Part shown: positions 1-64,000 of the stretch, one piece after another
Position numbering within the stretch: the stretch's first letter is position 1
How the letters are laid out: the number at the start of each line of letters is the position of its first letter
Assembly: GCA_964490445.1 (NCBI GenBank)
Contig: CAZBDA010000011.1
Coordinates: 2,252-66,251 of the forward strand
Source: an uncultured Rickettsiales bacterium
GTDB taxonomy: Bacteria; Myxococcota_A; UBA796; UBA9615
Reading direction: 5' to 3'
DNA: 64,000 bases
Program-made: the position numbers and the translations under genes
Notes under the pieces: model-generated
Database searches by the model: none
Told to the model about the DNA's origin: nothing
The model's input: only the letters and a program-made list of their open reading frames with translations

Positions 1-2
1 GG

Positions 3-599
3 TACCCCGTCGGGGAGGAGGCCGGCATACGTGACAAGCGCACCTTCCATCGCTGGGACATCGCCGCTGCCTACGCCTTTGCCGGGCGCCGCATCAACGT
101 CGGCTTGAGCGGCCGGGTGCTGCGCAAGGAATACGAGATCAAAGACGACTCCGTTCGCTTCTCGATGGATGCAGGCGCTGTCTTCTATCCATTCAAGTTC
201 CTGGGAGTCTCGGTCTCGAGCCAGAACATGATTCCCACCAAGGACAGTCTCTACCCGACCCGACTCTCTACGGGGCTTGGGCTCCGACTGCCGCCGATAC
301 TCCGTGTCGCGGTGGACGTAGTATTCGACTTCACCAGCGGCCCAAAGCCCACCACAGACCTGCACGGCGGCTTCGAGATCCGCTTTTTCAACATCGCGTC
401 CGTCAGGCTGGGCTACTACAGCGACCGCCAGTTCACGGAGAACTACATCACCTGGGGCCTGGGCATCGACTCGGAGCGGGTCCGGATCTCGTACGCCATG
501 CGCATCGAAGCCGGGCCGATCGATGTGAAGCTACGCGAGGACATCACCGAGGAAGGCAATCGCATCCTCAACAGCGTCGGCCTGGACATGAAGTTCTGA
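3..599 (+). CDS. Outer-membrane beta-barrel protein (PorV/PorQ-like), 5'-truncated by window edge
   Basis: Frame is open from position 3 (YPVGEEAGIRDK...). Amphipathic beta-strand pattern (SVRLGY, WGLGID, ISYAM) and C-terminal Phe (GLDMKF) resemble a beta-signal. Confidence 0.55.
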   Translation, partial: YPVGEEAGIRDKRTFHRWDIAAAYAFAGRRINVGLSGRVLRKEYEIKDDSVRFSMDAGAVFYPFKFLGVSVSSQNMIPTKDSLYPTRLSTGLGLRLPPILRVAVDVVFDFTSGPKPTTDLHGGFEIRFFNIASVRLGYYSDRQFTENYITWGLGIDSERVRISYAMRIEAGPIDVKLREDITEEGNRILNSVGLDMKF

Positions 600-611
600 G
601 GCCGACCCGTC

Positions 612-1463
612 ATGCCTGTGCAAGTCGCCGTCGTCATTCCGGCCGCACCTCGATCTGCGTACCTCTCAAATGCCATCGAGTCCGTACTCCGCGAGGACGT
701 CACCTGCGTGTACGTCGTCTCGGAGCAACCACCTGCGTCCTTGGCCTGGGAGGGCTCCTCCAGTAGTGGCGGCTGGATCGAAGTGGACGCCGACCTGGGC
801 TTTGGAGCCCGTGCCAATGCGGGCATCGCCGCCGCGCGAAGCGATGGCTTCGAGCGGGTTCTTCTTCTCAACGACGACACCACGGGCCAGCCCGACTCGC
901 TACGGCTCCTGACCGACGCCCTGGACACGCCGGGGGTCGGAGTTGCCGGTGCAGTACTGGTGGAGTGGAGCGAGGACCGGGTGCAGTTGTCTGGCATCAA
1001 GATCCATGAGCCCAGTAGCAGAATCCGCGTGCTCGACGAGGAGCCCGGCAGTGGTTGCCACGAAAGGGATGCCGTAAGTGGTGCTGCCATGCTCCTCGAC
1101 CTTGCTACCTGGGAACAACTCAGCGGCTTCTGCGAAGACTTCACCTTTTACTTCGAGGACATCGACTACTGCCGAAGAGCCCGTGAAGCGGGCGTCGGTG
1201 TCGTGATCTGCGGAGGTGCTCGGGTGCGGCACCACGGCGGAGGAACCCGCAAGCACAACAGCCGCGAAGCCGCCTGGCACGTCGCCCGTAGCCAGGTGCT
1301 GTTCGCGCGCCGCCTGGGCGGTGGTCCGCTGGCCCGCAGCGGCCGGGCACTGACCGCTGCCGCGCTCGGAATTGGCTGGACGCTGCGCACGCAGGGACCA
1401 GGGGGGCTTCCGTCCAGTGCAATGGGGGCAGTCTCGGGCCTGCTATGGTCACGGCGCCCATGA
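612..1463 (+). CDS. Glycosyltransferase family 2 (WbbL/RfbF-like)
   Basis: LGFGARANAG, LLLNDDT, VSGAAMLL, FTFYFEDIDYCRR, VRHHGG motifs. Confidence 0.9.
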   Translation: MPVQVAVVIPAAPRSAYLSNAIESVLREDVTCVYVVSEQPPASLAWEGSSSSGGWIEVDADLGFGARANAGIAAARSDGFERVLLLNDDTTGQPDSLRLLTDALDTPGVGVAGAVLVEWSEDRVQLSGIKIHEPSSRIRVLDEEPGSGCHERDAVSGAAMLLDLATWEQLSGFCEDFTFYFEDIDYCRRAREAGVGVVICGGARVRHHGGGTRKHNSREAAWHVARSQVLFARRLGGGPLARSGRALTAAALGIGWTLRTQGPGGLPSSAMGAVSGLLWSRRP

Positions 1464-3490
1464 GCGCGTCCTCCCATCCCCACTACCCCCACCTGCTTTC
1501 GCCTCTGCAGGTGGGCAGCATCACGCTGCCCAACCGAGTCCTCATGGGTTCCATGCACGTCGGACTCGAAGAGGAGCGCGGCCGCCTGCAGAAGATGGCA
1601 GCCTACTTCGCGGCGCGTGCACGCGGCGGAGTGGGCCTGATCGTCACCGGAGGGATCGCCCCCAACCGTGCCGGGCAGGCCAAGCCCTTTGCTGCCAAGC
1701 TGACCAACCGCTACGAGCGTTGGAAACACCGGTGCGTCGCCGACGCGGTGCACGCCGAGGGCGGCCGGATCGCCATGCAGATCCTGCACACCGGCCGCTA
1801 CGCCTACCAACCCTTTGCTGTGGCTCCCAGCGCTCTGCGATCACCGATCAGCCTGTTCACTCCCAAAGCGCTGTCCGAGCGTGGCATCGAGCAGACCATC
1901 TCGGACTACGCCAACTGCGCGAGGCTGGCCCAGGAAGCGGGTTACGACGGTGTAGAGGTGATGGGCTCCGAGGGCTATCTCATCAACCAGTTCCTGGTCA
2001 CCCACACCAACAAGCGCGAAGACCGCTGGGGCGGGGAGTTCCCGAATCGCATGCGTCTGCCGGTAGAGATCGTCAAACGCACCCGCGAGGCGGTGGGAGA
2101 CGACTTCATCATCATCTATCGACTGTCCATGCTCGACCTGGTCAAGCACGGCTCTTCCTGGGACGAGATCGTGCTCCTGGGCAAGGCCATCGAGGAGGCC
2201 GGCGCCAGCATCATCAACACCGGCATCGGTTGGCACGAGGCACGGATCCCCACCATCGCTACCATGGTGCCGCGTGCCGCCTACAGTTGGGTAACTGCCC
2301 GACTCAAGGGCGAAGTAAGCATCCCGCTGGTCACATCCAACCGCATCAACATGCCCGACGTCGCCGAGCAGGTGCTCGCGAGCGGCGATGCCGACATTGT
2401 CTCAATGGCACGCCCATTGCTCGCCGATCCGGACTGGGTCCACAAGGCCGAACAGGGGCGAAACGATGAGATCAACACCTGCATTGCCTGCAACCAGGCC
2501 TGCCTGGATCTGATCTTTCAGAACAAGCGCGCCACCTGCATGGTCAATCCGCTCGCCTGCTACGAAACTGAGATCGACATCCAGCCGGCGACGACGGTGC
2601 AGCGGATTGCGGTGGTCGGAGCCGGTCCGGCAGGCCTCGCCTACGCCACCACGGCCGCATCGCGTGGCCACAAAGTCACACTCTTCGAAGCGGGCGACTC
2701 CGTCGGGGGCCAGTTCCACATGGCCAGGCGCGTTCCCGGCAAGGAGGAGTTCAATGAGACGCTGCGCTACTACCGAAAGCAGATCGAGTTGACCGGAGTC
2801 GTGCTGCGCCTGAACACACGCGCCTCTGTGGACATCCTCAAAGAAGACTTCGACCGCGTCATCCTCGCCACCGGCGTACACCCGCGCAAGATCGAGTTGC
2901 CGGGCATCGAGCACAGCAAGGTGCTGACCTACGTGGATGTCATCCTGCACGGCAAGGAGGTGGGACAGAAGGTCGCCATCATCGGGGCTGGCGGAATCGG
3001 CTTCGACGTGGCCGAGTTCCTTACCCACAGCCACGCGGAGGCTTCGCCGATTGATGCCTACCTCGACGAGTGGGGCATCGACCGGGACATGTCACAACGA
3101 GGTGGACTCAAGGCTGCGGTTCGACCCGAACCACAGCGACAGGTCACCCTGTGTCAGCGCAGGGCCGGCAAGCTGGGAGCCAATCTGGGCAAGACCACCG
3201 GCTGGATCCATCGCACGGCTCTCAAGCAACGCAAGGTCAAGATGCTGTCCAACTGCAGCTACGAGAAGATCGACGACCAGGGGCTCCACCTGAAGGTGGG
3301 TGACAGCAGCGAGTTGCTCGAGGTGGACAGCGTCATCATCTGTGCCGGCCAGGTACCCGCCCGCGAGTTGCTACAGCCTCTCAAGGAAGCTGGAATCACC
3401 ACTCAACTCATCGGCGGCGCTGACGACGCGGGCGAGTTGGATGCGCGCCGGGCGATCGACCAGGGGACCCGGATGGCTGCGGTCGTCTGA
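1460..3490 (+). CDS. fadH: NADPH-dependent 2,4-dienoyl-CoA reductase
   Basis: NRVLMGSMH, GSEGYLINQF, WHEARIPTI, CIACNQAC Fe-S motif, VVGAGPAG Rossmann fold. ATG at 1460 overlaps the GT2 stop (ATGA). Confidence 0.95.
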   Translation: MSASSHPHYPHLLSPLQVGSITLPNRVLMGSMHVGLEEERGRLQKMAAYFAARARGGVGLIVTGGIAPNRAGQAKPFAAKLTNRYERWKHRCVADAVHAEGGRIAMQILHTGRYAYQPFAVAPSALRSPISLFTPKALSERGIEQTISDYANCARLAQEAGYDGVEVMGSEGYLINQFLVTHTNKREDRWGGEFPNRMRLPVEIVKRTREAVGDDFIIIYRLSMLDLVKHGSSWDEIVLLGKAIEEAGASIINTGIGWHEARIPTIATMVPRAAYSWVTARLKGEVSIPLVTSNRINMPDVAEQVLASGDADIVSMARPLLADPDWVHKAEQGRNDEINTCIACNQACLDLIFQNKRATCMVNPLACYETEIDIQPATTVQRIAVVGAGPAGLAYATTAASRGHKVTLFEAGDSVGGQFHMARRVPGKEEFNETLRYYRKQIELTGVVLRLNTRASVDILKEDFDRVILATGVHPRKIELPGIEHSKVLTYVDVILHGKEVGQKVAIIGAGGIGFDVAEFLTHSHAEASPIDAYLDEWGIDRDMSQRGGLKAAVRPEPQRQVTLCQRRAGKLGANLGKTTGWIHRTALKQRKVKMLSNCSYEKIDDQGLHLKVGDSSELLEVDSVIICAGQVPARELLQPLKEAGITTQLIGGADDAGELDARRAIDQGTRMAAVV

Positions 3491-3558
3491 AGCACAGGCA
3501 AGGTCTCCACGAAGAGGGCCCTGCTTGCAGCAGGCAAACCGACAGCTCGCGCGGCGGG

Positions 3559-5532
3559 CTACTGTGCAGCCTCGACCTCAACCAGCACCTGGCCGCGGGC
3601 GACCTGGTCATCGACTGCCACTGAGATCGCCGTAACAGTCCCGTCGCACGGGCTGCTCACAATGGTCTCCAGCTTCATTGCTTCGAGAACCAGCAGCGGC
3701 TGGCCGGCAGTCACGCTCGCGCCGGGCTCGACGTGCACCGCCGCCACGCGGCCTGCGAGGGGCGAGCGCACCTTGCCGTCACCGGCCCCGGCAGCTGATT
3801 CCGCACCCGGCAGGTGGCGCGTGAACCCAAAGGACAGGCCGCCCATCGCCACGAATGCGGTGCCGCCGTCAGCGGACCAGGCCACGGCCACGCTACTGCA
3901 GACGCCATCGATGGACACCCGCAAGTCCCCGTCGACATGGCCGTGCGCTTGCAGGGCAAAGGTTGTCTCAGCCACGGTGATCCGGTAGCTGAGTCCTGCT
4001 TCCGCAGCCACCCGCACTGCCTGTCGCTGGTCGCCGCAGGAGAGCTCGAGGTGAGAGACAGCGGTAGTCCCGCTACTGCGCCAGCCCGCCAGCTCACCGC
4101 GTTGCCCGGGATCGTGCACGAACAGCATTCCTGCCAACGCCCAACAGGCCGCAGCCGGCTCGGCCGCCGAATCGGTGGCAGCAAAGTCGCTCTCGAGAAA
4201 GGTCGTGGTCGCCTCGCCTGCCGCAAAGACAGGATGCGCCAGGACCCGGTCGAGAAAGGCACCGTTGTGCTGAACACCGAGCAGTCGGGTACCGCGCAGG
4301 GCTCCTCTCAAGCGGCGACAGGCGGCCGCCCGGTCGTCTCCCCAGGCGATGACCTTGGCCAGCATCGGGTCGTACCAGGCGGAAATCTCCTGGCCCTCGC
4401 AGATGCCGCCGTCGCAACGGACGCCCTCGCCCGCGGCAGGGGTCCAGCGCAGCACCGTGCCCGTCTGCGGCATGAAGCCCTGGTCAGGGTCTTCCGCGTA
4501 CAGTCGGGCCTCGATGGAGTGCCCCGTCAAGCTGATGTCCTCCTGGCTGAGACCAAGAGGCTCGCCGGCAGCAACACGCAACTGCATGTCCACCAGGTCC
4601 AGTCCCGTCACCATTTCGGTAACCGGGTGCTCGACCTGCAGGCGGGTGTTCATCTCGAGGAAGTAGAAAGAGCCATCGGCGGCCAGCAGGAACTCCACGG
4701 TGCCGGCACCGAGGTAGTTGACCGCTGCTGCCGCATCAACTGCGGCCTCGCCGAGGCGCGCACGCAGCTTCGCATCGACAGCCGGGCACGGACTCTCCTC
4801 GATGACTTTCTGGTGCCGGCGCTGTACTGAGCAATCGCGCTCTCCCAGGTGCAGCACGGTGCCGTGACTGTCGGCCATCACCTGGACCTCGACGTGACGG
4901 CCCCCCTGGATCAGCTTCTCCATGAGCAGGTCGCCCGAGCCGAAAGCCGCCAGCGCCTCGGCACCTGCCGACTCCAGGGCAGCAGGCAGATCCGTAGCAG
5001 ACTCCACTCTGCGCATTCCCCGGCCGCCGCCACCAGCAGAGGCCTTCACCAGCAGCGGATAGCCGATGCCGTCAGCAGCCGCCACGAGATCGTCGATGGA
5101 AGCACTGCCCTGGTCCTCCCAGCGGTGACCGGGCACACAGGGAACTCCCGCCGCCTCCATCCGCGCCTTCGCCTGCGACTTGTCTCCCATCACCGAAATC
5201 GCTTCGGCGCCAGGACCGATGAAGGTGATATTGGCCGCCGCACAGGCCTCGGCAAAGGCCGCGTTCTCGGACAGGAAGCCGTAGCCTGGATGAATGGCGT
5301 CGGCACCAGTTCGTGCCGCGGCGTCGAGGATGCTGTTGATGTCCAGGTAGGACTCCGCCGCGGTGGGTGGGCCGATACAAACGCTCTGATCCGCCAGGCG
5401 GACGTGAGGAGCGCCCGCATCAGCAGAGCTGAACACCGCCACGGTCTCGTAGCCCGCTGCGCGTGCGCTGCGGAACACGCGGCAGGCGATCTCACCACGG
5501 TTGGCAACCAGTACCTTGTGAAAATCAGCCAA
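3559..5532 (-). CDS. Biotin-dependent acyl-CoA carboxylase alpha subunit (geranyl-CoA carboxylase AtuF-like)
   Basis: ANRGEIACR, GGGGRGMR, ERDCSVQRRHQK, EMNTRLQVEH; C-terminal biotinyl motif EAMKLE. TTG start with AAGGA SD. Confidence 0.9.
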   Translation of the reverse strand: MADFHKVLVANRGEIACRVFRSARAAGYETVAVFSSADAGAPHVRLADQSVCIGPPTAAESYLDINSILDAAARTGADAIHPGYGFLSENAAFAEACAAANITFIGPGAEAISVMGDKSQAKARMEAAGVPCVPGHRWEDQGSASIDDLVAAADGIGYPLLVKASAGGGGRGMRRVESATDLPAALESAGAEALAAFGSGDLLMEKLIQGGRHVEVQVMADSHGTVLHLGERDCSVQRRHQKVIEESPCPAVDAKLRARLGEAAVDAAAAVNYLGAGTVEFLLAADGSFYFLEMNTRLQVEHPVTEMVTGLDLVDMQLRVAAGEPLGLSQEDISLTGHSIEARLYAEDPDQGFMPQTGTVLRWTPAAGEGVRCDGGICEGQEISAWYDPMLAKVIAWGDDRAAACRRLRGALRGTRLLGVQHNGAFLDRVLAHPVFAAGEATTTFLESDFAATDSAAEPAAACWALAGMLFVHDPGQRGELAGWRSSGTTAVSHLELSCGDQRQAVRVAAEAGLSYRITVAETTFALQAHGHVDGDLRVSIDGVCSSVAVAWSADGGTAFVAMGGLSFGFTRHLPGAESAAGAGDGKVRSPLAGRVAAVHVEPGASVTAGQPLLVLEAMKLETIVSSPCDGTVTAISVAVDDQVARGQVLVEVEAAQ

Positions 5533-5550
5533 CGACTCGTCCTTGTCTGC

Positions 5551-7161
5551 CTAGAAGCGGGCTACGCCGAAACTGTTGGGTCTCAACGCGCGGCAGTCCG
5601 CTTCCTGGCTGGTTGCCAGCGTAAACGCCAGGACACGGCGGGTGTCGCGTGGATCGATGAGTCCATCGTCCCAGACCCTCGCCGTTCCGAACAGGGCCCC
5701 AGCCTCCTTGTCGAGCTTGTCGCGCAGCTCTCCGGCCATGTAGGCGAGCGCCTCTTCCTCCAGGTTCATGCCCTGGCGCGCAAACTTGGCGCGGGTAATG
5801 ATCTCCATGACCTTGGCAGCCTGGGAGCCGCCCATCACAGCGACCTGGGCGTTCGGCCAGGCGAATATGAAACGGGGGTCAAACGAGCGACCGCACATGC
5901 CGTAATTGCCCGCTCCGTAGCCGCCGCCGAGGATGATGGTGATCTGCGGCACCGATGCGTTGGCCACCGCCTGGATCATCTTCGCGCCATGCTTGATGGC
6001 ACCCTTCTGTTCGGCCTCCCTGCCGACCATGTAGCCGGTCGTGTTCTGCAGGTAGACGATGGCGACCCCGGACTGGCAGCACAACTGGATGAACTGGGCG
6101 GCTTTTGTCGCCCCTTCCGGCTGGATGGGGCCGGCGTTGCCGACGATGCCGATGCTACGACCTTCGATGGCGGCGTGGCCGCACACGGTGTCGGAGCCAT
6201 AGCCCGCCTTGAACTCCAGGAAGTCCGAGTCGTCGACGATGCGGGCGATGACCTCGCGCACGTCGTAGGGATGCCGCGTATTGACGGGGACGATGCCGCA
6301 CAATTCGTCGATGTCGTAGCGCGGCGGTCGGCACGACGCTGCCGTCGGCGACCGGTCCCATGGCAACTTCTCTACCAACTCGCGGGCCAGGTGAAGGGCG
6401 TGCCCGTCGTCCTCTGCGAGGTACTCCCCGAGGCCAGAGATCGTGGCGTGCATCTCGGCGCCACCCAGTTCCTCGTCAGTAGCCTCTTCGCCGATGGCAG
6501 CCTTGACCAGCGGCGGCCCGGCCAGGAACACCTTCGCCTTGCCGCGAACCAGGACCACGTAGTCACTCAGACCAGGAATATAGGCCCCACCTGCGGTCGA
6601 GGACCCGTGCACGATGGTGATCTGGGGGATGCCTGCCGCCGACATCCGCGCCATGTTGCAGAACACCTTTCCGCCCTCGACGAACAGCTCGCTCTGGTAG
6701 GCCAGGTTGGCGCCGCCGCTCTCGACCATGGTGACGATCGGCAGCTTGTTTTCGATGGCGATCTGCTGCGCACGCAACGTCTTCTTGAGACCCATGGGCG
6801 AGGTCGTCCCCCCCTTGATGGCGCTGTCGCTGGCAACCACCAGGCAGCGAACGCCGGCGACAAAACCGATGCCGATGACATTGCCGCCACCCATCGCCTT
6901 GTCGCCACCGACATCGTCGTGCATCTTCAGCCCCGCCAGGCTGGACAGTTCCAAAAAGGGCATGCCCGGATCGAGAAGTTGGTCCACCCGCTCTCGGGGC
7001 ATCAGTTGACCACGCTTCTCGAACCTGCCGCGGCGCGTCTCGCCGTAGGCCCGGACATTCTCCTCCAGCTCCCGGTAGGCCTCGACCAACTGCAGCATTG
7101 CAGCGCGATCGCTCGCGTACTGCTCACTGCGGGTATCAATACTGGATTCGATGACGGGCAT
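5551..7161 (-). CDS. Acyl-CoA carboxylase beta (carboxyltransferase) subunit, geranyl-CoA carboxylase AtuC-like
   Basis: FEKRGQLMPRERV, FLELSSLAG, SAIKGGT, HGSSTAGGAY, GGAEMH, WDDGLIDPRDTR. Start placed at MPVIESS. As recalled, closer to AtuC than to MCC-beta. Confidence 0.88.
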   Translation of the reverse strand: MPVIESSIDTRSEQYASDRAAMLQLVEAYRELEENVRAYGETRRGRFEKRGQLMPRERVDQLLDPGMPFLELSSLAGLKMHDDVGGDKAMGGGNVIGIGFVAGVRCLVVASDSAIKGGTTSPMGLKKTLRAQQIAIENKLPIVTMVESGGANLAYQSELFVEGGKVFCNMARMSAAGIPQITIVHGSSTAGGAYIPGLSDYVVLVRGKAKVFLAGPPLVKAAIGEEATDEELGGAEMHATISGLGEYLAEDDGHALHLARELVEKLPWDRSPTAASCRPPRYDIDELCGIVPVNTRHPYDVREVIARIVDDSDFLEFKAGYGSDTVCGHAAIEGRSIGIVGNAGPIQPEGATKAAQFIQLCCQSGVAIVYLQNTTGYMVGREAEQKGAIKHGAKMIQAVANASVPQITIILGGGYGAGNYGMCGRSFDPRFIFAWPNAQVAVMGGSQAAKVMEIITRAKFARQGMNLEEEALAYMAGELRDKLDKEAGALFGTARVWDDGLIDPRDTRRVLAFTLATSQEADCRALRPNSFGVARF

Positions 7162-7225
7162 AGCGACTCGGCGGGAATCGTACTCGCTTTCGACGATGCG
7201 ATCGACCCGTTGGCCTTCGCAGCAC

Positions 7226-8266
7226 TCAGCAACCCGCCGGGCGCCGTGCCAATGCACGCAGACCAACCCGGTGGCGACGCACTCGCGCACGCCACTGGCT
7301 GGGCTCGAGACCACCGAGTTCAGCCACCAGCCGATTGCTGCAACGACGGCGGGCAATGCTACCGGGCAGATCGAGGACTGCCGCCCCCTGGGCCGCCGCC
7401 ACCACCAGCGGCAACAGCAGGCGTTGGCGCGGAGTCCAGGACGCCGCGAGACCTCTACCGCCGCTACCCTGCACGGCGAACAGTCCGTGGCGCGCGAGGG
7501 TCCACAGGGGAGATGCCAGCAGCCAACTCTTCGGTAGGTGTGTCACTGCGACTCGCTGCCTGTTGCGCTCCACGAGAAACACCTTGCGCAGGCTGAGCGC
7601 TCCGAACGAAGCGCCCACAGCGTGACGTACCACCGCACTCGGGACGTACCTACAGCAAAGCCCGAGGCGGGCGGCCCGCAGCGACAGATCAGCGTCCTCA
7701 CCGTAGCCAAAGTAGCGCCCGTCGAGCGCGCCGATCCGGCTCAGGACGGAACGACGGATAAGCACCGCCGCACCAGAGAACAACAGCACGTCTTCCTCCT
7801 CGAGGTAGCGCCCAGCCGCCGGCTCACCGCGACCACGACACCAGTTGAGCCCGTCCGGGTAGAGGCCATGACCACAATTGTCGAGGTGGTCCGGACGGTC
7901 GCGCAGCAGCAGCCGGGCTGCAGCAATGTCGGCGCCACCACGCAGCGCTGCGACCAGTTCGCCCAGGCAGCGACTCTCGACCTCGGCATCGGGATTCAGC
8001 AACAGCAGGAACTCGCCGCGCGCAACCGCCAGACCAGCATTGGCACCCGTGGCGAAGCCCTGGTTGCGGGCAAGGCGAACGACCCGCATCGGCAACTGCC
8101 CTGAGCTGTTCTGCCACTGCGTCAACGCAGCATCGACGCCACCATCGCTGGAACCGTTATCCACGAGTACGATCTCGAGTTGCCGATACTCCTGGCCCTG
8201 GAGCGCCTCGACGCAGCGCTGCAGGTCCTCGCAGCCGCGGTAGTGCACGATGACTGCCGACAGCAA
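7226..8266 (-). CDS. Glycosyltransferase family 2
   Basis: VLVDNGSSDG, NQGFATGAN, LLLNPDA, FSGAAVLIRR, YGEDADLSLR. Start codon uncertain. Confidence 0.88.
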   Translation of the reverse strand: MLSAVIVHYRGCEDLQRCVEALQGQEYRQLEIVLVDNGSSDGGVDAALTQWQNSSGQLPMRVVRLARNQGFATGANAGLAVARGEFLLLLNPDAEVESRCLGELVAALRGGADIAAARLLLRDRPDHLDNCGHGLYPDGLNWCRGRGEPAAGRYLEEEDVLLFSGAAVLIRRSVLSRIGALDGRYFGYGEDADLSLRAARLGLCCRYVPSAVVRHAVGASFGALSLRKVFLVERNRQRVAVTHLPKSWLLASPLWTLARHGLFAVQGSGGRGLAASWTPRQRLLLPLVVAAAQGAAVLDLPGSIARRRCSNRLVAELGGLEPSQWRARVRRHRVGLRALARRPAGC

Positions 8267-8422
8267 TCCGGGCTCACCGCTTGCGGATACTGCAGGGGCG
8301 AAAAGGTAGCTGATCGCACAAGCCTCCCTGCTCGGTCTGCCCCTACGGACGGGTTCGCGGTAGAGTCGCGGCGCGCCCTTGAATCAAGACCGGAGCGCAC
8401 CGATCCTACGGGAGAGACCTGG

Positions 8423-8845
8423 ATGTTCAAGAGATTGCACCACGTCGGCATCGCCGTCACCTCTCTGGACGACGGCGGCAAGGCCTGGGGACCCGATGGA
8501 CTCGGCCTCGTCGAAGAGGGCCGGGAGGATGTCGTGTCCGCCGCTACACGGGTAGCGATGTTCCCCGTCGGTGAGAGCCGCGTCGAACTGCTCGAAGCCA
8601 TGGGCGAGGACACACCGGTAGGCAAGTTCCTCGCGAAACGCGGCCCGGGAATTCACCACCTGTGTTTCGAGGTCGATGACATCGAAGCCGAGATCGCTCG
8701 CATAAGCGCAGCCGGAATGCGCGTGCTCGGCGATGCACCCAGCCCCGGAGCTCACGGCTCGCTGGTCGCCTTCATCCACCCGGCAGACACCGGGGGAGTG
8801 CTGGTCGAACTGAACCAGTTCGCCGATTCACCACGGGACGGGTAG
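8423..8845 (+). CDS. mce: Methylmalonyl-CoA epimerase (VOC fold)
   Basis: HHVGIAV, VELLEA, GIHHLCFEV, AFIHP..TGGVLVEL. GGAG SD upstream of ATG 8423. Confidence 0.85.
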   Translation: MFKRLHHVGIAVTSLDDGGKAWGPDGLGLVEEGREDVVSAATRVAMFPVGESRVELLEAMGEDTPVGKFLAKRGPGIHHLCFEVDDIEAEIARISAAGMRVLGDAPSPGAHGSLVAFIHPADTGGVLVELNQFADSPRDG

Positions 8846-8853
8846 CCCGGAAC

Positions 8854-9990
8854 GTGAACACCCGAGACCCACTCGCCGGCCTCGTACTGGCCGGCTTCGA
8901 AGGCACGCAGGCGCACTGCGAGGAAGTCGAAAGCCTCGCCGAGTTGGGCGTCGGTGGCTTCATCCTGTTCGCTCGCAATGTCGCCTCACCGCTGCAGGTC
9001 CACGGACTGCTCAGCGATCTTGGTTCGCTGTGTGCCGGCCGCGATCTGCTCCTTGCGGTAGACCAGGAGGGCGGACGAGTGGCGAGGCTGCGCAGCCCGC
9101 TGACCGAGTGGCCACCCATGGCCACACTCGGTGCCCACAACGACGAGGCACTGGCCGAACAAGTCGGCCGAGCCATGGGAGTAGAGTTGCTCTCCCTCGG
9201 CTTCAACGTGAACTTCGCACCGGTGCTCGACGTCCGCTGCGAGGACACGACCATCGCCATCGGCGATCGCTCCCTGGGCGAACAACCCGAGCGGGTGGCA
9301 CAGCTGGGCAGCGCCCTGGCGATCGGCTTGCAGAGCGCCGGGATCATGGCCTGCGCAAAGCACTTCCCCGGCCACGGCCATGTCGCCGAGGACTCCCACC
9401 ATGAACTGCCTGTCTGCCCCCTCGGCGAGCAGGAGTTGCGACGTGACCACATCGCGCCCTTTGCAGCAGCGCTACAGGCTGGCGTTGCCTCGTTCATGAC
9501 GGCGCACGTGGTCTATCCGGCGTTGGACAGCAGCCAGCCCGCAACCTTGTCGCCGCGCATCCTCGAGCAGCTACTACGAGAAGAAATGGGCTTCCAGGGA
9601 GTACTGTTCACGGACGACCTGGGCATGGGTGCCATCACCAACAACGGTACGGTTGGGGCCGCGGCCGTCGCGGCCATCCGCGCCGGGGCAGACGGGCTGC
9701 TGGTGTGTCGCCACCTGGACGCGGTGCGAGACGTACTGGCCGAACTGCGAACCACAGCAGACGCGGACCCGGGCTTCGCGCGCCGCTGCGAGCAGAGCCT
9801 CTCCCGCATCGCCGCCGCCGCCGCCCGTTTTCCGAGCCGTCCCCTGTCCGCTTCGCAACTGCCGAGCGTCCTGGGAGCAGCCGAACACCGGGCAATCGCC
9901 GAAAAACTGGGGGGGCTTGCTAGCAGCGCAAGCATCGATCCGACCCGGGGGCACGACCAACAGCGCCCGACAGCGGACCAGGAAGGCTGA
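8854..9990 (+). CDS. nagZ: Beta-N-acetylhexosaminidase (GH3)
   Basis: VDQEGGRV, NFAPVLD, KHFPGHG..EDSH, FTDDLGMGA catalytic motifs intact. Confidence 0.92.
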   Translation: MNTRDPLAGLVLAGFEGTQAHCEEVESLAELGVGGFILFARNVASPLQVHGLLSDLGSLCAGRDLLLAVDQEGGRVARLRSPLTEWPPMATLGAHNDEALAEQVGRAMGVELLSLGFNVNFAPVLDVRCEDTTIAIGDRSLGEQPERVAQLGSALAIGLQSAGIMACAKHFPGHGHVAEDSHHELPVCPLGEQELRRDHIAPFAAALQAGVASFMTAHVVYPALDSSQPATLSPRILEQLLREEMGFQGVLFTDDLGMGAITNNGTVGAAAVAAIRAGADGLLVCRHLDAVRDVLAELRTTADADPGFARRCEQSLSRIAAAAARFPSRPLSASQLPSVLGAAEHRAIAEKLGGLASSASIDPTRGHDQQRPTADQEG

Positions 9991-9994
9991 AGCA

Positions 9995-10954
9995 GTGACA
10001 CTCTCTCAAGCTGAGCTCGATGCGCAGTTGGATGCAGCCGTCGCCATGGCCCGCAAGCAGCTCTCAGCTAGCTATCCAGTAGTCGTCGACACGACCTGCT
10101 GGCGGTGGAGAAAGGGTGAACTGCGCGTTCGCGGTGGGGTTCTTGCCGCCTCCCAGGCAGAAATCTATCGGCAAGTTCTCAGCCAACAACTGGAGCGCGA
10201 CGACGTGCCGACTCCACTGGTGCTCTCTGAGCTCAGTTCCCTGTGGCAACTGCATCGCTGGCTGCCACTGGTCGGCGACCAGCCCGTCGACCTGCTACGG
10301 GCAATTGACGGCGAGTTACAGACCCAATGGCAGGCTCCGGGCTGGGTACGACACTTCGCCGAGGACCCCACTGGCGAGTTCGCCCTGGTCCAGGTAGCCG
10401 ACGGCACACTCGGCTGGATGAGCTGCAAGCAGCTGGATTTCTCGGCCGAGGGTCCCGTCGAAGACCCATGGGCCAGGACTCATCGGCCCGAGCGTGACCG
10501 GGTTGTCCCACCGCGTGCCGGAACTCCTGGGGCGACCCGGCGTCTCGACGCAAACCGCGCGCTGGCGAGCGAGGCGCGGTCCTGGCTCGGTCGTCCCTAC
10601 CTGTGGGGTGGAAACACGCGCGCAGCCGCCGATTGCAGTGGACTTGTCCAGTCCGTTCTGCACGCCACGACAGGCATCCTGCTCCCCAAGAACACCGCGG
10701 ACCAACAGGTATTCGGCAAAGAGGTTCCCGTCGATCAACTCCGTGCCGGCGACCTCGTGTTCGTCACCGGCCGGGAACTCGGCTTGCGCCATGTCGCCCT
10801 GGTCCTCGAAGACATCGAGGACCCTACCGCCTTGACCATGGTTCACGCGTCCATGTCCCGAAACGAAATCCTCGAAGAGCGGCTCGACATCTTCCTCGCC
10901 CGCCACGACTTCACCTGCGCCCGAAGAATCCTGCACTGGCCCGAGGAGAGCTAG
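9995..10954 (+). CDS. NlpC/P60 (C40) peptidase with SH3-like region, YkfC-like
   Basis: PYLWGG, DCSGLV (Cys), GDLVF, RHVAL (His), VHAS; SH3-like VQVADGTLGWM. GTG start 4 nt after the nagZ stop. Confidence 0.88.
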   Translation: MTLSQAELDAQLDAAVAMARKQLSASYPVVVDTTCWRWRKGELRVRGGVLAASQAEIYRQVLSQQLERDDVPTPLVLSELSSLWQLHRWLPLVGDQPVDLLRAIDGELQTQWQAPGWVRHFAEDPTGEFALVQVADGTLGWMSCKQLDFSAEGPVEDPWARTHRPERDRVVPPRAGTPGATRRLDANRALASEARSWLGRPYLWGGNTRAAADCSGLVQSVLHATTGILLPKNTADQQVFGKEVPVDQLRAGDLVFVTGRELGLRHVALVLEDIEDPTALTMVHASMSRNEILEERLDIFLARHDFTCARRILHWPEES

Positions 10955-12456
10955 TGGACCTGGACCGTCGAATTCACGTCGTCGGCGCTTCGGGCATCGA
11001 AGGGAGCGCGGTGCTTCTCTACCTGGCGGGGGAGCGCTGCATCGAGGGCATCGTCGCCCACGACTTCTCGGCCGACCGGCAGGCCTTTGAGCACTCGTTC
11101 CACAAGACCAACACAGCGTGGAGCGAAGCGGAGCGGGGGCAGGTCCTCGAGCGGCTCTGGAACCTGCCCATCAGCTTCCAGTTGGGCTCCGAGTACCTAC
11201 GCGGCATCGAGACCGCCGAGCTGATCTTCGCTTCGCAGAACTGGTTCAACTACGAGGCCAACCGACCGGCGATGGACAATGCGGTGGCGGCCGGTGCACA
11301 GCTGGTCGGCGTCCTCGATCTTGCCCTGGACCTCTTCTCAGGCCGAAGTGTCACGGTCACCGGCTCCAACGGAAAATCCACCACGGCCGCCCTGATCGGC
11401 CACCTTTTGCAGGCCTCTGTACCCGCCGGCAGCCGGGTCATGCGCAGTGGCAACGATCGTTCCGAGCAGGCCGCCCTGGCTGCACTGGAGCGCGCATCCT
11501 CAGCGGACCTGGCGGTCTGGGAAGTCTCCAACCGTCACCTGCGCGACCGCACCGTAGTCAGCGATGTAGCCGTGCTGACCAACATCACCCACAACCACAT
11601 CGAGGACCACGGTTCCTGGCAGGCATACGTTGCAGCAAAGAGCAGGCTGGTCCTCGCTCCGGGACAGGGAGGACATGCTGTGCTCAGTGCCGTCGATCCA
11701 CAGAGCCGCAAGATCACCGAGGCTGTGCGCGACAGTGGCGCGACGCTGTGGCTGTTTGGAGCGCCGCCCCAGCCGGGCTCTCTGGATGGGGCCTGCTGGG
11801 TCGAAGACGGGCTTATCCTGCTGCGGGAACCCCAGCGTCGCGACAACCTCGAGCTGGCTCGGGCCTCGGACCTGCCGCTGCCCGGCGAGCACAACCTGCT
11901 CAACCTTCAAGCAGCGCTCTGCGCGACAGCAGCCTGCGGCTTCCTGGACCGAGATGTCCTCCGCTCTGCCCTCTGCAACGCGCCCGGGCTACCCGGCCGG
12001 CTGGAGCTGGTCGCCGAACAGGCCGAGGTGCGTTGGGTCTATGACATCCAGGCGACCACTGCACCCGCAGCCGCTGCCGGGATCGAGGCGATTGCGGCCA
12101 GCGGCACGCCGATCGTCTTGCTGGTCGGCGGCGAAGACAAGGGCATGGACTTCACCGAGATGGCCAACGCCGCGGCGAGTTCCTCGCGACGCATCCTGGC
12201 GCTGCCGGGGACCGGGACGGATGCGCTGCTCGCCTCCCTGGCGGACCGCGCGGAAGTCGAACACTGCACATCACTGGACCACGGGCTCGAGCGAGCGCGA
12301 GCAATCGCGCAGCCGGGCGACACGGTGCTGCTGTCACCCGGCTGCGCGTTCTTCTATCGACACTACATCGACGGGGGGCCGTCCTTTACCGAGCGAGTAC
12401 GGCGTATGCTCGGTCTCGACTACGCCACGCCGCACACCTCGGAACAGCAGACATGA
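10954..12456 (+). CDS. Divergent MurD-like Mur ligase
   Basis: VTGSNGKSTT P-loop, NITHNH, YVAAK, GEHN, GGEDKG, VLLSPGCA. GTG overlaps the upstream TAG. Confidence 0.8.
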   Translation: MDLDRRIHVVGASGIEGSAVLLYLAGERCIEGIVAHDFSADRQAFEHSFHKTNTAWSEAERGQVLERLWNLPISFQLGSEYLRGIETAELIFASQNWFNYEANRPAMDNAVAAGAQLVGVLDLALDLFSGRSVTVTGSNGKSTTAALIGHLLQASVPAGSRVMRSGNDRSEQAALAALERASSADLAVWEVSNRHLRDRTVVSDVAVLTNITHNHIEDHGSWQAYVAAKSRLVLAPGQGGHAVLSAVDPQSRKITEAVRDSGATLWLFGAPPQPGSLDGACWVEDGLILLREPQRRDNLELARASDLPLPGEHNLLNLQAALCATAACGFLDRDVLRSALCNAPGLPGRLELVAEQAEVRWVYDIQATTAPAAAAGIEAIAASGTPIVLLVGGEDKGMDFTEMANAAASSSRRILALPGTGTDALLASLADRAEVEHCTSLDHGLERARAIAQPGDTVLLSPGCAFFYRHYIDGGPSFTERVRRMLGLDYATPHTSEQQT

Positions 12457-12490
12457 CCAGCGTCGAGCAGACATGACCAGCGTCGAGCAG
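12446..12490 (+). repeat. Exact 20-bp tandem duplication spanning the murD-like stop / nucleotidyltransferase start
   Basis: ACATGACCAGCGTCGAGCAG at 12451-12470 and 12471-12490, preceded by AGCAG (12446-12450). Confidence 0.97.
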
Positions 12491-13627
12491 CCCCTATCGG
12501 GTGTCCCTACCCTGGTCCTCGGGGCGGGCTTCGGCACCCGCATGCTGCCCCTGACCGAGCACATCCCCAAGCCTGCCATTCCACTGCTCGGTCGACCGCT
12601 ACTCGGCCATCCGCTGATCCACCTGTACGCAGGAGGCTGCCAGGATGTCTATGTAAATACCTTCCACCAGAGCGAGCGTCTCATGACGGCGATGGACTCC
12701 TGGGTTCAGCGACGGCTGCTACGCATGACACTGCAGTGGTCGATCGAGGGCCCCGAGATCCTCGGCACGGGAGGCGCCACCCGCAAGTTGGAGAATGAAC
12801 TTTGCGGCAACGGCGGGCCCTTCCTGATGCTCAACGGCGACTCCATCCTGGGCGCTGACCTGCCGAAGCTGTGGGCTGCACACCAGCGCAACCGCGACGA
12901 AGGGGCCCTGGCCACTTTGCTCTGCCTGCCACGCCGGGACGCCGTCGACTACGGTGCGGTGTGGGTCGCCGACGATGGCCGCATCCTGGACCTCGCCGGC
13001 CTCGGGCGCGCACCCGGTGTCAGCGACGAGGACCTGGCCGGCGCCACGCCGAGCATCTTCTGCGGCATCCAGATCATCGAGCCCGCGGTGGTTCAGCAGC
13101 TTCCTGCCGCAGGAACCAAGAGTTGCATCGTCCGGCAGGGCTACGCGCCACTGATCTCGGCCGGTAGCGAAATCCGTGCCGTCCTCGTCGAGCCCGACCT
13201 ACTCTTTCACGACGTGGGAACACCGGCACGCTACCTGGACGCGCAGAACGAACTGATGGATGGGCCCGACAAGCTCGTGCTGCCCACTCCGCCTGGAATC
13301 GATCCACTCGAAGCGCTGTTCCAGGAGGCCTCCTACGCAGTCGATCGTTCCGGGCGCGAGTATGGGAACCCCGATTCCGTAGACGGCCTGGCTGGTGCCA
13401 CCATCGAGCCCCCGGTGTTCTTCGGGCCGCGCAACGAGGTGGGACCAGGCGCCGTGGTCGGGCCGCACGCAAGCATCGGAGCGCTCAACTCGCTGGGAGC
13501 CAACTCGCGGGTCAGCGATGCCGCCCTGTGGAGTGGCGTACGACTGGCCTCGGGCAGCTCCATGTACGGAGAGATCGCTGCCTACCTGGGAGACGAGCTG
13601 CTACGCCTGCGAGGGCGAGACAACTGA
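12473..13627 (+). CDS. Sugar-phosphate nucleotidyltransferase (NDP-sugar synthase) with left-handed beta-helix C-terminus
   Basis: LGAGFGTRMLPLT..IPKP, LGTGG, LNGDS, DVGTP; hexapeptide repeats (VGPGAVVGPHASIG). Confidence 0.88.
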   Translation: MTSVEQPLSGVPTLVLGAGFGTRMLPLTEHIPKPAIPLLGRPLLGHPLIHLYAGGCQDVYVNTFHQSERLMTAMDSWVQRRLLRMTLQWSIEGPEILGTGGATRKLENELCGNGGPFLMLNGDSILGADLPKLWAAHQRNRDEGALATLLCLPRRDAVDYGAVWVADDGRILDLAGLGRAPGVSDEDLAGATPSIFCGIQIIEPAVVQQLPAAGTKSCIVRQGYAPLISAGSEIRAVLVEPDLLFHDVGTPARYLDAQNELMDGPDKLVLPTPPGIDPLEALFQEASYAVDRSGREYGNPDSVDGLAGATIEPPVFFGPRNEVGPGAVVGPHASIGALNSLGANSRVSDAALWSGVRLASGSSMYGEIAAYLGDELLRLRGRDN

Positions 13628-15442
13628 ATGAGCCGCTTCGCGAAGCAAACCGTAAACGAGATCATCCTCAACCGTGTGTCGGACCCGGCAGAGACCGTCC
13701 ACGGCTATTGCGAGGGTTCCGAGGGTGGCTTTCGGCCCATTACGGCAGGCGAGACCCGCAACACGACCCTGCAGATCGCCGCAGCGCTGCATGCCCGCGG
13801 GCTGGCAGCAGGCGATCGGATCGCCATCCTCGCCGAGGTTCGCCACGAGTGGGTGGTCTGGGACTTCGCCAATCTGCTCAGTCGCATGGTCACCATCGGC
13901 ATCTACCCGACCTCGACCCCCGCCCAGATCCTGTACCTCCTGCAACACAGCGAGAGCCGTGTCCTGGTGCTCGAGAATGCAGAGCAGCTCGCGATCCTGG
14001 CGAACATCCTCCCAGAGTGCCCCGACCTGCGCCTCATCGTCTGCCTCGATGATGACGGAATCCAGGCCGATGCGAGCGGTGCAGAGCAGATCGGCATCTC
14101 TGCTTTTGTCGAAGAAGGCCGGGCGGCGCTGCAGCAGAGTGGCGAGGCGGCTGTCATCGAGCGGGCCCACGCCGCGGAGCCCGACGACATCGCAACGCTG
14201 GTCTACACCTCGGGCACCACCGGACCACCCAAGGGCGCGATGCTCACCCATCGCAACCTGTTCCACGTCACCGAGACCGTCGCCGGCATCATGGACTTCA
14301 CCCCCGACGACCGCTCCATCGTGTACCTGCCCCTGGCCCACGTGCTGCAGCGCTACTCGGTCTACCTCGGCTGCCGCATCGGTATTGCCGGCTATTACAC
14401 CTCGCGGCTCAAGGAGCTCGGCGCCATCCTGCAGGAAGCACGGCCGACGGTGTTCGTCGGCGTGCCCCGGGTGTTCGAGAAGATCCACGCACGGGCTCTT
14501 GCTACTGCTGAGTCCATGTCCCCGTTTCGGCAGCGTATCTTTGCGCGGGCCTTCGCCGTCGGCCACCGGGTCGCTGAACTTCGGCGCACCGGCAGAAAGC
14601 CGGGCCTGTGGCTTCGCATTCAGCACCGAATCTTCGACCGGCTGGTATTTGCCAAGGTGCGGGCGAAGCTGGGCAACCGCGTGCGGATGGCCGTGTCGGG
14701 CGGCGCACCGCTGTCGACTCCCATTGCGCTCTGGTTCGAAGCCGCCGGGATCCTGGTCGTGGAAGGCTACGGGCTCACCGAGACCTCGGCGCCGGCCACC
14801 ACCGGTACAGCCGCCGCGTACAAGCACGGCACCGTCGGTCGAGCCATCCCCGACACCGAGGTGCGCATCGCCGAGGATGGCGAGATCGAGGTCAAGGGCC
14901 CCGGGGTGTTCCAGGGTTACTTCAAGAACGAGCAGGCCACCGCAGACGCGTTCACTGCCGACGGCTTCTTCAAGACCGGCGACATCGGCGAGCTCGACGA
15001 CGAAGGCTTCCTGAAGATCACCGACCGAAAGAAGGATCTCATCATCACGGCCGGCGGCAAGAATGTGGCCCCGGCGAACATCGAGAACCTGCTCAAGGAG
15101 CATCCCCTGATCGGGCAGGCCATGGTCTACGGTGACCGGCGTCCCTACCTCGTGGTCGCCATCAGCCTGGACCCTGAGGAGGCCGGCAGCTGGGCGGCCC
15201 GCGAGGGACGGCCGGGCAACAGCCTCGAGGAACTCAGCCGTGACGAAGTGGTAGAGGCAGCCATCGCCAAACACATTGCAGCAACCAACGGCCAGCTTGC
15301 CCCCTACGAAACACTCAAGAAGTGGCTGATCGTTCCGCTGCCCTTCATCCCGGAAAACGGCTACCTGACTCCGACTCTGAAGCTCCGCAGGCGGGCAATC
15401 GTCGAGACCTTCGGCAGCGACCTAGACGCACTCTACGAGTAG
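13628..15442 (+). CDS. Long-chain fatty acyl-CoA synthetase (AMP-dependent)
   Basis: YTSGTTGPPKG, EGYGLTET, FKTGDIG, ITDRKKDLI, TPTLKLRR. Confidence 0.93.
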   Translation: MSRFAKQTVNEIILNRVSDPAETVHGYCEGSEGGFRPITAGETRNTTLQIAAALHARGLAAGDRIAILAEVRHEWVVWDFANLLSRMVTIGIYPTSTPAQILYLLQHSESRVLVLENAEQLAILANILPECPDLRLIVCLDDDGIQADASGAEQIGISAFVEEGRAALQQSGEAAVIERAHAAEPDDIATLVYTSGTTGPPKGAMLTHRNLFHVTETVAGIMDFTPDDRSIVYLPLAHVLQRYSVYLGCRIGIAGYYTSRLKELGAILQEARPTVFVGVPRVFEKIHARALATAESMSPFRQRIFARAFAVGHRVAELRRTGRKPGLWLRIQHRIFDRLVFAKVRAKLGNRVRMAVSGGAPLSTPIALWFEAAGILVVEGYGLTETSAPATTGTAAAYKHGTVGRAIPDTEVRIAEDGEIEVKGPGVFQGYFKNEQATADAFTADGFFKTGDIGELDDEGFLKITDRKKDLIITAGGKNVAPANIENLLKEHPLIGQAMVYGDRRPYLVVAISLDPEEAGSWAAREGRPGNSLEELSRDEVVEAAIAKHIAATNGQLAPYETLKKWLIVPLPFIPENGYLTPTLKLRRRAIVETFGSDLDALYE

Positions 15443-15458
15443 TACCGGGAGCACGAAC

Positions 15459-16835
15459 GTGCGCGCGCCTCACGACCAGTCAGAGTCGGCCCCACTGCTG
15501 AAACTCAGCGTCGGCCACGCCGTCTGGGCCGTCGCCTGGCCGATGGTCGCGATCGGGTTACTGCGCTCTTGCTACTACCTGACCGACTCCTACTGGATCG
15601 GCAAAATCGACACCACGCACCTCGCGGCGCTGGGGGGCTCCGCGTTCGGCTGGTGGATCATGTTCATCTGCTGCAACGTCGCCGGCTACGGGGTCAATGC
15701 CCTGGTGGCAAGACACGAAGGGGCCGGCCGGCGCGAGCGAATTGCTCCAACCGTAGTTCAGGGTCTCTGGGTCGGGCTGGTGATCTACATCCTGCTGGTC
15801 GTCATCGCCTGGCCCTTCCGCGACCTGTATTTCCACTTGCTGGGCTTCGAAGCAGGAAGCGAGGAGCGAATTCTTGGCGGCAGATACCTCGGCATCGGTC
15901 TGCTCGGCTCCGTCGCCCTTGCCGGCCACGCCGTCACATTGGCAGCCTTCCGTGGCCTGGGAGACACCCGCACGGCGTTGTGGATTGCCGCCGTCTCCCT
16001 GGTCCTGAACGCCGGACTCGACCCGATCCTCATCTGGGGCTGGTTTGGCGCACCGGCGTTGGGCATCGGCGGTGCCGCATGGGCAACCACCGCGGCCAAT
16101 GCCCTGGCTGCCTTGCTGAGCCTCATCATCCTGGCCCGCAAGGGCTATGTACTGCAGCCCCGCCGGCCACACCCGAAGACCCTGGGAGTGATCGCCCGCA
16201 TCGGGATCCCAATCAGCAGCGAGGGGGTCAGCTTTGCGATGGTCTACATCATCCTCGGCCAGTTCATCACCGACTTCGGCAGCCACCAGATGGCGGCGCT
16301 GGGCGTCGGCCACCGCCTCGAGAGCCTCGCGTTCATGGTCTGCGTCGGCTTCCAGGTGGGAGCCGCCACCCTGGTAGGTCAGTACCTCGGTGCCGGCAAG
16401 CCCCGTGGAGCTGGGCAGGCTGTCCACCGGGCCGCCTCCCTGTGCGCTGCCGTCATGCTGCCCACAGGCATCCTGCTGTACGCCTTCGCGCCGCAGTTGT
16501 TCGGCGTGTTCACCGACGATCTGCTGACAATCGAGGCGGGCACCAGCTACCTGCGGATCCAGTCCATTGTCGTCGTGTTCATGGGCCTGGAGGTCGTCTA
16601 CCAGGGTGGCTTCAGCGGTAGCGGTGACACCCTGCCGCCACTTGTGCTCGGTGTCCTGTTCACTACGGGTCGCATCCCCCTGGCCTGGCTACTCGCCTAC
16701 CCTCTCGGCCTGGGCGTGGACGGAGTCTGGTGGGCCATCGCCGCCAGCACTGTCATCAAGGGGGTTGTCGCCTGGCTGTGGTTCCGACGGGGACGCTGGG
16801 TTGGCGCGCTCAGCGAGAAGGACCTCGCAATCTGA
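15459..16835 (+). CDS. MATE family efflux transporter/flippase
   Basis: About 12 hydrophobic segments; two-fold repeat motifs (GLGDTRTAL / GSGDTLPPL), LDPILIWG, GAAWAT. Confidence 0.92.
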   Translation: MRAPHDQSESAPLLKLSVGHAVWAVAWPMVAIGLLRSCYYLTDSYWIGKIDTTHLAALGGSAFGWWIMFICCNVAGYGVNALVARHEGAGRRERIAPTVVQGLWVGLVIYILLVVIAWPFRDLYFHLLGFEAGSEERILGGRYLGIGLLGSVALAGHAVTLAAFRGLGDTRTALWIAAVSLVLNAGLDPILIWGWFGAPALGIGGAAWATTAANALAALLSLIILARKGYVLQPRRPHPKTLGVIARIGIPISSEGVSFAMVYIILGQFITDFGSHQMAALGVGHRLESLAFMVCVGFQVGAATLVGQYLGAGKPRGAGQAVHRAASLCAAVMLPTGILLYAFAPQLFGVFTDDLLTIEAGTSYLRIQSIVVVFMGLEVVYQGGFSGSGDTLPPLVLGVLFTTGRIPLAWLLAYPLGLGVDGVWWAIAASTVIKGVVAWLWFRRGRWVGALSEKDLAI

Positions 16836-16864
16836 CGCAGGCCCGTCCCGGCCAGCAACTGAAA

Positions 16865-17938
16865 TCAGCCGCCAACCTCGAGCGCAAAGGCCGAGGCGCC
16901 CCAGGCCCGCTGCACCTGGACAGCAGCATGGCGCTCGACCAGGGCGAGCACCGTTCCACCGCCACCTGCGCCAGTGATCTTCGCCGCCAGAGCACCGGCG
17001 GCGAGAGCAACTCGAACAGCCTCCCGGTCGGCATCCCACACCACGCCCAACTGCTCAAGACATGCCTGCTGCTCCATCATGGCCTGCGCCAGTCCCGGCA
17101 AATCGCCCGAGGCCCAGGCGGAGCGACCGATGCGACTCCAGCGACCCATCTCCGCGATCGCCCGAACCAGGGTCGGCTCGGCACCGAGGCGCTGCCGAAC
17201 ACCCTCGACCAGGTCGCGGGTGGGGCAACTGCTCGCCTGCGGACGAAGCACCAACACAATCGGCGGCAGACCCTCCAGGGCCGTGGGATGAATGCCCTTC
17301 TCGAACCAGACCGGCTTCTCGAGGGTAGACACCGTGTGGTCAATGCCCGATGGCTGGCCGTGGAACATGCGTTCGACCGCAGCCGCAGCGAGGACGACCC
17401 GCTCGGTGTCAGGCGCCTGCCCATACCAGCACAGCAGCGCTCGCCCGAGCGCCGTGCCGAGTGCTGCCGAAGTGCCCATGCCCGACTGCAGACCGCCGGA
17501 ACGCACAGCAAGACGCAGCGGCAGCGGCAGTTGCAGGCCCAGCGCCTGGGCGGCAGTGCCCAGGGCACGGAAGACATCCGCCCGCGCACCTTCGGGGGCA
17601 CGCTCATCGAGGGTGATACTGATGGGCGGCACCTGTTGGTCACCGACAGAAGGCATGGCCTGAGTCGCACCGCCTCCTCCCGCCAACTGCAGATCCTCGG
17701 GATCAATCTGCAAACCCACCTGGCTGCTGATCTGGGCTGCGGCAAAGTCCATGGGGCCCCAGCCGGCACCCGGCTCAGCCAACACCACGGACAGGCGGTT
17801 GGTCGACAGAGGCAAGGCGAGTGCAGGCTCGCCGTAGACCACCGCATGCTCACCGAGCAGGATCAGCTTGCCGCAGGCTGTCGCCACGACGGGCCGATGA
17901 CCCGGAGCTGTATCTGGTAGATCAGAAGAGGTGGTCAT
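16865..17938 (-). CDS. mvk: Mevalonate kinase
   Basis: GKLILLGEHAVVYG, GMGTSAA, HGQPSGID, AKITGAGGGG. Start moved to MTTSSD. Confidence 0.88.
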   Translation of the reverse strand: MTTSSDLPDTAPGHRPVVATACGKLILLGEHAVVYGEPALALPLSTNRLSVVLAEPGAGWGPMDFAAAQISSQVGLQIDPEDLQLAGGGGATQAMPSVGDQQVPPISITLDERAPEGARADVFRALGTAAQALGLQLPLPLRLAVRSGGLQSGMGTSAALGTALGRALLCWYGQAPDTERVVLAAAAVERMFHGQPSGIDHTVSTLEKPVWFEKGIHPTALEGLPPIVLVLRPQASSCPTRDLVEGVRQRLGAEPTLVRAIAEMGRWSRIGRSAWASGDLPGLAQAMMEQQACLEQLGVVWDADREAVRVALAAGALAAKITGAGGGGTVLALVERHAAVQVQRAWGASAFALEVGG

Positions 17939-18917
17939 CGTGAAGTCTTGCCCCCGGTCCGGGACGATTTTCGAGTATTTCGGCTCGCGGGGCCAGCTTG
18001 TCGATACGCCGGCGTAGTTCGGGAGCATCCTTGCTCTCGCACAGGATGTGCACATTCGGCCCGGCATCGAGGGTGAAGTACACCGGCATGCCATCTTCCT
18101 CGCGCCAACTGCGCACTGCCTGCATCAAGGCCACCGTGCCCGGCTGCAGGTACAGCGCCGAAGGCTGGCCACTCATCATGATCCCCTGCACTTCCATGGC
18201 CTCGTGCTCGACGATCTCGCCGAACACCTGGAACTCACGCTGAGCCAGGGCGCCCTTCAGCGCGAGGATGCGGGCAGGCAACAGCTTCTGCCGTTCCGCC
18301 ATGAAAGGGTGGGCGCTCGCAATGCGGTGCCCCTCGGAGCTGGAAATCACCTTCGGGCTCCGCGAGACCAGGACGACCAGGTCGGTGAGATCCCAGTGGT
18401 CCGCGGGGCAGAACTGCTGTGAGACCGAACCCAGGTCGTCTTCTCCCGCGGTCCACTCCACGAAACCACTTTGAATCGACCGACAGGCGGAACCGCTGCC
18501 GCGTCGCGCCCAGCGAGTCATCTCGGTTTCGCTGGGGAGGTCTTCACCAAAGGCGCCCAGCGCGGCGCTCGCGAGCGCCGCGAACCCCGAGGCCGAAGAT
18601 GCAATCCCGGTACCGGCCGGAAAGGAGTTCACCGACGCCACCCGGGCATACATGCGGTACCAATCCGCACGGATCTTGTCGAGGTAGCGGGAAATTCGCA
18701 CGCCACGACCGTCGAGGACCCGCTCCCCTTCCAGGTAGATCTCGTCCTGCCGGAGCGTCGGATCCCACTCGACGGTAGTCGTGGTGACGGCAGCCGACAG
18801 GTTCATCGAGATGGAATCGTTCAGAGGCAGGTTGCAGTCGAAGTCCCGCTTACCCCAGTACTTGATGAAGGCGATGTTCGAGCACGCCGTCGCGCTGGCA
18901 CACATTCGATCGGTCAC
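17922..18917 (-). CDS. mvaD: Diphosphomevalonate decarboxylase
   Basis: NIAFIKYWGKRD, LPLNDSIS, GIASSASG, RRGSGSACRS, SSSEG, FTLDAGPNVH. Confidence 0.95.
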   Translation of the reverse strand: MTDRMCASATACSNIAFIKYWGKRDFDCNLPLNDSISMNLSAAVTTTTVEWDPTLRQDEIYLEGERVLDGRGVRISRYLDKIRADWYRMYARVASVNSFPAGTGIASSASGFAALASAALGAFGEDLPSETEMTRWARRGSGSACRSIQSGFVEWTAGEDDLGSVSQQFCPADHWDLTDLVVLVSRSPKVISSSEGHRIASAHPFMAERQKLLPARILALKGALAQREFQVFGEIVEHEAMEVQGIMMSGQPSALYLQPGTVALMQAVRSWREEDGMPVYFTLDAGPNVHILCESKDAPELRRRIDKLAPRAEILENRPGPGARLHDDHLF

Positions 18918-19897
18918 GGTATCTCCTCCCGCTGCAAGCCGCGCGGTTCGACCCTCACATCCAGCACGTCGAGGCCGAGCTCGGTCGCGGCGCTAGCAGC
19001 TTGTTCCGGCTGCTCTGCGAGGATCAACACGCAGTCCCCCCCACCGGCACCACTGAGACGAACCCCGAGGACGCCAGCACAATTTCGTAGCCTCTCTACC
19101 AGTTCTGCGAGCTCCGCGGGAACAGCACCCAATGTCTCGAGCAAGCGCTGTCCTTCCCCCATCGCCGCACCCAGGCCGAGCGAGTCCCCCGATTCAAGCA
19201 TCGAGATACCACGCCGTGCCCGAGAGCCTATCTCCGCGTAGAGGGGATGACCGGGGGCAACGCCCCTACGCACATCTCGGAGCATCTCGGCGGGCGACGC
19301 CTTGCGGCGAGACCAGCCGACTACCCAGTGCAGGGGCGGACTGGCAGGCGGCTCGACCCGCTGCATCGGCACCTCCGCCGAAGCCTCGAACACCACGTAG
19401 CCGCCAAGCAACTGAGTCGCGACGTCATATCCTGAAGCCGCACCCTGAAGCTGCTTCTGGGCGGCATGGACCTCGGTGAAGATCGCCGAAGCCGGGCAGT
19501 CCTCGCCGCTCAGATAGCGCAGCGCTGCGGCCGCCGCCAGGGTCGAGGCCGACGATGAACCCATTCCCCAAATCGGTGGAAACTCCGCATCAAAACGAAG
19601 TGATAGGCCCCCACCAACTGCCGAGTGAGCACGCAGGACCGGCCACAGCAGGCTCAGCTCCGGAACCGGCGGTCGAGATTCGAGCAGCGTGGCCATGGGC
19701 ACTCGGACGGGAGCCGCAAACACACCGTCGGCCAGCAACTCGAGCGTGTCGCCGCCGGGCACCGTGCACGCCTCACAGGCAATACGGCGGTCCAGGCACA
19801 TCGCGATGGCAGGATGTCCCTCGAGCACCGCGTATTCACCAAAGAGCATGAGCTTGCCGGGCGCCGAACAACGAGCCCGGCGGGGGGCAGCGGTCAC
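18914..19897 (-). CDS. Phosphomevalonate kinase (GHMP family)
   Basis: APGKLMLFGEYAV, GMGSSSA, SGYDVA, LSGAGGGDC. The GEYAV signature and operon position separate it from mvk. Confidence 0.8.
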   Translation of the reverse strand: MTAAPRRARCSAPGKLMLFGEYAVLEGHPAIAMCLDRRIACEACTVPGGDTLELLADGVFAAPVRVPMATLLESRPPVPELSLLWPVLRAHSAVGGGLSLRFDAEFPPIWGMGSSSASTLAAAAALRYLSGEDCPASAIFTEVHAAQKQLQGAASGYDVATQLLGGYVVFEASAEVPMQRVEPPASPPLHWVVGWSRRKASPAEMLRDVRRGVAPGHPLYAEIGSRARRGISMLESGDSLGLGAAMGEGQRLLETLGAVPAELAELVERLRNCAGVLGVRLSGAGGGDCVLILAEQPEQAASAATELGLDVLDVRVEPRGLQREEIP

Positions 19898-21123
19898 GTC
19901 TCGTCCGCCGGATCCAGCTCGCGGCTCAACTCAATGTTGCGAGCGTGCAGCCTCATGTGACCCTTCTGAATCCCCTCGGTGGCCAGCGCACGCAGAGCAC
20001 CGAGGTTCTGCGCGAGACCCACCGCAACGATGATTCGCGCGAGGTCGCGGGCACGGGTCACACCGAGCAGACGCAGCGCAAAGCGAGCCGCTGGGTGCAG
20101 ACGCGTCACTCCACCGATCGTGCCCACCTGGAGCGGCAGCTCGAGTTCGCCGTAGAGGTCACCGTCCTCGAGCACCTGCCAGTTGGAGAGACTGCGGTAC
20201 TGGCCATCGCGGGCCGCCCAGGCGTGAGCACCTGCCTCGACCGCGCGCCAGTCGTTGCCGGTAACCACGACGATGGGGTCAATGCCGTTCATGATTCCCT
20301 TGTTGTGGGTAGCCGCACGGTAGGGGTCGTACCAGGCGAAACGAGCGGCCTCGACGATGCGCCGTGCCACCTCCGAACCGTCCAATTCCGCCACCGAGAG
20401 GTCGGCGGCCGAGATCCGGCAACTGGCCTTGAAGCGACGATGGGCGGCGAGATTCGACAGGATCCGCAAACCGACTCTGCCACCTGCCCAGCCGGCAATG
20501 TCGGCGGCAAGCTCCTCGCACATCGTGTTGACGACGTTGGCTCCCATGGCATCCACGGGATCCACCAGCAGGTGCACGACCAGCACGTGGCCCGCGCCGG
20601 TTTGCTCGGGCTCAAAAAGACGGCACTCGATGTCGCGACAACCACCGCCGGCAGCGACGAGCGCAGGGTCCAGCGCATTGGCCATCTCGATGATCTCGTC
20701 TCGACGTGACTGCACGGCGGCCACCGCCACAGCAGGGTCGGGCACATCGAGGACCTGCACCTGGCCGATCACGAGGTCCTCGAGCACCTCGGTAACAAAG
20801 CCTCCGGTGTTGCGAACCAGGCGCGCCATGTTGGACGCCGCCGCCACCACCGAACTCTCCTCCACCGCCATGGGAACCAGCACCTCGCGACCATCGACCA
20901 CGAAATTGACGGCGATGCCCAGAGGCAGGACGAAGGAACCGATGACGTTCTCGACAAAGCTGTCGAGCAGGCGTGGATCGAGCTTGCCATCCACCGCCAC
21001 GGCGATGGGGTCGCCCTCCTCCAGCCCAGCGGCGGCACGAGCCACCGCCTGCCTCTGCTCGAGGCCGAGACGATAGAAGCCAGGGATCCGGCTCGTCGGC
21101 ATGTCCTCGCTGGCATCGGTCAT
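19894..21123 (-). CDS. mvaA: Class II HMG-CoA reductase
   Basis: ENVIG, EESSVVAA, DAMGAN, THNKGIMNG, GNDWRA, EGIQKGHMRLH. ATG 21123 overlaps the idi stop. Confidence 0.95.
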   Translation of the reverse strand: MTDASEDMPTSRIPGFYRLGLEQRQAVARAAAGLEEGDPIAVAVDGKLDPRLLDSFVENVIGSFVLPLGIAVNFVVDGREVLVPMAVEESSVVAAASNMARLVRNTGGFVTEVLEDLVIGQVQVLDVPDPAVAVAAVQSRRDEIIEMANALDPALVAAGGGCRDIECRLFEPEQTGAGHVLVVHLLVDPVDAMGANVVNTMCEELAADIAGWAGGRVGLRILSNLAAHRRFKASCRISAADLSVAELDGSEVARRIVEAARFAWYDPYRAATHNKGIMNGIDPIVVVTGNDWRAVEAGAHAWAARDGQYRSLSNWQVLEDGDLYGELELPLQVGTIGGVTRLHPAARFALRLLGVTRARDLARIIVAVGLAQNLGALRALATEGIQKGHMRLHARNIELSRELDPADET

Positions 21124-22424
21124 CGGGACTCTCGAACCTCCAGTGCCCGCAGGCCACTCAGTCCGCCGGCACCGCTGCATAGCATTGCAATGCGAAGTTC
21201 CTCAAGGATTCGTCGCCCCAGCGCCAGGACAGCTTGCTGGCTATCGTCGGCAGCCCGGAAGAAAGGCAACGCCATTCCGGCGACATCGGCACCCAGGGCA
21301 ATGGCTCGTGCGACGTCGACGCCGTTGCGCACCCCGCCGGTCGCGATGATCGGAAAGTCGGCACCGAGGGCAGCCCGACACTCGCGCACGGCATCGCCGG
21401 TAGCCAGGCCCCAGTTGCGGAAGGTCTCGCCCATTGCCTGGCGCTCCCGGTCCTCGGCTCGCAGCCCTTCGATCCGCGCCCACGAGGTGCCGCCGCCACC
21501 GCCCACATCGATGGCAGTGGCCCCCATCTCCCGGGCCAACAGCGCCATTGCCGCAGACAGGCCGAAGCCCACTTCCTTGAGAATGACCGGTACTCCAACC
21601 GTAGCGATGAGTGCCTCGACCTTTACTCGCAGGTCCCGCCAGTCACGGTCGCCTTCGGGCTGCACCATCTCCTGGATCGGGTTGAGGTGCAGAGCCAGAG
21701 CATCCGCTTCGACTGAATCGATCAGGCGGCGGCAGTCGTCCACGGAGACTCCGTGGCTCAGCTGGATCCCACCGACATTGGCCAACAGCAGGATGTCTGG
21801 CGCCACGTCACGGACCTGGAACGTGGCAGCCAGCCCATCCTGCTCGAGCAGCACCCGCTGCGAGCCGAGTCCCATGGCCAGCCCGAGCTCCTGTGCGGCA
21901 TAGGCGAGTCGCTTGTTGACCTGTCCGGCCCGCGGCGAGCCACCCGTCATTCCAGCAATCATCAGCGGCGCTTCAAGATGCTTGCCGAGCAGCTCGGTGG
22001 CGAGGTCCATGTCCTCGGGACGCCCCTCGGGAAGAGCGACATGAGGCAGCGTCCAGCGCTCCCAGGCACGCTGCTGCAAGCCGGCCTCGACGTCCTGTTC
22101 GGCGACAATGGACAGGTGACTGTCCTTGCGACGGGAGCTGAGATGCCCCTGCAGGACACGTCCACTATCGCCCTGCCAGTCGAGCACGCTGAGACTCCAA
22201 CGAGTCATCCCTTCCGGCGCTCCCTCGACCTGTTCCCGCACCTGTGCGGTGCCGCTGGCCCGCGAACCCGGGGCGAGGAACAGGCGCAGCGTCACCTCGC
22301 TACCTGAGGTCAGCGGCTGCTCGCAGTCCACCAGCAGAGCGTCCGGCCCAATGGCAGGACACAAGCCCGACCTGCCGTCGATGCGAACAGGCAGGTAGGT
22401 GCCGAGGCGTACCAACTCCCTCAC
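21120..22424 (-). CDS. fni: Type 2 isopentenyl-diphosphate isomerase with an N-terminal PilZ-like domain
   Basis: RRKDSHL, GMTGG, GLGSQR, LHLNPIQE..QPEGD, KEVGFG, GGGGTSW, ATGGVRNG. Extra ~95 aa N-terminal; GTG start with GGAGG SD. Confidence 0.92.
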   Translation of the reverse strand: MRELVRLGTYLPVRIDGRSGLCPAIGPDALLVDCEQPLTSGSEVTLRLFLAPGSRASGTAQVREQVEGAPEGMTRWSLSVLDWQGDSGRVLQGHLSSRRKDSHLSIVAEQDVEAGLQQRAWERWTLPHVALPEGRPEDMDLATELLGKHLEAPLMIAGMTGGSPRAGQVNKRLAYAAQELGLAMGLGSQRVLLEQDGLAATFQVRDVAPDILLLANVGGIQLSHGVSVDDCRRLIDSVEADALALHLNPIQEMVQPEGDRDWRDLRVKVEALIATVGVPVILKEVGFGLSAAMALLAREMGATAIDVGGGGGTSWARIEGLRAEDRERQAMGETFRNWGLATGDAVRECRAALGADFPIIATGGVRNGVDVARAIALGADVAGMALPFFRAADDSQQAVLALGRRILEELRIAMLCSGAGGLSGLRALEVRESR

Positions 22425-24250
22425 GAGGAACCTCCGTCGCCGCTTGCCGCGCGCCCTTCACGGGCAGCGAGCATCCAGCGCACTCCCAGCCCGACAAGAA
22501 CCACCATCAACACAGCCCAGACCAGCCAGTCCGCGCGCGGCGTGTAGGGATTTGCCGGCCACATTACCGGTGAGAACAAGCCATACGCGACCACTGCCAA
22601 CCAGGCCGCCCAGCCACGACGGCCCTCGGGGGTCCGACCACGCCAGCCCAGGAGCAGCAGCAGACTCGCTACCAGCCCGCACAACTGCACGAACCAGTCA
22701 CCCCACCGCACGTAGGGTGTCAGCACCCGCACCTTCTTGACGTCGTAGACCAGCACGCCCCGCTCGAACACGCCGAGCGTGGCAACGAGCTGGCCGCGGG
22801 CATCAGCTACTGCACTGATCCCGGTGGTCGCCGCGCGCACCAACGGCACGCCGTACTGAGCGGCCTGCAGCACCGACAGCATCAGGTGCTGGTGGGGGCA
22901 GCCCGTGTCGCCGAACCAGGCGTCGTAGGTGATGTTCACCAGCAACTCGGCACCGCGATCGACACCACCACGCACGTAGCGATGGCGGATTGCCTCGTAG
23001 CAGATCAGGAACACGAAGTCGGCGGATGCTGTCTCGAAGACTGTCAGCCCATCGCCCGGGGCGAAGTTTCCGACGCCCTGGATCTTCTTGAGGATCGGGA
23101 TGCGATCCTCGAGCGGCATGAATTCGCCGAAGGGGAGCAGGATGTTCTTGTCGTAGGGCGGATCGGCGGCAAGTTCACCGGCTTCGCCCCGCGGGTAGAC
23201 CCGGAATGCGGAGTTGTAACTGGAAGGCTCTCCATCCGCGCCGCGCCGAACCAGGCCACCACCAGTCCACAACTCGGCACCAGTCACCTTGATGAGCTCG
23301 CGCACCCGGCGATTACGTCCCGACTTTGGGCTGCGACGGATGGCCCCCTCGGGCCAGATGAAGACGTCGATGTCGCCGTGCTCCTTCCAGGCCTGCAGGC
23401 TCAAGTCGACGAGATCATCGGCAATCGCCGACCGTCGATCAGCACGCCGCACGCCCAGGCTCTTTTCGCTCTTCGCCCTCTCGACCATCATGCTGCGACG
23501 CTTGAACACGTCCTGGTTGGCTTGCACCAGGGCGACCCGGAAGGTCTCAGCATCCTGCTCGGCAGCTTCGATCCGGCCCCCCTGGTACGCGGACCAACTC
23601 AGCGCGACCACCACGAAGAGCAGCCAGGCTCCCAGGTTGGTCAGCATGGCGCGGTCGATGAGCGGAAGCTCGGGGCTGGCGTGACGCTCCCACAGGTCGA
23701 CCAGGATGCAGTTGCTCAGCAGCATGAAGAACGAGATCCCGGCAACACCGGTCAGGCCAGTCACCAGGAAAAAGCTGCTGAGTTGGTACCAGGTGACGCC
23801 CTGGTAGTAAGGAAACAGCTGCGGATTGAGGTACTCGACCACCGCAAACCAGGCGGCGATTGCCAGCGGCCAATAGCCACGCGACACGCGGCGAATCGGC
23901 TCGAAGCCCCAAGCAAACACGGCCATGTAGAAGCCGAACGCCAGGGAGAACAGCAGCAGGCAGCCTGCTGCCAGCACCCACGGCAGGTTGGAGAAGGTCT
24001 CTACCGTGTAGATAATCCACGAGAAGATGCTCGCGTTGGCAGCAACGCCCACCAGCCAGCCAGCCAGCAGCGCGCGCCGCCCCTGCAGCTTGCTGAGCAC
24101 AAGCAGCGCCGGCACGAAGCCGACCAGGTGCAGCCACCACAGGTTCATCGGCGCCGAGCCCCAGCGCTGGAAGGCACCGGAACAAACCAGGGCAACAATG
24201 GCCAGCGCCACCTGCCATCGCCGCTGCTTGCTTTGGGAGGCTCCAGCCAT
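22421..24250 (-). CDS. lnt: Apolipoprotein N-acyltransferase
   Basis: N-terminal TM helices; nitrilase triad WPEG (E), YDKNILLPFGE (K), LICYEA (C); RAATTGISA. Confidence 0.93.
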   Translation of the reverse strand: MAGASQSKQRRWQVALAIVALVCSGAFQRWGSAPMNLWWLHLVGFVPALLVLSKLQGRRALLAGWLVGVAANASIFSWIIYTVETFSNLPWVLAAGCLLLFSLAFGFYMAVFAWGFEPIRRVSRGYWPLAIAAWFAVVEYLNPQLFPYYQGVTWYQLSSFFLVTGLTGVAGISFFMLLSNCILVDLWERHASPELPLIDRAMLTNLGAWLLFVVVALSWSAYQGGRIEAAEQDAETFRVALVQANQDVFKRRSMMVERAKSEKSLGVRRADRRSAIADDLVDLSLQAWKEHGDIDVFIWPEGAIRRSPKSGRNRRVRELIKVTGAELWTGGGLVRRGADGEPSSYNSAFRVYPRGEAGELAADPPYDKNILLPFGEFMPLEDRIPILKKIQGVGNFAPGDGLTVFETASADFVFLICYEAIRHRYVRGGVDRGAELLVNITYDAWFGDTGCPHQHLMLSVLQAAQYGVPLVRAATTGISAVADARGQLVATLGVFERGVLVYDVKKVRVLTPYVRWGDWFVQLCGLVASLLLLLGWRGRTPEGRRGWAAWLAVVAYGLFSPVMWPANPYTPRADWLVWAVLMVVLVGLGVRWMLAAREGRAASGDGGSS

Positions 24251-24261
24251 CGTGGCGGCGA

Positions 24262-24290
24262 CTGTTAGCACGGCCCGCAGACCTTGTCAG
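24262..24290 (-). promoter_or_regulatory. Putative sigma70-type promoter of the lnt-mevalonate operon
   Basis: Minus strand CTGACA-N17-TAACAG with TGc directly before the -10; 11 nt upstream of ATG 24250, no SD. Confidence 0.45.
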
Positions 24291-24359
24291 GACGAAGCCA
24301 ACGCGCGACCTGCTACCCTGGCGCGCCAGCACTTCTCGCCCTGTTGCGGAGCCATTGCA

Positions 24360-25040
24360 ATGACCACGATCAAGACGCGAGAGATCACCTGCCCTCTGTG
24401 CACAGAGGCGTTCGTGGGCTGGTCAGTACTGGTCGGTCCCGCGAGCGGTCCCCTGGCTTCGGACCTGCGTCGCTACCCCGAGGGGCAAGATCCCATTCCC
24501 AGGCAGCTCAATAGTTGCCCCGTTTGCGGCTACTCGGGCGAAGTGAGCGCCTTCGAGGAGTTCGCGCCGGAGCCGGATCGGCCCGTTGCCGGTGAAGACG
24601 CTAGCCTTCGCGAGCTGGTCGACCGCCATCTGCGGCCACACGCCGCCGAGTGCCATGGCAACCCAGCACTTCGCTACGAGCAGCACGCCCTGCTCGAAGG
24701 TTGGCTGGACAACGGGCCGCTACGCCAGGGCGATGCCTGGTTGCGCGCAGCCTGGATGCACGGCGATGCTGACCATGGCGAGGATGAGCGCCGCTGCAGG
24801 GAGCAGGCCCTGCGCTGCTACCGGCAGGGTCTCGATGAACGCAAGTGGCTGCGTCGCCGAGAAGACATGGTGGTGATCGCCTACCTGGTCGGCGAGCTGT
24901 GCCGACGCCTCGACCAGCGCGACGATGCACTGCGCTGGTTCGAACAGGCTGTCGCCTGGTCCTCGGGCCTCCAGCACATGCAGGAGCTGGTCGAACTCGC
25001 CGAGCGCCAGGCTCGCGACCCTCGAGACCTTGTGCGCTGA
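24360..25040 (+). CDS. DUF2225-like protein (two CxxC motifs plus helical TPR-like C-terminus)
   Basis: CPLC...NSCPVCGYS; AWLRAAW, YLVGELCRRL. Extended -10 TGcTACCCT at 24311-24319. Confidence 0.75.
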   Translation: MTTIKTREITCPLCTEAFVGWSVLVGPASGPLASDLRRYPEGQDPIPRQLNSCPVCGYSGEVSAFEEFAPEPDRPVAGEDASLRELVDRHLRPHAAECHGNPALRYEQHALLEGWLDNGPLRQGDAWLRAAWMHGDADHGEDERRCREQALRCYRQGLDERKWLRRREDMVVIAYLVGELCRRLDQRDDALRWFEQAVAWSSGLQHMQELVELAERQARDPRDLVR

Positions 25041-25086
25041 CGATTGGGGCTACCCCTTTCGCACCGCTGTGCTACACCCTGGCGCC

Positions 25087-26184
25087 ATGAGCAACGCGAA
25101 CGATCTCTCCTTTCGGAATTGGCTCACACCGCGACTCGAGCGCGTCCTGGACGGCGGCACAATCGAGCGAACCGACGCTCTGCGCCTGCTACACGCCGAC
25201 GGTGCCGACTGCTTCGAATTGTTCGCCGCCGCAAACCGCATCCGGCAAGCCTTCCACGGCGACTCGATTCACCTGTGCTCCATCGTCAACGCAAAGAGCG
25301 GGCGCTGCTCGGAAGACTGCGGCTTCTGCAGCCAGTCGGTGCGCTTCCCCAGCGACATCCCAGAGTACGACCTGGTCGACACCGAGACGGTCCTGGCGCA
25401 CGCTCAGCGGGCAAAAGAGAACGCATCTCAGGCACTGGGCATCGTGGCAGCCTGGCGTGGGCTCAAGAAGGGGCCCGAACTGGATGGCGTACTCGAACGG
25501 ATTCGCGCCCTGGCCGCAGAAGAGGGCATCCACGCCGATGCGAGCCTCGGGCTCATCGACGACCCGGACATCCCCGACATGCTCAAGGACGCCGGCCTGC
25601 ACACCTATAACCACAACCTCGAGACCAGCCGGCGCCACTTCTCGACGATCTGCGAGACCCACTCCTATGACGACCGCATCGAGACCCTGAAGCTGATCAA
25701 GGGAGCCGGGATGCGCACCTGTAGTGGCGGCATCTTCGGCATGGGCGAAGAGCTCGAGGACCGCGTGGAGTTAGCCTTCCAACTGCGGGAACTCGAGGTC
25801 GATGTGATCCCCCTCAACTTCCTGAACCCCATGGAAGGAACTCCCATGGCGGGTCGGCCGCTGATGGAACCCATGGAGTGTTTGCGAACCGTCGCGATGT
25901 TCCGCTTCGTCAACCCGAAGACACACCTGATGGTCGCCGGCGGCCGCGAGGTGAACCTGCGCCACCTGCAGCCGCTGATGTTTGCTGCGGGAGCCGACGC
26001 GACCATGGCCGGCGCGTACCTGACCAGTGACGGGAACGCGGGACAGGACGACCTCGAAATGATTCGCGAACTTGGCCTCGACCATGGCCCCGTACAGCCT
26101 GCCTCGACACCGGAAGCGAGCCCTGCCACCGGCGCTGGCCGTCTGCAGGTGATCCCGCCGGGCACATCCCCACCCTCCTGTTGA
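25087..26184 (+). CDS. bioB: Biotin synthase-family radical SAM enzyme (atypical auxiliary-cluster ligands)
   Basis: NAKSGRCSEDCGFCSQS, YNHNLET, CSGGIFGMGE, IPLNFLNP, AGGRE, YLT. Confidence 0.88.
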   Translation: MSNANDLSFRNWLTPRLERVLDGGTIERTDALRLLHADGADCFELFAAANRIRQAFHGDSIHLCSIVNAKSGRCSEDCGFCSQSVRFPSDIPEYDLVDTETVLAHAQRAKENASQALGIVAAWRGLKKGPELDGVLERIRALAAEEGIHADASLGLIDDPDIPDMLKDAGLHTYNHNLETSRRHFSTICETHSYDDRIETLKLIKGAGMRTCSGGIFGMGEELEDRVELAFQLRELEVDVIPLNFLNPMEGTPMAGRPLMEPMECLRTVAMFRFVNPKTHLMVAGGREVNLRHLQPLMFAAGADATMAGAYLTSDGNAGQDDLEMIRELGLDHGPVQPASTPEASPATGAGRLQVIPPGTSPPSC

Positions 26185-26220
26185 CAATTTCTTGACATTA
26201 AACCCGGTATGCTGGACACT
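26181..26220 (+). promoter_or_regulatory. Tandem TTGACA hexamers; putative promoter of the downstream lipoprotein gene
   Basis: TTGACA at 26181-26186 and 26192-26197 (11-bp period); second copy is 17 nt from GACACT (26215-26220). Confidence 0.5.
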
Positions 26221-26247
26221 GCGCATCCAGATCGAGGGACCCCGAAG

Positions 26248-28692
26248 ATGACCACACGGCACGATCCCCTGCCCCGATTCGCTTGCGCGCTGTCGCTGTC
26301 GCTGCTGCTTGCCTTGCCAGGCTGCGCATCCGACCAGGATGAGTACGGGATCCTCGGCCCCCTGCAGCAGAGCGAACAGGCACTCAGCAGTTCGGGAACC
26401 GGTAGCCCCGGCCTGTCCTCCTCAGTTGCCGGAGCCAGCACCGAGGTGTGGGAGGCCAGCAACAAGTGGGCCGACACCAACAACAGCGACGCTCGCCAGG
26501 CGGGCCTGGCCTGGGGCAGCAACTCGGGCCTCAACTGGGAGCAGAAGTACAACGTCTGGATCCAGCAGATGCAGCAGACCGCTACCTACAGCGGCAACGG
26601 CAAGACCTTCCGCATCACCAACCCCCAGGGCAAGACCATCGACGTTCCCTCCCTGGAGTGCGCCGAGCTGGCTCTGATGATGCGGGCCGTGTTCGCCTCC
26701 TGGTACAACCTGCCGTTCTTCCTCGAAGCGAAGGATTCCGCGGGAACCCGCGTGTTCCTAGGCCACTTCGGATTCCGCACCGACAGTGGCCGCTACAAGA
26801 ACACGCCGAACTTCAAGACGAAGTACAACGACTACAGCCACCTGGGCAATGCGGACGCCCTGGCCAGCTGGCCGCAGGACAGCCGGCTGCGCGGACGCCA
26901 CCTATACAGCCGCGGTAACCACGACGACCTGAATCCCTTCCTACACGCGGATGCCGGCGCCGGCTGGTACTTCGACGAGTTGCTGGTCAACAAGCGGGTG
27001 GGACACTTCCTGCTGCTGCTGCTGCCCTACTTCGGTTCGGCCAACCTGGCGGACGACACCAACGCCTACCACGCCACCCCCGAGAGCCTGCGCGCCGGCG
27101 ACATCCTACTCAAGCGCTGGCAGCGGCGCGGTATCGGCCACGTCATGCTCGTCAAGGACGTCGAGCAGCGCCCCGAAGGCAAGATGGCCGCAGAACTCGC
27201 ATCGGGCTCCATGCCGCGACGGCAGGCTGTCTGGGAGAGCCAGGCTGCCACCAAGATGCTGTTCACCAACAAGCTGACGGGCGGCGAAGGCGAAAACCAC
27301 AACGGTGAGCGCTACGTCAACCTCGGCGGTGGCCTGAAGCGCTTTCTGATCGCCGAGTTGAACGGTGGGCGCTGGCGAAACCGGGTGCTTCCTGCCGACC
27401 TCAACACCTACATCCGCTGGTCCAACCGAACCGAGCGAGCAGCACGGCCCGACCGCTTCGCCGAACTCCTGGTCGAGGTTCCCCCCGAGGAGTTGCGCGA
27501 TGAACTGCTGGCCATCATCGAGGCCAAGCGCGAGCACCTACGCAACTATCCAGCCTCCTGCTCGGCCCGCATCGCCCGGGAAGCGGCCTTTGCCGAGTTC
27601 TACGAGTTGATGGCCGACAAGTTCGACATGAGCGTGGACCAGGTCGATGGCGAGTACCGCATTCTCGAAGACTACGTATTTGCAGAGTTGATCTACGACC
27701 AAAGCAAAACCTGTTGCTGGAACAGCACCAACAGCAGCATGTTCGACGTGATCATGAGCTACAACCTGCAGCTTCAGGAAAGCGCCGCCTCGTGCGCATT
27801 GCCCGTGGTGTTCAAGGCCGTAGACGGCGGCTACGAGGTCTTCGCGCAACACGCACAGAGCATGGGCCTGGGCAACCAGTGGGCACCCTGGAATGACGAC
27901 GAGAGTTGCCCCCAGGCAGGCACCCTCAATGACGTGGAAGAGACCCACGGCTGGACCCCCTACTGCGAGGTCGAAGGCTCCATCAATGGCGATCAGCCAG
28001 GCACCGACACGGGCAGTGACCCCTACGAGGTCAACGACCGCCGCGAGCAGGCCTACCCCCTCGGCGAAGGCAGCCACCAGGGCGCCGCGATCAGCAGGGA
28101 CGACGAGGACTGGTTCACGTTCACACCGCCCACAGGCGCCACCGTGCGCATCTCGATCGAGTTCGACCACCGCGAAGGCGACCTCGACATGCAACTGTTC
28201 CGCGGTGCCACCCAGGTCGACCGTTCCAACAGCACCCGCAACACCGAGACGGTCGACAGCATCTTCGACGGAACCGAGCCCATCTCGGCGCGCATCTTCG
28301 GCTACGAAGCCGCTACCGGGCCCTACAGCATCACCGTGCTGTACGAGGGCGGCGTCGACCTGGGCGACCCGTGCGATGACAACAACGAGACCATGGACAA
28401 CGCCTTCGAGATCGATGCCGGTGTCTACAACGGGCTGCGCATCTGCAACTCGGATGTCGATTGGTTCCGCATTCATGCAACCGTCGGCGCAGCTGCCCTT
28501 TCCATCGAGTTCAGCAATGCCCAGGGCAACCTCGACCTCGAGCTCTATCGAAGCAACGGCGAACTCCTCGCGAGCTCGACCTCCAACGGCAACCAGGAAT
28601 CCGTCGCGTCGGGCGTCGGCGTCCGTTACCTCAAGGTCTTTGGTCGAGGCGGAGCCACCGCCGACTACACGCTGAGCATCCTCGAGGACTGA
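26248..28692 (+). CDS. Secreted lipoprotein: uncharacterised N-terminal Cys/His domain plus two C-terminal PPC-like domains
   Basis: Lipobox LPGC; LECAE and GDIL...GHV motifs; repeated DPYEVND...D.DWF...F....GDLD.L (PPC-type) twice. Confidence 0.75.
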   Translation: MTTRHDPLPRFACALSLSLLLALPGCASDQDEYGILGPLQQSEQALSSSGTGSPGLSSSVAGASTEVWEASNKWADTNNSDARQAGLAWGSNSGLNWEQKYNVWIQQMQQTATYSGNGKTFRITNPQGKTIDVPSLECAELALMMRAVFASWYNLPFFLEAKDSAGTRVFLGHFGFRTDSGRYKNTPNFKTKYNDYSHLGNADALASWPQDSRLRGRHLYSRGNHDDLNPFLHADAGAGWYFDELLVNKRVGHFLLLLLPYFGSANLADDTNAYHATPESLRAGDILLKRWQRRGIGHVMLVKDVEQRPEGKMAAELASGSMPRRQAVWESQAATKMLFTNKLTGGEGENHNGERYVNLGGGLKRFLIAELNGGRWRNRVLPADLNTYIRWSNRTERAARPDRFAELLVEVPPEELRDELLAIIEAKREHLRNYPASCSARIAREAAFAEFYELMADKFDMSVDQVDGEYRILEDYVFAELIYDQSKTCCWNSTNSSMFDVIMSYNLQLQESAASCALPVVFKAVDGGYEVFAQHAQSMGLGNQWAPWNDDESCPQAGTLNDVEETHGWTPYCEVEGSINGDQPGTDTGSDPYEVNDRREQAYPLGEGSHQGAAISRDDEDWFTFTPPTGATVRISIEFDHREGDLDMQLFRGATQVDRSNSTRNTETVDSIFDGTEPISARIFGYEAATGPYSITVLYEGGVDLGDPCDDNNETMDNAFEIDAGVYNGLRICNSDVDWFRIHATVGAAALSIEFSNAQGNLDLELYRSNGELLASSTSNGNQESVASGVGVRYLKVFGRGGATADYTLSILED

Positions 28693-28701
28693 GCGAGCCC
28701 G

Positions 28702-29337
28702 TCAGCGGCGACGTCGCATCGCCAGTTGTTCGGCGAGTTCACTCGCCATCGCCTGCAGGTCGCCAACGCCGTCGAATACCCGGTCCGCGTGGCCGGCGGA
28801 AGGCTGCACAAAGCGCTCGTGCATGGGCCCGACCGTGTCGGCGAACTGCCATCGAACCGACTGCTCAGTACGCCCGCGATCACTCACATCACGCTCGATT
28901 CGGCGCGCCAACCGAGTCGCTTCGGCGGCATCGATGAAGATGCTCAGGTCCAGGCGACGGCGGATCTCGGGCCAACACAGCAGCAGGATCCCATCCACCA
29001 GGACGATCCTGGCCGGCTCGACCCTGCGCGTGCGATCGAGTCGGTCATGATTGGCGAAGTCGTAAATCGGTTCATCGACGGCAATTCCGCGCCGCAGGTT
29101 GTCGAGGTGCTCGATGAACAGTTCGTGGTCGAGGCTGTCAGGATGGTCGAAGTTCTGCAGGTCTCGCTCAGCCTTGCTCAGGTGCCTCAAGGGCCGGTAG
29201 TAAGAGTCGAAGCACAGCCGTGCCGGCAGCTCCTTCAGTTCAATCAGCAAGGCGCTAACGAGGCTGCTTTTCCCGGAACAGCTTCCGCCACAGATCCCAA
29301 CGACTCTGATCCTGTCTGTCTGCATCGCTCGATTCAT
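28702..29337 (-). CDS. udk: Uridine kinase
   Basis: GICGGSCSGKS, NFDHPDS, PIYDFANH, RRIERD..DRGR. Confidence 0.92.
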   Translation of the reverse strand: MNRAMQTDRIRVVGICGGSCSGKSSLVSALLIELKELPARLCFDSYYRPLRHLSKAERDLQNFDHPDSLDHELFIEHLDNLRRGIAVDEPIYDFANHDRLDRTRRVEPARIVLVDGILLLCWPEIRRRLDLSIFIDAAEATRLARRIERDVSDRGRTEQSVRWQFADTVGPMHERFVQPSAGHADRVFDGVGDLQAMASELAEQLAMRRRR

Positions 29338-29436
29338 TCGCTATCGCACTCTCGTTACGCCGTGTAGAATTTCAGATCTAGCGCGGTCCCCACCGTGGTG
29401 GAGCCCGCCCCCGGAAACACCTCCAAAGGAGAGCCC

Positions 29437-29829
29437 ATGGAGTTCAACCTGCGCGCCCACTCCATTACCGTCCAGGAGAGTGACAGAACATACGCCGAGA
29501 CAAAGCTGACCACAGCCCTCAAGAAAGTACTCGGCGGAAGCACCGCCCGCGTCGATGTCGAGGTCAGTGCTCCCAGTCGTAGTTCAGGGAAGCCCCTGAC
29601 AGAAGTGGATGTTCACGTCTTCATCGCCAGATCCAAGACCCAGGTCGTAAAGGTGAAAGCCGAGGAATTGCGAGAGTGTATCGACCTTGCGACCGACAAG
29701 GTAATGCGGGCAGTCAAGCGAGACCGAAACAAGCGGCGCGACAAGATGCGCCACTCCGGTGAGTTCCCTGCGGCCACTGCCCCCAACGAGGACACTTCCG
29801 ACGAGGTCGACACCCAGCCCTTCCCCTAG
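29437..29829 (+). CDS. Ribosome hibernation factor HPF/RaiA family
   Basis: YAETKL, IDLATDKVMRAVKR, basic C-terminal helix; AAAGGAG SD. Confidence 0.8.
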   Translation: MEFNLRAHSITVQESDRTYAETKLTTALKKVLGGSTARVDVEVSAPSRSSGKPLTEVDVHVFIARSKTQVVKVKAEELRECIDLATDKVMRAVKRDRNKRRDKMRHSGEFPAATAPNEDTSDEVDTQPFP

Positions 29830-29842
29830 GGATTGCTGGATT

Positions 29843-30763
29843 TCAAGCCGCCTCGACGGGTGGTGGGTCGACCCACTCCTGGGTTCCCGGCTCGGGCCAC
29901 TTCGGTCGTTTGCGAGACTCCAATAGCACCAGGATCCCCGCGCCGATGATGGCCAACGAGCCGTACTGGGCTGGAGTGAGCCCGAAATAGCGCGCGTCCG
30001 CGTGGCCGAGATCGATGTTGCGCAGGAAGTCCAGGAAGAAGCGAACCCCGCCGTACATGAACAGTGTCACGACCATCAGCACGCCTTCACGACGCGGCTT
30101 GCGCGCAACTACGATCAGGGTTGAGAAGATGACCGACGCAAGGATCACATCCATCAGCCCAAGGTCGAAACGCACGGTGTCCAACAACTGGTAGTTGCCA
30201 CCCAGGAACGCGAACTTCTCGTCTCCTGCGACGCGCGCAGCCTGGAACTCGGCAGTACTGGGATATCGCACTGCCAGCCAACCGATGGAGTCCTGTACCC
30301 ACTGCGGCGTCTCCGAGACTTTCCGGCCGATGTGGTCGTGGACAAGAAAACAGCCGATGCGTCCGAGCAGCCAACCGAAGGTGAGTCCGACAAGCAACAG
30401 GTCGGAGCCGCGAAGGACATTGACCCCGCGACGCTTGAAGAACACCACTGCCAGCACCGCACAACCGAAGAAGCCGCCGTACGAAGACAACCCCGACCAC
30501 ACGTAGAGCAGTTCCCAGGGCTTCTCGAGGTAATAGCGGGGGTCATAGAGCAGCGCGTGGCCGAGGTGCCCGAAGACCAGGGCCCCCACCGCCAACCAGA
30601 CCACGACATCGCTGTAGAGGCGCGGGTCCAGCCCTCGCCGGCGTGCATAGCGCTGGGCGACGACGGTGCCCAGCACAAAGCCCAGCGCCACCATGAAGCC
30701 CCACGGCTGAATGACCACCGGTCCGATGATCTCGAGAGGTGGCGGCCGGAAGTATGGGATCAA
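29843..30763 (-). CDS. lgt: Prolipoprotein diacylglyceryl transferase-like protein (divergent)
   Basis: GLSSYGG, GRIGCFLVHDHIGR, YGGVRFFLDFLR, GLTPAQY; multiple TM segments. Start 30763 or 30781. Confidence 0.8.
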   Translation of the reverse strand: MIPYFRPPPLEIIGPVVIQPWGFMVALGFVLGTVVAQRYARRRGLDPRLYSDVVVWLAVGALVFGHLGHALLYDPRYYLEKPWELLYVWSGLSSYGGFFGCAVLAVVFFKRRGVNVLRGSDLLLVGLTFGWLLGRIGCFLVHDHIGRKVSETPQWVQDSIGWLAVRYPSTAEFQAARVAGDEKFAFLGGNYQLLDTVRFDLGLMDVILASVIFSTLIVVARKPRREGVLMVVTLFMYGGVRFFLDFLRNIDLGHADARYFGLTPAQYGSLAIIGAGILVLLESRKRPKWPEPGTQEWVDPPPVEAA

Positions 30764-30795
30764 GGCAGGCCCTCGAAGCAAGAAGAAAGAGGCTC

Positions 30796-30836
30796 AGAGA
30801 CAACGGCCCCGACCAGGACGAGCCTGGCCGGGGCCG
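30796..30836 (-). terminator. Intrinsic terminator after groEL
   Basis: 14-bp stem CGGCCCCGGCCAGG / CCTGGTCGGGGCCG (one G-U pair), 5-nt loop, followed by TTGTCTCT on the minus strand. Confidence 0.8.
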
Positions 30837-30857
30837 GAAGATTGTGGCTAAGCCATC

Positions 30858-32803
<1,946 letters not shown>

Positions 32804-32870
32804 AAATCTCCGAGCTTTCAGTCGAGTCTGGAATCAATGGCTACGCACCGCAGGGTGCGACTGGCGCCAA

Positions 32871-32898
32871 ACGGTAGTCACCCCGCGGCCACTGTCAA
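32871..32898 (-). promoter_or_regulatory. Putative groES-groEL promoter
   Basis: Minus strand TTGACA-N16-TACCGT. Confidence 0.6.
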
Positions 32899-32958
32899 GA
32901 GACATGCCCCATTGTTTGCCGATACAAGAAAAAACTGCCCGATCTCTCGATCTGATCG

Positions 32959-32996
32959 CTTGACACGCATATCGACCTGATTAAGTTTCCTCCTGC
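32959..32996 (+). promoter_or_regulatory. Putative dnaK promoter (extended motif shared with dnaJ)
   Basis: TTGACA-N16-TAAGTT within CTTGACACGCA-N7-CTGATTAAGTTT-CCTCCTGC. Confidence 0.7.
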
Positions 32997-33085
32997 AAGC
33001 CCTTAAATAGGGCATTAATCAAGTAATTACAGCCACTTCTGCCGGAAGGCGGGCTGGCGCTCTGTGAGAGTGAGGATTTGAAGGC

Positions 33086-34993
33086 ATGAGCAAGATCATC
33101 GGTATCGACCTCGGTACGACCAACTCTGTTGTCTCCGTCATTGAAGGCAGCGAGCCCAAGGTCATCACCAATGAAGAGGGTGCGCGCACTACCCCGTCGG
33201 TGGTCGCCTACACCAAGGACGGCGAGCGCCTCGTGGGCCAGGCCGCCCGGCGCCAGGCCATCACCAACCCCACCCGAACCGTGTTCTCGGCCAAGCGCTT
33301 CATGGGCATGACCTATGAGGACATGAAGGACGAGGCGAAGCGAGTCCCCTACGAGTTGGTCAAGTCCAAGGCCGGCAGCTGCGCCATTCAGATCGACGGC
33401 AAGAAGCACAACCCGCCAGAGATCAGCGCCCAGATCCTCATGAAGCTGAAGCGCGCCGCTGAGGAATACCTCGGCGAGAAAGTCAGCGAGGCCGTGATCA
33501 CCGTGCCCGCATACTTCAACGATTCTCAGCGTCAGGCCACCAAGGATGCTGGCAAGATCGCCGGCCTCGAGGTCAAGCGCATCATCAACGAGCCGACTGC
33601 AGCGGCACTCGCCTACGGGCTCGACAAGCAATCCGACGAGATGGTTGCAGTGTTCGACCTCGGCGGCGGAACCTTCGACATCTCGATTCTCGAGATCGGC
33701 GACAACGTCGTCGAGGTGAAGGCCACCAACGGCGACACGCACCTCGGTGGTGACGATGTCGACCAGGTGATCATCGACTGGCTGATCGGCGAGTTCAAGG
33801 ACGAGACCGGCATGGACGTGTCCGGTGACAAGATGGTCCTGCAACGCCTCAAAGAGGCTGCAGAGAAGGCCAAGATCGAGTTGTCCAATACCCAGCAGAC
33901 CGAAATCAACCTGCCCTTCCTGACCGCCGACGCCACCGGGCCGAAGCACATGCAGACGGCCCTCACCCGTTCGAAGTTCGAACAGATGATCGAGCCGATC
34001 ATCGAACGGGCCATGAAGCCCGTCCGAGCCTGCCTCAAGGACTCTGGTCTCAAGGCAAACGAGGTGGACGAGATCGTGCTGGTCGGAGGTTCCACGCGAA
34101 TTCCGGCCGTGCAGCGAGCGGTCGAGGAGTTCTTCGGCAAGGAAGCCAACCGCTCGGTGAACCCCGACGAGGTGGTCGCAATGGGGGCCGCAGTCCAGGG
34201 TGGCGTTTTTACCGGCCAGGTCTCCGACGTCCTGTTGCTCGACGTCACACCGCTGAGCCTCGGTATCGAGCCCCTGGGCGGCGTCATGACTCGACTGATC
34301 GAGCGCAACACGACGGTGCCCTGCGAGAAGACCGAAGTATTCAGCACAGCCGCTGACAACCAGACGGCCGTCGACATCCATGTCCTGCAGGGCGAGCGTG
34401 AATTTTCCCGGGACAATCGCACCATGGGCCGCTTCCAGCTGGTCGGCTTGCCGCCCGCACCGCGAGGGATTCCCCAGGTCGAAGTGAAGTTCGAGATCGA
34501 CGCCGACGGCATCGTTCACGTCTCCGCAAGGGACAAGGCCACAGGCAAGGAGCAGTCGATCAAGATCGAGGCAAGCTCGGGCTTGAGCAAGGAAGAGGTC
34601 GAGGCCCTGGTCGAGGAAGCCGAAAGTCACGCTGAAGAGGACCGCTCGATGCGCGAGTCCGTCGAGAAGCGCAACACCCTCGACACCGTCATCTACCAGA
34701 CCGACAAGCTCCTCAAAGAGAACGAGGAGAAGGTGCCTGCCGAAACGAAGGAGAAGCTCGAGGCGATCATGGAGCGTGGCCGCAAGGCCATCGAGGCCGA
34801 GGACGCAGACGAGGTCGAGGCGGTGCTCAGCGAGATCGAGGCCCTCAACCACGAGCTGGCTGCCGCCATGTACAAGGACGAGGGTGGCGCCAACGGTGCC
34901 GGCGAAGCTGGCTTCGAGCAGGCTGCCGCGGCAGGAGCCGAAGGGTCGGCGGACGACAACGTGATCGACGCCGAGTTCGAGGAGAGCCCCTGA
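33086..34993 (+). CDS. dnaK: Molecular chaperone DnaK
   Basis: [55 protein letters not shown]. Confidence 0.98.
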
Positions 34994-35054
34994 GAAAAGC
35001 CGCGACTCTCTGCGGAAGGGCTGCTATCATCAAGTGCTAGCGTAGGGGGAGCCA

Positions 35055-35558
35055 GTGGCGTCCAAGCGGGTACAGTTCAACGTTCGAGTTCGGGCGGAGG
35101 TCGCCGCAGACCTCCGCAAAGAGGCCGCGCTGCGAGCTATCGGCATGGGCGAACTCGTAGAGTTGCTCACCGAAAACTATCGAGCCGGCACGCGTAGTGG
35201 CCACTGGTTGGAATTGGACCCCACCCTCGAGGCCGCTCTGACCGCCCTGGCCGCAGTCCACGGTGAAGAGCCCGAACAGATCCTGCACGGCCTGGTGGCT
35301 GGAATCGTCCGCGAGCAACTGCAGCGAATCCTCGATCACATGCCCAGCACCGGAGACATCCTCACGGGCGCCGCAGCAGCACAACTCAGTGTCGCGTCTG
35401 AGCAGAGCACCATCGCTGCCGAGGGCGACTTCGACGACCTCCAAATCGATGCCTCGGCGTGGATTCACAGCTCGGACTCGGACGTGGCCATCGAAGCTAT
35501 GGAGTGGGGCGAATTGTCCGATGCCGACCTGGAGATCGAGACCGAGGAACCAGGCTAA
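35055..35558 (+). CDS. Hypothetical protein, probable tandem ribbon-helix-helix domains with acidic tail
   Basis: VQFNVRV beta-strand followed by two helices; second similar unit (WLELDPTL...); D/E-rich C-terminus. Extended -10 TGcTATCAT (35022-35030) and GGGGGAG SD. Confidence 0.55.
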   Translation: MASKRVQFNVRVRAEVAADLRKEAALRAIGMGELVELLTENYRAGTRSGHWLELDPTLEAALTALAAVHGEEPEQILHGLVAGIVREQLQRILDHMPSTGDILTGAAAAQLSVASEQSTIAAEGDFDDLQIDASAWIHSSDSDVAIEAMEWGELSDADLEIETEEPG

Positions 35559-35653
35559 AAGAGCCCGAGCCTCGGCTCGCTACTTCAGTAACTGGCTGCA
35601 TCCGCCCCACCTGGGCGCCCGGTAGTCACAAGCACCTGTGCCATAGTGCGCGG

Positions 35654-36703
35654 ATGCTCAGTCACTTCACGCGCCTGCTCGCCATCCTCCTGTTCACCAG
35701 CACCATCGGCTGTATGGCCTCGGTACAGGTGCGCCTGCTGCAACCCGCCGACATCACCCTGCCGGCGACGGTCAAGACGCTGGCAGTAGTCGACCGAAGC
35801 GCTGTCGGCGATGCCGGAGAAGGGATGCTGTCCGTGCTCGAGGGCCTCGCCACCGACGAGACCATTCTCGGTGACCGGGAGGGTGCCGAAGAAGCGATTG
35901 AGAAGCTCGTACACACCCTCGCCGCCTCGCCCCGCTTCAGCGCTGTGCCGGTGGTGGCCAGCCGCGACCAGGTGGACTCCAGCCTCTTCGACGAGGAGCT
36001 ACCGTTCGAGACGGTGCAACTGCTATGCGCGGATGCGCAGGCCGAAGCGCTGGTGGCATTGGATTACTTCGACTCGGACACCGAGAGAGACTACGAAGCA
36101 CGACGCGTGGAAAGCACCGACAGCGATGGCAAGAAGACTGTACGCGTCGTTCACGACGTCAGCCGCACCATCGAGGTAACGCTTTCCTGGCGCGTGTACG
36201 ACGCAACGCGCCCAGTTCTGCTCGATGAGCAGGACAAGATCGGCATCACCGAGGTCGACAACGCCAGCGGCAGCTCGCGCAGGAATGCGCGGTCGAAATT
36301 GCAGGGACGGGACCGCACAATCAAGGCCATCGGTAGTCGCGCGGGAGAGGCCTACGGTCAGCGCATCGCGCCGTCCTACGTGTTCGAAAACCGGCTGTAC
36401 TACAAGGACAAGGACGATCGTCTCAAGGAAGCGAGCGGCGAGGTCCAGGAAGACCGCTGGGAGCCGGCAAAAGCGCTCTGGCAGCAGGTCCTGGAAGATC
36501 CTGATCCAGACCTGGCTGGCCGGGCTGCCTACAACCTCGCCCTATCCCTGGAACTCGAGGGCCTCATCGACGACGCCATCGAGATGGTAGAGCGTGCCGT
36601 GGAGCTCCTCGACAACGGCGAAGCGAGGCGCTACCGCGCAATCCTTTTGCAGCGATCGCGCGACCTGGGCCGACTCGACAGCCAGATGGAACAGAGCCCC
36701 TAG
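35654..36703 (+). CDS. Lipoprotein with C-terminal TPR-like repeat (DUF6340-like)
   Basis: Lipobox TIGC; LLQPADITLP; AAYNLALSLELEG..DDAIE. TGcCATAGT 6 nt before ATG suggests a leaderless mRNA. Confidence 0.65.
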   Translation: MLSHFTRLLAILLFTSTIGCMASVQVRLLQPADITLPATVKTLAVVDRSAVGDAGEGMLSVLEGLATDETILGDREGAEEAIEKLVHTLAASPRFSAVPVVASRDQVDSSLFDEELPFETVQLLCADAQAEALVALDYFDSDTERDYEARRVESTDSDGKKTVRVVHDVSRTIEVTLSWRVYDATRPVLLDEQDKIGITEVDNASGSSRRNARSKLQGRDRTIKAIGSRAGEAYGQRIAPSYVFENRLYYKDKDDRLKEASGEVQEDRWEPAKALWQQVLEDPDPDLAGRAAYNLALSLELEGLIDDAIEMVERAVELLDNGEARRYRAILLQRSRDLGRLDSQMEQSP

Positions 36704-36721
36704 AGACACCGCCGCGCCGAT

Positions 36722-37582
36722 CTACACAGCGGCTGGGGGAGCGGTGGACTCAGCCGGCACGACTCGGCCGATGCGTTGCCCGAGCCGCACCTGCTGGCCT
36801 GACTCCAGCTCCCACTCGACCCGACCGGCCTCGAACAACAACACCACGGTGCTGCCCATCTCGAAGCGGCCGAGTTCCTGGCAACGCTCGATCTCGGCGG
36901 GCGGAGACAAGTCTACGTCCGCTGCTGGCCGACCGGTGTTGGTGATCAAATCCGCCGCCGCGAGTCGCATCCGTCCGACCCCGAAAGCACCGACCATGAC
37001 GCAGGCAAGCTCCCCGGCATCGGTGGCCAGCCTGAGGATCAGTCGCTCGTTGCGGGCAAACAGATCGCGGATCCGGCGGGTGGCCCCGGGAAACACTGGC
37101 CAGAGCCTGCCTGGCCGGTAGCGGAAACCCAGCAGGCGTCCCTCGCGGGGGCTGTGAACCCGGTGATAGTCGTGTGGTGCGAGATACAAGACTGCAAATC
37201 CGCCCCGCTCGTAGCGTGTGTCCCCAGCAAGCAGATCAGACACGGCGTAGTCGAGACTTGCGGCTTGCGGCAAGCGTCCGTCGGTCAGCTCACCCACCGC
37301 ATAGACCTGGCCGTCCACCGGAGAAACCACCGCATCAGGCTGGCCTGCAACCGGCCGAACGCCGGGCTTGAGGGCGCGGACAAAGAAGTCCGACAGGCTG
37401 GCGTAATCGTCGATCGTGCCCTCGCACTCGTCGAGATCCACCCCGTAGTGCCCCACGTACCAACGCAGCAGCATGCGGTGTAGGAACCGAGGCAGCGCAA
37501 GCCGCGCGAAGGCGCCCATGAGGCGACTAACGGCACGTCGCGGCAGCATGGAAAGCACGGTGACGACAACAGCATCTTTCAT
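36722..37582 (-). CDS. psd: Phosphatidylserine decarboxylase proenzyme
   Basis: [44 protein letters not shown] self-cleavage motif. Confidence 0.93.
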
Positions 37583-37607
37583 GGCACCGGGAGGATACAC
37601 GCCCGGA

Positions 37608-37648
37608 CTTGACACGCACGGCTCGCTGGTTAGCTTTCTCCCTCCTGC
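37608..37648 (+). promoter_or_regulatory. Putative dnaJ-Bat operon promoter (motif shared with dnaK)
   Basis: TTGACA-N16-TAGCTT within CTTGACACGCA-N7-CTGGTTAGCTTT-ctc-CCTCCTGC. Confidence 0.7.
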
Positions 37649-37661
37649 GTGGGAGCCAACC

Positions 37662-38804
37662 TTGTCTGCAAAACGTGACTACTACGAAGTTCTCGGCGTC
37701 TCTCGCGATGCTTCTGACAAGGAGTTGAAGAAGTCCTACCGTGCGCTTGCGCTCGAGAATCACCCCGACAGGAACCCCGGCAACAAGGAAGCGGAGATGC
37801 GCTTCAAGGAAGCGGCCGAGGCCTACGAGGTGCTGAGCAACGAAGACAAGCGCAGCATGTACAACCGCTTCGGTCACGAAGGGCTACGCGGCGCCGGCTA
37901 CCAGGGCTTCTCGGGCGGCGTAGACGATATTTTCTCTGCCTTCGGCGACATGTTCTCGGACCTGTTTGGCTTCGGTAGCGCCGGCGGACGAAGGCGACGC
38001 CGCGGCAACGGTCCCGGACGCGGCGCGGATCTTCGCTACGACCTCGTCATCGACTTCGAGTCGGCAGCCTTCGGTACCAGCGAAGAGATCTCCCTGAACC
38101 GCGAGGAAGACTGTGACGACTGCGATGGCACCGGCGGCAAGGCCGGAACGGAACCCGAAGCCTGCCCTACCTGTGGCGGACACGGCGAAGTGATCCAGCA
38201 GCAGGCCTTCCTGCAGATTCGAACCTCGTGCCCTAGTTGTCGCGGAGTCGGACAACGCTACTCGCAAGCCTGCGAGGGCTGCGACGGTCGCAGGCGCGTC
38301 ATTCGGGAGCGCGAGTTGAGCGTGACCATTCCAGCCGGAGTCGATGACGGCATGCAGCTGCGCCTGAGCAGCGAGGGCGAGCCAGGAGCACGAGGTGGTC
38401 CGCCAGGGGATCTGTACGTATTGCTTCGGGTCAAGCCGCACGAGGTCTTCGAGCGCCACGGAGACGACGTGATCTGCCGCCTCGATCTCTCCGTGACCCA
38501 GGCCGCCCTCGGCGATGAGATTTCCGTAGCAAGCCTAGATGGCGAGTCCGAATTGACCATACCCGCCGGAACGATGACAGGCACCATGCTCAGGCTTCCT
38601 GGCCTCGGCATACCCAACGTGCGAACAGGGCAGCGCGGCGACCAGGTCATGCAGAGCTTCGTCAAGACCCCCAAGGCACTGACTGATCGGCAAAAGGAAC
38701 TGCTTCGCGAGTTCGCCGCCATCGACGGCAAGAAGGTAAAGGAAAGAGAGGGGCATAGCGGACTGCGGCGTTTCCTGTCCCGACTGGCCGGCCACGAGGA
38801 ATGA
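37662..38804 (+). CDS. dnaJ: Chaperone DnaJ (class A)
   Basis: [15 protein letters not shown] region, four CxxCxGxG-type repeats. TTG start with GGGAG SD. Confidence 0.97.
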
Positions 38805-39583
38805 GCCGCACGATCAGGGTCCTTCTCTGCGCTGCCCTGCTGTCGTCAGCAGGCGCGTCCGACAGCCAAGCGGAAGACCTCGGCATAAGCGCACACCTAC
38901 GAACTCTCGAGCAGGGCCGGCGCGGTGCGGACGTCCGAGTTCGCCTGGAATTGAACTGGCACGGACAGCCCGCCCGGTACATCCCTCTTGCGCCGGTCAT
39001 CGAGGTCGCGGACGGTGCGACCCTGCGACCAGGAGTGAGCCGCAGTTCCTTCGATGGCGAGAACACCCGCTGGTCCCACGACGCAGTGGTCAAGTTGCCC
39101 GACACGGCCGGCCCTTGGACGATTGGACCTGCGAAGATCACCATCAAGACACCGGGCCAGGCCGACCGCGAGCTCGCGGCCGCAGCCATTCGGACCGGCC
39201 GGCCCGGGAAAACACGGCGACTCGCTGGCCTGGCGGTGGGCAACGGCATCGTGCTCTCACTGGCCCTGTGGTTCGGCATCCTCCGCTACCGCCGTCTGCA
39301 CGCCGAAGAATCTGCGGGCGGGGACGAATTGAGCGAACTGATACGAAAAGCGGAAGCGGCGGCCTCCCAACTCGAAACGGGTGGCCCGCTGGAAGCCCTT
39401 CTCGAGGCTTTGCTGGCGGTTCGACTGGCCCTCGACGGGCAAGCTATGGAGAATGGCGCGCTGTGGACAGTCGCCGAGATTCAAGATCGGCTCGAAAGGG
39501 TTCGATTCGGCGGGGAAGAAATCCCCACCGACGAGTGTTTGCAGATGCTGCGCCAACTTGGCTCAGCAGCAGGTAACCGCTGA
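38801..39583 (+). CDS. Exported/membrane protein with a BatD-like beta domain
   Basis: Signal peptide; [16 protein letters not shown] resembles BatD repeats; TM helix near residues 145-165. ATGA overlap with dnaJ. Confidence 0.55.
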
Positions 39584-39623
39584 GCGCATAGGGCGCAACC
39601 AGCATGGGAGCGAAGACAGACCA

Positions 39624-40619
39624 ATGACTGAAGCAGCACATAACCTCGACCAGGTGCGCAGCGACCTCGAGCGGGTCAGCGGGCACTTCGCAGCACTGCG
39701 CGAAGAGATCGGCCGCGTCGTCGTCGGCCAGAACTACATGGTGGAGCGAATTCTCGTCGCTCTCCTCGCCGATGGGCACATTCTCCTGGAGGGTGTCCCA
39801 GGCTTGGCAAAGACCACCGCCGTACAGGCTGTCGCCGACGCCATCAAGACCACCTTCCAGCGCATTTCGTTCACTCCCGACCTGTTGCCTGCCGACATTC
39901 TCGGCACCCAGATCTACAACCCGAAGTCCGGTGATTTCTCTGTGAAGCAGGGACCTGTCTTCACCAACATCCTGCTTGCGGATGAAATCAACCGGGCGCC
40001 GGCCAAGGTTCAGAGTGCACTGCTCGAAGCAATGCAGGAACGGAAGGTCACGCTCGGCGATCAGCGTTTTGAGCTGCCCAGCCCCTTCCTGGTCCTCGCC
40101 ACGCAGAATCCCATCGAACAGGAAGGCACCTATCCGCTCCCCGAGGCCCAGGTGGATCGCTTCATGCTCAAGATTCGCGTCGAGTATCCGAGCCGCGACG
40201 AAGAGAAGGAAATCCTGCGCCGCTCCATCGACGGCTTCCCGGACCTGCACCCGGTAATCACCCCCGAGCAACTTCTCGAGGCACGCGAGGTAATCGACCG
40301 GATCCGCTTCGATGACAAGTTGGTCGACTACATCCTCGACCTCGTCGCAGCGACCCGCGACCCGAAGTCCGCAGGCCTCGACTCCCTGGAACCGCTGCTG
40401 GAATTCGGGGGCTCGCCGCGCGCAACCATTGCACTGCAGAAAACAGCGCGCGCCCATGCCTTCCTGGCAGGCCGCGCCTACGTCAACTCGGCAGACATCA
40501 AGACGATGGCGCCGGACGTGCTACGACACCGCATCGTGCTGAGCTACGAGGCTGAGGCCGAAGAGGTCGACGCCGACGAGATCGTTGCTCGTATTCTCGC
40601 TACGATCGCCGTGCCCTAG
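39624..40619 (+). CDS. MoxR family AAA+ ATPase
   Basis: LLEGVPGLAKT, RISFTPDLLPADILG, DEINRAPAKVQSALL, ATQNPIEQEGTYPLPEAQVDRF. Confidence 0.96.
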   Translation: MTEAAHNLDQVRSDLERVSGHFAALREEIGRVVVGQNYMVERILVALLADGHILLEGVPGLAKTTAVQAVADAIKTTFQRISFTPDLLPADILGTQIYNPKSGDFSVKQGPVFTNILLADEINRAPAKVQSALLEAMQERKVTLGDQRFELPSPFLVLATQNPIEQEGTYPLPEAQVDRFMLKIRVEYPSRDEEKEILRRSIDGFPDLHPVITPEQLLEAREVIDRIRFDDKLVDYILDLVAATRDPKSAGLDSLEPLLEFGGSPRATIALQKTARAHAFLAGRAYVNSADIKTMAPDVLRHRIVLSYEAEAEEVDADEIVARILATIAVP

Positions 40620-40652
40620 CGGCTCGGCCTCTCCGCCCCGGGCCTACTGACC

Positions 40653-41717
40653 ATGCCGACCGCAATCCTGGGTCCGCTACTCCTGGCTGCCGCCGGTGCC
40701 GCCGCGGCTACGCTGCTGGGTTGGCGCCTCGCGCTCTGGCAACGGCGACGCCTGGATGCCCGTGCGGCCCGTCACGCGGCACACCACGAGAGCGGGCGCT
40801 GGCTTCCCGACGGAGCCATGGGGGGAGCTCGCGGCGGTCTATCGGCAGAAATGCTCGCCCAGGTACGGCGCCTGCACATCACCACCGCCCACCAGGTAAA
40901 CGACCTGATGGCAGGAGAGTACTCCTCGGTCTTCAAAGGACGCGGCATGGAGTTCGAGGAAGTGCGCGAGTACGTGCCCGGCGACGACATCCGTACCATT
41001 GACTGGAACGTCACGGCACGGATGCAGACCCCCTACGTCAAGGAATTCCGCGAGGAGCGGGAGCTGGTCGTAATGATCCTGGTCGACATCTCCCGCTCGG
41101 GCGATTTCGGCACCACCGGCCGGCTCAAGAACGAGTTGGCAGCAGAGCTTGCCGCGACCCTTGCCTTCGCCGCGACCCGCAACAACGACAAGGTCGGTCT
41201 GCTCCTGTTCACCGATCGTGTCGAACGCTTCCTGCCCCCCAAGAAGGGGCGTGGCCACGTCTGGCGGGTAATCCGAGAGATTCTCGACTGCCAGCGCGAA
41301 GGCCAGGGAACTGACCTGGGCGAAGCGCTGTCCTTCCTGAACCGGGTAGTTCGGCGCAAAGCAGTGGTCTTCCTGGTCTCGGACTTCCTGGTCGAAGAGG
41401 ACTTCGAGACCCCTCTGCGAATCGCCAACCGACGCCATGACCTGGTGGTGTTCCGCATCACCGACCCGCGCGAACACAGCCTGCCCGACGTGGGTTTCGT
41501 CGCAGTAGAAGACGCCGAAGATGGCCGCCGAGCCTGGTTGGACACCAGCTCATCGAGAGTACGCAGTTCCTTTGCCGAAGAAGCCGTGCGCAGGTCACAG
41601 CAATTGAAGACGCGATTGAAGCGCCTGAAGGTCGACCTCGTGGAACTCTCGACCAGTGAAGACGTAGCACCACCGCTGACCCGTTACTTCCGGCAGCGGG
41701 AGCGGAGGATGCTGTGA
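40653..41717 (+). CDS. DUF58 domain protein (possible N-terminal TM extension)
   Basis: FKGRGMEFEEVREYVPGDDIRTIDWNVTAR, DISRSG, VSDF. Start could be later (MLAQVRRL). Confidence 0.92.
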   Translation: MPTAILGPLLLAAAGAAAATLLGWRLALWQRRRLDARAARHAAHHESGRWLPDGAMGGARGGLSAEMLAQVRRLHITTAHQVNDLMAGEYSSVFKGRGMEFEEVREYVPGDDIRTIDWNVTARMQTPYVKEFREERELVVMILVDISRSGDFGTTGRLKNELAAELAATLAFAATRNNDKVGLLLFTDRVERFLPPKKGRGHVWRVIREILDCQREGQGTDLGEALSFLNRVVRRKAVVFLVSDFLVEEDFETPLRIANRRHDLVVFRITDPREHSLPDVGFVAVEDAEDGRRAWLDTSSSRVRSSFAEEAVRRSQQLKTRLKRLKVDLVELSTSEDVAPPLTRYFRQRERRML

Positions 41718-42676
41718 TTCGTGCGGCCTCCACGTGGCTGCTGCTGCACTCGCTGCTGGTGGGCTGCGGGCAGGATGCACCTGCCACCGAGAGCGAGCCG
41801 GTGATCGTAACGGCACTGGTCGAGCGGGCCCAGGTCACCCCGGGGCGCCCCTTCGAACTCAGCGTCGAGGTGGACCGCCGCGAGGACGTCGCGTTCGAGG
41901 TCCCCGATGTCGGTGCCGGGATCAAGGGCCTGGTGATCATGGATATGCGCGAGGAAGGCCCCGAAACCGGAGGCGGAAGAGTCCTGACCCGCACCATCTA
42001 CAAGCTCAAGGCACCCCTCAGCGGCACTTACCTGGTGCCCGGCGTAGAGGGAGCCTGGAGCAGCGCTGATGGTGGCCGCGGCACGGCCGGCAGCGGACCC
42101 ATCTTGATCGAAGCGGCCCACGTCGCAGGCGAGGAAGGCTCGATCCATGGCGAGTTACGTGACCTGAAGCCTGCCCTCAAGCCGGCAATCAATACGACGC
42201 CACTGATCGTTGCCGGCGTGCTGGCCGCAATCCTGTTGCTGGCTCTCCTGGTGGCTGTCCGGCTAAGCCGCCGTGAGGCGGTCCAACGGACCAGGCCACC
42301 CCGCGAAGTTGCCCTCGAGGAGCTTCGTACACTGCGCCGCTCGGGCCTGATGACGGCGGCGGATCAGGGGCCATTCGCGTACCAGCTGTCCGCCATCTTG
42401 CGCCGCTACCTCGAAGCTGTGTTCGGCTTCCCAGCCTGGCGAATGACGACCGCTGAGTTGTTGCGGGCGATGCCCCCGGAACTGCTGCAGCGGCGAAAAC
42501 TGGAGCAATCCATTCGCTACGTCCTCGAGGCCAGTGACCTGGTCAAGTTCGCGGGCGAGCGGGTGCCGCAAGAGACGCTGGGCAGTTGGCTCCAAGATGC
42601 CACGACAGTCGTTCACGACACCGCACCGAGCAGTGGAGAAACGCAGGAGACGAGCGCAGCGGAGGCCGGACTATGA
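41714..42676 (+). CDS. Bat-operon membrane lipoprotein (BatD-like/DUF4381-like)
   Basis: Lipobox LVGC; LSAILRRYLE..FG..A..MTT.E; ASDLVKFA. Confidence 0.7.
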   Translation: MIRAASTWLLLHSLLVGCGQDAPATESEPVIVTALVERAQVTPGRPFELSVEVDRREDVAFEVPDVGAGIKGLVIMDMREEGPETGGGRVLTRTIYKLKAPLSGTYLVPGVEGAWSSADGGRGTAGSGPILIEAAHVAGEEGSIHGELRDLKPALKPAINTTPLIVAGVLAAILLLALLVAVRLSRREAVQRTRPPREVALEELRTLRRSGLMTAADQGPFAYQLSAILRRYLEAVFGFPAWRMTTAELLRAMPPELLQRRKLEQSIRYVLEASDLVKFAGERVPQETLGSWLQDATTVVHDTAPSSGETQETSAAEAGL

Positions 42677-43689
42677 GTGGTTGGAGTGCCTGGCGCTTTG
42701 CCTCCCCGCTGTACTTCACGCTGGTCGTGCTGTTGGTGCCGATTGTCTACGCCACGCTGGTGGGGGCGAGCCAGGGCCGGGTTCGGTTTTCGGCGCTGGC
42801 GCTGGTGCGGGCCACCCAAGGTGGGCGACATCGCCTGTTCCGCGTGTTGCCGCTGGCACTTCGCTGCCTGGGCGTGTTCTTCCTGGTGCTGGCTCTGGCC
42901 CGTCCACAGGGGGGCAACGTAACGCGAGAGGTCACCTCGGAGGGCACCGACATCATGCTGGTCGCCGACACATCGGGCTCCATGGAGGCAATGGACTTCA
43001 CCCTCGGCGGCAAACGAGCGACCCGACTCGACGTCAGCAAGAAGGTGATCCGCGACTTCATCTCTGAACGAGCGAACGACCGCATCGGACTGCTGGTGTT
43101 CGGCGAAGAGGCCTTCATTCAGTGCCCCAACACCATCGACTACGGCGTGCTGGTGAACACGCTGGAGGCGGTGAAGCTGAAGATGGCCGGTGACGGAACC
43201 GCGATCGGCACCGCCATTGGCGTCGGAGTCCAGCGCCTAAAAGACCTGCCCGGCCGGGCGAAGATCATGATCCTGTTGACCGATGGCGAGAACACCACGG
43301 GCATCCTGGAGCCACTCCAGGCGGCGCGTGCGGCGGCCACCTACGGCATCAAGATCTACACGATTGGCGTCGGTACCCAAGGTGAGGCGCCCTTCCTGGT
43401 TCCCGGCCTTCTCGGCATGGGCAAGCGCTTCCACTACCAGAAGGTGAGCCTGGACGAAGACAGCCTGAAAGCAATCGCGGAGGCCACCGACGCTCGCTAC
43501 TTCCGAGCGACGTCGACCGAGAAGCTCCAGGAGATCTATGCACTCATCGATCAACTGGAGAAGACCGAGGTCAAGGTCCGCGAGTTCACGGACTACCACG
43601 AGTTGTACAGCCTGGCCCTCTGGCCGGCCCTGCTGCTGCTCTTGCTGGAGCAGCTACTGCGTGCCACCTGGCTGAGGAGTCTGCCGTGA
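42673..43689 (+). CDS. batA: VWA-domain membrane protein BatA
   Basis: N-terminal BatA TM region, LALARPQ, DTSGSM MIDAS, LLTDGENT, KIYTIGVG. Confidence 0.88.
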   Translation: MSGWSAWRFASPLYFTLVVLLVPIVYATLVGASQGRVRFSALALVRATQGGRHRLFRVLPLALRCLGVFFLVLALARPQGGNVTREVTSEGTDIMLVADTSGSMEAMDFTLGGKRATRLDVSKKVIRDFISERANDRIGLLVFGEEAFIQCPNTIDYGVLVNTLEAVKLKMAGDGTAIGTAIGVGVQRLKDLPGRAKIMILLTDGENTTGILEPLQAARAAATYGIKIYTIGVGTQGEAPFLVPGLLGMGKRFHYQKVSLDEDSLKAIAEATDARYFRATSTEKLQEIYALIDQLEKTEVKVREFTDYHELYSLALWPALLLLLLEQLLRATWLRSLP

Positions 43690-45701
43690 GCGGCGACAAC
43701 GCCATACACTTCTCTGACGGGCAGTTGCTCTGGCTGCTCTGGCTGCTGCCGCTGCTGGCCGGACTGTCCCTGGTGGCGGCCCGCAAGCGCAGAGACGCCC
43801 TGGCTCGCTTCGCCGAGGAAGACCTGGTGAAGCATCTTCTGCCGCGACCCTCGCCGATGCGCGCCGCGGTTCGCCCAATCTTGATTGGCGCAGCGTTGCT
43901 CTGCCTCGTGGTCGCCGCAGCCGGGCCGCGCTGGGGATTCCAGTGGGAAGAGGTCCATCGCACGGGAGTCGACGTAGTGGTCGCCCTGGACCTGAGCCGG
44001 TCCATGCTCGCCGAAGACGCCAAGCCAAACCGCCTGGTCGTCGCGAAGCGGGAAATCCGCGATCTCCTCGCTCTGCTGCAGGGCGATAGGATCGGCCTGG
44101 TTGCCTTCGCGGGGACCTCTTTCATTCAGTGTCCCCTGACCCTGGACTACGGCGCCTTCGAGGTGTTCCTCGAACCGATGGACCCGAACTGGGTCCCGGT
44201 CGGCGGCACCGACCTCGCTGCGGCAGTGCGATCGGCAATCGAGGCCTTCCCCACGGACGTTCGCAGCGGCCGCGCCATGCTGCTCATCACCGACGGCGAG
44301 GACCACAGCGGCGAGTTGCAAGATGCCGCTGCAGAGGCAAAAGCCGAAGGAGTCCACATCTTCGTGGTCGGCATCGGTGAGCCCCAGGGCGCACCGGTAC
44401 CTGACGGACGCGGCGGCTTCATCAAGGAAAAGGGCAGCGTCGTTCTGACCCGGCTCGATGAGGGTGCACTCAAAGAGCTCGCGCTGACTACCGGCGGGAC
44501 CTACGTGCGCAGCGCTGCCGGCGACCTCGACCTGCGCAAGATCTACCTCGACGACATCAAGGGCACGCTCGAGGCCCGAGAACTCAGCAGTTCGAGGCAG
44601 CGACGCTGGGAGGAGCGCTACCAGTTCGCCCTGATGCCCGCGCTCCTGCTGCTGGTGCTCGAGAGCCTGCTGGGTCCACCCCGTCGTCGAGAACGGCGAC
44701 GACGGGACCGCGGCCACGGCGCCGGACGAGCCGCAGTGCTGCTTGTTGGCTCACTGTTGTACATCCTCGTGACACCTGGTTCGGCAATGGCAGGCTGGTT
44801 CGGCGACGATGACGAGCCGGTCCGCGCCGGCTACCAGGCCTTCCAGGACGCGAACTACCAGGACGCCCTCGACCAATGGACCACAGCCCAGGTGGCCGAC
44901 CCGAACAACCTGGAGATCGACTACAACATCGGCCAGGCCCACTATCGGCTCGGCAACTTTCCCGAAGCCGAGAAGGCATTTCAGGCAGCGGCAGCCAGCA
45001 ACGTCACCGAGTTCAGTGCGGACGCATCCTTCAACGCGGGCAACGCTGCCTTCCAGCAGGGCCGTTACCCCGAAGCCATCAGCCACTTCGAGCAGTGCCT
45101 GGAGTTACGGCCCGACGACGAAGATGCCGCCGCCAATCGCGACCTCGCCCAAAAGCGCTACGAAGAGCTGCTGGAGCAGGCCAGCAAAGAACAGCAGGAA
45201 CGCGAGCAGCAAGAGCAGGAACAGGAGCAGGAGCAACAGCAGGACGACGACGCGGCCGCAGAGCAGGAACAGCAACCCGGCCAGGAGGCCGAGCCGGGCC
45301 AGGACGGACAACAGCAGAACAAAAAGGAGCAGCAACAGGGTCAGGCCGGCCAGCAGGAAGCCCAGGAGCCGCAAGAGCAGGAGCCGGGCGACGGCGAGGA
45401 AGATGCCAATGCAGAGCAGCCAGAGGAGCCGAGCACCGGAGGCCAGGCCGCTGCAGCCGACATTGACCGCAGCTCGGAGCCCGACAGCGAAGCCGAGCAG
45501 ACAGAGGGGGCGATTGCCGAACAGACCGAGGAGCAGAACGAGCAGGACAGCGGCGAGCAGTCCATAATCGAGGGCGCTCTGTCGCCCGAGCAGGCCGAGG
45601 CCCTGCTGGATCTTCTCGAGGCCGACAAGCGGTCCAGGCGCAAGGAACGAACCAAGCGGGAAGGCCAGCGCGGCCGGCGCGCAGCAAGCAAGGACTGGTA
45701 A
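43686..45701 (+). CDS. BatB-BatC fusion (VWA + TPR + Q/E-rich linker)
   Basis: GPRWG, DLSRSM, ITDGEDH; then YNIGQAHY, FNAGNAAF TPRs; Q/E low-complexity tract; ends SKDW. Confidence 0.85.
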   Translation: MSGDNAIHFSDGQLLWLLWLLPLLAGLSLVAARKRRDALARFAEEDLVKHLLPRPSPMRAAVRPILIGAALLCLVVAAAGPRWGFQWEEVHRTGVDVVVALDLSRSMLAEDAKPNRLVVAKREIRDLLALLQGDRIGLVAFAGTSFIQCPLTLDYGAFEVFLEPMDPNWVPVGGTDLAAAVRSAIEAFPTDVRSGRAMLLITDGEDHSGELQDAAAEAKAEGVHIFVVGIGEPQGAPVPDGRGGFIKEKGSVVLTRLDEGALKELALTTGGTYVRSAAGDLDLRKIYLDDIKGTLEARELSSSRQRRWEERYQFALMPALLLLVLESLLGPPRRRERRRRDRGHGAGRAAVLLVGSLLYILVTPGSAMAGWFGDDDEPVRAGYQAFQDANYQDALDQWTTAQVADPNNLEIDYNIGQAHYRLGNFPEAEKAFQAAAASNVTEFSADASFNAGNAAFQQGRYPEAISHFEQCLELRPDDEDAAANRDLAQKRYEELLEQASKEQQEREQQEQEQEQEQQQDDDAAAEQEQQPGQEAEPGQDGQQQNKKEQQQGQAGQQEAQEPQEQEPGDGEEDANAEQPEEPSTGGQAAAADIDRSSEPDSEAEQTEGAIAEQTEEQNEQDSGEQSIIEGALSPEQAEALLDLLEADKRSRRKERTKREGQRGRRAASKDW

Positions 45702-47479
45702 TGAGAGGACCACTCAGCAGCACTGCCATTGCATCGCTGTGTGCCGTTCTTGTGGTCCTTTGCGCTGCCGGCACGGCACGCGCCGCCTCCCTGAGTATGA
45801 CTGCCAACTCGACCTCGCTGAGCGTCGGCAGCAGCACACAGATCCACATCGAAGTCCAAGGCGGTCGAATCGACACCGCGCCGAGGCTGGTGCAAAGCGA
45901 TGGCTTCGACGTGGAGATGGCGGGACGAAGCTCGAGCTTCACGATGAGCCAGGGCCGGGTCAGCCAGCAAACCACCTACACCTTCTCGATCCTCGCACGC
46001 AGCCCCGGAACCCACACGCTGGGGCCCGCCGAGGCGGTGGTCGATGGCAAGCGGGTGCTCAGTCAACCATTGCAGATCGAGGTGCGGGAAGCAGGGACTC
46101 GTCCCGGCGGAGGTTCCGCTTCGGGAAGCGCCGACAGCACCGACAGCGCCGACAGCGCCGTCAGTGGCGGCGACGTACGTTGGTTCGCACAAGCAGTGGT
46201 CACAGACGACCGTCCTTTTGTAGGCGAGAGCATCGCCTACTCCCTGGACATTGGAAACGCCGTGCCGGTCCGCGGTACCAGCTGGGACCGGCCCGACTGG
46301 GGCACGTTGACCCCCGCACCGGGGGTCGAGCCGGAGCAATCCGAACAACTCGACATCATCGATGGTCGACGCTACGAGGTCACCACCTTGTTGATGCCGT
46401 TGTTTGCCCTCGAAGCAGGGGCGACGACGATTCAGCCGTCGGTACTCGAGGTGACCGTCCCCCAGCGCTCCAGGTCACTGTTCGACCTGGGAGCCGGACG
46501 TAAGTTCCAGTTCGCATCGAACGCCCTGGAGTTGACGGTTCGCCCCTTGCCAGAACTCGGCAAACCGGACGACTTCAGCGGCGCCGTAGGACGCTTCCAG
46601 TTGTCGGGGAGCATCGACCGGAACCGCTTGAATGCGGGCGAAACAGCCACGCTGGTGTTGAAGCTGAACGGACGCGGGGCTCTGCACAAGCCGAAGATCA
46701 ACCTGGAATTGCCTGATTCGGTGCGCCGCTACAGCGAGCAGCCCCAGCGCAACACGAAGCTGGTCTCCCGTGCGCTGCGCACCGATGTCACCTTCCGCGA
46801 GGCCCTCGTGCCGCTGCAACCCGGCACAATCACAATCCCGCCGGTCAGCTTCTCGTACTTCGACCCTTCCGAGGAGGTGTACCGCACGGTCAGGACCAAG
46901 CCCATCACTCTGCATGTCGGCGGAACCGCCGTGGTGGATCCAGCAGTCGTCGCGCGTTCCTCGCAACTGGGAAGGGCCAAGGAGCAAGTCGAAATCCTCA
47001 ACGACCTGGTCAGCCTGCACAGCGAGGAAGACGTGCGCGGCGACCAGCGGCTGACAATTTCTTCGGCGGCCATCCTGCTCGCACTGCTTCTGCCGTTGTT
47101 CGGTTTCTCCTCGGTCGCAACAGTAATGACACGACGGCGACGCAGTGGAACATCCGCGGGTCAGGCCCGCGCCCGGGCGAAGGCAGCCAGGGAGGCCCAC
47201 AAGGTGCTACAGCGGGCAGAAAAGAACGACGACCTGGAGGCCGCTGAGTCGGCCTGGCGCTGCTACCTCACCGCACGGCTGAATCGATCCGGAGATGCCC
47301 TCTCCCCAGGGGACGCGCAGGCTGTGCTGGACGAAGCTGATTGCCCTGGCGAGCTCGCTGAACAAGCAGCAGGGCTGCTCGAGAGTCTCGAATCGGTGCG
47401 TTACGGCGGCGGCTCCGCCAGCTCCCTGCCAGCCGACCTGGCCCGCTGGTCCCGCGTCGCGGAAAAGGAGTGGAAGTGA
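45701..47479 (+). CDS. batD: BatD family protein
   Basis: Signal peptide, repeated Ig-like units, FSGAVGRFQL, FSYFDP..EVYRT, C-terminal TM. TAATG overlap. Confidence 0.88.
   Translation: MRGPLSSTAIASLCAVLVVLCAAGTARAASLSMTANSTSLSVGSSTQIHIEVQGGRIDTAPRLVQSDGFDVEMAGRSSSFTMSQGRVSQQTTYTFSILARSPGTHTLGPAEAVVDGKRVLSQPLQIEVREAGTRPGGGSASGSADSTDSADSAVSGGDVRWFAQAVVTDDRPFVGESIAYSLDIGNAVPVRGTSWDRPDWGTLTPAPGVEPEQSEQLDIIDGRRYEVTTLLMPLFALEAGATTIQPSVLEVTVPQRSRSLFDLGAGRKFQFASNALELTVRPLPELGKPDDFSGAVGRFQLSGSIDRNRLNAGETATLVLKLNGRGALHKPKINLELPDSVRRYSEQPQRNTKLVSRALRTDVTFREALVPLQPGTITIPPVSFSYFDPSEEVYRTVRTKPITLHVGGTAVVDPAVVARSSQLGRAKEQVEILNDLVSLHSEEDVRGDQRLTISSAAILLALLLPLFGFSSVATVMTRRRRSGTSAGQARARAKAAREAHKVLQRAEKNDDLEAAESAWRCYLTARLNRSGDALSPGDAQAVLDEADCPGELAEQAAGLLESLESVRYGGGSASSLPADLARWSRVAEKEWK
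46131..46166 (+). repeat. In-frame 9-bp tandem repeat in the BatD linker
   Basis: CCGACAGCA CCGACAGCG CCGACAGCG CCGTCAGTG, encoding ADSTDSADSAVS. Confidence 0.75.
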
Positions 47480-48279
47480 GCCGGGGCCTACTACATCTCG
47501 GCGCAGGCCTGTCGGCCCTGGTGGTGACCTTGCTCACCGTCGCAGACGTCTCGTGGGCAGAGGGCGGCGGTGATGCGTCCTCCTACGATTGCCCTGCCCT
47601 TTATGACTCCGGCGAGTACCTGCAGGCAGCAAACTGCTTCGCCAGTCTCGAGGCAGCGGGCAACCACAACGGTCACCTGCTCTATAACCTCGGCAACTCC
47701 TGGCAGCAGGCCGGCAAGACGGGCAAGGCCATCCTTGCCTACCGTCGTGCTCAGCTCTACCTGCCGCGGAATGCCGACCTGCGGGAAAACCTGAAGGCGG
47801 CTCGCGCCAGGGTCCGGGATGACCTGCGACCTCCCGACGAACGCGGGCCGGTGGCACGCACGATTCTCGCACCCTATGACTCGCTGTCCTCAGCGGAACT
47901 GCTGATCCTCGGCACCGTGGCCTGGGCCCTGTTGTTCGGCTTCCTGTCTCTTCGCGCCTGGCGCAGCGAAGCCCTGGTGTGTTTGCCTACCACGCTGTTG
48001 GCACTGGTCGCCATCGCTGGACTGGGTGGGCACCTTGCCCGGTCCTACCAGGTCAGTGGACATCCGATCGCAGTCATTGAGTCAGAAGAGGTGACACTGC
48101 GCTCGGGTCGCAACCTGCGCTCGATGGAGTTGGCACGGCTACACGAAGGCAGCGAACTGATCGTCGTGGAGGAAACTGATGACTGGATCCAGGTCTCTCT
48201 GTCCACGGGTCAACGCGGCTGGTTGCCCCACGACTCTCTGGGCCTTGCTCGCTTCGTTGCAAGTAGCGAAAAGCGATGA
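47476..48279 (+). CDS. batE: BatE family protein (TPR + SH3)
   Basis: LLYNLGNSW, AILAYRRA..PRNADLRENL; C-terminal LHEG...WIQV...GQRGWL. Confidence 0.85.
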   Translation: MSRGLLHLGAGLSALVVTLLTVADVSWAEGGGDASSYDCPALYDSGEYLQAANCFASLEAAGNHNGHLLYNLGNSWQQAGKTGKAILAYRRAQLYLPRNADLRENLKAARARVRDDLRPPDERGPVARTILAPYDSLSSAELLILGTVAWALLFGFLSLRAWRSEALVCLPTTLLALVAIAGLGGHLARSYQVSGHPIAVIESEEVTLRSGRNLRSMELARLHEGSELIVVEETDDWIQVSLSTGQRGWLPHDSLGLARFVASSEKR

Positions 48280-48334
48280 CTGACCAGGAACCGCTGCTAT
48301 GTATACTCGCCCCCGCTCCGAGGAGGTTCTGAAC

Positions 48335-48973
48335 ATGCCCTACAAGCGAATGCTCTCTACTGTTTCGGTCGTCCTGCTGGCCCTCGCCGTGGCAATGCCA
48401 GCGGTCGCCGGCCAGATCAACATGAGGAAAGTCAAGAAGTGGCCGACACTCGACCAGGCCTGGGCGCGAAGCTTCGATGCCTGGATGAGCGACGAGGAAC
48501 TCGCCGTCTTCATCAAGCTCAGGAGCACCGACGAGCGTCGCGACTTCCTCACCCAAGCCGGCTACTTCAAGAAGTGGAAGAAAATCGACGAGGAGATGCT
48601 GCCCCACGTCATCAAGGGGGAGGTGGTCAAGGGCATGAACAAGGACGAGGTCTACATGTGCTGGGACAAGCCCGAGAAGATCCGCAAGGACTTCCGGCGC
48701 GATGCCTATGTCGATGTCCTGAACTACAAGTTCGAGATCGACCGCAAGGGACGCGAGTTCATCATGCGGCAGGACAGCAAGACTGCGTACAAGAACGAGA
48801 TCGTCACCAAGTTCGTCTACATGTACAACGGCAAAGTCTTCAGCATCGTCTACCAGGGCGAGGAAGAGAATGTCATGGACGAGCTTCCCATCGCGGACGA
48901 GCCGGAGCCCCCTGCCGAAGAGCCAGCCGCGCAGCCCCCTGCAGCTGAAGAGGCCGCTAAGCCGGCGCCCTAG
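48335..48973 (+). CDS. Secreted hypothetical protein with GWxTD-like helical segment and BamE/SmpA-like motif
   Basis: Signal peptide; GAGGAGG SD; [15 protein letters not shown]; P/A/E-rich tail. CTGACC-N16-TATACT upstream. Confidence 0.6.
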
Positions 48974-51054
48974 CCCGGGAGCACCACGAGGACCAGGTCC
49001 CACTCGGCGAGCACACTGCTACCGTCGCCGAGGACCTGCATCGGGAAAACAAACACCTGGTCGGTTGGCGTCTGCGGGACCGCCGCAAACAAGGTCAACT
49101 CGAAGGTCACCGTCGTTCCCACCGTAACCCCCACGGCAACAGATGGACTGATCGCCGTGACAAAGTCATAGGGCGAGTCCTCCACCACCAGGGACAGGTC
49201 GAACTCGGCGGAATTGGCCAAGGCCTCCACGCCGGAGATGACGTTGGCCACCGTCGCCGACGACGTGCCTTGGAAGACCAGGGGCTCGAGGGTTCCGTTG
49301 CTGTCGATGTCGGCAGTGGACCCCGTCTGGATGGCCAGGGCATTCATCTGCGGAATCGGGCTGGTACTTCCGCCGGCCGTGCCCTGGACGCCGATGCCGA
49401 TGAGCTTGGCGCCGATGTCAGCGGCAGCAGCCACCACATCACTCGAGCCGGCAGGGTTTCCGCACATCGGTGGCAGGCCGTAGGTCGCCGGCTGGTCGGC
49501 ATCTCGCATGAAGGTATCTGTGGTGTAGACCAGCACGGGCAGGGCGCCATCGCGGAAGCCAGCCCCACCGAGGTTCCCTGTGCCCGGCGTAAAGGGGTCG
49601 TACACCCCCGGCACATTGCCGTGGAATGCGTCCATCCCCGGACCGGTCGGCACCGAGTGGAACGGGTACACGTCCGTCTGCGAGTCGTAGCCGAAGTTGC
49701 AGTTCAGGTCGTAGCCGAGCCCGGCAGCCGCCTGGTACAGCCCCTCCATGGCCGACTCCGGAAGGTCGCCGCCATTGCGAATGCCCAGGCTCGACAGCGC
49801 GCTGGAGACCATCGTGGTGTTGGTGGTGACCTGCTGCACGAGGCGGTAGGGCTTGTCTTCGGGATAGGTCATGAACAGGCCGTTGTGCCACTGCCAGTAG
49901 CCCAGGTCCGAGTAGACGTAGTCATCGAACTCAGCGACGGCAAAGGCGACATCGGGAATCGTGATGCCGCTTACCACCTGGCCGAAGTTGTTCGCCATTG
50001 CGTTCAGGACGTCCTGCATGCTGCACGTCGTATCGAGCAGGAACAGCACGTCAGCGTGCAGAATCTCGGGGGTAAACGGCACCTGGAGGCTGACCTCGAC
50101 GCGGGGCGGAAGTTCCGCATAGAAGCCGTACTCTTCCTGCCAGACAGTGTGGTCATCGGCGACGGTGGGGTCAGAACCCGCCTCGATCTCCGCCAGGTCG
50201 GTAAAGCCATCCCCATCGGTATCGCGATCGATGCGTGAAGTCTGGTAACCGGCATAGCCCGGTTCCTCGCGATCGGGGATACCGTCATTGTCCGAATCGG
50301 TGTCCTGAAAGTTCGGGGAGCCATCACCATCCGAGTCCAACGGGTTGGCAGGGTCGCTGCCGATCTCGTCTTCATCGAGGATGCCGTCGCCGTCGGAATC
50401 CTCATCCCGGTAGCTGGGGATACCGTCGCCATCGAGGTCGGTGACGCCCTCGACCGAGTCATCGATGCCATCGCCATCCGAGTCGCTGTCGAGATGATCG
50501 GGAACGCCGTCTCCATCGCTGTCCAGCGGCGCACCAGGCGTCTCGCCGATCTCCTCCGAGTCCAGGATGCCGTCGCCATCGTTGTCCGGATCGATGAAAT
50601 CCGGCACTCCATCTCCATCGCTGTCCACGTTGCTCTCGACGGCATCAGGCAAGCCGTTGCCATCACTGTCCTGGTCGAGAAAGTCGGGCACCCCATCGGA
50701 GTCGGAATCGACCGGCGGGGTGTTGGGATCGCCGTCGCCAGCCTCGTCCTCGTCGCTGATCCCGTCACCGTCGGAGTCGTCGTCCTCCATGTTGGCGAGT
50801 CCGTCGCCGTCTATGTCCGCCGACCCTTCGTCCTGGTCGGAGATCGTGTCGCCGTCCGCGTCCGCGAGGCCCTCACTGGTGGTGTCGTCGTCGTCGTCGC
50901 CCAGCACAGCACTGTCATCATCGTCACCGAACACAACGGCACTGTCGTCATCATCATCGGGCTCACTGCCGAGGGGGCCGGTGTAGCAGGCAGCACTGCC
51001 CAGGGCGCTGAGGCCGAAGAACAGGAAGACCGTGGTGCGGAAAGGGACTGGCAT
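48970..51054 (-). CDS. Lipoprotein with thrombospondin type-3-like Ca-binding repeats and a VWA domain
   Basis: Lipobox SAAC; poly-Asp tracts; many DxDGDG repeats; [17 protein letters not shown]-like motif; GGDLPES. Confidence 0.8.
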
Positions 51055-51107
51055 AGTTGCTTCGCGGGTCACGATAGCGCCGAGCGCATCGCAGTGGGAG
51101 GGACTAT

Positions 51108-52763
51108 TTATTTGTGCAGGTCCAGGACCGAAGACGAGGCGCCGGGTGCCGCTGCAAAGGGCTCGAGCGCCTGGCGGAAGGTCTCCATGGACTGGTAGCG
51201 CTCCTCCGGCTCCTTCGACAAGGCCCGGAGCAGGACCCCATCCAAGCCCTCGGGCAACTGCGCCTCGGGCTGTATGTCCGAGGGAACCGGTGGGCGGTCC
51301 TCGATGGTCTTGAACAAGAGCTCTTCCATGGTGCCCGCAGTGAACACCGGGCGGCCCGTAAGAAGATGGAAAGCAGTCGCCGCGAGGGAGTACTGGTCGG
51401 CTTTGTGACTGGCGGGATCGCCGACCAAGACCTCAGGCGCCACGTACAGCGGCGTGCCCATGATCGTGCCGAGTGCAGTGAGTCGCGCGTCGTCGGGCAG
51501 CAGGCTGGCGTCTGGAACCTTGCGGTCTGACTTCTTGCGGGAAGCCGCACCGTCCTCGCTTCTCTGAGCCTTGGTAGCAATGCCGAAATCGAGGACCTTG
51601 GTGACCTCGCGTCCGTCGGCCGTCATCGCCAGGAACAGGTTGGCGGGCTTCACGTCGCGGTGGATCAGCATCCGCGCGTGCGCTTCAGCGAGGGACTCGG
51701 CGCTACACACCAGCCAACGGCAAACGATGTCGAAGGGCTGAGGTCCATCGCGGTCCAGCTTGTCCTGTAGCGTCTCACCATCGAGGTGTTCCATCACGTA
51801 GAACATCTGCCCCTGTTGGGTGATACCGAAGTCAAACACCTGCACCGTATACGGCGAGCGAAGCAACGAAGTCTCGCGGGCCTCACGCTCGAACCGCCGG
51901 CGCAGCGCTCCCGACGCGTCCTTCTCAGGATTGACAACCTTGATCACGCAAGGCCGGCCCAGATCTCGGTGCCAGGCGAGATAGACGACACCCATCGCGC
52001 CCCGACCCAGTTCCTTTTTGATCTTGTAACGCCCCAATGAGCGCGCCGAGATGAGACGCTGGTGCATCGCGTGAATCATGTCGGAGCCCACCAGGCCGAC
52101 GCCAGCGATTCCCAGCAACGGCAGCATGTTGGCCACCAGGTAGCCCATGGCGTCGACATCCATCAGCCAGGCGATGATGCCGCCCGGGTGATCACCGAAG
52201 GCGAGCAGGCAGCCCGGATACGACAGTACGAGGAAGCCGACCATCGGTAGGTGGGTGCGAGCCTCGCCGGGAACCAGGATGGTCCGCGCCACGATCAGCA
52301 GAACGGTGCCGCCGACATAGGGACTGGAGGCCCCCCCGGTGACGGCCGTCATGTATCCCAGGGCAATGGCCGGCGGCGAGAAAATCAGCCAGTCCATCGC
52401 GACGACGGACAACTGGTCGGCTGAGCGAAGAAACACCCACAGCGCCACGAACCACAAAGTCATAGCGAAGCGCAGCACCAGGAAGGACTCCAGCATCGGC
52501 TTCGGCTCGGGCCACCAAGAGCCCGACGAAAGCACATCGACGACACCAAATAGCGGTGAGAGCAGGGCTCCGAACATCGCCGCAGTCAGCAACCTGGTAC
52601 GAAACAGGGCCAGCGTCTCGCGCTGGAAGCGGGCCTCCAGGTTCTCTTGGATGGTAGCCCCACCCCTGCCGCGGCTGGCGCCACCCGACTTCTGGACACG
52701 ATCCTTAGCTGGCTTTGCCACTGTCGCTAATCCCCGCCTGCTCCCCGGAGGGACGGCTGCCAT
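51108..52763 (-). CDS. Membrane-anchored eukaryotic-type Ser/Thr kinase with multi-TM N-terminal domain
   Basis: [38 protein letters not shown]; about six hydrophobic helices before the kinase domain. Confidence 0.93.
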
Positions 52764-52868
52764 TGCCTGCCACCTAGCGGGTGCGAGTGGGTCACTGCCC
52801 TCGAATCAACCGCTCGGTGGAGTCTACGTTCGGCAGCTTGCACCGGTCAACGCGTAGGAGCCGGCCGA

Positions 52869-53630
52869 TCAAAGACAAGAACGCGATGACAGGCAGCCAC
52901 CGCTCCTGGCAGGGCTGGCCTCCTCCTCGTCCAGAAACAATCCCACGGCCACGGGAACGGCGACGCCACCAGGTTCGTCCACCGCGGTCCCGGAGCGCCG
53001 CAGATAGAGCTGGGTCGAAGCTCCGCCGTCCAGGTTCAGAGCACTGGTGCAGCCTTCAGCGACGAAGAACGTGGCCAGGTCGTCGGCCCAAATGGCATTG
53101 CCCGCCACCAGCACCTTGACCCGACCATCGGCCAATACGCACAAAGCCGTGCGGCGAGCGATCTGCCGCTTCAGGCTGAGAGCCGCCCCATCGACCACCA
53201 GCCGCGGCCCGACCTGGAAGGCCTGGCGAACCTCGGGACGCGATTTCCAGTCCGAGGTATGGACAATGGACGGCCCCTTCGCATCCAGCGCGAACACGCC
53301 CCAGTCCACCGACCGCAGCGGCACCTGCTCGATCCCATCGACGATGAGCAGGCCCATGGGCGAGCCATCCAGGTCGAAGAACGGACCGTTGAAGACCGCA
53401 ACGGCACCGCTACGCTCGGCAAACTGGCGAGCGGTCAGAACGCTCTTGCCGAGGTCCTTCGCCTGCAGGAGCTTCAACTCGACACGCCTGAGATCCACGC
53501 TGAGCAGGTGCACTCCAACGCCTGCAGGCGTCTCGACGAAGCCGTAAGAAAGGGCTTCGGCAGGATCGCTGACGGCACCTCCAGGAGCGATGCACAGGCA
53601 CCAGGCCAGAGCCACCAGTAGGACGAACAC
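52869..53630 (-). CDS. Phosphodiester glycosidase (NAGPA) family protein
   Basis: FNGPFF, QVGPRLV..G, RRTAL, ALNLDGGASTQL; signal peptide. Start uncertain. Confidence 0.82.
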   Translation of the reverse strand: MFVLLVALAWCLCIAPGGAVSDPAEALSYGFVETPAGVGVHLLSVDLRRVELKLLQAKDLGKSVLTARQFAERSGAVAVFNGPFFDLDGSPMGLLIVDGIEQVPLRSVDWGVFALDAKGPSIVHTSDWKSRPEVRQAFQVGPRLVVDGAALSLKRQIARRTALCVLADGRVKVLVAGNAIWADDLATFFVAEGCTSALNLDGGASTQLYLRRSGTAVDEPGGVAVPVAVGLFLDEEEASPARSGGCLSSRSCL

Positions 53631-53665
53631 CGAGGACCTCGCGCGCGGCGCAGGCTCACACCTTC

Positions 53666-54649
53666 TCAACGGGAATCCCCCAAGGGCAGGCTGTCGGTAC
53701 GCAGCAACTCGATCTCTTCGCGAGCAGCGGCCACAGCACGCTCGAGTTCCTGCAACTGGTCCAGGCTGGATCGAAGCCGGCTCCAACCTGCCGGATCGCG
53801 ATCCCGGTTGATCTCGCCACAAGCGTGTTTCACAAGCTCGAGGCTTCTCGACCAGGCCAGCGCATCCTCCCGCAGGCGGGTGCTGGACAGCTGCTCGTCG
53901 CCACTGCCCTCGTCTAGCGAAGCAAGTTCCACCGACAACATCTGCAGAGCAGCACCGGTCTTGTCGATGCGCCGACGATAGTCCTCCAGCAGACGGCCAA
54001 GATCAAGTCCATGGCGACGGCCTGACGGTAGGAACAAGATCGGCGGCGGGCCATTGGTTCCGGTCGCGCGACTCACAGCCAGTTCCAGCGGTGCGTCGTG
54101 GAGCGACCATTCCAGCAGCGTCTCGTGGAATCGGATGCGGCGATCGCTCTCCCACTGCGGGGGAACCAGCACAGCGGGGGGCCCTCCCTGAGCTACGACA
54201 CTTCGGCACAGAGCCTCGGAGCGCTGCTGAGACTCAGCATCGCCAGGATCATCGGCGTAGCTATCGAGGAGCCAGAAGCGGCTGCGAGAGTCACCGAGGA
54301 GACCGCTCAGACCTCCAACGACGTGCGGTGATGGCGCACGAACATCCTGCTGGTCAGCAGGCACTTTCCCTGGACGCAGAAACACGACGTCATAGCGCTG
54401 TTCGGCCATGCCGCCGTCGGTGCTCCAGTCGTCAAGGGACCGCTCCACGACAACCAGTCCGGTTGCGACACCCAGGGACTCGGCGGTTCGTTCCAGGCGA
54501 TCGGCCAACCGCCGGCGACCTTCGGACTCGACCCCAAGACCAGACACCACGAGAACTCTGACCGGAAGGTCGGGAAGGGAGTCCAGAACGACACAGCGTG
54601 CCGGGAATTCCACCACCCTGGGAGGTACCTGCTCGTTGCCCTGCATCAT
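53666..54649 (-). CDS. Hypothetical protein, degenerate CHAT-like N-terminus and coiled-coil C-terminus
   Basis: PVRVLVV, YDVVFL, GPPAVLV..QW, F.E.LL...PLELAVSRA resemble the CHAT scaffold; GGAGG SD. Confidence 0.45.
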   Translation of the reverse strand: MMQGNEQVPPRVVEFPARCVVLDSLPDLPVRVLVVSGLGVESEGRRRLADRLERTAESLGVATGLVVVERSLDDWSTDGGMAEQRYDVVFLRPGKVPADQQDVRAPSPHVVGGLSGLLGDSRSRFWLLDSYADDPGDAESQQRSEALCRSVVAQGGPPAVLVPPQWESDRRIRFHETLLEWSLHDAPLELAVSRATGTNGPPPILFLPSGRRHGLDLGRLLEDYRRRIDKTGAALQMLSVELASLDEGSGDEQLSSTRLREDALAWSRSLELVKHACGEINRDRDPAGWSRLRSSLDQLQELERAVAAAREEIELLRTDSLPLGDSR

Positions 54650-54770
54650 TCCTCCCTTCCCTGGTGGGCGATTATATTATGAATTGGTTGCTCTTCACCG
54701 CCCCTCACGCCGTTGTCGGTGCCACGGGGCCCACAGACCGGCAGGACACGGTAGCCAGGGAGGCAAATCG

Positions 54771-55664
54771 ATGCTGCAGCATGCCCCCGGACTCTTGGTA
54801 GGCGCCACTCTCGCGACCAGGAACTACCCCCCCGGCGAAGTCGAGAGGTTGGCGCTGCTGTGCCTGGCTGCCGGCTTTATCACCCTCGCCATCATCGTGG
54901 TCGCACGAGCTATCGCCCACTGGGGCCAGGCCAGTCCGGTTCCTGAGTCGAGCCCCTCGTGGATAGGTCCCGACCCCAGCGACACAGCAGCCTGCATCCG
55001 CGACCTCATCGACCAGCTACGCGGCGACCATGGCCTCGAGGCCCTGGCCACCGATCCGATCTTCGACGAGTTGGCGAGGTACCACGCACACGACATGGTG
55101 GTGCGGGGGTTCTGCGGCCCGACCGATCCCGACGGAATAGGCCTCGATGCCCGCCTCGTCCGGCTGCACCCGACCGTCATCGCCTCTCTGAGCGAGTGGG
55201 ATCGGGAAGTAAGTGGGCTGGCTGCCGCCGACCCGAAAGAGCTGGCCGACTTACTGCTCTCTGGCCCCTCGAGCCAGGGAGCAGCGATCAATGATCGGGC
55301 ATTGGCGGAGGAGGCGAACTTTTTGGGCATCGGAGTGGGCGTCGCGAAGGGCAGGGCAACCGTATGCATCCTCGTCGCCCACCACTGGGCTTCGTTGCTC
55401 CCCGATCGACCACACACCGAGCGGCAGGGCACCTGGCCGGTAGTGGCAAAGCTCGTCGAGGGGACCTCCGTCAACCAGTTGGAGGCATCTCTCCTGGACA
55501 AGGTAGGACGGGAGATTGGGCGGGCGGCCGCGGAACGCGTAGACACCGATGAGTGGGAACAGGGCCGCGTCTGCGTCTACCTGCCGACACCGACGTATCC
55601 CGAAGGTGGCCAGGTGCAATGGCGGCGGCTGCGCGCAACCGCCGTAGCCCTACCCCTGCCCTGA
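54771..55664 (+). CDS. Membrane-anchored CAP/SCP domain protein
   Basis: TM helix; LIDQLR..HGL..L..D..L...A..HA.DM..RGF; LGIGV. GGGAGG SD. Confidence 0.75.
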   Translation: MLQHAPGLLVGATLATRNYPPGEVERLALLCLAAGFITLAIIVVARAIAHWGQASPVPESSPSWIGPDPSDTAACIRDLIDQLRGDHGLEALATDPIFDELARYHAHDMVVRGFCGPTDPDGIGLDARLVRLHPTVIASLSEWDREVSGLAAADPKELADLLLSGPSSQGAAINDRALAEEANFLGIGVGVAKGRATVCILVAHHWASLLPDRPHTERQGTWPVVAKLVEGTSVNQLEASLLDKVGREIGRAAAERVDTDEWEQGRVCVYLPTPTYPEGGQVQWRRLRATAVALPLP

Positions 55665-55696
55665 CCGCGTCGTTCGACGCAGTGGCCTGGCAGTTG

Positions 55697-55978
55697 CTAG
55701 CGGCGGATCTTGCCGCCTGACGAGGTCGCCGGCGGACGGGCGAGGTCGATGATCAGGTTGCGTTCGCCGAGCACGACACCCGCCAGGGCGTCACGAACCT
55801 GTACAGCCGTCGCCTTATCGACGATCTCCACGAAACCAAAGCCCTTCGACAGGCCGGTTGACCGGTCCATGATCACACGGACGTCGACCGGTTCGACACC
55901 GGTAGCAGTGAAGACGGAACGCAGGTCCTCGTCGGAACAGGAGTAGGGAAGGTTCCCCACAAACAGCTTGGCGGTCAT
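55697..55978 (-). CDS. RRM-domain RNA-binding protein
   Basis: RNP2 LFVGNLPY, RNP1 KGFGFVEI. Confidence 0.93.
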   Translation of the reverse strand: MTAKLFVGNLPYSCSDEDLRSVFTATGVEPVDVRVIMDRSTGLSKGFGFVEIVDKATAVQVRDALAGVVLGERNLIIDLARPPATSSGGKIRR

Positions 55979-56032
55979 AACGGTGCTTTCGAAAGGCTGG
56001 GCAGCAGAGACTGGTGCCGACAGCCGGGTACC

Positions 56033-56251
56033 TTAGCGCTGACGGTAGGTGATGCGACCCCGGGTAAGGTCGTAGGGCGAAACCTCGACAATCACACGGT
56101 CGCCGCGCAGCACGCGGATGCGGAAACGACGCATCTTGCCACCAAGGTGCGCCAAGATTTCATGTTCCTTGTCAGTCACCACCTTGAAGGTTCCCCCGGG
56201 GAACACCTCCACGACAGTGCCTTCCATCTCGATGCCGGACTCAGAAGCCAT
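56033..56251 (-). CDS. infA: Translation initiation factor IF-1
   Basis: [21 protein letters not shown]...[25 protein letters not shown]. Confidence 0.97.
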
Positions 56252-56291
56252 TCGACAGTCTTGATCTTCCTGACCGTTTCGGTCGCCTACC

Positions 56292-56326
56292 AAAAAAGAG
56301 CCCCCGGCCGAATGACCGGGGGTCAT
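56292..56326 (-). terminator. Terminator-like hairpin with U-tract inside the infA 5' leader
   Basis: CCCCCGG-8 nt-CCGGGGG then CTCTTTTTT on the minus strand; overlaps an alternative hairpin ATGACC-CCC-GGTCAT. Confidence 0.7.
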
Positions 56327-56341
56327 GTTGTGTCGCGCGAG

Positions 56342-56370
56342 ATGTTAGTGATGGGCTGCGATGGCGTCAA
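56342..56370 (-). promoter_or_regulatory. Putative sigma70 promoter of infA-RRM
   Basis: Minus strand TTGACG-N17-TAACAT. Confidence 0.7.
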
Positions 56371-56506
56371 GATCTGTCACCCTCGACAGGTACAAGAGTA
56401 GGGTCCTCGACACCCGTGCCTACGCTACTGCCCGCCCAAATGCACTCCGCCACGAAGGCAATCCGATTTTCCTGCTGGCAGAGCTGTCGTTCGAGAGCGC
56501 CTCAGG

Positions 56507-57556
56507 CTAGTCGACCAACTCGTTGTCGAGTTCCTCGGTTTCGGCAGACCTCGATACGGGAGCCACCTGCGCGGCGGTAATGCTCGCCTCGGAACGCATC
56601 TCCTCGGTGATCTTGATCCGGGGGTCGGTGGCCGCGGCGGCCGGATCATCTGCCACTATCGTCCGGTTTCGCCCCTCGATCTTGGCCCTGTACATCGCCT
56701 GGTCTGCACGTTCGATCCAGTCGCTTGCGGATTCTCCGCCTTTGCGCAAAGCAAGGCCGACAGAGATCGTGACACGCAGATCGGCAGGACCTTCCTTGAA
56801 CTGGATGCCTTGGACCCGCTCGCGGATCCGCTCGGCGACCTCGACACCCCACTCCAGGGCGAGGGAGGGCATGAGGAGGAGGATCTCCTCGCCGCCGTAC
56901 CGAATTGCGTAGTCGGTGCGGCGGAGATTGTCGTGGACCACCCCCGATACCCGCTGCAGGACGTAGTCCCCGACCGGATGTCCATGCTCGTCATTGACGC
57001 GCTTGAAGTGGTCGAGGTCGAGAAGCAGGCAGCAGGCCTGCTGCTGCCGGCGGTCCAACTCCTCGATTAGAGCGTCCAGGCGCTGCTCGAGGAAGGCCCG
57101 GGTCAACAGCCCGGTGAGATGGTCACGGGCTCCAGCCTGCAACTTGTTGGATACGTCACGGTGGTAACGGACCTCGGCACTACTCATCCACTCGAAGCGG
57201 AGCAGGACATCACCAGCCCGGATCTTGTCACCGCTGACCAGCCACATCTCGGAGGTCATCGCGCCGTTGACCATCATGCCGTTGGTGCTGTCGTTGTCGC
57301 GCGCCTGAATCGCTGGACGCCCGGCCTTGCGCACCACTTCAAAGGTGACGTGGTGGCGCGACACGGACGGTGCAGGAATCTGCACGTCTGCTTCCTCGCC
57401 TCGTCCGAGAGAATGGGCGCCGGGACCTTCGTCCAAAGCAAAGAAGGCGCCCACCTCCGGCCCTTCCAGGACCGTCAGTGTGGGCGCCAGCTTTTCGTCA
57501 GGCGAACGTCTTCCCAGTTCCGAGACGACAATCGTGCGCGGGTCGTCGCTGCCCAT
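56507..57556 (-). CDS. FHA-GGDEF diguanylate cyclase
   Basis: FHA: LGR, SVSRHH, STNG; DHLTGL, DLDHFKRVND, I-site RRTD, RYGGEE, ADQAMYRAK..GRNR. Confidence 0.93.
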   Translation of the reverse strand: MGSDDPRTIVVSELGRRSPDEKLAPTLTVLEGPEVGAFFALDEGPGAHSLGRGEEADVQIPAPSVSRHHVTFEVVRKAGRPAIQARDNDSTNGMMVNGAMTSEMWLVSGDKIRAGDVLLRFEWMSSAEVRYHRDVSNKLQAGARDHLTGLLTRAFLEQRLDALIEELDRRQQQACCLLLDLDHFKRVNDEHGHPVGDYVLQRVSGVVHDNLRRTDYAIRYGGEEILLLMPSLALEWGVEVAERIRERVQGIQFKEGPADLRVTISVGLALRKGGESASDWIERADQAMYRAKIEGRNRTIVADDPAAAATDPRIKITEEMRSEASITAAQVAPVSRSAETEELDNELVD

Positions 57557-57598
57557 GTAGCTCCCCCCCCGGGAAGGCCGGGGATGCCGACCAACAGC

Positions 57599-58693
57599 CT
57601 ACAGCAATTGTTTTCTCTTCAACTCGGAGTCGATCAACTCCTTGAAGGAATCAAAGGGGCGAGCGCCATTCAGGAACTGGCCATTGATGAAGAACGCCGG
57701 GGTCCCTGCAACACCAACCGCCGCGCCGGCCTTCTTGTCGGCCTCGACCTCGGCGGTGTACTTGCCGCTATCCAAGCAACTGCTGAATGCGGTGACATCC
57801 AGTCCCAGCTCACCGGCATAGGCCTTGAGCTTGTCGTCGGTAAGCGCGCGCTGGTTTTCAAACAGCTTGTCGTGGTACTCCCAGAACTTGCCCTGATCAT
57901 TGGCACACTGACCGGCCTCACCCGCCTTGGGAGCTTCCTTGTGCATCGGCAGCGGGAAGTCGCGGAAGACGATGGCGACCTTGTCGCCGTAGGTGCTCTT
58001 GATCTGCTCCATCGTCGGGTTCACACGGCTGCAGTAGGGGCACTGGAAGTCGGAGAACTCGACGATGATGACGGGCGCGTCCGGCGAGCCGTAAATGGGG
58101 TCATCCTTGTCGAAGGTGACGTTGAACTTCATCGGCTGCAGGAAGATCTCCACGCCAGCACTGGCCCGCAGGCTGGCCATGAAGGCCGAACGGGCCTCGC
58201 CCTCCTTCTGCCGCTTCATGTAGGCCTTGACCCGTGGCTTGATCTGCTCGAAGTCGACCTGGCCACGCGGCGGATTCTTGTCGAAGTACGCCTTCGCCTC
58301 TTCGTCGGTGACCTCAACCACCTTGTCGGTGATCTCGGCTTTGATGAGAGCGGCGGAAGTGATGCCACGCTTCTCAGCCTCGGTTGCAACCAACTGGTCG
58401 TCGATCAACTTGTCCAGGTTCTGCTTACGCAGATCGTAGGCTTGGCTCTTCAGGCGGAACAACTGGGCAGCAGCGGCTTCGTCTACCTCGGCAAAGGAGA
58501 TCTCCTTGCCGTTCACCACCGCAGCCACGCCCGACTCACCGGTGACTACCCCTGCCGGACCGCTGCCCGTCGACGGGGATGTGACGCCCGCGTCTGCCGT
58601 CGCGACGGCGCCTGAATCGGAGACCGGCGTGCAAGCCGCCACCACAAGGGCGAGAGCAAGAGCCAGAAATGAGAAACTCAAGATACGAACCAT
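57599..58693 (-). CDS. DsbA-family thiol-disulfide oxidoreductase with SurA-like N-terminal domain
   Basis: Lipobox VAAC; FSDFQCPYC, GTPAFFING. Confidence 0.9.
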   Translation of the reverse strand: MVRILSFSFLALALALVVAACTPVSDSGAVATADAGVTSPSTGSGPAGVVTGESGVAAVVNGKEISFAEVDEAAAAQLFRLKSQAYDLRKQNLDKLIDDQLVATEAEKRGITSAALIKAEITDKVVEVTDEEAKAYFDKNPPRGQVDFEQIKPRVKAYMKRQKEGEARSAFMASLRASAGVEIFLQPMKFNVTFDKDDPIYGSPDAPVIIVEFSDFQCPYCSRVNPTMEQIKSTYGDKVAIVFRDFPLPMHKEAPKAGEAGQCANDQGKFWEYHDKLFENQRALTDDKLKAYAGELGLDVTAFSSCLDSGKYTAEVEADKKAGAAVGVAGTPAFFINGQFLNGARPFDSFKELIDSELKRKQLL

Positions 58694-58763
58694 GATCAAA
58701 TTACCTCTGTTGTGAAGTTCCTGGGCCGGCAGAATGTCGCCAGCCTCGCGTAACGGGCGCGGC

Positions 58764-58773
58764 ATGTTAACAT
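58764..58773. promoter_or_regulatory. Perfect 10-bp palindrome in a divergent intergenic region (possible operator)
   Basis: ATGTTAACAT, AT-rich within GC-rich DNA. Confidence 0.4.
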
Positions 58774-58818
58774 TGAAGTCCGCACGGGTCATCCCTCTTC
58801 CGTGCTCCAGGAGATTCG

Positions 58819-59223
58819 ATGCTTCCAAACCAGTTGAAAGACCACGGCAGAGCAATCATCGAGACTGCGAAGGACCACCTCGTGGCGGCCCTGCAGGCAG
58901 CGCCCGAAGACGGCTGGACCGCGGTAGAACTTGCCGTCGCGGCAGGCCTTCTGGTCGATGAGGCGAACTTCCCAGCCGTACTGGCCCACCACCTCGCCCC
59001 TGTCTTGACTGCCGAAGGGCGCGCGACAGTCGTCGAGAAAGGCGGACTGATTCGCTACACGGCGGTCGAGCAAACGATTGCCGACGAAGCCTCGCCCATG
59101 GCTGCAGCGACGTCCGCTCCGCAGGTCTGGAGCGATACGCCAGCAGAGGAGGCCTTCGTAGACGGCGAACTGGCCGAAGCAACGGCGGCGAGTGATCCCG
59201 AACAGCCTCCGGGAGACCACTAG
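58819..59223 (+). CDS. Hypothetical protein, possible winged-helix domain
   Basis: AGGAG SD; WTAVELAVAAGL helix-turn-helix-like segment; L..EGR..VVEKGGLIRY wing-like hairpin; acidic tail. Confidence 0.5.
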   Translation: MLPNQLKDHGRAIIETAKDHLVAALQAAPEDGWTAVELAVAAGLLVDEANFPAVLAHHLAPVLTAEGRATVVEKGGLIRYTAVEQTIADEASPMAAATSAPQVWSDTPAEEAFVDGELAEATAASDPEQPPGDH

Positions 59224-59255
59224 GCCTCCTCGACCTGCTGACATCGAGAGCTGTG

Positions 59256-59284
59256 TTGACCGGCAGGAAGCCTTTGATTACAGT
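59256..59284 (+). promoter_or_regulatory. Putative tRNA promoter with GC-rich discriminator
   Basis: TTGACC-N17-TACAGT followed by GCCGCGGCCC. Confidence 0.7.
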
Positions 59285-59348
59285 GCCGCGGCCCATCGAT
59301 GGGAACATCGGTGGCCTACCGGTTTTGCACCGGTAAACCGAGTGTCGG

Positions 59349-59425
59349 GCGGCTGTGGCTCAGCTGGATAGAGCACCAGACTACGAATCTGGGGGTCGCA
59401 GGTTCGAATCCTGCCAGCCGCGCCA
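59349..59425 (+). tRNA. tRNA-Arg (ACG)
   Basis: Acceptor GCGGCTG/CAGCCGC, D arm GCTC/GAGC, anticodon arm CCAGA-CTACGAA-TCTGG, T arm GCAGG-TTCGAAT-CCTGC, encoded CCA; 77 nt. Confidence 0.98.
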
Positions 59426-59438
59426 CTCTCCGGTTGCG

Positions 59439-59467
59439 ACATCCCGCACACATCCCACACACATCCC
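59439..59467 (+). repeat. Three direct repeats of ACATCCC at 11-bp period
   Basis: ACATCCC-gcac-ACATCCC-acac-ACATCCC. Confidence 0.9.
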
Positions 59468-59507
59468 GAGAAGCGACTCGGGCGGCAGCGTTCTATAGTC
59501 GATCCTC

Positions 59508-61019
59508 GTGCGTATCGTCGTCTGCAACCGCCTGACTGAATACCTCGGCGTCGAGATCCTGTCGGCGATCCTCAAGGAGCAGGGGCACAGCGTCCAACTC
59601 GTGTTCGAGCCGGACCTGCTAAACGCCACGGTCTTGCGCTCTCTGCCGACCTCAGTCGCCACTAAGTGGGACTCGGCCACACGCGCTGCGCGGCGGGTTC
59701 TCAGCCTCGAGCCAGACCTGGTGCTGTTCCCGTCCGAGATCAACTCGTTTCGCTGGTGCACGCGAGTGGGCGCGGCAGTCAAGGCCAAGCGTCCCGAAGT
59801 TCACCTGCTGCACGGCGGCTTTCACGTCACGAGCAGCCCCGAGGAGTGCATTGGCGAAGACGGCGTCGACATGCTTTGTGTCGGTGAGGGCGACCTGGCG
59901 ATCCCGGAACTCGTCTCGGCGCTCCAGGACGGTCGCGACATCCATTCGATCGCCAACCTCTGGATCAAGGAGGCCAACGGAACCATTCACCGCAACGCTC
60001 CCCGTGCGCTGGTCCAGGACCTGGATAGCCTGCCGTGGCCCGACAAAGAGCTGTACTACGAGGAGATGCCAGGCCTCTCCCGGGAGTACATGTGTGTCAC
60101 TTCGCGCGGCTGCCACTGGGCCTGCTCGTTCTGCTTCTACACGACACTGTATGACCTGTACGGACGCGAAGGCTATCTGAGAGCACGCTCACCGCAGAAC
60201 GTAGTCGGCGAGCTGGCAGCGGCGAAGCAGCGCTGGGATCTACGCTACGTGGTGTTCCACGATGACATCTTCCCCACCTCGATCCACTGGCTGCGCGAGT
60301 TTGCGCCGCTGTACAGCGAACAGGTGGGGCTACCGTTTTCCTGCATCACCCATCCCCAACTGGTCCTCGAGGAGACCGCCGAACTGCTCGCCGGGATGGG
60401 CTGCCGTTACGTCATCATGGGTGCCCAGACGGTCAACAAGAGCTCACGAAAGCCCGAGGTGATCAACCGCACCGAGACCAGCGACGACATCCGATTGGCA
60501 GTGACCCGCCTGAAGCAGCGAGGGATTTTTGTACTCCTGGATCACATCTTCGGGATCCCGGGCGAGAGCCTCGAGGACCAGGAGCAGGCGCTGCGCTTCT
60601 ACGTCGACGTCGGCGCCGACGTGATCAAGCCATTCTTTATGACCTACTTCCCAGGCACCGATCTCACCCGCCGCGCCGAGCAGGACCGCTCGATCGAACG
60701 CAGCGAACTGGAGCGCAACGAGGAAGGCCACTGGGACCACTTCATGTTCGAGGGCGCGCTGTCGGGAGATGACTTTTCCGCCTACAACCTCGCCTACGCG
60801 CTGTTTCCGATCCTCGGGCGAAGGGGCCGACAAGCCATGCTTCGCTACCAACTGCACCACCGGCTGGAGCCGCTGGCTCGTCTGCCGGGACTGGGAAACG
60901 TCATCCTACTACCCCGCCTGTTGAGGGGCCTGGGAGGACAGCAGGACATCCGACCGAAGCTATACCTGCACTACCTGAAGACAATCACTGGATACCGGCT
61001 GCGCAAAGCCCTGCGTTGA
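59508..61019 (+). CDS. B12-binding radical SAM protein (class B type) 1
   Basis: EYLG..LSA.LK..GH, GGFH, VGEGD, SRGCHWACSFC, FHDDIF, DHIFGIPGE. Confidence 0.9.
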   Translation: MRIVVCNRLTEYLGVEILSAILKEQGHSVQLVFEPDLLNATVLRSLPTSVATKWDSATRAARRVLSLEPDLVLFPSEINSFRWCTRVGAAVKAKRPEVHLLHGGFHVTSSPEECIGEDGVDMLCVGEGDLAIPELVSALQDGRDIHSIANLWIKEANGTIHRNAPRALVQDLDSLPWPDKELYYEEMPGLSREYMCVTSRGCHWACSFCFYTTLYDLYGREGYLRARSPQNVVGELAAAKQRWDLRYVVFHDDIFPTSIHWLREFAPLYSEQVGLPFSCITHPQLVLEETAELLAGMGCRYVIMGAQTVNKSSRKPEVINRTETSDDIRLAVTRLKQRGIFVLLDHIFGIPGESLEDQEQALRFYVDVGADVIKPFFMTYFPGTDLTRRAEQDRSIERSELERNEEGHWDHFMFEGALSGDDFSAYNLAYALFPILGRRGRQAMLRYQLHHRLEPLARLPGLGNVILLPRLLRGLGGQQDIRPKLYLHYLKTITGYRLRKALR

Positions 61020-62191
61020 GTGCTACCTTGAACCTCGCTGAGTCAGGCCACTGCGGTCCTAGAGCGGAGTCTTCGATGCTAGCCAGCAGGCTGAACACCG
61101 CGCGTCAACTCGCTGGTCTTGCCAAGAGCCACCTTGGGAGACTGGTGAAGGAACGGCCGGCGCTCCTGCCCAAACTGGCCGCCAACTACGCTCGCATGAC
61201 GCTGGGACAGGGGGACGTGCTCCGCACCGCCTCGATCGCCATCACTGGTTCCTGCAACGCCACCTGCGGCCACTGCTCGGCCGACCACATGATGAACGAG
61301 ACCACCCGGCGCAGCGACATGCTGACCCTCGAGGAGTACGACAAGGCCATCGACGGCTTTCTCAGCGCCGGGGCCATCTCGGTAAACATCACCGGCGGTG
61401 AGCCCCTGGTCAGCCCGATGATCTACGACGTCATCCGCCTGGTGCCCCCGCACCGTGGCGTAGTCAACATACAGACCAACGGCCTGCTGTTGAGCGACGA
61501 GGTCGCCCGCAAGCTGAGCGATGCAGGCACCTGGATCGTCATGATCTCGCTGCACAGCCATCGTCCTCACGAACACGATGCACTGCTCGAGGTGGATGGC
61601 GCCTTCGACAAGGTGATGGCGGCCATCGAGAACTGTCACCGCTACAAGCTGCCAGTGATTCTCAATTGCACTCTGACGCACCAGAAGGTAGCGGACGGCA
61701 CGCTCTGGGAAATGGTCGACCTCGCTCTGGAAAAGCAGGTCACGGTGAACTTCGTACAGCCCTGCACCACTGGCAAGTGGGAAGAGCAGCGGGAAGTTGC
61801 CCTTACCGAAGACGACTACGCTGAATTCGACAAGGCGATGAAGCTCCCCTGGGTGGTCTGGGAAGGCAAGACCAACTACAAGGTCGATGCCTGCAGGCCA
61901 GGCATCGAGCGCCTCTACATGAGTGCGAGCGGGGATATCATTCCCTGCGCCTTCATCCACCTGAACTTCGGCAACGTCAAGAAGGAGACTGTCTCCACCA
62001 TCTGGGACCGGGTGCGCAGCTTCGAGCGCTTCCGCTCCGCACCGAAACGCTGCATGGCAAGCAATGACGAGCAATTTTACGACGAGTACGTCACCGAGAT
62101 CCGCGACTACGACGGCGCACTACTGCCCATCGAAGAGCACTCGTCCTACGCAGCCGAGCACCCCGAAGAGGCTGCCGCGATCATCCGCTGA
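61016..62191 (+). CDS. Radical SAM protein with SPASM/twitch-like C-terminal domain
   Basis: CNATCGHC, ITGGEPL, QTNG; C-terminal CRPG...GDIIPC...C. TTGA overlap with the upstream stop. Confidence 0.88.
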   Translation: MSATLNLAESGHCGPRAESSMLASRLNTARQLAGLAKSHLGRLVKERPALLPKLAANYARMTLGQGDVLRTASIAITGSCNATCGHCSADHMMNETTRRSDMLTLEEYDKAIDGFLSAGAISVNITGGEPLVSPMIYDVIRLVPPHRGVVNIQTNGLLLSDEVARKLSDAGTWIVMISLHSHRPHEHDALLEVDGAFDKVMAAIENCHRYKLPVILNCTLTHQKVADGTLWEMVDLALEKQVTVNFVQPCTTGKWEEQREVALTEDDYAEFDKAMKLPWVVWEGKTNYKVDACRPGIERLYMSASGDIIPCAFIHLNFGNVKKETVSTIWDRVRSFERFRSAPKRCMASNDEQFYDEYVTEIRDYDGALLPIEEHSSYAAEHPEEAAAIIR

Positions 62192-62199
62192 GGCCCGCT

Positions 62200-63927
62200 A
62201 TGAAGCTCGTCTTCTGCAATCAACTCACCGAAATGCTGGGGGTGCAGTTGCTGTCTGCGCAGCTGCAACTGCATGGCCATGAAACAGGGTTGGTCTTCGA
62301 GCCCAACCTGTTCGCCACCGGCGGGATCCGAGACCCACGTCTCATCGACCTGCTCAGCAACGATGAATTGGTCATCGAGGAGATCCTGGCGGCGGAGCCG
62401 GACATGGTGGGTTTTCCCATCGAGATCAACGGCTACCACTGGGCTCTGAAGATTGCCGGCGGCGTGAAAGCGAGACGCCCTGACCTGCCCATCATCATGG
62501 GTGGCATCCACGCGACACTCTGCCCGGATGTCGTCATCGAGCGGCCCGAGGTGGATTTTGTCGCGGTAGGCGAGGCGGAATTCTCGCTGGTCGAGTTGTG
62601 CGACATCCTGTCGGGGCGCCGTGAGGGCAGTCCACACACAATCCAAGGCATCTGGAGCCGCGATCGTGATGGCACCCAACACCGCAACGGCGAAGGGCGG
62701 GAACACCCCGAACTCGACGAGTTCCCCTTCTATGACAAGGCGCTGTACTACGACAAGTTGCCCGGCCTCGCCTCCGAGTACATGACCACCATCAGCCGCG
62801 GCTGTCCCTACAACTGCAGCTTCTGCTTCTACAACGCCGTGCACGAACTCACCGGCAACCGCAACGTGCGGGTGCGCAGTCCACGCCACGTGGCCGACGA
62901 ACTCATCGCCGCCAAGCAGCGATACCCGCAAATGGAGACCGTGCTGTTCCACGACGACATCTTCCCGGTGACTACCCGGTGGCTCGAGGAGTTCACGCCC
63001 ATCTACCTCGAGAAGATCGGCCTGCCGTTCAGTTGCATCACCCACCCGCTACTGGTCTCCGAACGCATGGCGGAGCTGCTTGCAGAAGCCGGCTGCAGGT
63101 CGGTAATCATGGGCGTGCAGACCGGCAGCGAGACCATTCGCCGCGAGATGATGGAGCGCAACGAGACGAACGCCGAGATCATGGCAGCCATCAAGCGATT
63201 ACGCGCCCGCGGCATCTTCGTGACCTGCGACCACATCCTGGGAACCCCCGGCGAAACCCACGAAGACCAGGACCAGGCGCTGCTGTTTTACGCCGAGGCC
63301 GGCCCCAACGTGGTGAAGCCCCTGCCATTGACCTACCTGCCACATACGGCGATGACCCGGCGCGCCATCGAAGACGGAGTCATCACGGAACAGGACGAAG
63401 ACGATGCAGCGCACGGCTTCCTCAACTCACTGATGTTCAAGGGCAGCGGCTACGACACCCAGTGGCGTGCCTACTTCATGATGTACGGTCTTCGACCTGT
63501 CCTTCCGAAGGGCCTGCAGCAGTGGCTGGTAGGCCACGGACTGCACAAGCAGTTGGCCCGAGTGCCAAGTGGCTACGGCGTCGACCCAGCCGTGTTCTTT
63601 TTGCCCAGGCTGCTGAGCGGCATTGCGTTCGGCTACGACATACGCGCCAAGTACCTGGCCTGGCGCTTCATCGAGATGTTCCAGTACTCAATGCACCGGA
63701 AGATGCGCTCGAAACGCCTGGGACTGCGTGCTCGGGTCGAAGAACCGACTCCCGATTCCACTCCTTCGCTGGTATCGCGGATGACCTCTCGGCTTCTGCG
63801 CAACAACAAGCGCGCAGAACGCACCGAGACCGTGCTGCCCGGCGCCGGCCTCGTGCCCCGCTTCGCGCCGGGGATGGGCCGGCCCTGGGGAGCAAAGACT
63901 CCGGCCGAACCCGTCCCGGGTCCCTGA
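62200..63927 (+). CDS. B12-binding radical SAM protein (class B type) 2
   Basis: EMLG..LSA.L..HGH, GGIHAT, VGEAE, SRGCPYNCSFC, FHDDIF, DHILGTPGE. Confidence 0.9.
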   Translation: MKLVFCNQLTEMLGVQLLSAQLQLHGHETGLVFEPNLFATGGIRDPRLIDLLSNDELVIEEILAAEPDMVGFPIEINGYHWALKIAGGVKARRPDLPIIMGGIHATLCPDVVIERPEVDFVAVGEAEFSLVELCDILSGRREGSPHTIQGIWSRDRDGTQHRNGEGREHPELDEFPFYDKALYYDKLPGLASEYMTTISRGCPYNCSFCFYNAVHELTGNRNVRVRSPRHVADELIAAKQRYPQMETVLFHDDIFPVTTRWLEEFTPIYLEKIGLPFSCITHPLLVSERMAELLAEAGCRSVIMGVQTGSETIRREMMERNETNAEIMAAIKRLRARGIFVTCDHILGTPGETHEDQDQALLFYAEAGPNVVKPLPLTYLPHTAMTRRAIEDGVITEQDEDDAAHGFLNSLMFKGSGYDTQWRAYFMMYGLRPVLPKGLQQWLVGHGLHKQLARVPSGYGVDPAVFFLPRLLSGIAFGYDIRAKYLAWRFIEMFQYSMHRKMRSKRLGLRARVEEPTPDSTPSLVSRMTSRLLRNNKRAERTETVLPGAGLVPRFAPGMGRPWGAKTPAEPVPGP

Positions 63928-63945
63928 GCCCTCGGAGGGCGCGAA

Positions 63946-64000
63946 GTGGCCATTGCACAAGCACGGTCTCCGGCAGACGCGGTTCGCTCGCGGGGGCCCG
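63946..64000 (+). CDS. Start of the next ORF of the radical SAM cluster (3'-truncated)
   Basis: GGAGG SD at 63934-63938, GTG at 63946, frame open to the window end. Confidence 0.5.
   Translation, partial: MAIAQARSPADAVRSRGP

What the first reader, a model, noticed from the sequence alone, without database searches (positions are those of the whole stretch)
8423..16835. Seven-gene coupled operon joining peptidoglycan salvage to nucleotidylation, acylation and MATE export
Seen: mce-nagZ-NlpC/P60-murD-like-nucleotidyltransferase-acyl-CoA ligase-MATE, with gaps of 8, 4, -1, about -4 (or +16, see the duplication), 0 and 16 nt. Established: NagZ and YkfC-type NlpC/P60 enzymes dismantle muropeptides; Mur ligases and nucleotidyltransferases rebuild activated precursors; MATE/MOP proteins can flip lipid-linked sugars. 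No amgK, murQ or anmK is present. Inference: a non-canonical salvage route or a pathway making and exporting an acylated muropeptide-like product.
Basis: partly seen in the sequence, partly recalled or inferred. Interest (0 to 1): 0.65.

Follow-up and report, generated by a model that had tools for sequence, protein, structure and literature searches.

The report
Mosaic operon around a relocated MurD
The seven tightly packed genes are real but are a patchwork, not one pathway; the notable part is the genome's only MurD cell-wall ligase, an unusual type always paired with (sometimes fused to) a wall-peptide-cutting enzyme, in a Myxococcota family that lacks every recognised D-glutamate-making enzyme I tested for.

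Summary
Observation confirmed: seven same-strand ORFs (8423-16835) with gaps of 8, 4, -1, +16, 0 and 16 nt, and the proposed domain identities.

The cluster has three layers.
- mce-nagZ and NT/fadD-MATE are old neighbours. They also lie together in a sister family that has a normal MurD.
- NlpC/P60-murD was inserted between them.
- Two further genes (a PLP enzyme and an ATP-grasp ligase) were lost in this genus. That loss brought NT into ATGA overlap with murD.

All seven genes occur in order in only 3 of 14 family relatives, and contiguously in two.

The "murD-like" gene is the only MurD in the genome, and the dcw cluster runs mraY-ftsW with no murD. It belongs to a separate MurD subfamily ("MurD*"). 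All 15 family genomes lack glutamate racemase and MurL, and none has a D-amino-acid transaminase above cut-off.

MurD* is next to a cytoplasmic YkfC-type gamma-D-Glu peptidase in every locus checked inside the phylum and in one outside it. At least six protein clusters fuse the two. Relatives of the peptidase are also fused to a D-glutamate-cyclase-like domain.

Best reading: a muropeptide-breakdown and D-Glu re-use couple. There is no evidence for an acylated, exported muropeptide.

The parts
8423..8845 (+). Methylmalonyl-CoA epimerase (VOC fold), 140 aa. An ancestral neighbour, not specific to the MurD module.
   Evidence: TIGR03081 scores 130.5 bits, above the cut-off. It is single-copy in 41/41 related genomes, with identity falling smoothly from 86% to 42%. 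It sits next to nagZ in sister family f3 as well.
8854..9990 (+). NagZ, a cytoplasmic beta-N-acetylglucosaminidase (GH3), 378 aa.
   Evidence: NF003740 scores 277.7 bits against a cut-off of 207. The mce-nagZ pair is conserved in all family loci that reach that far and in G016 of family f3.
9995..10954 (+). Cytoplasmic YkfC / dipeptidyl-peptidase-VI-type NlpC/P60 cysteine peptidase, 319 aa. It has an N-terminal alpha/beta part, an SH3b-like domain and the catalytic domain. It is the partner of MurD*.
   Evidence: The AlphaFold2 model has pLDDT 95.7. The best PDB fold matches are 2evr, 2hbw, 4r0k, 3npf and 3h41, all gamma-D-Glu-L-diamino-acid endopeptidases. Cys214, His266 and His284 are invariant in 25 homologues. 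It lies next to MurD* in every locus checked in the phylum, and fusions exist.
10954..12456 (+). MurD*, 500 aa. This is the genome's sole MurD-type ligase. It belongs to a distinct subfamily and lies outside the dcw cluster.
   Evidence: The AlphaFold2 model has pLDDT 90.9, and its top 32 PDB matches are all full-length MurD. In the tree, the subfamily has 96/95 support and is separate from the canonical MurDs of sister families. Catalytic residues K115, N138, E157, H183 and K198 are kept. D182 is N, K319 is Q, S415 is F, and the loop after it is 2 aa shorter.
12450..12489 (+). Exact 20-bp tandem duplication of the murD-stop/NT-start overlap (ATGA). murD ends in copy 1 and NT starts in copy 2.
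   Evidence: Shown. Relatives G001, G002 and G007 have the single ATGA overlap.
12473..13627 (+). Sugar-1-phosphate nucleotidyltransferase with a C-terminal hexapeptide domain, 384 aa. Specificity is unknown. It is an ancestral neighbour.
   Evidence: PF00483 matches; no NCBIfam model reaches its cut-off. Orthologues occur in 33/41 relatives, with identity falling gradually from 81% to 34%. Canonical GlmU is present elsewhere in the genome.
13628..15442 (+). Long-chain-type acyl-CoA (AMP-forming) ligase, 604 aa.
   Evidence: PF00501 and PF23562 match. It resembles FadD11 (348 bits, below the cut-off). It is adjacent to NT in families f1 and f3.
15459..16835 (+). MATE-family efflux transporter, 458 aa.
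   Evidence: TIGR00797 scores 276.9 bits, above the cut-off. MurJ scores only 31.7 bits. In G001 it is separated from fadD by an opposite-strand gene.

Best explanation
The seven genes are probably one transcription unit in this genome, but they are a mosaic with three layers.

(1) mce-nagZ on one side and NT/fadD-MATE on the other are old neighbours in this order of Myxococcota. They have no demonstrable shared pathway.

(2) Between them, the family ancestor acquired a module: a cytoplasmic YkfC-type gamma-D-glutamyl peptidase (NlpC/P60), MurD*, a PLP enzyme and an ATP-grasp ligase. MurD* replaced the dcw-cluster murD and is the only enzyme here that can add residue 2 of the peptidoglycan stem.

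(3) This genus lost the PLP and ATP-grasp genes. That loss put NT into translational coupling with murD.

Inferred working model for the core:
- AmpG imports muropeptides.
- NagZ, together with AmpD-like and LdcA enzymes encoded elsewhere, strips them down.
- The NlpC/P60 enzyme cuts the gamma-D-Glu-diamino-acid bond.
- The D-Glu part is handed back to UDP-MurNAc-L-Ala by MurD*.

This hand-off matters because the family has no glutamate racemase and no MurL.

Shown: gene identities, gene order and its history, MurD* as the sole MurD, absence of MurI and MurL, and the adjacency and fusion of NlpC/P60 with MurD*.

Inferred: the substrates, the D-Glu hand-off, and where net D-Glu comes from.
For: Gene identities.

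MurD* is the sole MurD:
- The own dcw cluster runs mraY (C63:19063-20133) straight into ftsW (20133-21248), then murG and murC.
- Every one of the 15 family genomes has exactly one MurD-type hit, and it is the variant.
- Sister families keep murD between mraY and ftsW.
- MurD* forms a separate clade with 96/95 support and has a full MurD fold.

D-Glu enzymes:
- MurI (TIGR00067) is found in 0/15 family genomes and in 25/26 other genomes of the class.
- PF01177 has no hit in G000, G003 or G041.
- MurL (NF041275) is found in 0/15 family genomes. G040, the one outgroup genome without MurI, has MurL just upstream of its MurD, which serves as a positive control.

The NlpC/P60 partner:
- It has the YkfC/DPP-VI fold and an intact Cys-His-His triad.
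- It is next to MurD* in all family loci and in the distant families of G041 and G200. It is also adjacent in an unrelated GC-rich organism.
- Six fused NlpC/P60::Mur-ligase protein clusters exist.
- The same peptidase unit is fused to a D-glutamate-cyclase-like domain in five other clusters. Both fusion partners are enzymes that act on D-Glu.
- In another lineage MurD* overlaps an Asp/Glu racemase gene, which suggests MurD* uses D-Glu.

Mosaic history.

Recycling genes elsewhere in the genome (AmpG, AmpD-like, LdcA, Mpl).
Against: - No substrate was tested.
- Characterised YkfC enzymes release L-Ala-D-Glu, not free D-Glu, and need a free L-Ala terminus (PMC9928106). An extra dipeptide-cleaving step would be needed, and none was identified.
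- Salvage alone cannot give net D-Glu for growth unless foreign peptidoglycan is consumed.
- Other D-Glu sources are not excluded: a DapF homologue, since Chlamydia DapF is reported to racemise Glu (cited in PMC9928106); two ambiguous class IV aminotransferases; and an enolase-superfamily racemase-like gene next to a GH3 ligase.
- The genomes are MAGs, 73-100% complete.
- Co-transcription is inferred only from spacing and a crude terminator scan.
Confidence: 0.55

Rival explanations
1. MurD* is simply this lineage's ordinary D-Glu-adding MurD. Its neighbourhood with NagZ and the YkfC-like peptidase reflects only co-regulation of wall turnover with wall synthesis. D-Glu is made de novo by an enzyme not recognised as such: a moonlighting DapF, a class IV aminotransferase, the enolase-type racemase plus GH3 pair, or (in other genera) the PLP plus ATP-grasp pair.
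For: - MurD* keeps all catalytic residues and the D-Glu alpha-carboxylate ligands T321 and K348.
- It is coupled to an Asp/Glu racemase gene in another lineage.
- A DapF homologue is present, and there is a published precedent in Chlamydia (cited in PMC9928106).
- Two class IV aminotransferases are present.
- An enolase-superfamily gene (DgcA-like, 116 bits) sits beside a GH3 gene. The pair is conserved in G000, G001, G002 and G005; the G007 contig ends inside the enolase gene. This clade includes the two genera that lack the PLP and ATP-grasp genes.
Against: - It does not explain why the peptidase is adjacent to MurD* across MurD* identities down to about 30%, nor why it is fused to it at least six times.
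- It does not explain why the same peptidase unit is fused to a D-Glu-cyclase-like domain.
- No candidate reaches a curated cut-off for a D-Glu-forming enzyme.
Confidence: 0.3
2. A MurD2-like route: MurD* ligates L-Glu, and an unidentified non-MurL enzyme then epimerises the terminal Glu. The operon partner would be the candidate.
For: - The situation resembles Xanthomonas (PMC8788868): no MurI, and murD paired with a partner gene.
- K319 is Gln in MurD*. The K319T change lets E. coli MurD accept L-Glu (PMC8788868).
- The loop at S415/L416 that binds the gamma-carboxylate of D-Glu is altered.
Against: - The two residues shown to set L-Glu specificity in MurD2 (E197 and R358, equivalent to E. 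coli D182 and K348) are N and K here.
- No MurL homologue is present, and the PP-loop motif described for MurL in earlier scan notes is absent from the genome.
- A papain-fold hydrolase has no precedent as an epimerase.
- In another lineage MurD* sits next to a racemase gene.
- A dcw-resident MurD class from Armatimonadota also varies at these positions, so they are weak predictors.
Confidence: 0.08
3. One reading: one seven-enzyme pathway that rebuilds, nucleotidylates and acylates a muropeptide-like compound and exports it through the MATE protein.
For: - Spacing across all seven genes is tight.
- murD and NT overlap by ATGA in three relatives.
- In G005, murD, the PLP gene, the ATP-grasp gene, NT, fadD and MATE appear contiguous across two contigs that abut within the ATP-grasp gene.
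Against: - NT/fadD-MATE lie next to mce-nagZ without the MurD module in a sister family.
- They are separated from murD by 9-15 kb in G003, G004, G006, G010 and G011; in G010 the stretch holds opposite-strand genes.
- An antisense gene splits fadD from MATE in a genome of the same genus.
- The MATE protein is efflux-type, not a MurJ- or Wzx-like flippase.
- NT is not MurU.
- MurD* is needed as the housekeeping MurD.
Confidence: 0.05

Closest known systems
MurD2/MurL alternative D-Glu route (Xanthomonas oryzae XOO_1320/XOO_1319; PMC8788868, PMC5808125)
   Same: There is no glutamate racemase. The only MurD-type ligase is paired with a partner gene, here outside the dcw cluster. The pair is sometimes fused.
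   Different: There is no MurL homologue. The MurD2 specificity residues E197 and R358 are N and K here. The partner is a papain-fold gamma-D-Glu peptidase, not an ATP-dependent epimerase. MurD* is a different clade.
YkfC / dipeptidyl-peptidase VI / AvPCP gamma-D-glutamyl-L-diamino-acid endopeptidases (PDB 3h41, 4r0k, 3npf, 2hbw, 2evr; Chlamydia YkfC, PMC9928106)
   Same: SH3b plus NlpC/P60 fold, a Cys-His-His triad, no signal peptide, and a peptidoglycan-recycling context.
   Different: Sequence identity is only about 17-21%. It has an extra N-terminal alpha/beta segment. It forms a lineage-restricted clade. It is adjacent or fused to MurD*, and relatives are fused to a D-Glu-cyclase-like domain.
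Canonical MurD (E. coli b0088; PDB 1uag, 2jfg and others)
   Same: Full three-domain fold, with TM-scores up to 0.83. K115, N138, E157, H183, carbamylated K198, T321 and K348 are conserved.
   Different: It scores below the TIGR01087 cut-off, and PF21799 does not detect the N domain. The N domain carries an insertion of about 16-25 aa. D182 is N, K319 is Q, S415 is F, and a loop is 2 aa shorter. It is not in the dcw cluster.
Gram-negative muropeptide recycling pathway (AmpG-NagZ-AmpD-LdcA-Mpl, with MpaA/YcjG)
   Same: Homologues of NagZ, AmpG, AmpD, LdcA and Mpl, and a YcjG-like enolase-superfamily protein, are present.
   Different: No AnmK, MurQ or MpaA was found. An NlpC/P60 enzyme takes the place of MpaA. 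The essential MurD is embedded in the recycling operon.
AmgK/MurU MurNAc salvage and MurJ/Wzx MOP flippases
   Same: NT has the same general nucleotidyltransferase fold. The MATE protein belongs to the MOP superfamily.
   Different: NT scores 63.5 bits against a cut-off of 250 for MurU. AmgK was not searched for. The protein scores above the cut-off on the MATE model and only 31.7 bits against 235.55 on MurJ.

Membership tests
[quoted passage not shown] | Reaches the curated HMM cut-off | tested here: not met
   It scores 190.7 bits against a cut-off of 211.95. The match covers only model positions 77-440.
[quoted passage not shown] | Three-domain MurD fold and catalytic residues (K115, N138, E157, H183, K198) | tested here: met
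   The AlphaFold2 model has pLDDT 90.9, and its top 32 PDB matches are all full-length MurD. All five residues are conserved.
[quoted passage not shown] | D-Glu pocket residues (T321, K348, S415, L416/F422) and K319 | tested here: inconclusive
   T321 and K348 are kept. K319 is Q, S415 is F, and there is a 2-aa deletion. A dcw-resident class from Armatimonadota also varies at these positions.
[quoted passage not shown] | [quoted passage not shown] | not testable with these tools
   This needs an enzyme assay. Indirect support: it is the only MurD-type gene in a genome that otherwise has murC, murE, murF, mraY and murG.
MurD2/MurL pathway | MurL epimerase present (NF041275) | tested here: not met
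   It is found in 0/15 family genomes at E<=0.01. The positive control G040 scores 299.7 bits.
MurD2/MurL pathway | MurD2 specificity residues Glu197 and Arg358 (equivalent to E. coli D182 and K348) | tested here: not met
   The residues are Asn and Lys in all 14 MurD* sequences compared.
MurD2/MurL pathway | No glutamate racemase and no D-amino-acid transaminase in the genome | tested here: inconclusive
   MurI is found in 0/15 family genomes and PF01177 has no hit. However, two class IV aminotransferases below all cut-offs remain.
YkfC/DPP-VI-type gamma-D-Glu-L-diamino-acid endopeptidase (NlpC/P60, C40) | SH3b plus NlpC/P60 fold with a Cys-His-polar triad | tested here: met
   PF00877 scores 69.6 bits.
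YkfC/DPP-VI-type gamma-D-Glu-L-diamino-acid endopeptidase (NlpC/P60, C40) | [quoted passage not shown] | not testable with these tools
   This needs an enzyme assay. SH3_16 (PF18348) is not detected in this protein, but it is detected in the fused relative P0351.
NagZ (NF003740) | Curated cut-off reached | tested here: met
   It scores 277.7 bits against a cut-off of 207.
Methylmalonyl-CoA epimerase (TIGR03081) | Curated cut-off reached; a vertical single-copy orthologue | tested here: met
   It scores 130.5 bits against a cut-off of 114.95. It is present in 41/41 genomes, as a single copy in 39 of them.
MurU (MurNAc-1-P uridylyltransferase, NF045761) | Curated cut-off reached | tested here: not met
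   It scores 63.5 bits against a cut-off of 250.
MurJ/MOP lipid-II flippase (TIGR01695) | Curated cut-off reached | tested here: not met
   It scores 31.7 bits against a cut-off of 235.55. The MATE model scores 276.9 bits against 147.4.

The most novel reading that the evidence does not exclude
MurD* plus its YkfC-like peptidase would be an undescribed third way of provisioning D-glutamate for peptidoglycan. The first way is MurI or Dat with MurD; the second is MurD2 with MurL. In most lineages the module also carries a fold-type-II PLP enzyme and an ATP-grasp ligase, and once a LysW-like carrier.

Two forms are possible.
(a) D-Glu is obtained by hydrolysing gamma-D-glutamyl peptides from the cell's own or from prey muropeptides, and is channelled to MurD*. 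This marine Myxococcota family would then be effectively D-Glu auxotrophic and dependent on foreign cell wall.
(b) The module runs a derivatise, epimerise and release sequence: a ligase, then a PLP or enolase-type epimerase, then the gamma-D-Glu-specific peptidase.
Probability: 0.3. Interest if true: 0.8.

Novelty: new variant of a known kind. Interest (0 to 1): 0.6.

Why it matters
D-Glu supply and MurD are essential steps in wall synthesis and are antibiotic targets. The reviews I read (PMC5808125, PMC8788868) name two D-Glu-forming enzyme types, glutamate racemase and D-amino-acid transaminase, plus the MurD2/MurL bypass.

Here a whole bacterial family, 15 genomes in 8 genera, lacks MurI, MurL and the canonical dcw murD. 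It carries a separate MurD subfamily locked to a gamma-D-Glu peptidase. That peptidase's relatives are also fused to a D-Glu-cyclase-like domain.

This makes the question "where does the D-Glu come from?" directly testable with two or three recombinant proteins and an E. coli D-Glu auxotroph. It may also reveal a dependence on salvaged cell wall in marine Myxococcota.

The finding is also a caution. Tight spacing, and even ATGA coupling, can arise from recent deletions between unrelated neighbours.

Tried and rejected
- **NT as a GlmU replacement.** Rejected. Canonical GlmU is present in this genome and in 13 of the other 14 family genomes (none found in the 86%-complete G005).
- **NT partnered with an AmgK-like kinase.** The gene between NT and fadD in other genera is a response-regulator-like protein read by eye, whose G016 counterpart has Response_reg and GAF domains. 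No kinase partner was seen.
- **mce as a neofunctionalised epimerase for the Glu step.** Rejected. It is a smooth single-copy orthologue in 41/41 genomes and already lies next to nagZ in a family with normal MurD and MurI.
- **mce tied to the upstream carboxylase.** The carboxyltransferase scores only 281 bits on the methylmalonyl-CoA decarboxylase-type (mmdA) model, so it looks more like a methylcrotonyl-CoA carboxylase type. No link was shown.
- **The divergent N domain of MurD* as a sign of a new nucleotide substrate.** Rejected. The dcw-resident class from Armatimonadota has the same insertion.
- **MurL by motif search.** No GGGKDS PP-loop protein with a Cys cluster is present in the genome. 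My guessed accession PF26298 is not in the library. The NF041275 model then gave a clean negative with a positive control.
- **D-amino-acid transaminase.** No hit reaches the cut-off. The two class IV homologues are ambiguous.
- **The PLP and ATP-grasp pair elsewhere in this genome.** Absent by tblastn.
- **The search for related loci in genome contigs.** It returned only one locus.
- **Folding a natural NlpC/P60::MurD* fusion.** Not done.


Full report
**Observation**

The window has 65% G+C. Seven + strand ORFs lie between 8423 and 16835, with junction gaps of 8, 4, -1, +16, 0 and 16 nt.
- methylmalonyl-CoA epimerase (above cut-off);
- NagZ (above cut-off);
- an NlpC/P60 protein;
- a Mur ligase closest to MurD, but below the MurD cut-off (190.7 against 211.95 bits) and with no match for its first 100 residues or so;
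- an NTP-transferase with a hexapeptide tail;
- an AMP-forming acyl-CoA ligase;
- a MATE transporter (above cut-off).

The duplication at the murD/NT junction is an exact 20-bp tandem repeat at 12450-12489. A crude scan finds no + strand terminator-like site and no sigma-70-like promoter inside the block.

**Is the order conserved?**

The window is contig C11 of a 5.9-Mb MAG that is 94.7% complete. Names attached to homologues point to Myxococcota, many from marine samples. I mapped the window's proteins onto loci from 14 other genomes of the same family, which spans 8 genera.
- GT2(-)|mce-nagZ-NlpC/P60-murD is present in every family locus that extends far enough.
- NT-fadD-MATE follows murD only in G001 and G002 (same genus) and in G007.
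- In G001 an opposite-strand SDR-type gene sits between fadD and MATE.
- In the other genera murD is followed by a fold-type-II PLP enzyme and an ATP-grasp ligase. Both are absent from this genome.
- In G005 the order appears to be murD, PLP, ATP-grasp, NT, fadD, MATE, read across two contigs that abut within the ATP-grasp gene.
- In G003, G004, G006, G010 and G011, NT lies 9-15 kb further on. In G010, the locus examined, that stretch holds opposite-strand exopolysaccharide genes (a WecB-like and an NfrB-like GT2, read by eye).
- In G016 the layout is GT2(-)|mce-nagZ, four unrelated genes, NT(-)|fadD-MATE. G016 belongs to a sister family that has MurI and only a canonical-type MurD hit at about 33% identity.
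- mce is a smooth single-copy orthologue in 41/41 genomes. NT declines gradually in identity across the class.

So the "operon" has three layers. There is an old mce-nagZ ... NT/fadD-MATE neighbourhood. NlpC/P60-murD-PLP-ATP-grasp was inserted into it. The last two genes were then deleted in this genus and in G007. That deletion left murD and NT overlapping by ATGA. In this genome the overlap was later duplicated, which is the 20-bp repeat.

**The murD-like gene is the only MurD**

- A whole-genome search with the MurD model gives this gene as the best hit. The other hits are MurC, MurE and MurF in the dcw cluster on C63, and Mpl on C38.
- On C63, mraY (19063-20133) runs directly into ftsW (20133-21248), then murG and murC. 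There is no room for murD.
- Each of the 15 family genomes has a single MurD-type hit, and it is the variant, at 53-68% identity. Other families of the order and class have only a canonical MurD at 27-38% identity, and it sits between mraY and ftsW in the four genomes checked.
- In a maximum-likelihood tree the variant ("MurD*") forms a group with 96/95 support. It is joined by sequences from two distant Myxococcota families and from other phyla, and it is apart from the canonical MurDs of the sister families. This is gene displacement, not fast evolution of the local gene.
- The AlphaFold2 model (pLDDT 90.9) matches solved MurD structures over its full length, with TM-scores up to 0.83.
- K115, N138, E157, H183, K198, T321 and K348 (E. 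coli numbering) are conserved. D182 is N, K319 is Q, S415 is F, and the loop after it is two residues shorter, throughout the clade.
- The N-domain insertion is shared with a MurD class that sits in a normal dcw cluster in Armatimonadota. I therefore do not read the insertion as a change of nucleotide substrate.

**No recognised D-Glu source**

- Glutamate racemase (TIGR00067) is absent from all 15 family genomes and present in 25 of 26 other genomes of the class.
- The broader Asp/Glu racemase family PF01177 has no hit in G000, G003 or G041.
- The known bypass is MurD2 plus MurL (PMC8788868, PMC5808125). MurL (NF041275) is absent from all 15 family genomes. G040, the one outgroup genome without MurI, has a MurL homologue (299.7 bits) immediately upstream of its MurD. 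This positive control also shows that the MurL route exists in this class.
- The MurD2 specificity residues (E197 and R358) are N and K here.
- No D-amino-acid transaminase reaches its cut-off. Two class IV aminotransferases remain ambiguous.
- A DapF homologue is present. Chlamydia DapF is reported to racemise glutamate (cited in PMC9928106).

**The partner peptidase**

- The 319-aa NlpC/P60 protein has no signal peptide by inspection.
- Its model is very confident (pLDDT 95.7). The best fold matches are SH3b-bearing gamma-D-Glu-L-diamino-acid endopeptidases: 2evr, 2hbw, DPP VI (4r0k, 3npf) and YkfC (3h41).
- Cys214, His266 and His284 are invariant.
- Its close full-length relatives form a small clade whose named members are Myxococcota or 'delta/proteobacteria' MAGs.
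- Among 401 genomes sampled from the phylum, MurD* occurs in 11: nine of this family plus G041 and G200. The peptidase has full-length hits at E<=1e-65 only in this family, and weaker hits next to MurD* in G041 and G200.
- Outside the phylum, one organism has NlpC/P60, MurD*, a LysW-like protein, PLP and ATP-grasp in a row.
- Six protein clusters are NlpC/P60::Mur-ligase fusions: P0028, P0062, P0066, P0269, P0286 and P0351. Two of them sit directly upstream of a PLP-enzyme gene, in one case followed by an ATP-grasp gene.
- Five other clusters fuse the same SH3b plus NlpC/P60 unit to a D-glutamate-cyclase-like domain, PF14336.
- In another lineage MurD* overlaps an Asp/Glu racemase gene.

So the slot beside MurD* is filled either by a racemase or by this peptidase. 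The peptidase's two fusion partners both belong to families that act on D-Glu.

**Working model**

The genome encodes AmpG, AmpD-like amidases, LdcA and Mpl, but not AnmK, MurQ or MpaA. I infer the following.
1. Imported muropeptides are trimmed by NagZ, AmpD and LdcA.
2. [quoted passage not shown]
3. The D-Glu moiety is returned to the precursor pathway by MurD*.

The weak step is the release of free D-Glu. Characterised YkfC enzymes yield L-Ala-D-Glu and need a free L-Ala terminus (PMC9928106).

Net D-Glu must come either from foreign peptidoglycan or from an unrecognised enzyme. Candidates in this genome:
- DapF;
- the two class IV aminotransferases;
- an enolase-superfamily racemase-like gene (C51:8316-9491; 116 bits to N-acetyl-D-Glu racemase DgcA), tightly followed by a GH3 amide synthetase.

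That enolase-GH3 pair is conserved in G000, G001, G002 and G005, and the G007 contig ends inside the enolase gene. This clade includes the two genera that lost the PLP and ATP-grasp genes.

**NT, FadD and MATE**

Nothing links these three to muropeptides.
- NT is not MurU and not a GlmU substitute.
- FadD is a generic long-chain-type ligase.
- The MATE protein is efflux-type.

Their coupling to murD here is a by-product of a deletion.

**Verdict**

The interesting content is the MurD*-peptidase couple in a lineage that lacks MurI and MurL.

**Limits**

All genomes are MAGs. No biochemistry was possible.

Noticed in passing
window 12450-12489: An exact 20-bp tandem duplication (GACATGACCAGCGTCGAGCA x2) duplicates the murD-stop/NT-start ATGA overlap. 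Copy 1 leaves a stray ATG that would give a 7-codon out-of-frame ORF. Relatives G001, G002 and G007 have the single overlap. It could be real or an assembly artefact.
   Followed up: partly
own genome contig C63:13646-29205 (outside the window): The dcw cluster is ftsI-murE-murF-mraY-ftsW-murG-murC-murB..ftsA-ftsZ with no murD. mraY ends where ftsW begins.
   Followed up: yes
L085 (G040:C29:5982-7187, with MurD at 7345-8472): A genome of the same class that lacks MurI carries a MurL homologue (NF041275, 299.7 bits) directly upstream of its MurD. So the MurD2/MurL route seems to occur in Myxococcota, outside the taxa listed in PMC8788868.
   Followed up: partly
L030:4892-7041; L078:5517-8331; L105:9377-11619: A fold-type-II PLP enzyme (distant from threonine synthase, E about 1e-11) and an ATP-grasp ligase (weakly BesA-like) follow MurD* in most lineages. 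Once a LysW-like zinc-ribbon carrier lies between MurD* and the PLP gene. Their function is unknown. Both genes are missing from this window's genome.
   Followed up: partly
own genome contig C51:6430-9491 (minus strand): An enolase-superfamily (muconate-cycloisomerase / DgcA / dipeptide-epimerase-like) gene is followed closely by a GH3-family amide synthetase. In relatives the two are only a few bases apart. The pair is conserved in G000, G001, G002 and G005, and the G007 contig ends inside the enolase gene. It is a possible 'derivatise then racemise' unit.
   Followed up: partly
P0256, P0265, P0295, P0323, P0333 (from the representatives search): These proteins of 561-591 aa fuse a D-glutamate-cyclase-like domain (PF14336) to the same SH3b plus NlpC/P60 unit.
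   Followed up: partly
L029:13753-14634 (G001): An opposite-strand NAD-dependent epimerase/dehydratase-like gene is inserted between fadD and MATE in a genome of the same genus.
   Followed up: no
window 16865-22424 (minus strand) and 3559-7356 (minus strand): Downstream lies what looks like a complete mevalonate-pathway cluster: mevalonate kinase, diphosphomevalonate decarboxylase, phosphomevalonate kinase, HMG-CoA reductase, and a type-2 IPP isomerase with an unmatched N-terminal extension of about 110 aa. Apart from Pfam checks on the kinase and the isomerase, these names are by-eye reads. Upstream lies a biotin carboxylase plus carboxyltransferase pair that looks like the methylcrotonyl-CoA carboxylase type.
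   Followed up: partly
L076:8001-9431 (Armatimonadota MAG): A MurD class that sits normally between mraY and ftsW has H at D182, L at K319 and P at K348. So 'D-Glu pocket' residues vary even in dcw-resident MurDs.
   Followed up: partly

Follow-up and report, generated by a model that had tools for sequence, protein, structure and literature searches.

A conserved PilZ-fold domain lacking the c-di-GMP-binding motifs is fused to a type 2 isopentenyl-diphosphate isomerase in a mevalonate operon

The fni open reading frame, located at 21120..22424 on the minus strand of the window (the whole stretch of 64,000 nucleotides that was analyzed), encodes a protein of 434 amino acids in which about 98 residues precede a type 2 isopentenyl-diphosphate isomerase (IDI-2). 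IDI-2, whose conversion of IPP to DMAPP depends on reduced FMN and Mg2+, sets the IPP/DMAPP ratio, the source for all isoprenoids, and to our knowledge no dedicated regulatory domain is known on this enzyme. The question raised by this locus is what the N-terminal residues are and whether they could bring isoprenoid synthesis under second-messenger control, as the first-pass annotation had proposed. Judged from sequence and predicted structure, they make up a real, separate and conserved domain with the PilZ fold, to which an intact IDI-2 is joined. The domain appears to be an accessory module not described before rather than a likely second-messenger switch, because it is devoid of the c-di-GMP-binding residues of PilZ domains.

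The isomerase core comprises residues 99-434 and the stop codon (21120..22130, minus strand). TIGR02151 matched residues 98-427 over model positions 1-331 of 338, with a score of 366.9 bits against a cutoff of 281.3 and an E-value of 8e-110. The core begins at R98-R99-K100 in the RRKDSHL segment, where the first-pass annotation had placed it, and residue 6 of the Sulfolobus shibatae IDI-2 was aligned with residue 98. IDI-2 sequences in the PDB matched the core with an E-value of 6e-61. Upon superposition of the full-length AF2 model (pLDDT 93.5) on 3B03 and 2ZRW, we found the FMN-binding TIM-barrel fold of the solved IDI-2 structures, with a TMt of 0.88 and an rmsd of 1.6-1.7 Å (1.7 Å for the S. 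shibatae enzyme) over approximately 338 columns. The residues R99, K100, H103, T160-G162, S188, R190, H246, N248, Q251, E252 and K283 were invariant in 63 family members, and these include the substrate and FMN residues R99, K100, H103, T160, R190, H246, Q251, E252 and K283. In addition, we take H11, T68, Q160, E161 and K193 to belong to the conserved residues of the S. shibatae enzyme, for which R7, K8, Ser9, R98, H155 and Q161 have been reported (PMC3509576). R7 and K8, the equivalents of which are R99 and K100 in our protein, sit in the substrate site and adjoin the bound substrate (PMC3509576). By these sequence and model comparisons, the segment 98-427 represents a complete type 2 IPP isomerase (fni/IDI-2) that is predicted to be catalytically intact. 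It resembles the characterized enzymes from S. shibatae (2ZRU/2ZRW), Thermus thermophilus (1VCF) and Bacillus subtilis (1P0K) in scoring above the equivalog cutoff, in its superposable TIM barrel, in keeping all conserved FMN and substrate residues and in its location in a mevalonate operon. The difference is at the N-terminus; in the characterized enzymes RKxxH is preceded by no more than about 5-15 residues, whereas our protein has a folded 97-residue barrel joined by a continuous helix.

The start region was read directly in the sequence. The fni GTG (22424-22422, minus strand) shares bases with the lnt stop codon (22423-22421), the overlap reading GTGA, and a GGAGG ribosome-binding site (22431..22435, minus strand) lies upstream with a 6-nt spacer, exactly as the first-pass annotation had described. 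Because an in-frame stop is present 11 codons upstream, the frame offers no start codon earlier than this GTG. It could be argued that the extension is an annotation artefact and that translation really starts at M73 (in MTRW) or later, with the upstream frame kept open by base composition; long spurious open frames are common in a genome with 64% GC, and in related loci the frames remain open upstream in high-GC DNA, so the longest-ORF heuristic says little about the start there. However, about 80 of the best 120 homologs retain the extension of about 95 residues as protein, down to an overall identity of 43%. Against a marine ortholog with 72% identity, residues 2-98 showed a pN of 0.32 versus a pS of 0.75, a ratio that resembles that of the core; as dS was saturated, the dN/dS value itself is unreliable and only pN << pS is safe. 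Moreover, the extension was modelled with a pLDDT of 95.8, the methionine at position 73 is not kept in the relatives, and the GTG is both preceded by GGAGG and coupled to the lnt stop. The artefact is thus already refuted in practice, including the start near residue 73 that the first-pass annotation had named as a way to overturn its proposal. By the sequence comparisons, the N-terminal domain is translated and under purifying selection.

The N-terminal domain spans residues 1-98 (22131..22424, minus strand). The AF2 model revealed a six-stranded barrel (residues 5-15, 18-25, 29-34, 43-51, 54-66 and 74-83) followed by a C-terminal helix (residues 87-97). A Foldseek search of the PDB returned PilZ domains at all ranks from 1 to 36, with E-values from 1.6e-5 to 0.04, a probability of 1.00 and TMq values of 0.52-0.75. 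At ranks 37-48, the matches included the split-barrel prenyl-FMN maturase PhdC (probability 0.94-0.98). As IDI-2 requires reduced FMN (PMC3509576), the barrel could be imagined as a split barrel related to flavin- or NAD(P)H-dependent modules, with a role in loading or reducing the FMN. We consider this very improbable and rejected it, since PhdC matched with TMq values of only 0.42-0.47, much weaker than the PilZ domains, for which the values set against it were 0.6-0.75; profile homology also favors PilZ over flavin reductases, and orthologs without the fusion work in the same operon context.

Homology to PilZ domains was also detected by profile comparison. In hhalign, the family profile matched two canonical PilZ domains with probabilities of 88.6% (E-value of 2.7e-6) and 95.3% (E-value of 2.1e-8). 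Run against 1.84 billion representatives, a profile built from 63 N-termini found 124 proteins with E-values of 1e-3 or lower, and it retrieved proteins that Pfam calls PilZ at E-values of 1e-15 to 4e-47; the nearest relatives outside IDI among the sequences examined were tandem-PilZ proteins of about 225-240 residues. The domain therefore shows both hallmarks of the PilZ superfamily, namely the six-stranded barrel with a C-terminal helix and detectable sequence homology, and the PilZ-like pattern seen by the first-pass annotation was borne out by structure prediction. The HMM search for PF07238 that it had also suggested came out differently. Neither the full-length protein nor its N-terminus alone gave a PilZ match in Pfam; PF07238 was the only Pfam family matched by more than one member, with seven of the 63 relatives all below the gathering threshold (best score 21.6 bits against 22.5 bits). 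Precomputed Pfam annotations of 120 listed homologs contained no PilZ, and they contained PF01070 in all and other TIM-barrel families in some. The family profile found no PilZ domain among PDB sequences, where only chance-level matches were present (DR1885 and transglutaminase Ig domains, with E-values of at least 0.05). Searching the solved structures by sequence alone was thus not informative, and the fold search was needed. A weak but recurrent similarity was observed to TIGR02266, a Myxococcus PilZ-related paralogous domain (E-values of 0.009-0.011 for our protein, and of at least 0.007 for ten of 63 members); since our protein scored 16 bits, far under the family cutoff of 68.7, it is not a member of TIGR02266.

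Compared with canonical PilZ domains, the fold and strand order were the same, C-terminal helix included, and the homology was evident at the profile level. The most familiar PilZ domains on enzymes are those of cellulose synthase, whose activity they gate, and the fusion to an enzyme is shared with the canonical PilZ domain of BcsA. In contrast, our family remained below the gathering score that Pfam-recognized PilZ domains reach, strand 2 had a four-residue deletion, and the c-di-GMP-binding features were not conserved. Canonical binders carry RxxxR in a flexible loop before strand 1 and (D/N)xSxxG at the turn between strands 2 and 3. There is no such N-terminal arginine loop in our model, because strand 1 already starts at residue 5. 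The first-pass annotation had regarded RxxxR as kept. This holds for the query itself, which has RELVR at residues 2-6, but R2 and R6 occur together in only three of 80 relatives; at position 2, serine (31/80) was more frequent than arginine or lysine (7/80 each). The second motif had been called degenerate, correctly so: hhalign placed AIGPDA (residues 24-29) opposite the DISAGG of a canonical domain and R6 opposite the second arginine of RxxxR, and (D/N)xSxxG was found at the homologous site in none of the 80 sequences. The family instead reads (A/E)L(S/G)x(D/E)(R/A), with alanine (29/80), glutamate (23/80) or histidine (10/80) at the D/N position and mostly arginine, alanine, glutamate or serine at the glycine position. 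A regular-expression scan of the 64-kb window also gave no GGDEF or canonical PilZ motif in a credible frame.

The domain is accordingly a non-canonical PilZ domain, that is, a PilZ fold without both binding motifs. PilZ domains of this type are reported not to bind c-di-GMP and to act via protein contacts (bioRxiv 10.1101/2020.02.11.943704; 10.1101/814665). As neither the two motifs nor the arginine loop is present, the sequences and the model indicate that c-di-GMP sensing is most likely absent, and the proposed second-messenger control of isoprenoid synthesis was not supported. A broader form of that proposal is a small-molecule receptor, which would bind an isoprenoid diphosphate, a different nucleotide or, at a site of non-canonical type, c-di-GMP and would allosterically gate R99/K100/H103, coupling the IPP/DMAPP balance to a signal. 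The PilZ fold and homology are compatible with it; arginine or lysine at position 6 in 66 of the 80 sequences and the serine of DxSxxG (Ser26) in 40 of 80 might reflect a residual or altered ligand site, and the polar residues R14, C22, D33 and R75 are also conserved in the domain. Nevertheless, we regard a receptor as improbable. The first arginine is missing in most members, the aspartate/asparagine and glycine positions are mostly substituted, and no flexible N-terminal loop is available for wrapping a ligand. Even position 6 is serine or lysine in the closest relatives of our protein (P0002-P0008; serine in six of seven), and clusters of motif-less PilZ domains are predicted or shown to be non-binders.

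The junction between the barrel and the core speaks to how such a domain could act. In the full-length AF2 model (pTM 0.89, an indirect measure of how the barrel is placed), residues 87-109 formed one continuous helix, in which the C-terminal helix of the domain runs unbroken into the first IDI-2 helix, the one bearing R99, K100 and H103. The segment from G84 to K100 was 17 residues long in all 80 sequences, whereas the barrel loops ranged from 3 to 17. This suggests, from model and alignment, that the barrel is rigidly coupled to the substrate-site segment, a feature that a receptor could also exploit. As general background, the N-terminal segment of IDI-2 becomes ordered on substrate binding; for the substrate contact we rely here only on the reported position of R7 and K8. 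In ordinary IDI-2 the R99/K100/H103 segment would be a free N-terminal end, while here it would be tied to a rigid barrel that presumably sits at the entrance to the active site. A conserved fusion through a helix of invariant length to substrate-contacting residues suggests that, in a group of uncultured marine bacteria with the mevalonate pathway, the supply of isoprenoid precursors has a point of control built into the enzyme. If a ligand sensor were true, the fixed-length helix would open or close R99/K100/H103; this would be the first PilZ-gated central isoprenoid enzyme, and it would tie the IPP/DMAPP ratio directly to signalling by second messengers or feedback.

The explanation that we favor, with reasonable though far from full confidence in the sequence and model evidence, is an intact IDI-2 in a mevalonate operon bearing a non-canonical PilZ accessory or protein-contact module that is unlikely to be a c-di-GMP sensor. 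By analogy with the other PilZ proteins that lack the motifs, the domain probably serves as an accessory for protein contacts or as a cap; isomerase activity, the oligomeric state or the docking of a partner would be tuned by it rather than made possible. Barrels without both motifs are found in P. aeruginosa PilZ (PA2960) and Xanthomonas PilZ, in the tetrameric XCC6012 and FlgX, and in the degenerate second domains of tandem-PilZ proteins, all of which work via protein-protein contacts and not via c-di-GMP. These domains occur in free-standing adaptors or within signalling proteins, whereas the one described here is linked covalently to an enzyme of metabolism.

The genomic context bears on possible partners. 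fni takes second place in a mevalonate operon with the gene order lnt-fni-HMGR-PMK-MVD-MVK, and the conserved lnt-fni-HMGR neighbourhood is the sole lead to a candidate partner. The apolipoprotein N-acyltransferase gene lnt (22421..24271, minus strand; TIGR00546, E-value of 1e-57) lies immediately upstream and is translationally coupled; it adjoins fni in every related locus examined (L001-L016). Downstream, the class II HMG-CoA reductase gene (19894..21123, minus strand; TIGR00532, E-value of 1.5e-119) overlaps the fni stop codon (21122-21120) with its ATG (21123-21121) as ATGA. It is followed by a GHMP kinase, probably phosphomevalonate kinase (18914..19897, minus strand; TIGR00549, 110.8 bits, below the cutoff of 163; TIGR01220, E-value of 1e-14), diphosphomevalonate decarboxylase (17922..18917, minus strand; TIGR01240, E-value of 1.7e-68) and mevalonate kinase (maximal ORF 16865..18094, minus strand; TIGR00549, 165.6 bits against a cutoff of 163.05, with the match beginning at residue 73). 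The true start of the last gene is probably near 17938, as judged from the orthologous 354-residue gene in L001.

This context could also be taken to mean that the domain is an oligomerization or scaffold element only, with no regulation, which for example stabilizes an IDI-2 tetramer or octamer or tethers the enzyme to Lnt, the membrane or the mevalonate enzymes. The lnt-fni adjacency with overlapping stop and start codons is conserved down to relatives with 44% identity, and some non-canonical PilZ proteins are structural tetramers, including the Foldseek match 3ph1 and FlgX (PMC11725899). A 345-residue ortholog, P0059, has no such domain and occurs in the same DUF2225-lnt-fni-HMGR-GHMP-MVD-GHMP operon; in a crude tree of the core, obtained by neighbor joining from BLOSUM distances with a midpoint root and without support values, it is nested within the fused sequences. 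By this comparison, the PilZ-fold domain appears dispensable for catalysis, a point in favor of a scaffold. However, because P0059 keeps the adjacency to lnt without the domain, the adjacency is not tied to the presence of the domain. A scaffold without regulation, which also overlaps with the accessory module, seems to us unlikely, and a purely structural domain would extend the list of known non-canonical PilZ domains only modestly.

The literature searched contained no description of a fusion between PilZ and IDI, in agreement with the first-pass annotation, which knew of no characterized example. Members of the fusion family are all annotated plainly as IDI-2, and standard pipelines (Pfam, PGAP names) overlook the PilZ-IDI-2 architecture. 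We observed it only in uncultured marine MAGs and metagenomes. A search of genome contigs with a hand-made degenerate junction pattern revealed at least nine species, a lower bound because the pattern captures the G-H-x-S...RK clade only. Some source records of related MAGs name Myxococcota or Deltaproteobacteria.

The fni gene (21120..22424, minus strand) encoded a 434-aa protein whose GTG start (22424-22422) followed a GGAGG sequence by 6 nt. This start overlapped the preceding lnt stop codon within a GTGA, and the TGA of fni in turn overlapped the ATG of the next gene within an ATGA. As an in-frame stop was present 11 codons 5' of the GTG, this is the earliest start permitted by the frame. 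Residues 98-427 formed a complete type 2 IPP isomerase (IDI-2; NCBIfam TIGR02151, 366.9 bits vs a cutoff of 281.3), and residue 98 was aligned with residue 6 in the solved structures of S. shibatae IDI-2. Because the chains of solved IDI-2 structures start approximately five residues ahead of the RKxxH motif, residues 1-97 are extra. The sequence details listed in the first-pass annotation (RELVR at 2-6, AIGPDA at 24-29 and the presence of M73) were all correct, and translation of the extension, which it had thought probable, was borne out. In particular, about 80 of the best 120 homologs (5345 found) were approximately 430 aa long and aligned from residue 1 with overall identities down to 43%; a precomputed PilZ annotation was found in none of the 120. 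In a comparison with the 72%-identical L001 ortholog, which comes from a TARA Oceans assembly, pN and pS were 0.32 and 0.75 for residues 2-98 and 0.15 and 0.68 for the IDI-2 core; synonymous sites were saturated in this pair, so only the inequality pN < pS was used, and it shows selection on the protein. The methionine at M73 was not conserved among relatives. An internal start is excluded, and the alternative that the extension is an annotation artefact is effectively refuted.

A Pfam scan of the query alone gave no matches. When the 63 N-termini of alignment A1 were scanned singly, PF07238 (PilZ) was the sole Pfam family matched by more than one member (7/63, all under the gathering score; top 21.6 bits vs 22.5). 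The query's match to TIGR02266, which describes a PilZ-related domain of Myxococcus, was weak (E 0.011). The AlphaFold2 model built with A1 revealed six strands and a C-terminal helix (pLDDT 95.8, pTM 0.86). A Foldseek comparison with the PDB returned exclusively PilZ domains at ranks 1-36 (E from 1.6e-5, probability 1.00, TMq 0.52-0.75), including MotI/DgrA, Alg44, MapZ, BcsA, MrkH, PlzA, VCA0042, YcgR, PA4608 and PA0012. Foldseek matches to PhdC, the only basis for considering the domain a flavin-related split barrel, were weaker, and we regard that assignment as very improbable indeed. An A1 profile search of 1.84 billion representative proteins found 124 proteins at E<=1e-3; besides IDI-2 fusions and fragments, all ten matches that were checked were bona fide PilZ proteins (Pfam E 1e-15 to 4e-47), mostly with tandem PilZ domains. 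Upon alignment of A1 by hhalign with two canonical PilZ domains from these matches, probabilities of 88.6% and 95.3% were obtained. Both the PilZ fold and the PilZ homology of the domain are therefore established computationally.

Outside the IDI-2 proteins, the closest relatives examined were tandem-PilZ proteins of approximately 225-240 aa from the representative library (P0127, P0133, P0135, P0137 and P0141), in which the IDI-type profile often fell on the second, C-terminal domain and the best PilZ stretch of Pfam was the first. This may hint that the IDI-2 PilZ domain descended from a degenerate second PilZ domain. Standard models miss the PilZ domain. The protein combines an IDI-2 with a non-canonical PilZ domain, both of known kinds. 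In the literature searched, we found no paper linking PilZ to IPP isomerase or the mevalonate pathway and no characterised PilZ-IDI fusion; the fusion was unmentioned in two PilZ surveys (10.1101/2020.02.11.943704; 10.1101/814665) and a 2026 review of bacterial isoprenoid-pathway diversity.

Second-messenger control, proposed from the sequence at first, was not supported. In the hhalign comparison with a canonical PilZ domain, R6 faced the second arginine of RxxxR and AIGPDA faced DISAGG. Among 80 relatives, position 6 was R in 55 and K in 11, position 2 was S in 31 and R in 7, and R2 and R6 occurred jointly in only three. The D/N position (residue 24) was occupied mostly by A (29/80), E (23/80) or H (10/80), the Ser position (residue 26) by S (40/80) or G (27/80), and the Gly position (residue 29) by R (22/80), A (20/80), E (12/80) or S (11/80); [DN]xSxxG was found at the aligned site in 0/80. 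Since the closest relatives of the query (P0002-P0008) carry Ser or Lys at position 6, its RELVR looks coincidental. In the AlphaFold2 model, strand 1 started at residue 5 and the domain accordingly lacked the N-terminal loop that bears the arginines in canonical PilZ domains. The defining features of a c-di-GMP receptor were thus lacking in both sequence and model. According to two surveys of the superfamily, PilZ domains in which both motifs are missing fail to bind c-di-GMP and work via protein contacts (10.1101/2020.02.11.943704; 10.1101/814665). That the domain is a genuine ligand sensor, the most interesting reading still standing, appears improbable. We also observed that C22 (strand 2; codon 22359-22361, minus strand) was kept as Cys in 67/80 family members and that R75 reached the 90% level in A3, a 35-sequence family alignment; neither residue matches a known PilZ motif.

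The full-length model (pLDDT 93.5, pTM 0.89) revealed a single unbroken helix (87-109), in which the C-terminal helix of the PilZ domain continues as the segment bearing R99, K100 and H103; these three residues were invariant throughout the family. The model core superposed on the S. shibatae IDI-2 complexes with an rmsd of 1.6-1.7 Å. R99 and K100 are the counterparts of S. shibatae R7 and K8, two of the residues that a review places beside the substrate (PMC3509576). The barrel would sit over the active site. The stretch from G84 to K100 was exactly 17 residues in 80/80 sequences, whereas barrel loops varied from 3 to 17, which argues for a rigid, geometry-constrained coupling of barrel and enzyme. 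We consider it likeliest, and probable, that a non-canonical PilZ module caps, stabilises or docks IDI-2 and would thereby modulate the enzyme. A purely scaffold role, inseparable from such a modulating module in this analysis, is unlikely.

A 345-aa ortholog (P0059; L013 4314-5351), 61% identical to the query, had no PilZ-like domain. Its context (DUF2225-lnt-fni-HMGR-GHMP-MVD-GHMP) matched the fused loci, and its lnt-fni gap of just 4 nt was too short for the domain. In a rough NJ tree of IDI-2 cores, P0059 and P0051 were placed among fused sequences; this nesting suggests secondary loss and therefore an accessory domain that catalysis may not need. P0059 represents a natural deletion control. 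A separate fused sub-family (P0086, P0101, P0104 and P0117; junction FITRNRK(A/S)(D/E)HIRI) had cores that adjoined the non-fused cyanobacterial IDI-2 in the NJ tree, so the fusion would be either old with losses or acquired more than once. A GTDB search with a degenerate junction pattern, which captures only the G-H-x-S...RK clade and gives a lower bound, found at least nine species-level genomes, all MAGs titled Deltaproteobacteria bacterium, uncultured proteobacterium or 'uncultured Rickettsiales'. Further homologs were labelled Myxococcota or Deltaproteobacteria, and no cultured organism was among these genomes and homologs. Several operon-bearing MAGs (L005, L008-L011) were titled 'uncultured Rickettsiales bacterium'. 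The Rickettsiales label looks doubtful, because the window has a GC content of 64% and close relatives are labelled Deltaproteobacteria.

The fni gene belonged to a six-gene operon (16865-24271, minus strand) of lnt and five isoprenoid-precursor genes, namely fni and four mevalonate-pathway enzymes, in the order lnt, fni, class II HMG-CoA reductase, GHMP kinase (probably PMK), diphosphomevalonate decarboxylase and mevalonate kinase, with overlapping stop/start codons at two junctions (GTGA and ATGA). The same order with lnt directly upstream was found in every related locus examined (L001, L004-L016), whose fni products shared 42-76% identity with the query across the stretch compared, and in a further relative with 44% identity. 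As lnt encodes lipoprotein N-acyltransferase, the operon joins lipoprotein maturation with isoprenoid synthesis; lgt (29843-30781) lies approximately 6 kb away. An 827-aa protein (26209-28692, plus strand) had a recognised C-terminal PPC (pre-peptidase C-terminal) domain and no family match in its remainder; a 699-aa protein without a Pfam match occupied the counterpart position in the syntenic marine contig L001. Between this gene and the DUF2225 gene was bioB (biotin synthase; 24925-26184, plus strand; TIGR00433, E 7e-113), which was absent at the corresponding position in L001 and therefore marks a local insertion or deletion.

Follow-up and report, generated by a model that had tools for sequence, protein, structure and literature searches.

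The bioB gene of the window, the 64,000-nucleotide stretch of DNA analysed here, encodes what is almost certainly a biotin synthase, judging from its sequence, in which only one of the four residues that hold the [2Fe-2S] cluster of E. coli BioB is kept. The enzyme probably has an auxiliary site with the geometry of Type II biotin synthases, formed by Cys64, Asp151 and Cys212, and its cofactor would most likely be a cubane cluster of the [4Fe-4S] type, bound by two Cys and one Asp. The Asp and Met that replace E. coli Cys128 and Arg260 were originally read as a peculiarity of a single gene. They are instead the invariant mark of a large clade that spans several phyla and falls within the motif class named 'Type G'.

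The protein and its place in the BioB family

The gene and the residues on which the argument turns are as follows.

25087 to 26184, + strand: bioB, 365 amino acids plus stop, with radical SAM and BATS domains; 'Type G', Asp128 subclade
25270 to 25272, + strand: His62, on the same beta strand as Cys64 and two residues earlier; clade-specific conservation
25276 to 25278, + strand: Cys64 (TGC), on strand beta1, predicted to bind the auxiliary cluster; corresponds to E. coli Ser43 and Blautia obeum Cys52
25306 to 25329, + strand: CxxxCxxC (Cys74, Cys78, Cys81), for the radical SAM [4Fe-4S] cluster; kept in every aligned homologue
25438 to 25440, + strand: Gly118 (GGC), at the position of E. coli ligand Cys97; found in 115 of 120 homologues
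25537 to 25539, + strand: Asp151 (GAT), predicted carboxylate ligand; equivalent to E. coli Cys128 and B. obeum Cys138
25609 to 25611, + strand: Asn175, equivalent to E. coli Asn151 (YNHNL); the catalytically important His161 in Type II
25720 to 25722, + strand: Cys212 (TGT), equivalent to E. coli Cys188 and B. obeum Cys198; invariant
25930 to 25932, + strand: Met282 (ATG), at the position of E. coli ligand Arg260; found in 114 of 120 homologues

The open reading frame at 25087-26184 matches the BioB equivalog model TIGR00433 with 377.6 bits against a cutoff of 225, an excess of about 150 bits. The next-best family is PylB at 64.8 bits, and all other radical SAM families score 65 bits or less. 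Pfam domains in the 365-residue protein are Radical_SAM and BATS, and the AF2 model (pLDDT 87.4, pTM 0.88) forms a full TIM barrel that Foldseek matches to BioB structures with TM values of 0.92-0.97. The CxxxCxxC motif is intact, as originally described, and so are the residues of the dethiobiotin site. Comparison with the E. coli contact residues Asn151, Asn153, Asp155, Arg173, Asn222 and Thr292, using a reference sequence 100% identical to the annotated bioB, identified dethiobiotin and SAM contacts at Asn175, His176, Asn177, Glu179, Arg197, Asn244 and Thr313, all of them invariant across the clade.

Genomic context adds to this evidence. In four relatives with the signature CGDSN(C/V)CM (L014, L089, L090 and L091), bioF, bioA and bioD directly follow bioB, and in a fifth, L016, bioF and bioA are found some 2 kb downstream. 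Given these bioBFAD operons and the invariant contacts, it is almost certain that the protein encoded here is a working biotin synthase. Within the window, bioB is solitary, with housekeeping genes around it. The earlier observation that no other bio genes are present holds for BioA, BioF, BioC and BioD, none of which gave a match in the window by tblastn (E <= 1e-8). The window also encodes a biotin-dependent carboxylase pair, which implies a demand for biotin. The bioB gene was not found in any RNA run.

One of the alternatives raised by the original prediction was a different reaction. A diverged BioB paralogue that performs another sulfur insertion, or a radical reaction that does not involve sulfur, could explain why three of the four Type I ligands are altered and why the gene stands alone among housekeeping genes, and the former misannotation of LipS1 and LipS2 as biotin synthases provides a precedent. 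However, the protein scores only 20.8 bits with the LipS2 model (cutoff 270) and 16.1 bits with the LipS1 model (cutoff 230; NCBIfam cutoffs for both), far from its margin over the BioB equivalog cutoff. Moreover, the residues that touch the ureido and carboxylate groups of dethiobiotin are invariant, and same-signature relatives carry bio operons around the gene. Such a paralogue is therefore highly improbable.

Sequencing or assembly error, which had also been considered as a source of the unusual codons, is ruled out. The gene comes from a marine bacterium. Ten contigs, drawn from several marine metagenomes, encode the identical protein, and contigs from two independent runs (X1 and X2) span the whole gene with 0 differences, at word depths of 14.9 and 7.7. 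A change from Cys (TGY) to Asp (GAY) takes two base changes. One low-depth contig from run X3 carries four clustered changes at 25539-25546 that correspond to the exact reverse complement of that 8-bp stretch; this variant is probably an assembly artefact.

The auxiliary-cluster site and its conservation

The original prediction, aligned by eye, placed Gly, Asp and Met at the positions of E. coli Cys97, Cys128 and Arg260, with Cys188 kept, and all of its coordinates were exact. Three independent alignments gave the same equivalences: a phmmer comparison with PDB entries 1r30, 8vcw and 8vdw, a MAFFT alignment that included E. coli BioB, and the AlphaFold model superposed with Foldseek. The concordance of sequence, profile and structural alignments rules out the possibility that the ligands are conserved at shifted positions and were masked by misalignment. 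Cys212 is the sole auxiliary-cluster ligand kept from Type I. The extra Cys that had been noticed before the SAM motif is Cys64, at the position of the Type II ligand Cys52, and its equivalent is Cys in 119 of 119 aligned homologues. The equivalent of Asp151 is Asp in all 120 homologues. The position of Asn175 is likewise Asn in 120 of 120, and is His in 57 of 57 Type II sequences. Ser153 is invariant among the homologues. The surroundings of the site are non-polar, with Met282 accompanied by Ala116, Val240 and Ala305 at the positions of E. coli Arg95, Ser218 and Ser283. His62 is conserved as His in 97% of the clade, whereas Type II enzymes have Asp, Glu or Ser at this position and E. coli has Gln41.

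Two other cysteines were considered. No further Cys is conserved except Cys189, which is replaced by Val in 12% of the clade and whose counterpart in Type II is not a ligand. The Cys at the end of the protein, to which the original prediction drew attention, is a real residue (Cys365), but the hint that it might be a ligand is unsupported because the residue is not conserved. Only the closest homologue shares Cys365, and the tail that carries it is disordered (pLDDT below 50), which rules it out.

The 120 closest database homologues, at 51-93% identity, come from Myxococcota, Planctomycetota, Verrucomicrobiota and other groups. Many clade members belong to largely oxic lineages or habitats, including seawater, Verrucomicrobiota, Planctomycetota and Poribacteria. 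A heme-copper oxidase gene is located near bioB in L089.

Variation at site 128 (the position of E. coli Cys128) was followed in the 150 nearest cluster representatives at 50% identity. About 105 of these have Cys, about 19-21 have Asp and about 15 have His, so that these three residues account for about 93%, and a rough neighbour-joining tree requires at least 25 changes at the site. Sampled sequences with Gly at position 97 have Cys, Asp or His at site 128; the bioB of the window falls in the Asp/Asn/Met subset. Where site 128 is Asp or His, position 151 (E. coli numbering) is mostly Asn, and where site 128 is Cys, position 151 is mostly His. The signature CSDSHCCR was also seen, in which every position matches Type II except for the Asp at site 128. 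Confinement of the site almost entirely to metal-binding residues supports a ligand role for the residue there.

Relation to Type I, Type II and 'Type G' enzymes

Structures of Type II enzymes are available for Blautia obeum (8VCW) and Veillonella parvula (8VDW) (Lachowicz et al. 2024, PMC10813225). In these crystal structures the 4Fe-5S cluster is ligated by Cys52, Cys138 and Cys198, and the active-site His161 is 99% conserved, with an H161A variant being about 15-fold slower (PMC10813225). The protein described here is nearer to these enzymes than to Type I. Its best PDB sequence matches are Type II 8vdw (1.7e-82) and 8vcw, followed by E. coli 1r30; Foldseek gives 40% identity to Type II versus 30% to Type I, and rmsd values of 1.2 A versus 2.5 A. 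The AF2 model superimposes on 8vdw with an rmsd of 1.2 A and a TM of 0.97. Like Type II, it carries a Cys at E. coli position 43 and lacks one at position 97, and it shares the Cys188 equivalent, a Ser at the position of S140 and a Cys at residue 189. Unlike Type II, it has Asp in place of the middle ligand Cys138, Gly rather than Ser at position 97, Asn in place of the catalytic His161, Met in place of Arg268, and Ala at the Arg95 equivalent. Of the features that define Type II, Cys64, Cys212 and Ser153 (equivalent to Ser140) are present, while Ser97, the full set of three Cys ligands and His161 are absent. Habitat is a further difference: Type II clusters are extremely sensitive to oxygen and Type II has been reported to be restricted to obligate anaerobes, whereas members of this clade are found in largely oxic lineages and habitats.

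With Type I (E. coli BioB, 1R30) the protein shares the fold, the YNHNL motif with Asn151 and Asn153, Asn222, Thr292, Cys188, and an AAW segment (Ala121, Ala122, Trp123) where Type II has 'SG'. It differs from Type I in the replacement of Cys97, Cys128 and Arg260 by Gly, Asp and Met, in the replacement of the second-shell residues Arg95, Ser218 and Ser283 by Ala, Val and Ala, and in having Cys instead of Ser43. A hydrogen-bond network around E. coli Arg260 has been described, and Arg260 itself is non-essential in E. coli BioB (PMC2804791).

A third group, 'Type G', has been defined by motif and is uncharacterised; its mark is a Gly that takes the place of Cys97, has a hydrophobic residue on either side and lies 37 +/- 5 residues past CxxxCxxC (PMC10813225). 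The bioB of the window fits this motif class, which is already named in the literature, with Leu117-Gly118-Ile119 placed 37 residues past Cys81. Lachowicz et al. also noted Cys at position 43 and low Arg268 occupancy in the alternative types, and stated that AlphaFold models leave it unclear how the alternative motif types hold a 4Fe-5S cluster (PMC10813225). In the sequences sampled here, 'Type G' is heterogeneous at site 128. Neither the change of Cys128 to Asp nor Asn at the His161 position appears in the main text of that paper (PMC10813225). A literature search found no later characterisation of Type G or Asp-type BioB.

Cluster ligation and the source of sulfur

Among the alternatives first put forward, a Cys/Asp/Cys cluster related to that of Type II is favoured, given that the ligand positions match, and we consider it probable. 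By this mechanism, the CxxxCxxC [4Fe-4S] cluster would cleave two SAM molecules, hydrogen would be abstracted at C9 and C6 of dethiobiotin, and sulfur would be inserted from a second cluster beneath the substrate to give biotin. This second cluster would occupy an auxiliary site of Type II geometry, made up of Cys64 on strand 1, Asp151 on strand 3 and Cys212 on strand 5; one of the three Cys ligands of Type II would therefore be replaced by a carboxylate. Homology to the Type II crystal structures suggests that the three residues converge, and Asp151 is predicted to bind iron. Met282, Ala116, Val240 and Ala305 would surround the cluster in place of the arginines and serines of Type I and Type II, forming a hydrophobic cap, and Asn stands, as in Type I, where Type II has its catalytic His. 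The cluster is envisaged as a cubane of the [4Fe-4S] type, its nuclearity being putative, held by a Cys2Asp set and with one iron left open towards dethiobiotin. Since the His161 position is occupied by Asn, a terminal fifth sulfide may not be used as it is in Type II. Several points count against this reading: the Asn at the position of His161, on which Type II catalysis depends strongly, the small number of cysteines left at the site (two) for a cubane cluster, the solitary position of bioB in the window, and the statement of Lachowicz et al. on AlphaFold models of the alternative motif types.

Oxygen ligands are found on other iron-sulfur clusters. Lipoyl synthase has a Ser-ligated sacrificial [4Fe-4S] cluster, and Pyrococcus furiosus ferredoxin and DPOR have Asp-ligated [4Fe-4S] clusters. 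In each case a carboxylate or hydroxyl replaces one Cys on a cubane, and the lipoyl synthase cluster donates sulfur. However, the folds or sites of these proteins are unrelated to those of BioB, and they combine three Cys with the oxygen ligand, whereas two Cys are present here.

The same ligands could instead hold a sacrificial [2Fe-2S] cluster like that of Type I, with His62 possibly as the fourth; in each turnover the cluster would give up a bridging sulfide and then be reassembled. Consistent with this idea, the protein keeps the Type I Asn at position 151 and the 'AAW' segment rather than the His and 'SG' of Type II. The high conservation of His62 is confined to the clade. Its strand also carries Cys64, two residues further on, so the two side chains should point in the same direction; His62 could serve as an additional ligand or pair with Asp151. 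The oxygen sensitivity of Type II clusters, together with the oxic setting of many clade members and the oxidase gene in L089, also fits a [2Fe-2S] site. Nonetheless, this explanation seems unlikely, given that sequence and fold are nearer to Type II, that Arg260 and Arg95, which both contact the 2Fe-2S cluster in E. coli, are replaced, and that enrichment of His62 alongside Asp128 in other lineages is partial, being seen in only about one third of them.

Another sulfur source, also suggested originally, would leave Asp151 as a non-ligand. The enzyme would have no stable auxiliary cluster, or only a transient one, and would receive sulfur from an external donor such as sulfide, persulfide or a partner protein. 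Asp151 would then take over from the missing His, either as an acid/base or through hydrogen bonding. The presence of just two cysteines is in line with this proposal, and the pairing of Asp or His at site 128 with Asn151, and of Cys128 with His151, would fit a shift of the acid/base function from one site to the other. Mycobacterial BioB is reported to require an auxiliary protein (PMC11099021). The sulfur source of Type II is itself not established in the literature. On the other hand, interchange of Cys, Asp and His is a classic metal-ligand pattern, and Asp for Cys also occurs in sequences that retain His161. When all open reading frames within 6 kb of bioB were clustered across 17 non-redundant clade loci, no helper gene recurred beside bioB; bioF, bioA and bioD were the only recurrent neighbours. 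A DUF2225 zinc-ribbon gene 46 bp upstream was rejected as a conserved partner, being adjacent in the closest relatives only; in a 70%-identity relative, three genes separate it from bioB. Provision of sulfur by an external donor is accordingly regarded as a distinctly improbable explanation. One protein, P0122, joins an Asp128-type BioB to a BioF-like domain; it was discounted as evidence of a fusion, and is probably a merged gene call because its linker looks out-of-frame.

The origin of the sulfur in biotin has been debated for decades. Only one solution was known until 2024, when Type II provided the second. The Gly, Ala and Asp motif types were left unexplained (Lachowicz et al. 2024, PMC10813225), and the gene described here typifies the largest of these groups that was seen, with members in several phyla, in bio operons, and commonly in seawater. 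The motif class had been flagged before, and the present interpretation is drawn from sequence. With the predicted ligand set of two Cys and one Asp, and with neither the Arg nor His161, neither known mechanism can work unchanged. BioB is also of applied interest as the bottleneck in producing biotin by fermentation. It is possible, as a tentative proposal, that the clade represents a third mechanistic class, derived from Type II, with a Cys2Asp cluster (possibly including His62), a hydrophobic pocket free of arginine, and new sulfur-transfer chemistry. Such a class would neither sacrifice a 2Fe-2S cluster with an arginine ligand, as Type I does, nor transfer a fifth sulfide with the help of a His, as Type II does. 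If so, it would offer a sulfur-donating site workable in oxygen-exposed bacteria, and would bear on how some bacteria of oxic habitats manage without the Type I enzyme.

Identity of the gene and its residue equivalences

The open reading frame at 25087-26184 (+) encodes a protein of 365 residues with Radical_SAM (residues 72-230) and BATS (residues 242-331) Pfam domains. The protein scores 377.6 bits against TIGR00433, the NCBIfam biotin synthase equivalog (cutoff 225), while the next radical SAM families (PylB, HmdB, CofH, LipA, MqnE and LipS1/2) reach 65 bits or less. The original prediction held that three of the four [2Fe-2S] ligands of E. coli BioB are replaced in this protein, and its residue assignments and coordinates all proved right when the codons were checked. 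The replacements themselves stand, with three alignments in agreement on the equivalences: phmmer against PDB sequences, MAFFT with E. coli BioB included (a sequence 100% identical to the annotated bioB), and an AlphaFold model (pLDDT 87.4, pTM 0.88) superposed on crystal structures with Foldseek. The structures nearest to this model are Type II BioBs (8vdw, rmsd 1.2 A, TM 0.97; 8vcw, 2.0 A), followed by E. coli 1r30 at 2.5 A.

Residues of the window BioB, with codon, E. coli and B. obeum Type II equivalents, and conservation among the 120 best database homologues
Cys64: TGC, 25276-25278 (+); Ser43; Cys52; 119 of 119 aligned
Cys74/Cys78/Cys81: the CxxxCxxC motif
Gly118: GGC, 25438-25440 (+); Cys97; Ser106; 115 of 120
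Asp151: GAT, 25537-25539 (+); Cys128; Cys138; 120 of 120
Ser153: Thr130; Ser140; 120 of 120
Asn175: Asn151; His161; 120 of 120
Cys212: TGT, 25720-25722 (+); Cys188; Cys198; 120 of 120
Met282: ATG, 25930-25932 (+); Arg260; Arg268; 114 of 120

The codons are also borne out by read-derived contigs, since those from two independent runs span the gene with no differences; gene calls on 10 contigs of several marine metagenomes yield the same protein. In a low-depth contig (word depth 3.8) from sequencing run X3, the sole difference is an exact reverse complementation of 8 bp (25539-25546) that would change DASL to EARI. The two deeper runs agree with the window sequence, and the variant probably arose in assembly. 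The 120 best homologues, at 51-93% identity, carry names that include Myxococcota, Planctomycetota, Verrucomicrobiota, Armatimonadota and Poribacteria. The terminal cysteine (Cys365), which had also drawn attention, falls away: it is present only in the nearest homologue, in a tail modelled with pLDDT below 50. The Asp/Gly/Met feature is not peculiar to the window, and marks a large, widespread and already-flagged BioB group known from sequence.

Position 128 across the BioB family

Type II BioB carries an auxiliary 4Fe-5S cluster on Cys52, Cys138 and Cys198, with Arg268 stacked on the cluster and not a ligand (Lachowicz et al. 2024, PMC10813225). That study sorted BioBs into motif classes according to what stands at position 97 (Cys in Type I, Ser in Type II, and the alternative Types G, A and D), associated the alternative types with low occupancy of Arg268 and a Cys at position 43, and described Type II as confined to obligate anaerobes and very oxygen-sensitive in vivo. 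The window protein satisfies the Type G motif (Leu-Gly-Ile, with Gly 37 residues past Cys81). AlphaFold models gave the same authors no view of how the alternative types hold a cluster, and they called such structures “of further interest”; the main text makes no mention of a Cys128-to-Asp change. No later characterization of Types G, A and D was found in the literature, and a 2026 review still counts only two BioB mechanisms.

Among the 150 nearest cluster representatives at 50% identity, the residue at site 128 (E. coli numbering) is Cys in ~105, Asp in ~19-21, His in ~15 and another residue in ~11. This almost exclusive use of Cys, Asp and His resembles what would be expected of a metal-ligand position. 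A rough, approximate neighbor-joining tree that left out the signature columns requires 25 or more changes at site 128 and places Asp in several distinct groups. Asp or His at this site mostly accompanies Asn at site 151, and Cys mostly accompanies His151. Genome records show Asp128 in Haloarcula montana and, together with Cys43 and Cys97, in Omnitrophota; Plesiocystis pacifica and Candidatus Brocadia have His128, as do Polyangia BioBs. Sequences with the signature CSDSHCCR combine Asp128 with Type II residues at all remaining signature positions, which suggests that a carboxylate may be tolerated within the Type II architecture.

Other unexplained ligand sets (loci L023, L027, L055, L079, L059, L085 and L040) include the above His128 forms, Glu43/Cys97/Asn128/Lys260 in ammonia-oxidising archaea, within bioA/bioB/bioF/bioD clusters, and Cys43/Cys97/Glu128/Glu260 in one Omnitrophota genome. 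Natural fusions also occur among the representatives (BioY-BioB, BioC-BioB, BioB-BioF, BioB-BioA and BioD-BioB; proteins P0210, P0231, P0270, P0176, P0195, P0219 and P0251), all with the Type II ligand cysteines and His161 except BioD-BioB (P0251, signature ECASNVCR). A further candidate fusion of the Asp128 type, P0122, was rejected as an apparent frameshift-merged bioB and bioF gene call.

Gene context and predicted function

Genes of the window
3559-7356 (-): biotin-dependent acyl-CoA carboxylase pair (a fusion of biotin carboxylase and biotinyl carrier domain; carboxyltransferase)
16865-24271 (-): complete-looking mevalonate block, directly upstream of the apolipoprotein N-acyltransferase gene lnt (two GHMP kinases, diphosphomevalonate decarboxylase, HMG-CoA reductase, and a probable type 2 IPP isomerase of the FMN_dh family)
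24360-25040 (+): DUF2225 gene, four-Cys zinc-ribbon product, ending 46 bp before bioB
39381-47479 (+): MoxR/DUF58/BatA/BatB-like/BatD “aerotolerance” operon
59508-63927 (+), at the window end: consecutive B12-binding, SPASM-domain and second B12-binding radical SAM genes, which look like a peptide- or lipid-modification cluster extending past the window

In line with the original statement on other bio genes, tblastn with E. coli BioA, BioF, BioC and BioD was negative across the 64-kb window. The neighbors of bioB are housekeeping genes (the mevalonate cluster, lnt, DUF2225, a PPC-domain protein, uridine kinase, HPF, lgt, groES/EL and dnaK). The adjacency of DUF2225 and bioB is limited to the closest relatives, and three genes separate them in L005, the locus of a 70%-identity relative. 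Because the window encodes a biotin-dependent carboxylase pair, the source organism uses or needs biotin.

In four loci with the same signature, CGDSN(C/V)CM, bioF, bioA and bioD come immediately after bioB in the same orientation (L014, and L089, L090 and L091, the three members on the largest of the contigs examined); in L016, with this signature too, bioF and bioA lie ~2 kb downstream. The positions that touch dethiobiotin and SAM in E. coli BioB show no variation within the clade (Asn175, His176, Asn177, Glu179, Arg197, Asn244 and Thr313). Family membership, contact residues and the operons of relatives predict a working biotin synthase, and catalysis of another reaction is less likely. 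A site devoid of a stable auxiliary cluster, with sulfur supplied by an external donor, is also less likely; no helper gene recurs beside bioB across 17 non-redundant clade loci. A two-subunit 2-oxoacid:ferredoxin oxidoreductase is encoded directly upstream of bioBFAD on the same strand (L089, 7139-9971; L090, 6975-9825), an arrangement that might supply reduced ferredoxin locally to the radical SAM enzyme or be mere shared synteny. Heme-copper oxidase genes lie within 5 kb in L089.

A candidate Cys/Asp/Cys auxiliary site

The positions that set the clade apart from 57 Type II sequences are His62, Ala116, Leu117, Gly118, Ala121, Ala122, Trp123, Gly129, Asp151, Asn175 and Met282. In E. coli BioB, the guanidinium of Arg260 forms hydrogen bonds with Ser43, Arg95, Ser218 and Ser283, and Arg95 is a possible hydrogen-bond donor to a bridging sulfide (PMC2804791), whereas the clade has Cys64, Ala116, Val/Ile/Met240 and Ala305 at the partner positions. 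With Met282 in place of Arg260, the clade pocket therefore lacks both arginines and is non-polar. Arg260 is dispensable in E. coli BioB (PMC2804791), so Met282 alone is no mark of lost function.

Of the interpretations first offered, the leading one, a different auxiliary cluster on a Cys/Asp/Cys set related to Type II, is favored by the Type II-equivalent positions and their conservation. Cys64, Asp151 and Cys212 would form a Type II-like auxiliary site, most likely holding a cubane with one iron open to dethiobiotin. Family membership, residue equivalences, conservation and the operons of relatives are shown, whereas we infer that Asp151 binds iron, and likewise the cluster nuclearity and the origin of the sulfur. 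In the Type II scheme, a His stabilises a terminal sulfide; His161 matters for Type II catalysis, the H161A variant being ~15-fold slower (PMC10813225). Since His161 is absent in the clade, that scheme cannot hold unchanged. The main rival to the cubane is a sacrificial 2Fe-2S cluster on the same three residues, possibly with a fourth ligand in the clade-specific His62. That residue is conserved at 97% within the clade, but accompanies Asp128 in only about one-third of other Asp128 lineages. The finding is moderately, not highly, surprising, and this BioB group is a good experimental target.

Follow-up and report, generated by a model that had tools for sequence, protein, structure and literature searches.

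A conserved four-gene cassette of radical SAM enzymes and a methyltransferase in a marine bacterial lineage, tentatively linked to envelope sugar tailoring

Organization of the locus

The window analyzed here is a stretch of 64,000 nucleotides. At its downstream end, we found four genes that follow a tRNA-Arg gene on the same strand (Table 1). A preliminary description of this DNA had pointed out the tRNA-Arg gene and a run of three consecutive radical SAM genes. Both were confirmed, and each of the three genes carries an intact CxxxCxxC motif (CHWACSFC, CNATCGHC, CPYNCSFC).

Table 1. Coordinates of the tRNA gene and of the cassette genes in the window
Feature	Coordinates	Strand	Evidence and remarks
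tRNA-Arg (anticodon ACG)	59349..59425	+	ARAGORN; 82 nt upstream of A
Gene A, predicted class B radical SAM enzyme, 503 aa, GTG start	59508..61019	+	PF02310 + PF04055
Gene B, predicted twitch-type radical SAM enzyme, 371 aa, ATG start	61076..62191	+	Radical_SAM + SPASM
Gene C, predicted class B radical SAM enzyme, 575 aa	62200..63927	+	PF02310 + PF04055
Gene D (start), predicted class I SAM-dependent methyltransferase, 310 aa, GTG start	63946..64000	+	Methyltransf_23; ortholog N-termini

The intergenic spacing is operon-like (A-56 nt-B-8 nt-C-18 nt-D), with Shine-Dalgarno motifs. The 8-nt gap between B and C had been described correctly. However, the 4-nt overlap reported between A and B depends on a TTG at 61016, from which the longest open reading frame of B (61016..62191, 391 aa) would begin. 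This TTG has neither a Shine-Dalgarno motif nor ortholog support, while the ATG of B is backed by ortholog N-termini, an upstream GGAG and gene callers; the overlap is therefore replaced by a gap of 56 nt.

The open reading frame noted at 63946 proved to be real, as its first 41 residues are kept in orthologs and a GGAGG Shine-Dalgarno motif precedes it. It encodes the methyltransferase D and continues for ~880 nt past the end of the window (locus L001 11747..12679). Thus, what had been taken for a three-gene cassette does contain A, B and C, but the unit has four genes.

The genes flanking the cassette are housekeeping genes (a DsbA-like gene, the tRNA-Arg gene, infC and an M18 peptidase gene), and the GC content at the cassette is not deviant. 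A promoter and terminator scan gave nothing exceeding shuffled expectation. When metatranscriptomes were searched for cassette transcripts, three were empty and an oligo-dT run yielded a single 151-nt contig as the sole RNA evidence.

A and C are paralogous class B radical SAM enzymes

In Pfam searches, the B12-binding domain (PF02310) scored 46.1 bits in gene A and 57.2 bits in gene C against a cutoff of 32.1, and the Radical_SAM domain (PF04055) scored 75.8 and 94.1 bits, respectively. In both proteins, a B12-binding Rossmann domain at the N-terminus precedes the radical SAM core and its CxxxCxxC motif, as in the class B architecture. A and C are predicted to be cobalamin-type enzymes, although the B12-binding domain offers no diagnostic cobalamin motif. 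AprD4-like proteins possess a B12-binding domain without cobalamin.

The similarity noticed earlier between the two outer genes reflects true paralogy. A and C are 43% identical across 510 aa (E 5e-139), and they have in common the N-terminus MxxVxCNxLTE and the motifs LVFEP and FHDDIFP. C has an additional C-terminal tail of ~70 aa. Orthologs of A are 66-75% identical in 11 species, and those of C are 64-82% identical. The predicted structure of C, built from a shallow alignment, reached a pLDDT of 60 and a pTM of 0.44, which is too poor for a meaningful fold comparison.

B is a twitch-type radical SAM enzyme and D is a zinc-ribbon methyltransferase

Gene B has a Radical_SAM domain (74 bits) and a SPASM domain (PF13186, 29.2 bits against a cutoff of 21.5) in Pfam searches. 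Its radical SAM cluster motif is formed by C60, C64 and C67. The three C-terminal cysteines to which attention had been drawn are C273, C291 and C326, and the auxiliary site that they form (C273-x12-G286-x4-C291 plus C326) is invariant across 19 sequences and matches the CX9-15GX4C motif, which ligates an auxiliary Fe-S cluster in SPASM/twitch enzymes. Since B has only these three invariant C-terminal cysteines and no second set of the form CX2CX5CX3C, we classified it as a twitch-type enzyme rather than one with a full SPASM domain. An AlphaFold model of B (pLDDT 84) found its best Foldseek matches in SkfB, MoaA, PqqE and BlsE, with TM scores of 0.5-0.67. As modeled, B has a generic twitch/SPASM fold, and the enzyme that it matches best, SkfB, matures a peptide.

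Gene D matches Pfam Methyltransf_23 (E 3.6e-26). Its N-terminus holds a CxxC...CxxC zinc ribbon, which is completed by the 41 conserved residues at its start. The nearest solved relatives of D are the small-molecule methyltransferases MitM (37.6 bits) and UbiG.

The cassette is a fixed core-genome trait in its own lineage

Orthologs of A to D with 61-90% amino acid identity are present in at least 11 related marine species. In 11 of these species, the gene order DsbA-like, tRNA-Arg, A, B, C, D, infC occupies one chromosomal site, which indicates that the cassette is vertically inherited and is not an island. A tRNA-linked island was further rejected because the species share the tRNA-Arg gene and the flanks on either side, and because the GC content is not deviant. 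The tRNA-Arg gene, which lies immediately upstream of A in 10 of the 13 related loci scanned, is a conserved neighbor rather than an integration scar. Judging from the Pfam domains, the invariant cluster cysteines and the identity of the orthologs, the cassette architecture is intact and under selection. In the marine lineage, the cassette is a fixed core-genome trait and not a variable biosynthetic island.

The genes differ in how tightly they are held together. B and C are adjacent in all loci, and D directly follows C in every complete locus except L012, where a 3-kb insert separates the two. A is the loosest member: in 8 of the 11 species, unrelated genes come between it and B, often spanning 1-4 kb (4.3 kb at most), and one locus (L017) has it in inverted orientation. 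The expectation that the trio is conserved together was borne out in part, as the genes are kept together in 11 species.

Downstream on the opposite strand, a Cys-rich lipoprotein of 160 aa and a secreted protein of 192 aa are conserved, but the 160-aa lipoprotein is absent from several cassette-bearing species. We also searched the open reading frames around the own-lineage cassettes with a sugar-type reference set, and none of the 240 matched. The one sugar-type exception in this lineage is a GH114 glycoside-hydrolase lipoprotein gene, inserted between A and B in three species.

Because the housekeeping flanks are as conserved as the cassette, synteny in this lineage alone does not prove a functional linkage. 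The order could be inherited synteny and nothing else, with A, and perhaps D, serving another pathway than B and C. The frequent separation of A, its inversion in one species and the insert in L012 would fit such an explanation, but the absolute adjacency of B and C would not.

The cassette matches no characterized family closely

None of the NCBIfam equivalog cutoffs was approached by A, B or C. The best curated-model match of A and C was HpnJ (TIGR03471; 118 and 126 bits, cutoff 577.6), and no hopanoid genes (shc/hpn) were found within ~10 kb on either side of the cassette. A and C were rejected as BchE, HpnR, PhpK, BzaD, TIGR04072, ApyD and rSAM_ocin_1 (30-125 bits against cutoffs of 282-750), and the AprD4 model gave 34 bits against 500. 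Likewise, B was rejected as AhbD (111.8 bits against 500), MoaA (106.5 against 284), HpnH (55 against 225) and SkfB (56 against 300), and it was also below the NirJ and PqqE cutoffs. B was rejected as Tes/GDGT-MAS, an enzyme of ~500 aa with three Fe-S clusters and a lipid-binding fold, on account of its length of 371 aa, its single auxiliary site and its fold.

Matches to PDB sequences, by single sequence and by profile, did not exceed 51 bits and were class-level: TokK, AprD4, QCMT (structure 9CCB; PMC12931638), SkfB and BlsE. Among these, AprD4 matched A and C with an E value of 8e-10 by profile. A PADLOC search for anti-phage defense returned generic domain matches only (pVip, 54.6 bits, to the radical SAM core; PDC-M51A, 33-34 bits; mad2, 48 bits, to the methyltransferase fold) and no specific system model. 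No source queried gave a functional name for the orthologs of A to D, and in the full-text literature searched we found no description of a module of B12-binding radical SAM enzyme, twitch enzyme and methyltransferase. The earlier view that the cassette is uncharacterized, and that its enzymes are not close orthologs of those of a described pathway, thus stands.

It was also considered that the cassette may mature a peptide or protein in the manner of RiPP enzymes. B would then cross-link or epimerize, A and C would C-methylate as PoyB and PoyC do, and D would N- or O-methylate a target encoded elsewhere or one of the neighboring secreted proteins, of which the two conserved downstream genes are examples. 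SkfB, a RiPP maturase, is the best match of B in both sequence (50.7 bits) and fold (Foldseek E 3e-17), and A and C match the ApyD and rSAM_ocin_1 RiPP methyltransferase models with 78-125 bits. However, we found no short precursor-like open reading frame, RRE/PqqD, leader protease or transporter within ~10 kb on either side, and B itself lacks an RRE or PqqD domain. The reported absence of a precursor peptide and of a scaffold synthase also held for the 10 kb beyond the window end. The patchy occurrence of the 160-aa lipoprotein and the fixed core-genome site further speak against a peptide substrate, and we give this explanation little chance.

The module recurs in distant lineages beside glycan-type genes

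To place the cassette in a wider context, we analyzed homologs of B outside the marine lineage. The next-closest homologs are 28-34% identical. Six independent loci were looked up, and a radical SAM partner adjoined the B homolog in all six; in five of them the partner was a full-length A/C homolog (210-250 bits). A metagenome scan gave 40 distant loci in which B is flanked by genes left and right, and in 20 of them an A/C-like or D-like gene adjoined B. A class I methyltransferase is the commonest partner of B-like enzymes elsewhere, and the complete triad of D, B and an A/C-type enzyme was found again in L049, L059, L069, L075 and L088. From these comparisons, the pairing of a B12-binding and a twitch radical SAM enzyme predates the marine lineage, and the older module comprises one enzyme of each kind, often with a D-like methyltransferase.

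Phylogenetic analysis placed the A clade as sister to the C clade, and the partner B12-binding enzymes of the distant loci formed one clade sister to A and C together. A and C arose by a lineage-specific duplication of one ancestral partner. Given this sister relation of the two paralogs to the partner clade, A has most likely kept a related substrate. Together with the recurrence of B12-binding/twitch and methyltransferase/twitch pairs in unrelated lineages with different flanks, this makes it improbable that the order of the four genes is inherited synteny without a single cassette.

In about 60 distant metagenomic loci, the module is accompanied by GT2, GT-C/PMT_2, NDP-sugar epimerase/dehydratase, DegT aminotransferase and flippase-like genes, and RiPP or fatty-acid genes were seen in none of them. 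We then took a census of the 135 nearest non-radical-SAM neighbors at 54 distant loci. About 38 were class I methyltransferases. The others included 15 GT2, 7 PMT_2/GT-C, 6 NDP-sugar epimerase/dehydratases, 5 DegT aminotransferases, 4 flippase-like proteins and 3 GT1. At least one sugar-type gene was present in 27 of the 34 distant loci having at least five genes. The enrichment was local: sugar-type genes made up 39 of 210 genes within three positions of the module and 3 of 99 at five or more positions (Fisher p 7e-5), and for methyltransferases the corresponding counts were 32 of 210 and 0 of 99 (p 3e-6). A B-like enzyme is fused to a GT2 domain in P0156, and D-like methyltransferase-GT2 fusions also occur. 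Polytopic proteins with at least seven TM-like segments lie within five genes in 17 distant loci. Some relatives are found near flippase-like and patatin genes, and loci of the L019/L020 type have the complete GT2/DegT/GT-C context.

The same census bears on what the substrate may be. No RiPP-type family recurred around the relatives at the 54 loci, a further point against a peptide. ACP, FAS, isoprenoid and ether-lipid families were absent from the 25 most frequent neighbor families, which argues against the methylation, cyclization or cross-linking of membrane lipid hydrocarbons, as known from GrsA/GrsB with Tes, HpnP/HpnR and ladderane-type B12-binding enzymes. For a lipid hydrocarbon speak the top curated matches of A and C, which include HpnJ and TIGR04072, a "lipid biosynthesis B12-binding/radical SAM protein" (77-93 bits), and the resemblance of two paralogous B12-binding enzymes plus one SPASM-type enzyme to GrsA/GrsB with Tes (PMC13459092). 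The flippase-like and patatin genes near some relatives point the same way, as do HMG-CoA reductase, Psd, Lgt and Lnt in the window, though these are encoded 25-40 kb from the cassette. However, all the curated scores lie far under their cutoffs, and B, with a single twitch site, aligns poorly with GDGT-MAS (Foldseek against 7tol: TM 0.49/0.38, rmsd 16.7), which is absent from its PDB sequence matches. We therefore regard modification of a lipid hydrocarbon as quite unlikely.

A tentative role in tailoring envelope sugars

Taken together, the sequence comparisons point, with somewhat less than an even chance of being right, to A-B-C-D as a vertically inherited tailoring cassette that modifies a sugar of an envelope glycan or glycolipid. 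Besides the neighbors of the distant relatives, the GH114 gene inserted in three species and the best curated match of A and C, HpnJ, which acts on a lipid-linked glucosamine (PMC13459092), speak for this role. Both the substrate class and the individual reactions are drawn from the context of relatives and from family chemistry. The target of the module would be a sugar moiety in a glycoconjugate of the envelope, for which a glycolipid head group and a unit of a polysaccharide or glycan come into question. B would cleave SAM and abstract hydrogen from a sugar C-H, with its three-cysteine auxiliary cluster serving in substrate binding or electron uptake. The sugar may thereby become oxidized, epimerized or decarboxylated, in line with BtrN, DesII and BlsE. 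A and C would carry out cobalamin-based methylation of unactivated carbons (GenK/Fom3-type) or ring rearrangement (HpnJ/OxsB-type). Since a single ancestral enzyme duplicated in the marine lineage, the two may target different positions or catalyze consecutive steps. D would add an O- or N-methyl group.

The "two regio-distinct modifications" proposed earlier are conjectural: the paralogs stem from a lineage-specific duplication, and A is the loosest gene of the cassette. The proposed range of substrates ("lipid, glycan or small molecule") could be narrowed by the finding of relatives in glycan and glycoconjugate clusters, while such neighbors are lacking in the window's own lineage. The contexts are split accordingly: sugar-type genes occur in most of the larger distant loci and next to nowhere around the own-lineage cassettes. 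In addition, the distant relatives that give the glycan context are only 24-34% identical, and function can shift at such a distance. The generic fold of B with a peptide maturase as its best match, the resemblance of D to small-molecule methyltransferases and the low scores against characterized enzymes also weigh against the sugar assignment.

This split leaves some room for a small soluble product (for instance a cyclitol, an osmolyte, a cofactor or a sugar like those of aminoglycosides), which A and C would C-methylate, B would oxidize and D would O- or N-methylate with no glycosyltransferase involved. The lack of glycosyltransferase and sugar-nucleotide genes beside the cassette in its own lineage is consistent with such a product, as are the nearest solved relatives of D and the matches of A and C to the aminoglycoside enzyme AprD4 and of B to BlsE. 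On the other hand, the matches to named enzymes are all weak, a scaffold-forming enzyme is absent within ~10 kb on either side, and the relatives lie in clusters of the glycosyltransferase, GT-C and flippase type rather than in small-molecule biosynthetic ones. We consider a soluble small molecule unlikely.

If the assignment to envelope sugars is right, bacterial surface sugars would be tailored by a subfamily of radical SAM enzymes of the cobalamin and twitch types. Such sugar chemistry is documented for antibiotics and for hopanoid and calditol head groups, but in the literature searched we found no account of it for envelope glycans in general. In a broader and more doubtful form, the module may represent a widespread, undescribed route in uncultured bacteria to cobalamin-radical C-methyl or ring-contracted/carbocyclic sugars of envelope glycans or glycolipids, which in the marine lineage is core-genome and has its B12 enzyme duplicated. 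A major pelagic group would then have an unrecognized cobalamin-dependent envelope modification, and the structure of its cell envelope would be tied to vitamin B12 supply. For practical work, the cassette is a compact four-gene target for heterologous expression, and about 170 sequence clusters are available for finding an experimentally tractable relative.

Comparison with known systems

Aminoglycoside tailoring employs the class B C-methyltransferases GenK and GenD1, the twitch dehydrogenase BtrN, AprD4 and class I N-methyltransferases. The cassette has the same combination of enzyme classes, which there act on sugars, and AprD4 and BlsE are among its PDB matches. Unlike the aminoglycoside clusters, it carries no 2-deoxystreptamine or other scaffold gene, the similarity is weak, it belongs to the core genome in the marine lineage, and its relatives reside in envelope-glycan-type clusters.

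Proteusin tailoring combines the class B C-methyltransferases PoyB and PoyC, the radical SAM epimerase PoyD and the N-methyltransferase PoyE. The cassette resembles this operon in having the same four enzyme classes, with A and C matching RiPP methyltransferase models and B matching SkfB. It differs in having no precursor, RRE, protease or transporter, and the neighborhoods of its relatives are glycan-type.

GrsA and GrsB are archaeal GDGT ring synthases, and Tes is the tetraether synthase (PMC13459092, PMC11868695). Here too, two paralogous B12-binding radical SAM enzymes accompany one of the SPASM family, a likeness in layout. B is shorter than Tes, single-twitch and poorly alignable to GDGT-MAS, and the relatives have no lipid-synthesis family among their frequent neighbors.

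HpnJ, which forms the cyclitol ether of hopanoids, and the calditol synthase Cds are radical SAM enzymes that both remodel a lipid-linked sugar head group, which is a lipid-linked glucosamine in the case of HpnJ (PMC13459092). Unlike the HpnJ system, the cassette has no shc or hpnH/I/K nearby, and it consists of two paralogs, a twitch enzyme and a methyltransferase. However, A and C are of class B architecture, with HpnJ as their top curated match, and some relatives of the module lie beside HpnA-like epimerases (118 bits against a cutoff of 368), HpnL-like flippase-like proteins and GT2 genes.

Organization of the four-gene cassette

The gene layout was taken from the ORF listing and ARAGORN, and domains were assigned with Pfam. 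As the preliminary description had observed, three radical SAM genes (A, B and C) stand beside tRNA-Arg, each with its CxxxCxxC motif kept, and the outer two, the B12-binding A and C, are paralogs (43% identity over 510 aa, E 5e-139) sharing the motifs quoted there. The ORF that it had seen to open at 63946 was identified as a fourth gene, D, whose product is a SAM methyltransferase of class I (Methyltransf_23, E 3.6e-26). The start of D differs between gene callers. Since the 41 residues added by the longer form are conserved in orthologs and complete a CxxC...CxxC zinc ribbon, with GGAGG upstream of the GTG, D begins 18 nt past C. The overlap earlier reported between A and B did not hold: ortholog N-termini and a GGAG favored the ATG at 61076 as the start of B, leaving a 56-nt gap instead.

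Alignment of B with 18 homologs revealed six invariant cysteines (the CxxxCxxC triad, C273-x12-G-x4-C291 and C326), a pattern indicating a twitch-type three-Cys auxiliary site and not a full SPASM domain.

Coordinates of the cassette, its surroundings and related loci. Positions are window coordinates unless a locus (L) is named; the L001 coordinate equals the window coordinate minus 52199.
Feature	Position	Strand	Remarks
HMG-CoA reductase	19894..21180	-	Pfam E 2.5e-107
'Aerotolerance'-type operon	39624..47479	+	complete
NAGPA-like phosphodiester glycosidase	52869..53630	-	PF09992
RRM_1 protein to FHA + GGDEF protein	55697..57556	-	RRM_1 protein, 93 aa
tRNA-Arg(ACG)	59349-59425	+	ARAGORN
A	59508-61019	+	503 aa; B12-binding + Radical_SAM
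B	61016/61076-62191	+	391/371 aa; Radical_SAM + SPASM
C	62200-63927	+	575 aa; B12-binding + Radical_SAM
D	from 63946, past window end	+	310 aa; class I methyltransferase
Secreted 192-aa protein; Cys-rich 160-aa lipoprotein	L001 12702..13280; 13388..13870	-	conserved hypothetical envelope proteins; lipobox LLVSC in the lipoprotein
QueE-like radical SAM protein	L001 17587..18231		214 aa; beyond window end
8-TM putative glycosyltransferase	L001 20087..21652		8 kb downstream; weak match to LA_3751/LA_3752 putative glycosyltransferase family and PMT_2
GH114 lipoprotein	L012 5869..6717; L013 5896..6738; L015 4426..5274	-	between A and B
1163-aa Ser/Thr kinase	L014 3323..6814; L016 3328..6825	+	between A and B
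B-like protein fused to GT2 (P0156)	L026 4641..6566
D-like methyltransferase-GT2 fusions	L024 2545..3900; L026 1879..3186
Polytopic proteins (examples)	L019 1474..3273; L020 923..2716; L024 7158..9038; L057 4558..6465; L059 3698..5548; L062 6097..7956; and others

Surroundings and conservation within the lineage

Twelve metagenome contigs carry a gene for the identical protein C; the longest (235 kb) came from a marine sample. The locus L001, which overlaps the window end, reaches 10 kb beyond it. There, D is followed by two convergent genes for a secreted 192-aa protein, present in all relatives with coverage at that point, and a 160-aa lipoprotein, absent from some, and then by infC, an M18 aminopeptidase, a further methyltransferase and a QueE-like small radical SAM enzyme. 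Housekeeping genes occupy the region upstream of the cassette and the rest of the window.

Several other genes of the window were recorded. The HMG-CoA reductase, a mevalonate-pathway enzyme uncommon in bacteria, shares 30 kb with Lnt, BioB, an acyl-CoA carboxylase subunit and an acyl-CoA synthetase. The MoxR-DUF58-DUF4381-BatA-VWA/TPR-BatD operon precedes a 694-aa TSP3-repeat protein and an opposite-strand Ser/Thr kinase. A eukaryote-type RRM_1 RNA-binding protein adjoins infA, followed by a protein with FHA and GGDEF domains. In the 10 kb preceding the cassette, only the gene for the NAGPA-like glycosidase is related to glycans.

The cassette was found in 11 GTDB species representatives, whose GenBank labels conflict (Deltaproteobacteria, Proteobacteria and uncultured Rickettsiales); given 62 to 66% GC and many Ser/Thr kinases, the Rickettsiales label looks implausible. 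Genes at the locus run in the order DsbA-like, 134-aa ORF, tRNA-Arg, A, B, C, D, 192-aa ORF, (160-aa ORF), infC, 83-aa ORF and M18 peptidase, and its constancy across species indicates a vertically inherited core-genome site. An island beside the tRNA was thus ruled out, and the GC content of the locus is not deviant. Since the flanks are conserved as well as the cassette, synteny within the lineage does not by itself demonstrate functional linkage.

Within the cassette, B and C are adjacent in every species. D comes directly after C in all but L012, in which the two are parted by a PLD-like gene. A is the loose member: in 8 of the 11 species it is set apart from B by 1 to 4.3 kb of unrelated DNA, and it is inverted in L017. 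The inserts vary: three species have a GH114 glycoside-hydrolase lipoprotein there, and two have a Ser/Thr kinase carrying an AAA_16 domain.

Origin and breadth of the family

In a neighbor-joining tree, the A and C clades were sisters, each containing all species. Together they were sister to a single clade of partner B12 enzymes encoded beside B-like genes elsewhere, and the other B12-binding radical SAM proteins of the distant loci fell outside this grouping. The topology points to an ancestral module with one B12 enzyme and indicates that this enzyme was duplicated in the marine lineage before its species diverged.

C has about 30 orthologs at 64 to 82% identity; about 40 A-type proteins match it at 41 to 45%, below which identities fall to about 30%. 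For B, about 26 orthologs (61 to 90% identity) precede a fall to 28 to 34%. Among 1.84 billion library representatives, the B orthologs form essentially one 50%-identity cluster, and no more than 169 proteins match B with an E value of 1e-30 or lower. Their identities to B are 25 to 37%, and several are fusion proteins of 560 to 770 aa. No source gave a functional name.

Distant relatives and a possible substrate

A full-length A/C homolog (28 to 32% identity, 210 to 250 bits) lies directly beside five of the seven next-closest B homologs that were looked up, and all seven contexts hold sugar or glycoconjugate genes: NAD epimerase/dehydratase, DegT aminotransferase, GT2, PMT_2/GT-C, flippase-like, GT2-methyltransferase fusions and TylF/CmcI methyltransferases. 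A B-like twitch domain and D-like methyltransferases were each found fused to GT2.

Scanning metagenomes yielded 63 further distant loci, in 40 of which the B-like gene has a neighbor on either side. In these 40, an A/C-like gene adjoins it in 13, a D-like gene in 10 and one or the other in 20; the D-B-A/C triad recurs in five distant loci. A Pfam census of the 135 nearest non-radical-SAM neighbors in 54 loci returned class I methyltransferases (about 38), GT2 (15), PMT_2/GT-C (7), NAD epimerase/dehydratase (6), DegT aminotransferase (5), flippase-like LPG_synthase_TM (4) and GT1 (3). A sugar-type gene lies at most five genes away in 27 of the 34 loci with at least five genes. Such genes are locally enriched (39/210 within 3 positions versus 3/99 at 5 or more, p 7e-5), as are methyltransferases (32/210 versus 0/99, p 3e-6). 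Large polytopic membrane proteins are encoded nearby in 17 distant loci. Those of about 600 to 800 aa that recur beside B-like genes (8 to 13 TM-like segments, mostly without a recorded Pfam match) may be unrecognized GT-C-type transferases or polymerases.

RiPP, ACP/FAS and isoprenoid families are absent from the 25 commonest neighbor families of the 54 loci. Around the cassette itself, for about 10 kb on either side, neither a precursor-like peptide gene nor a scaffold synthase, transporter or protease is encoded; a peptide or protein is a very unlikely target.

The preliminary description had proposed two regio-distinct modifications of a lipid, glycan or small molecule by an orphan trio. 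This stood in part, sharpened to a four-gene unit with a lineage-specific duplication and a loosely attached A, and the glycan or glycolipid context is now favored. On the best-supported reading, which is tentative and somewhat short of probable, the module tailors a sugar of an envelope glycan or glycolipid head group. Judging from family chemistry, B might catalyze radical oxidation, epimerization or decarboxylation, A and C cobalamin-dependent C-methylation or rearrangement, and D O- or N-methylation. The main weakness of this reading is that no sugar genes lie near the cassette in the window's own lineage (0 of 240 ORFs), and the supporting relatives are only 24 to 34% identical. Among the alternatives, a soluble small molecule is an unlikely target, and mere synteny in the case of A is very unlikely.

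Comparison with characterized enzymes

The best NCBIfam models were HpnJ for A and C (118 and 126 bits; cutoff, 577.6) and AhbD (112 bits; cutoff, 500) and MoaA (106 bits; cutoff, 284) for B, so that no cutoff was approached. Weak PDB sequence matches linked A and C to TokK, AprD4 and QCMT, B to SkfB and BlsE, and D to MitM and UbiG. The structure of B, modeled with confidence (pLDDT 84), matched SkfB, MoaA, PqqE, SuiB and BlsE at TM 0.5 to 0.67; the predicted structure of C was of too low quality for use. The B model resembles the tetraether synthase GDGT-MAS poorly (TM 0.49/0.38), and a lipid tail is quite an unlikely target. PADLOC gave only generic matches, and a known defense system was rejected.

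The module is not described in the literature searched. Radical SAM enzymes that modify lipids or depend on B12 were reviewed in 2026, and these reviews treat Tes, Mss, Gms, GrsA/B, Gmm, Cds, HpnH/J/P/R, Jaw5 and ladderanes, and also TokK, OxsB, TsrM, QCMT and Mmp10. The cassette matches no known enzyme set and merits an expression experiment; its enzymes are of known kinds and form a narrow subfamily that is new, but not a categorically new system.
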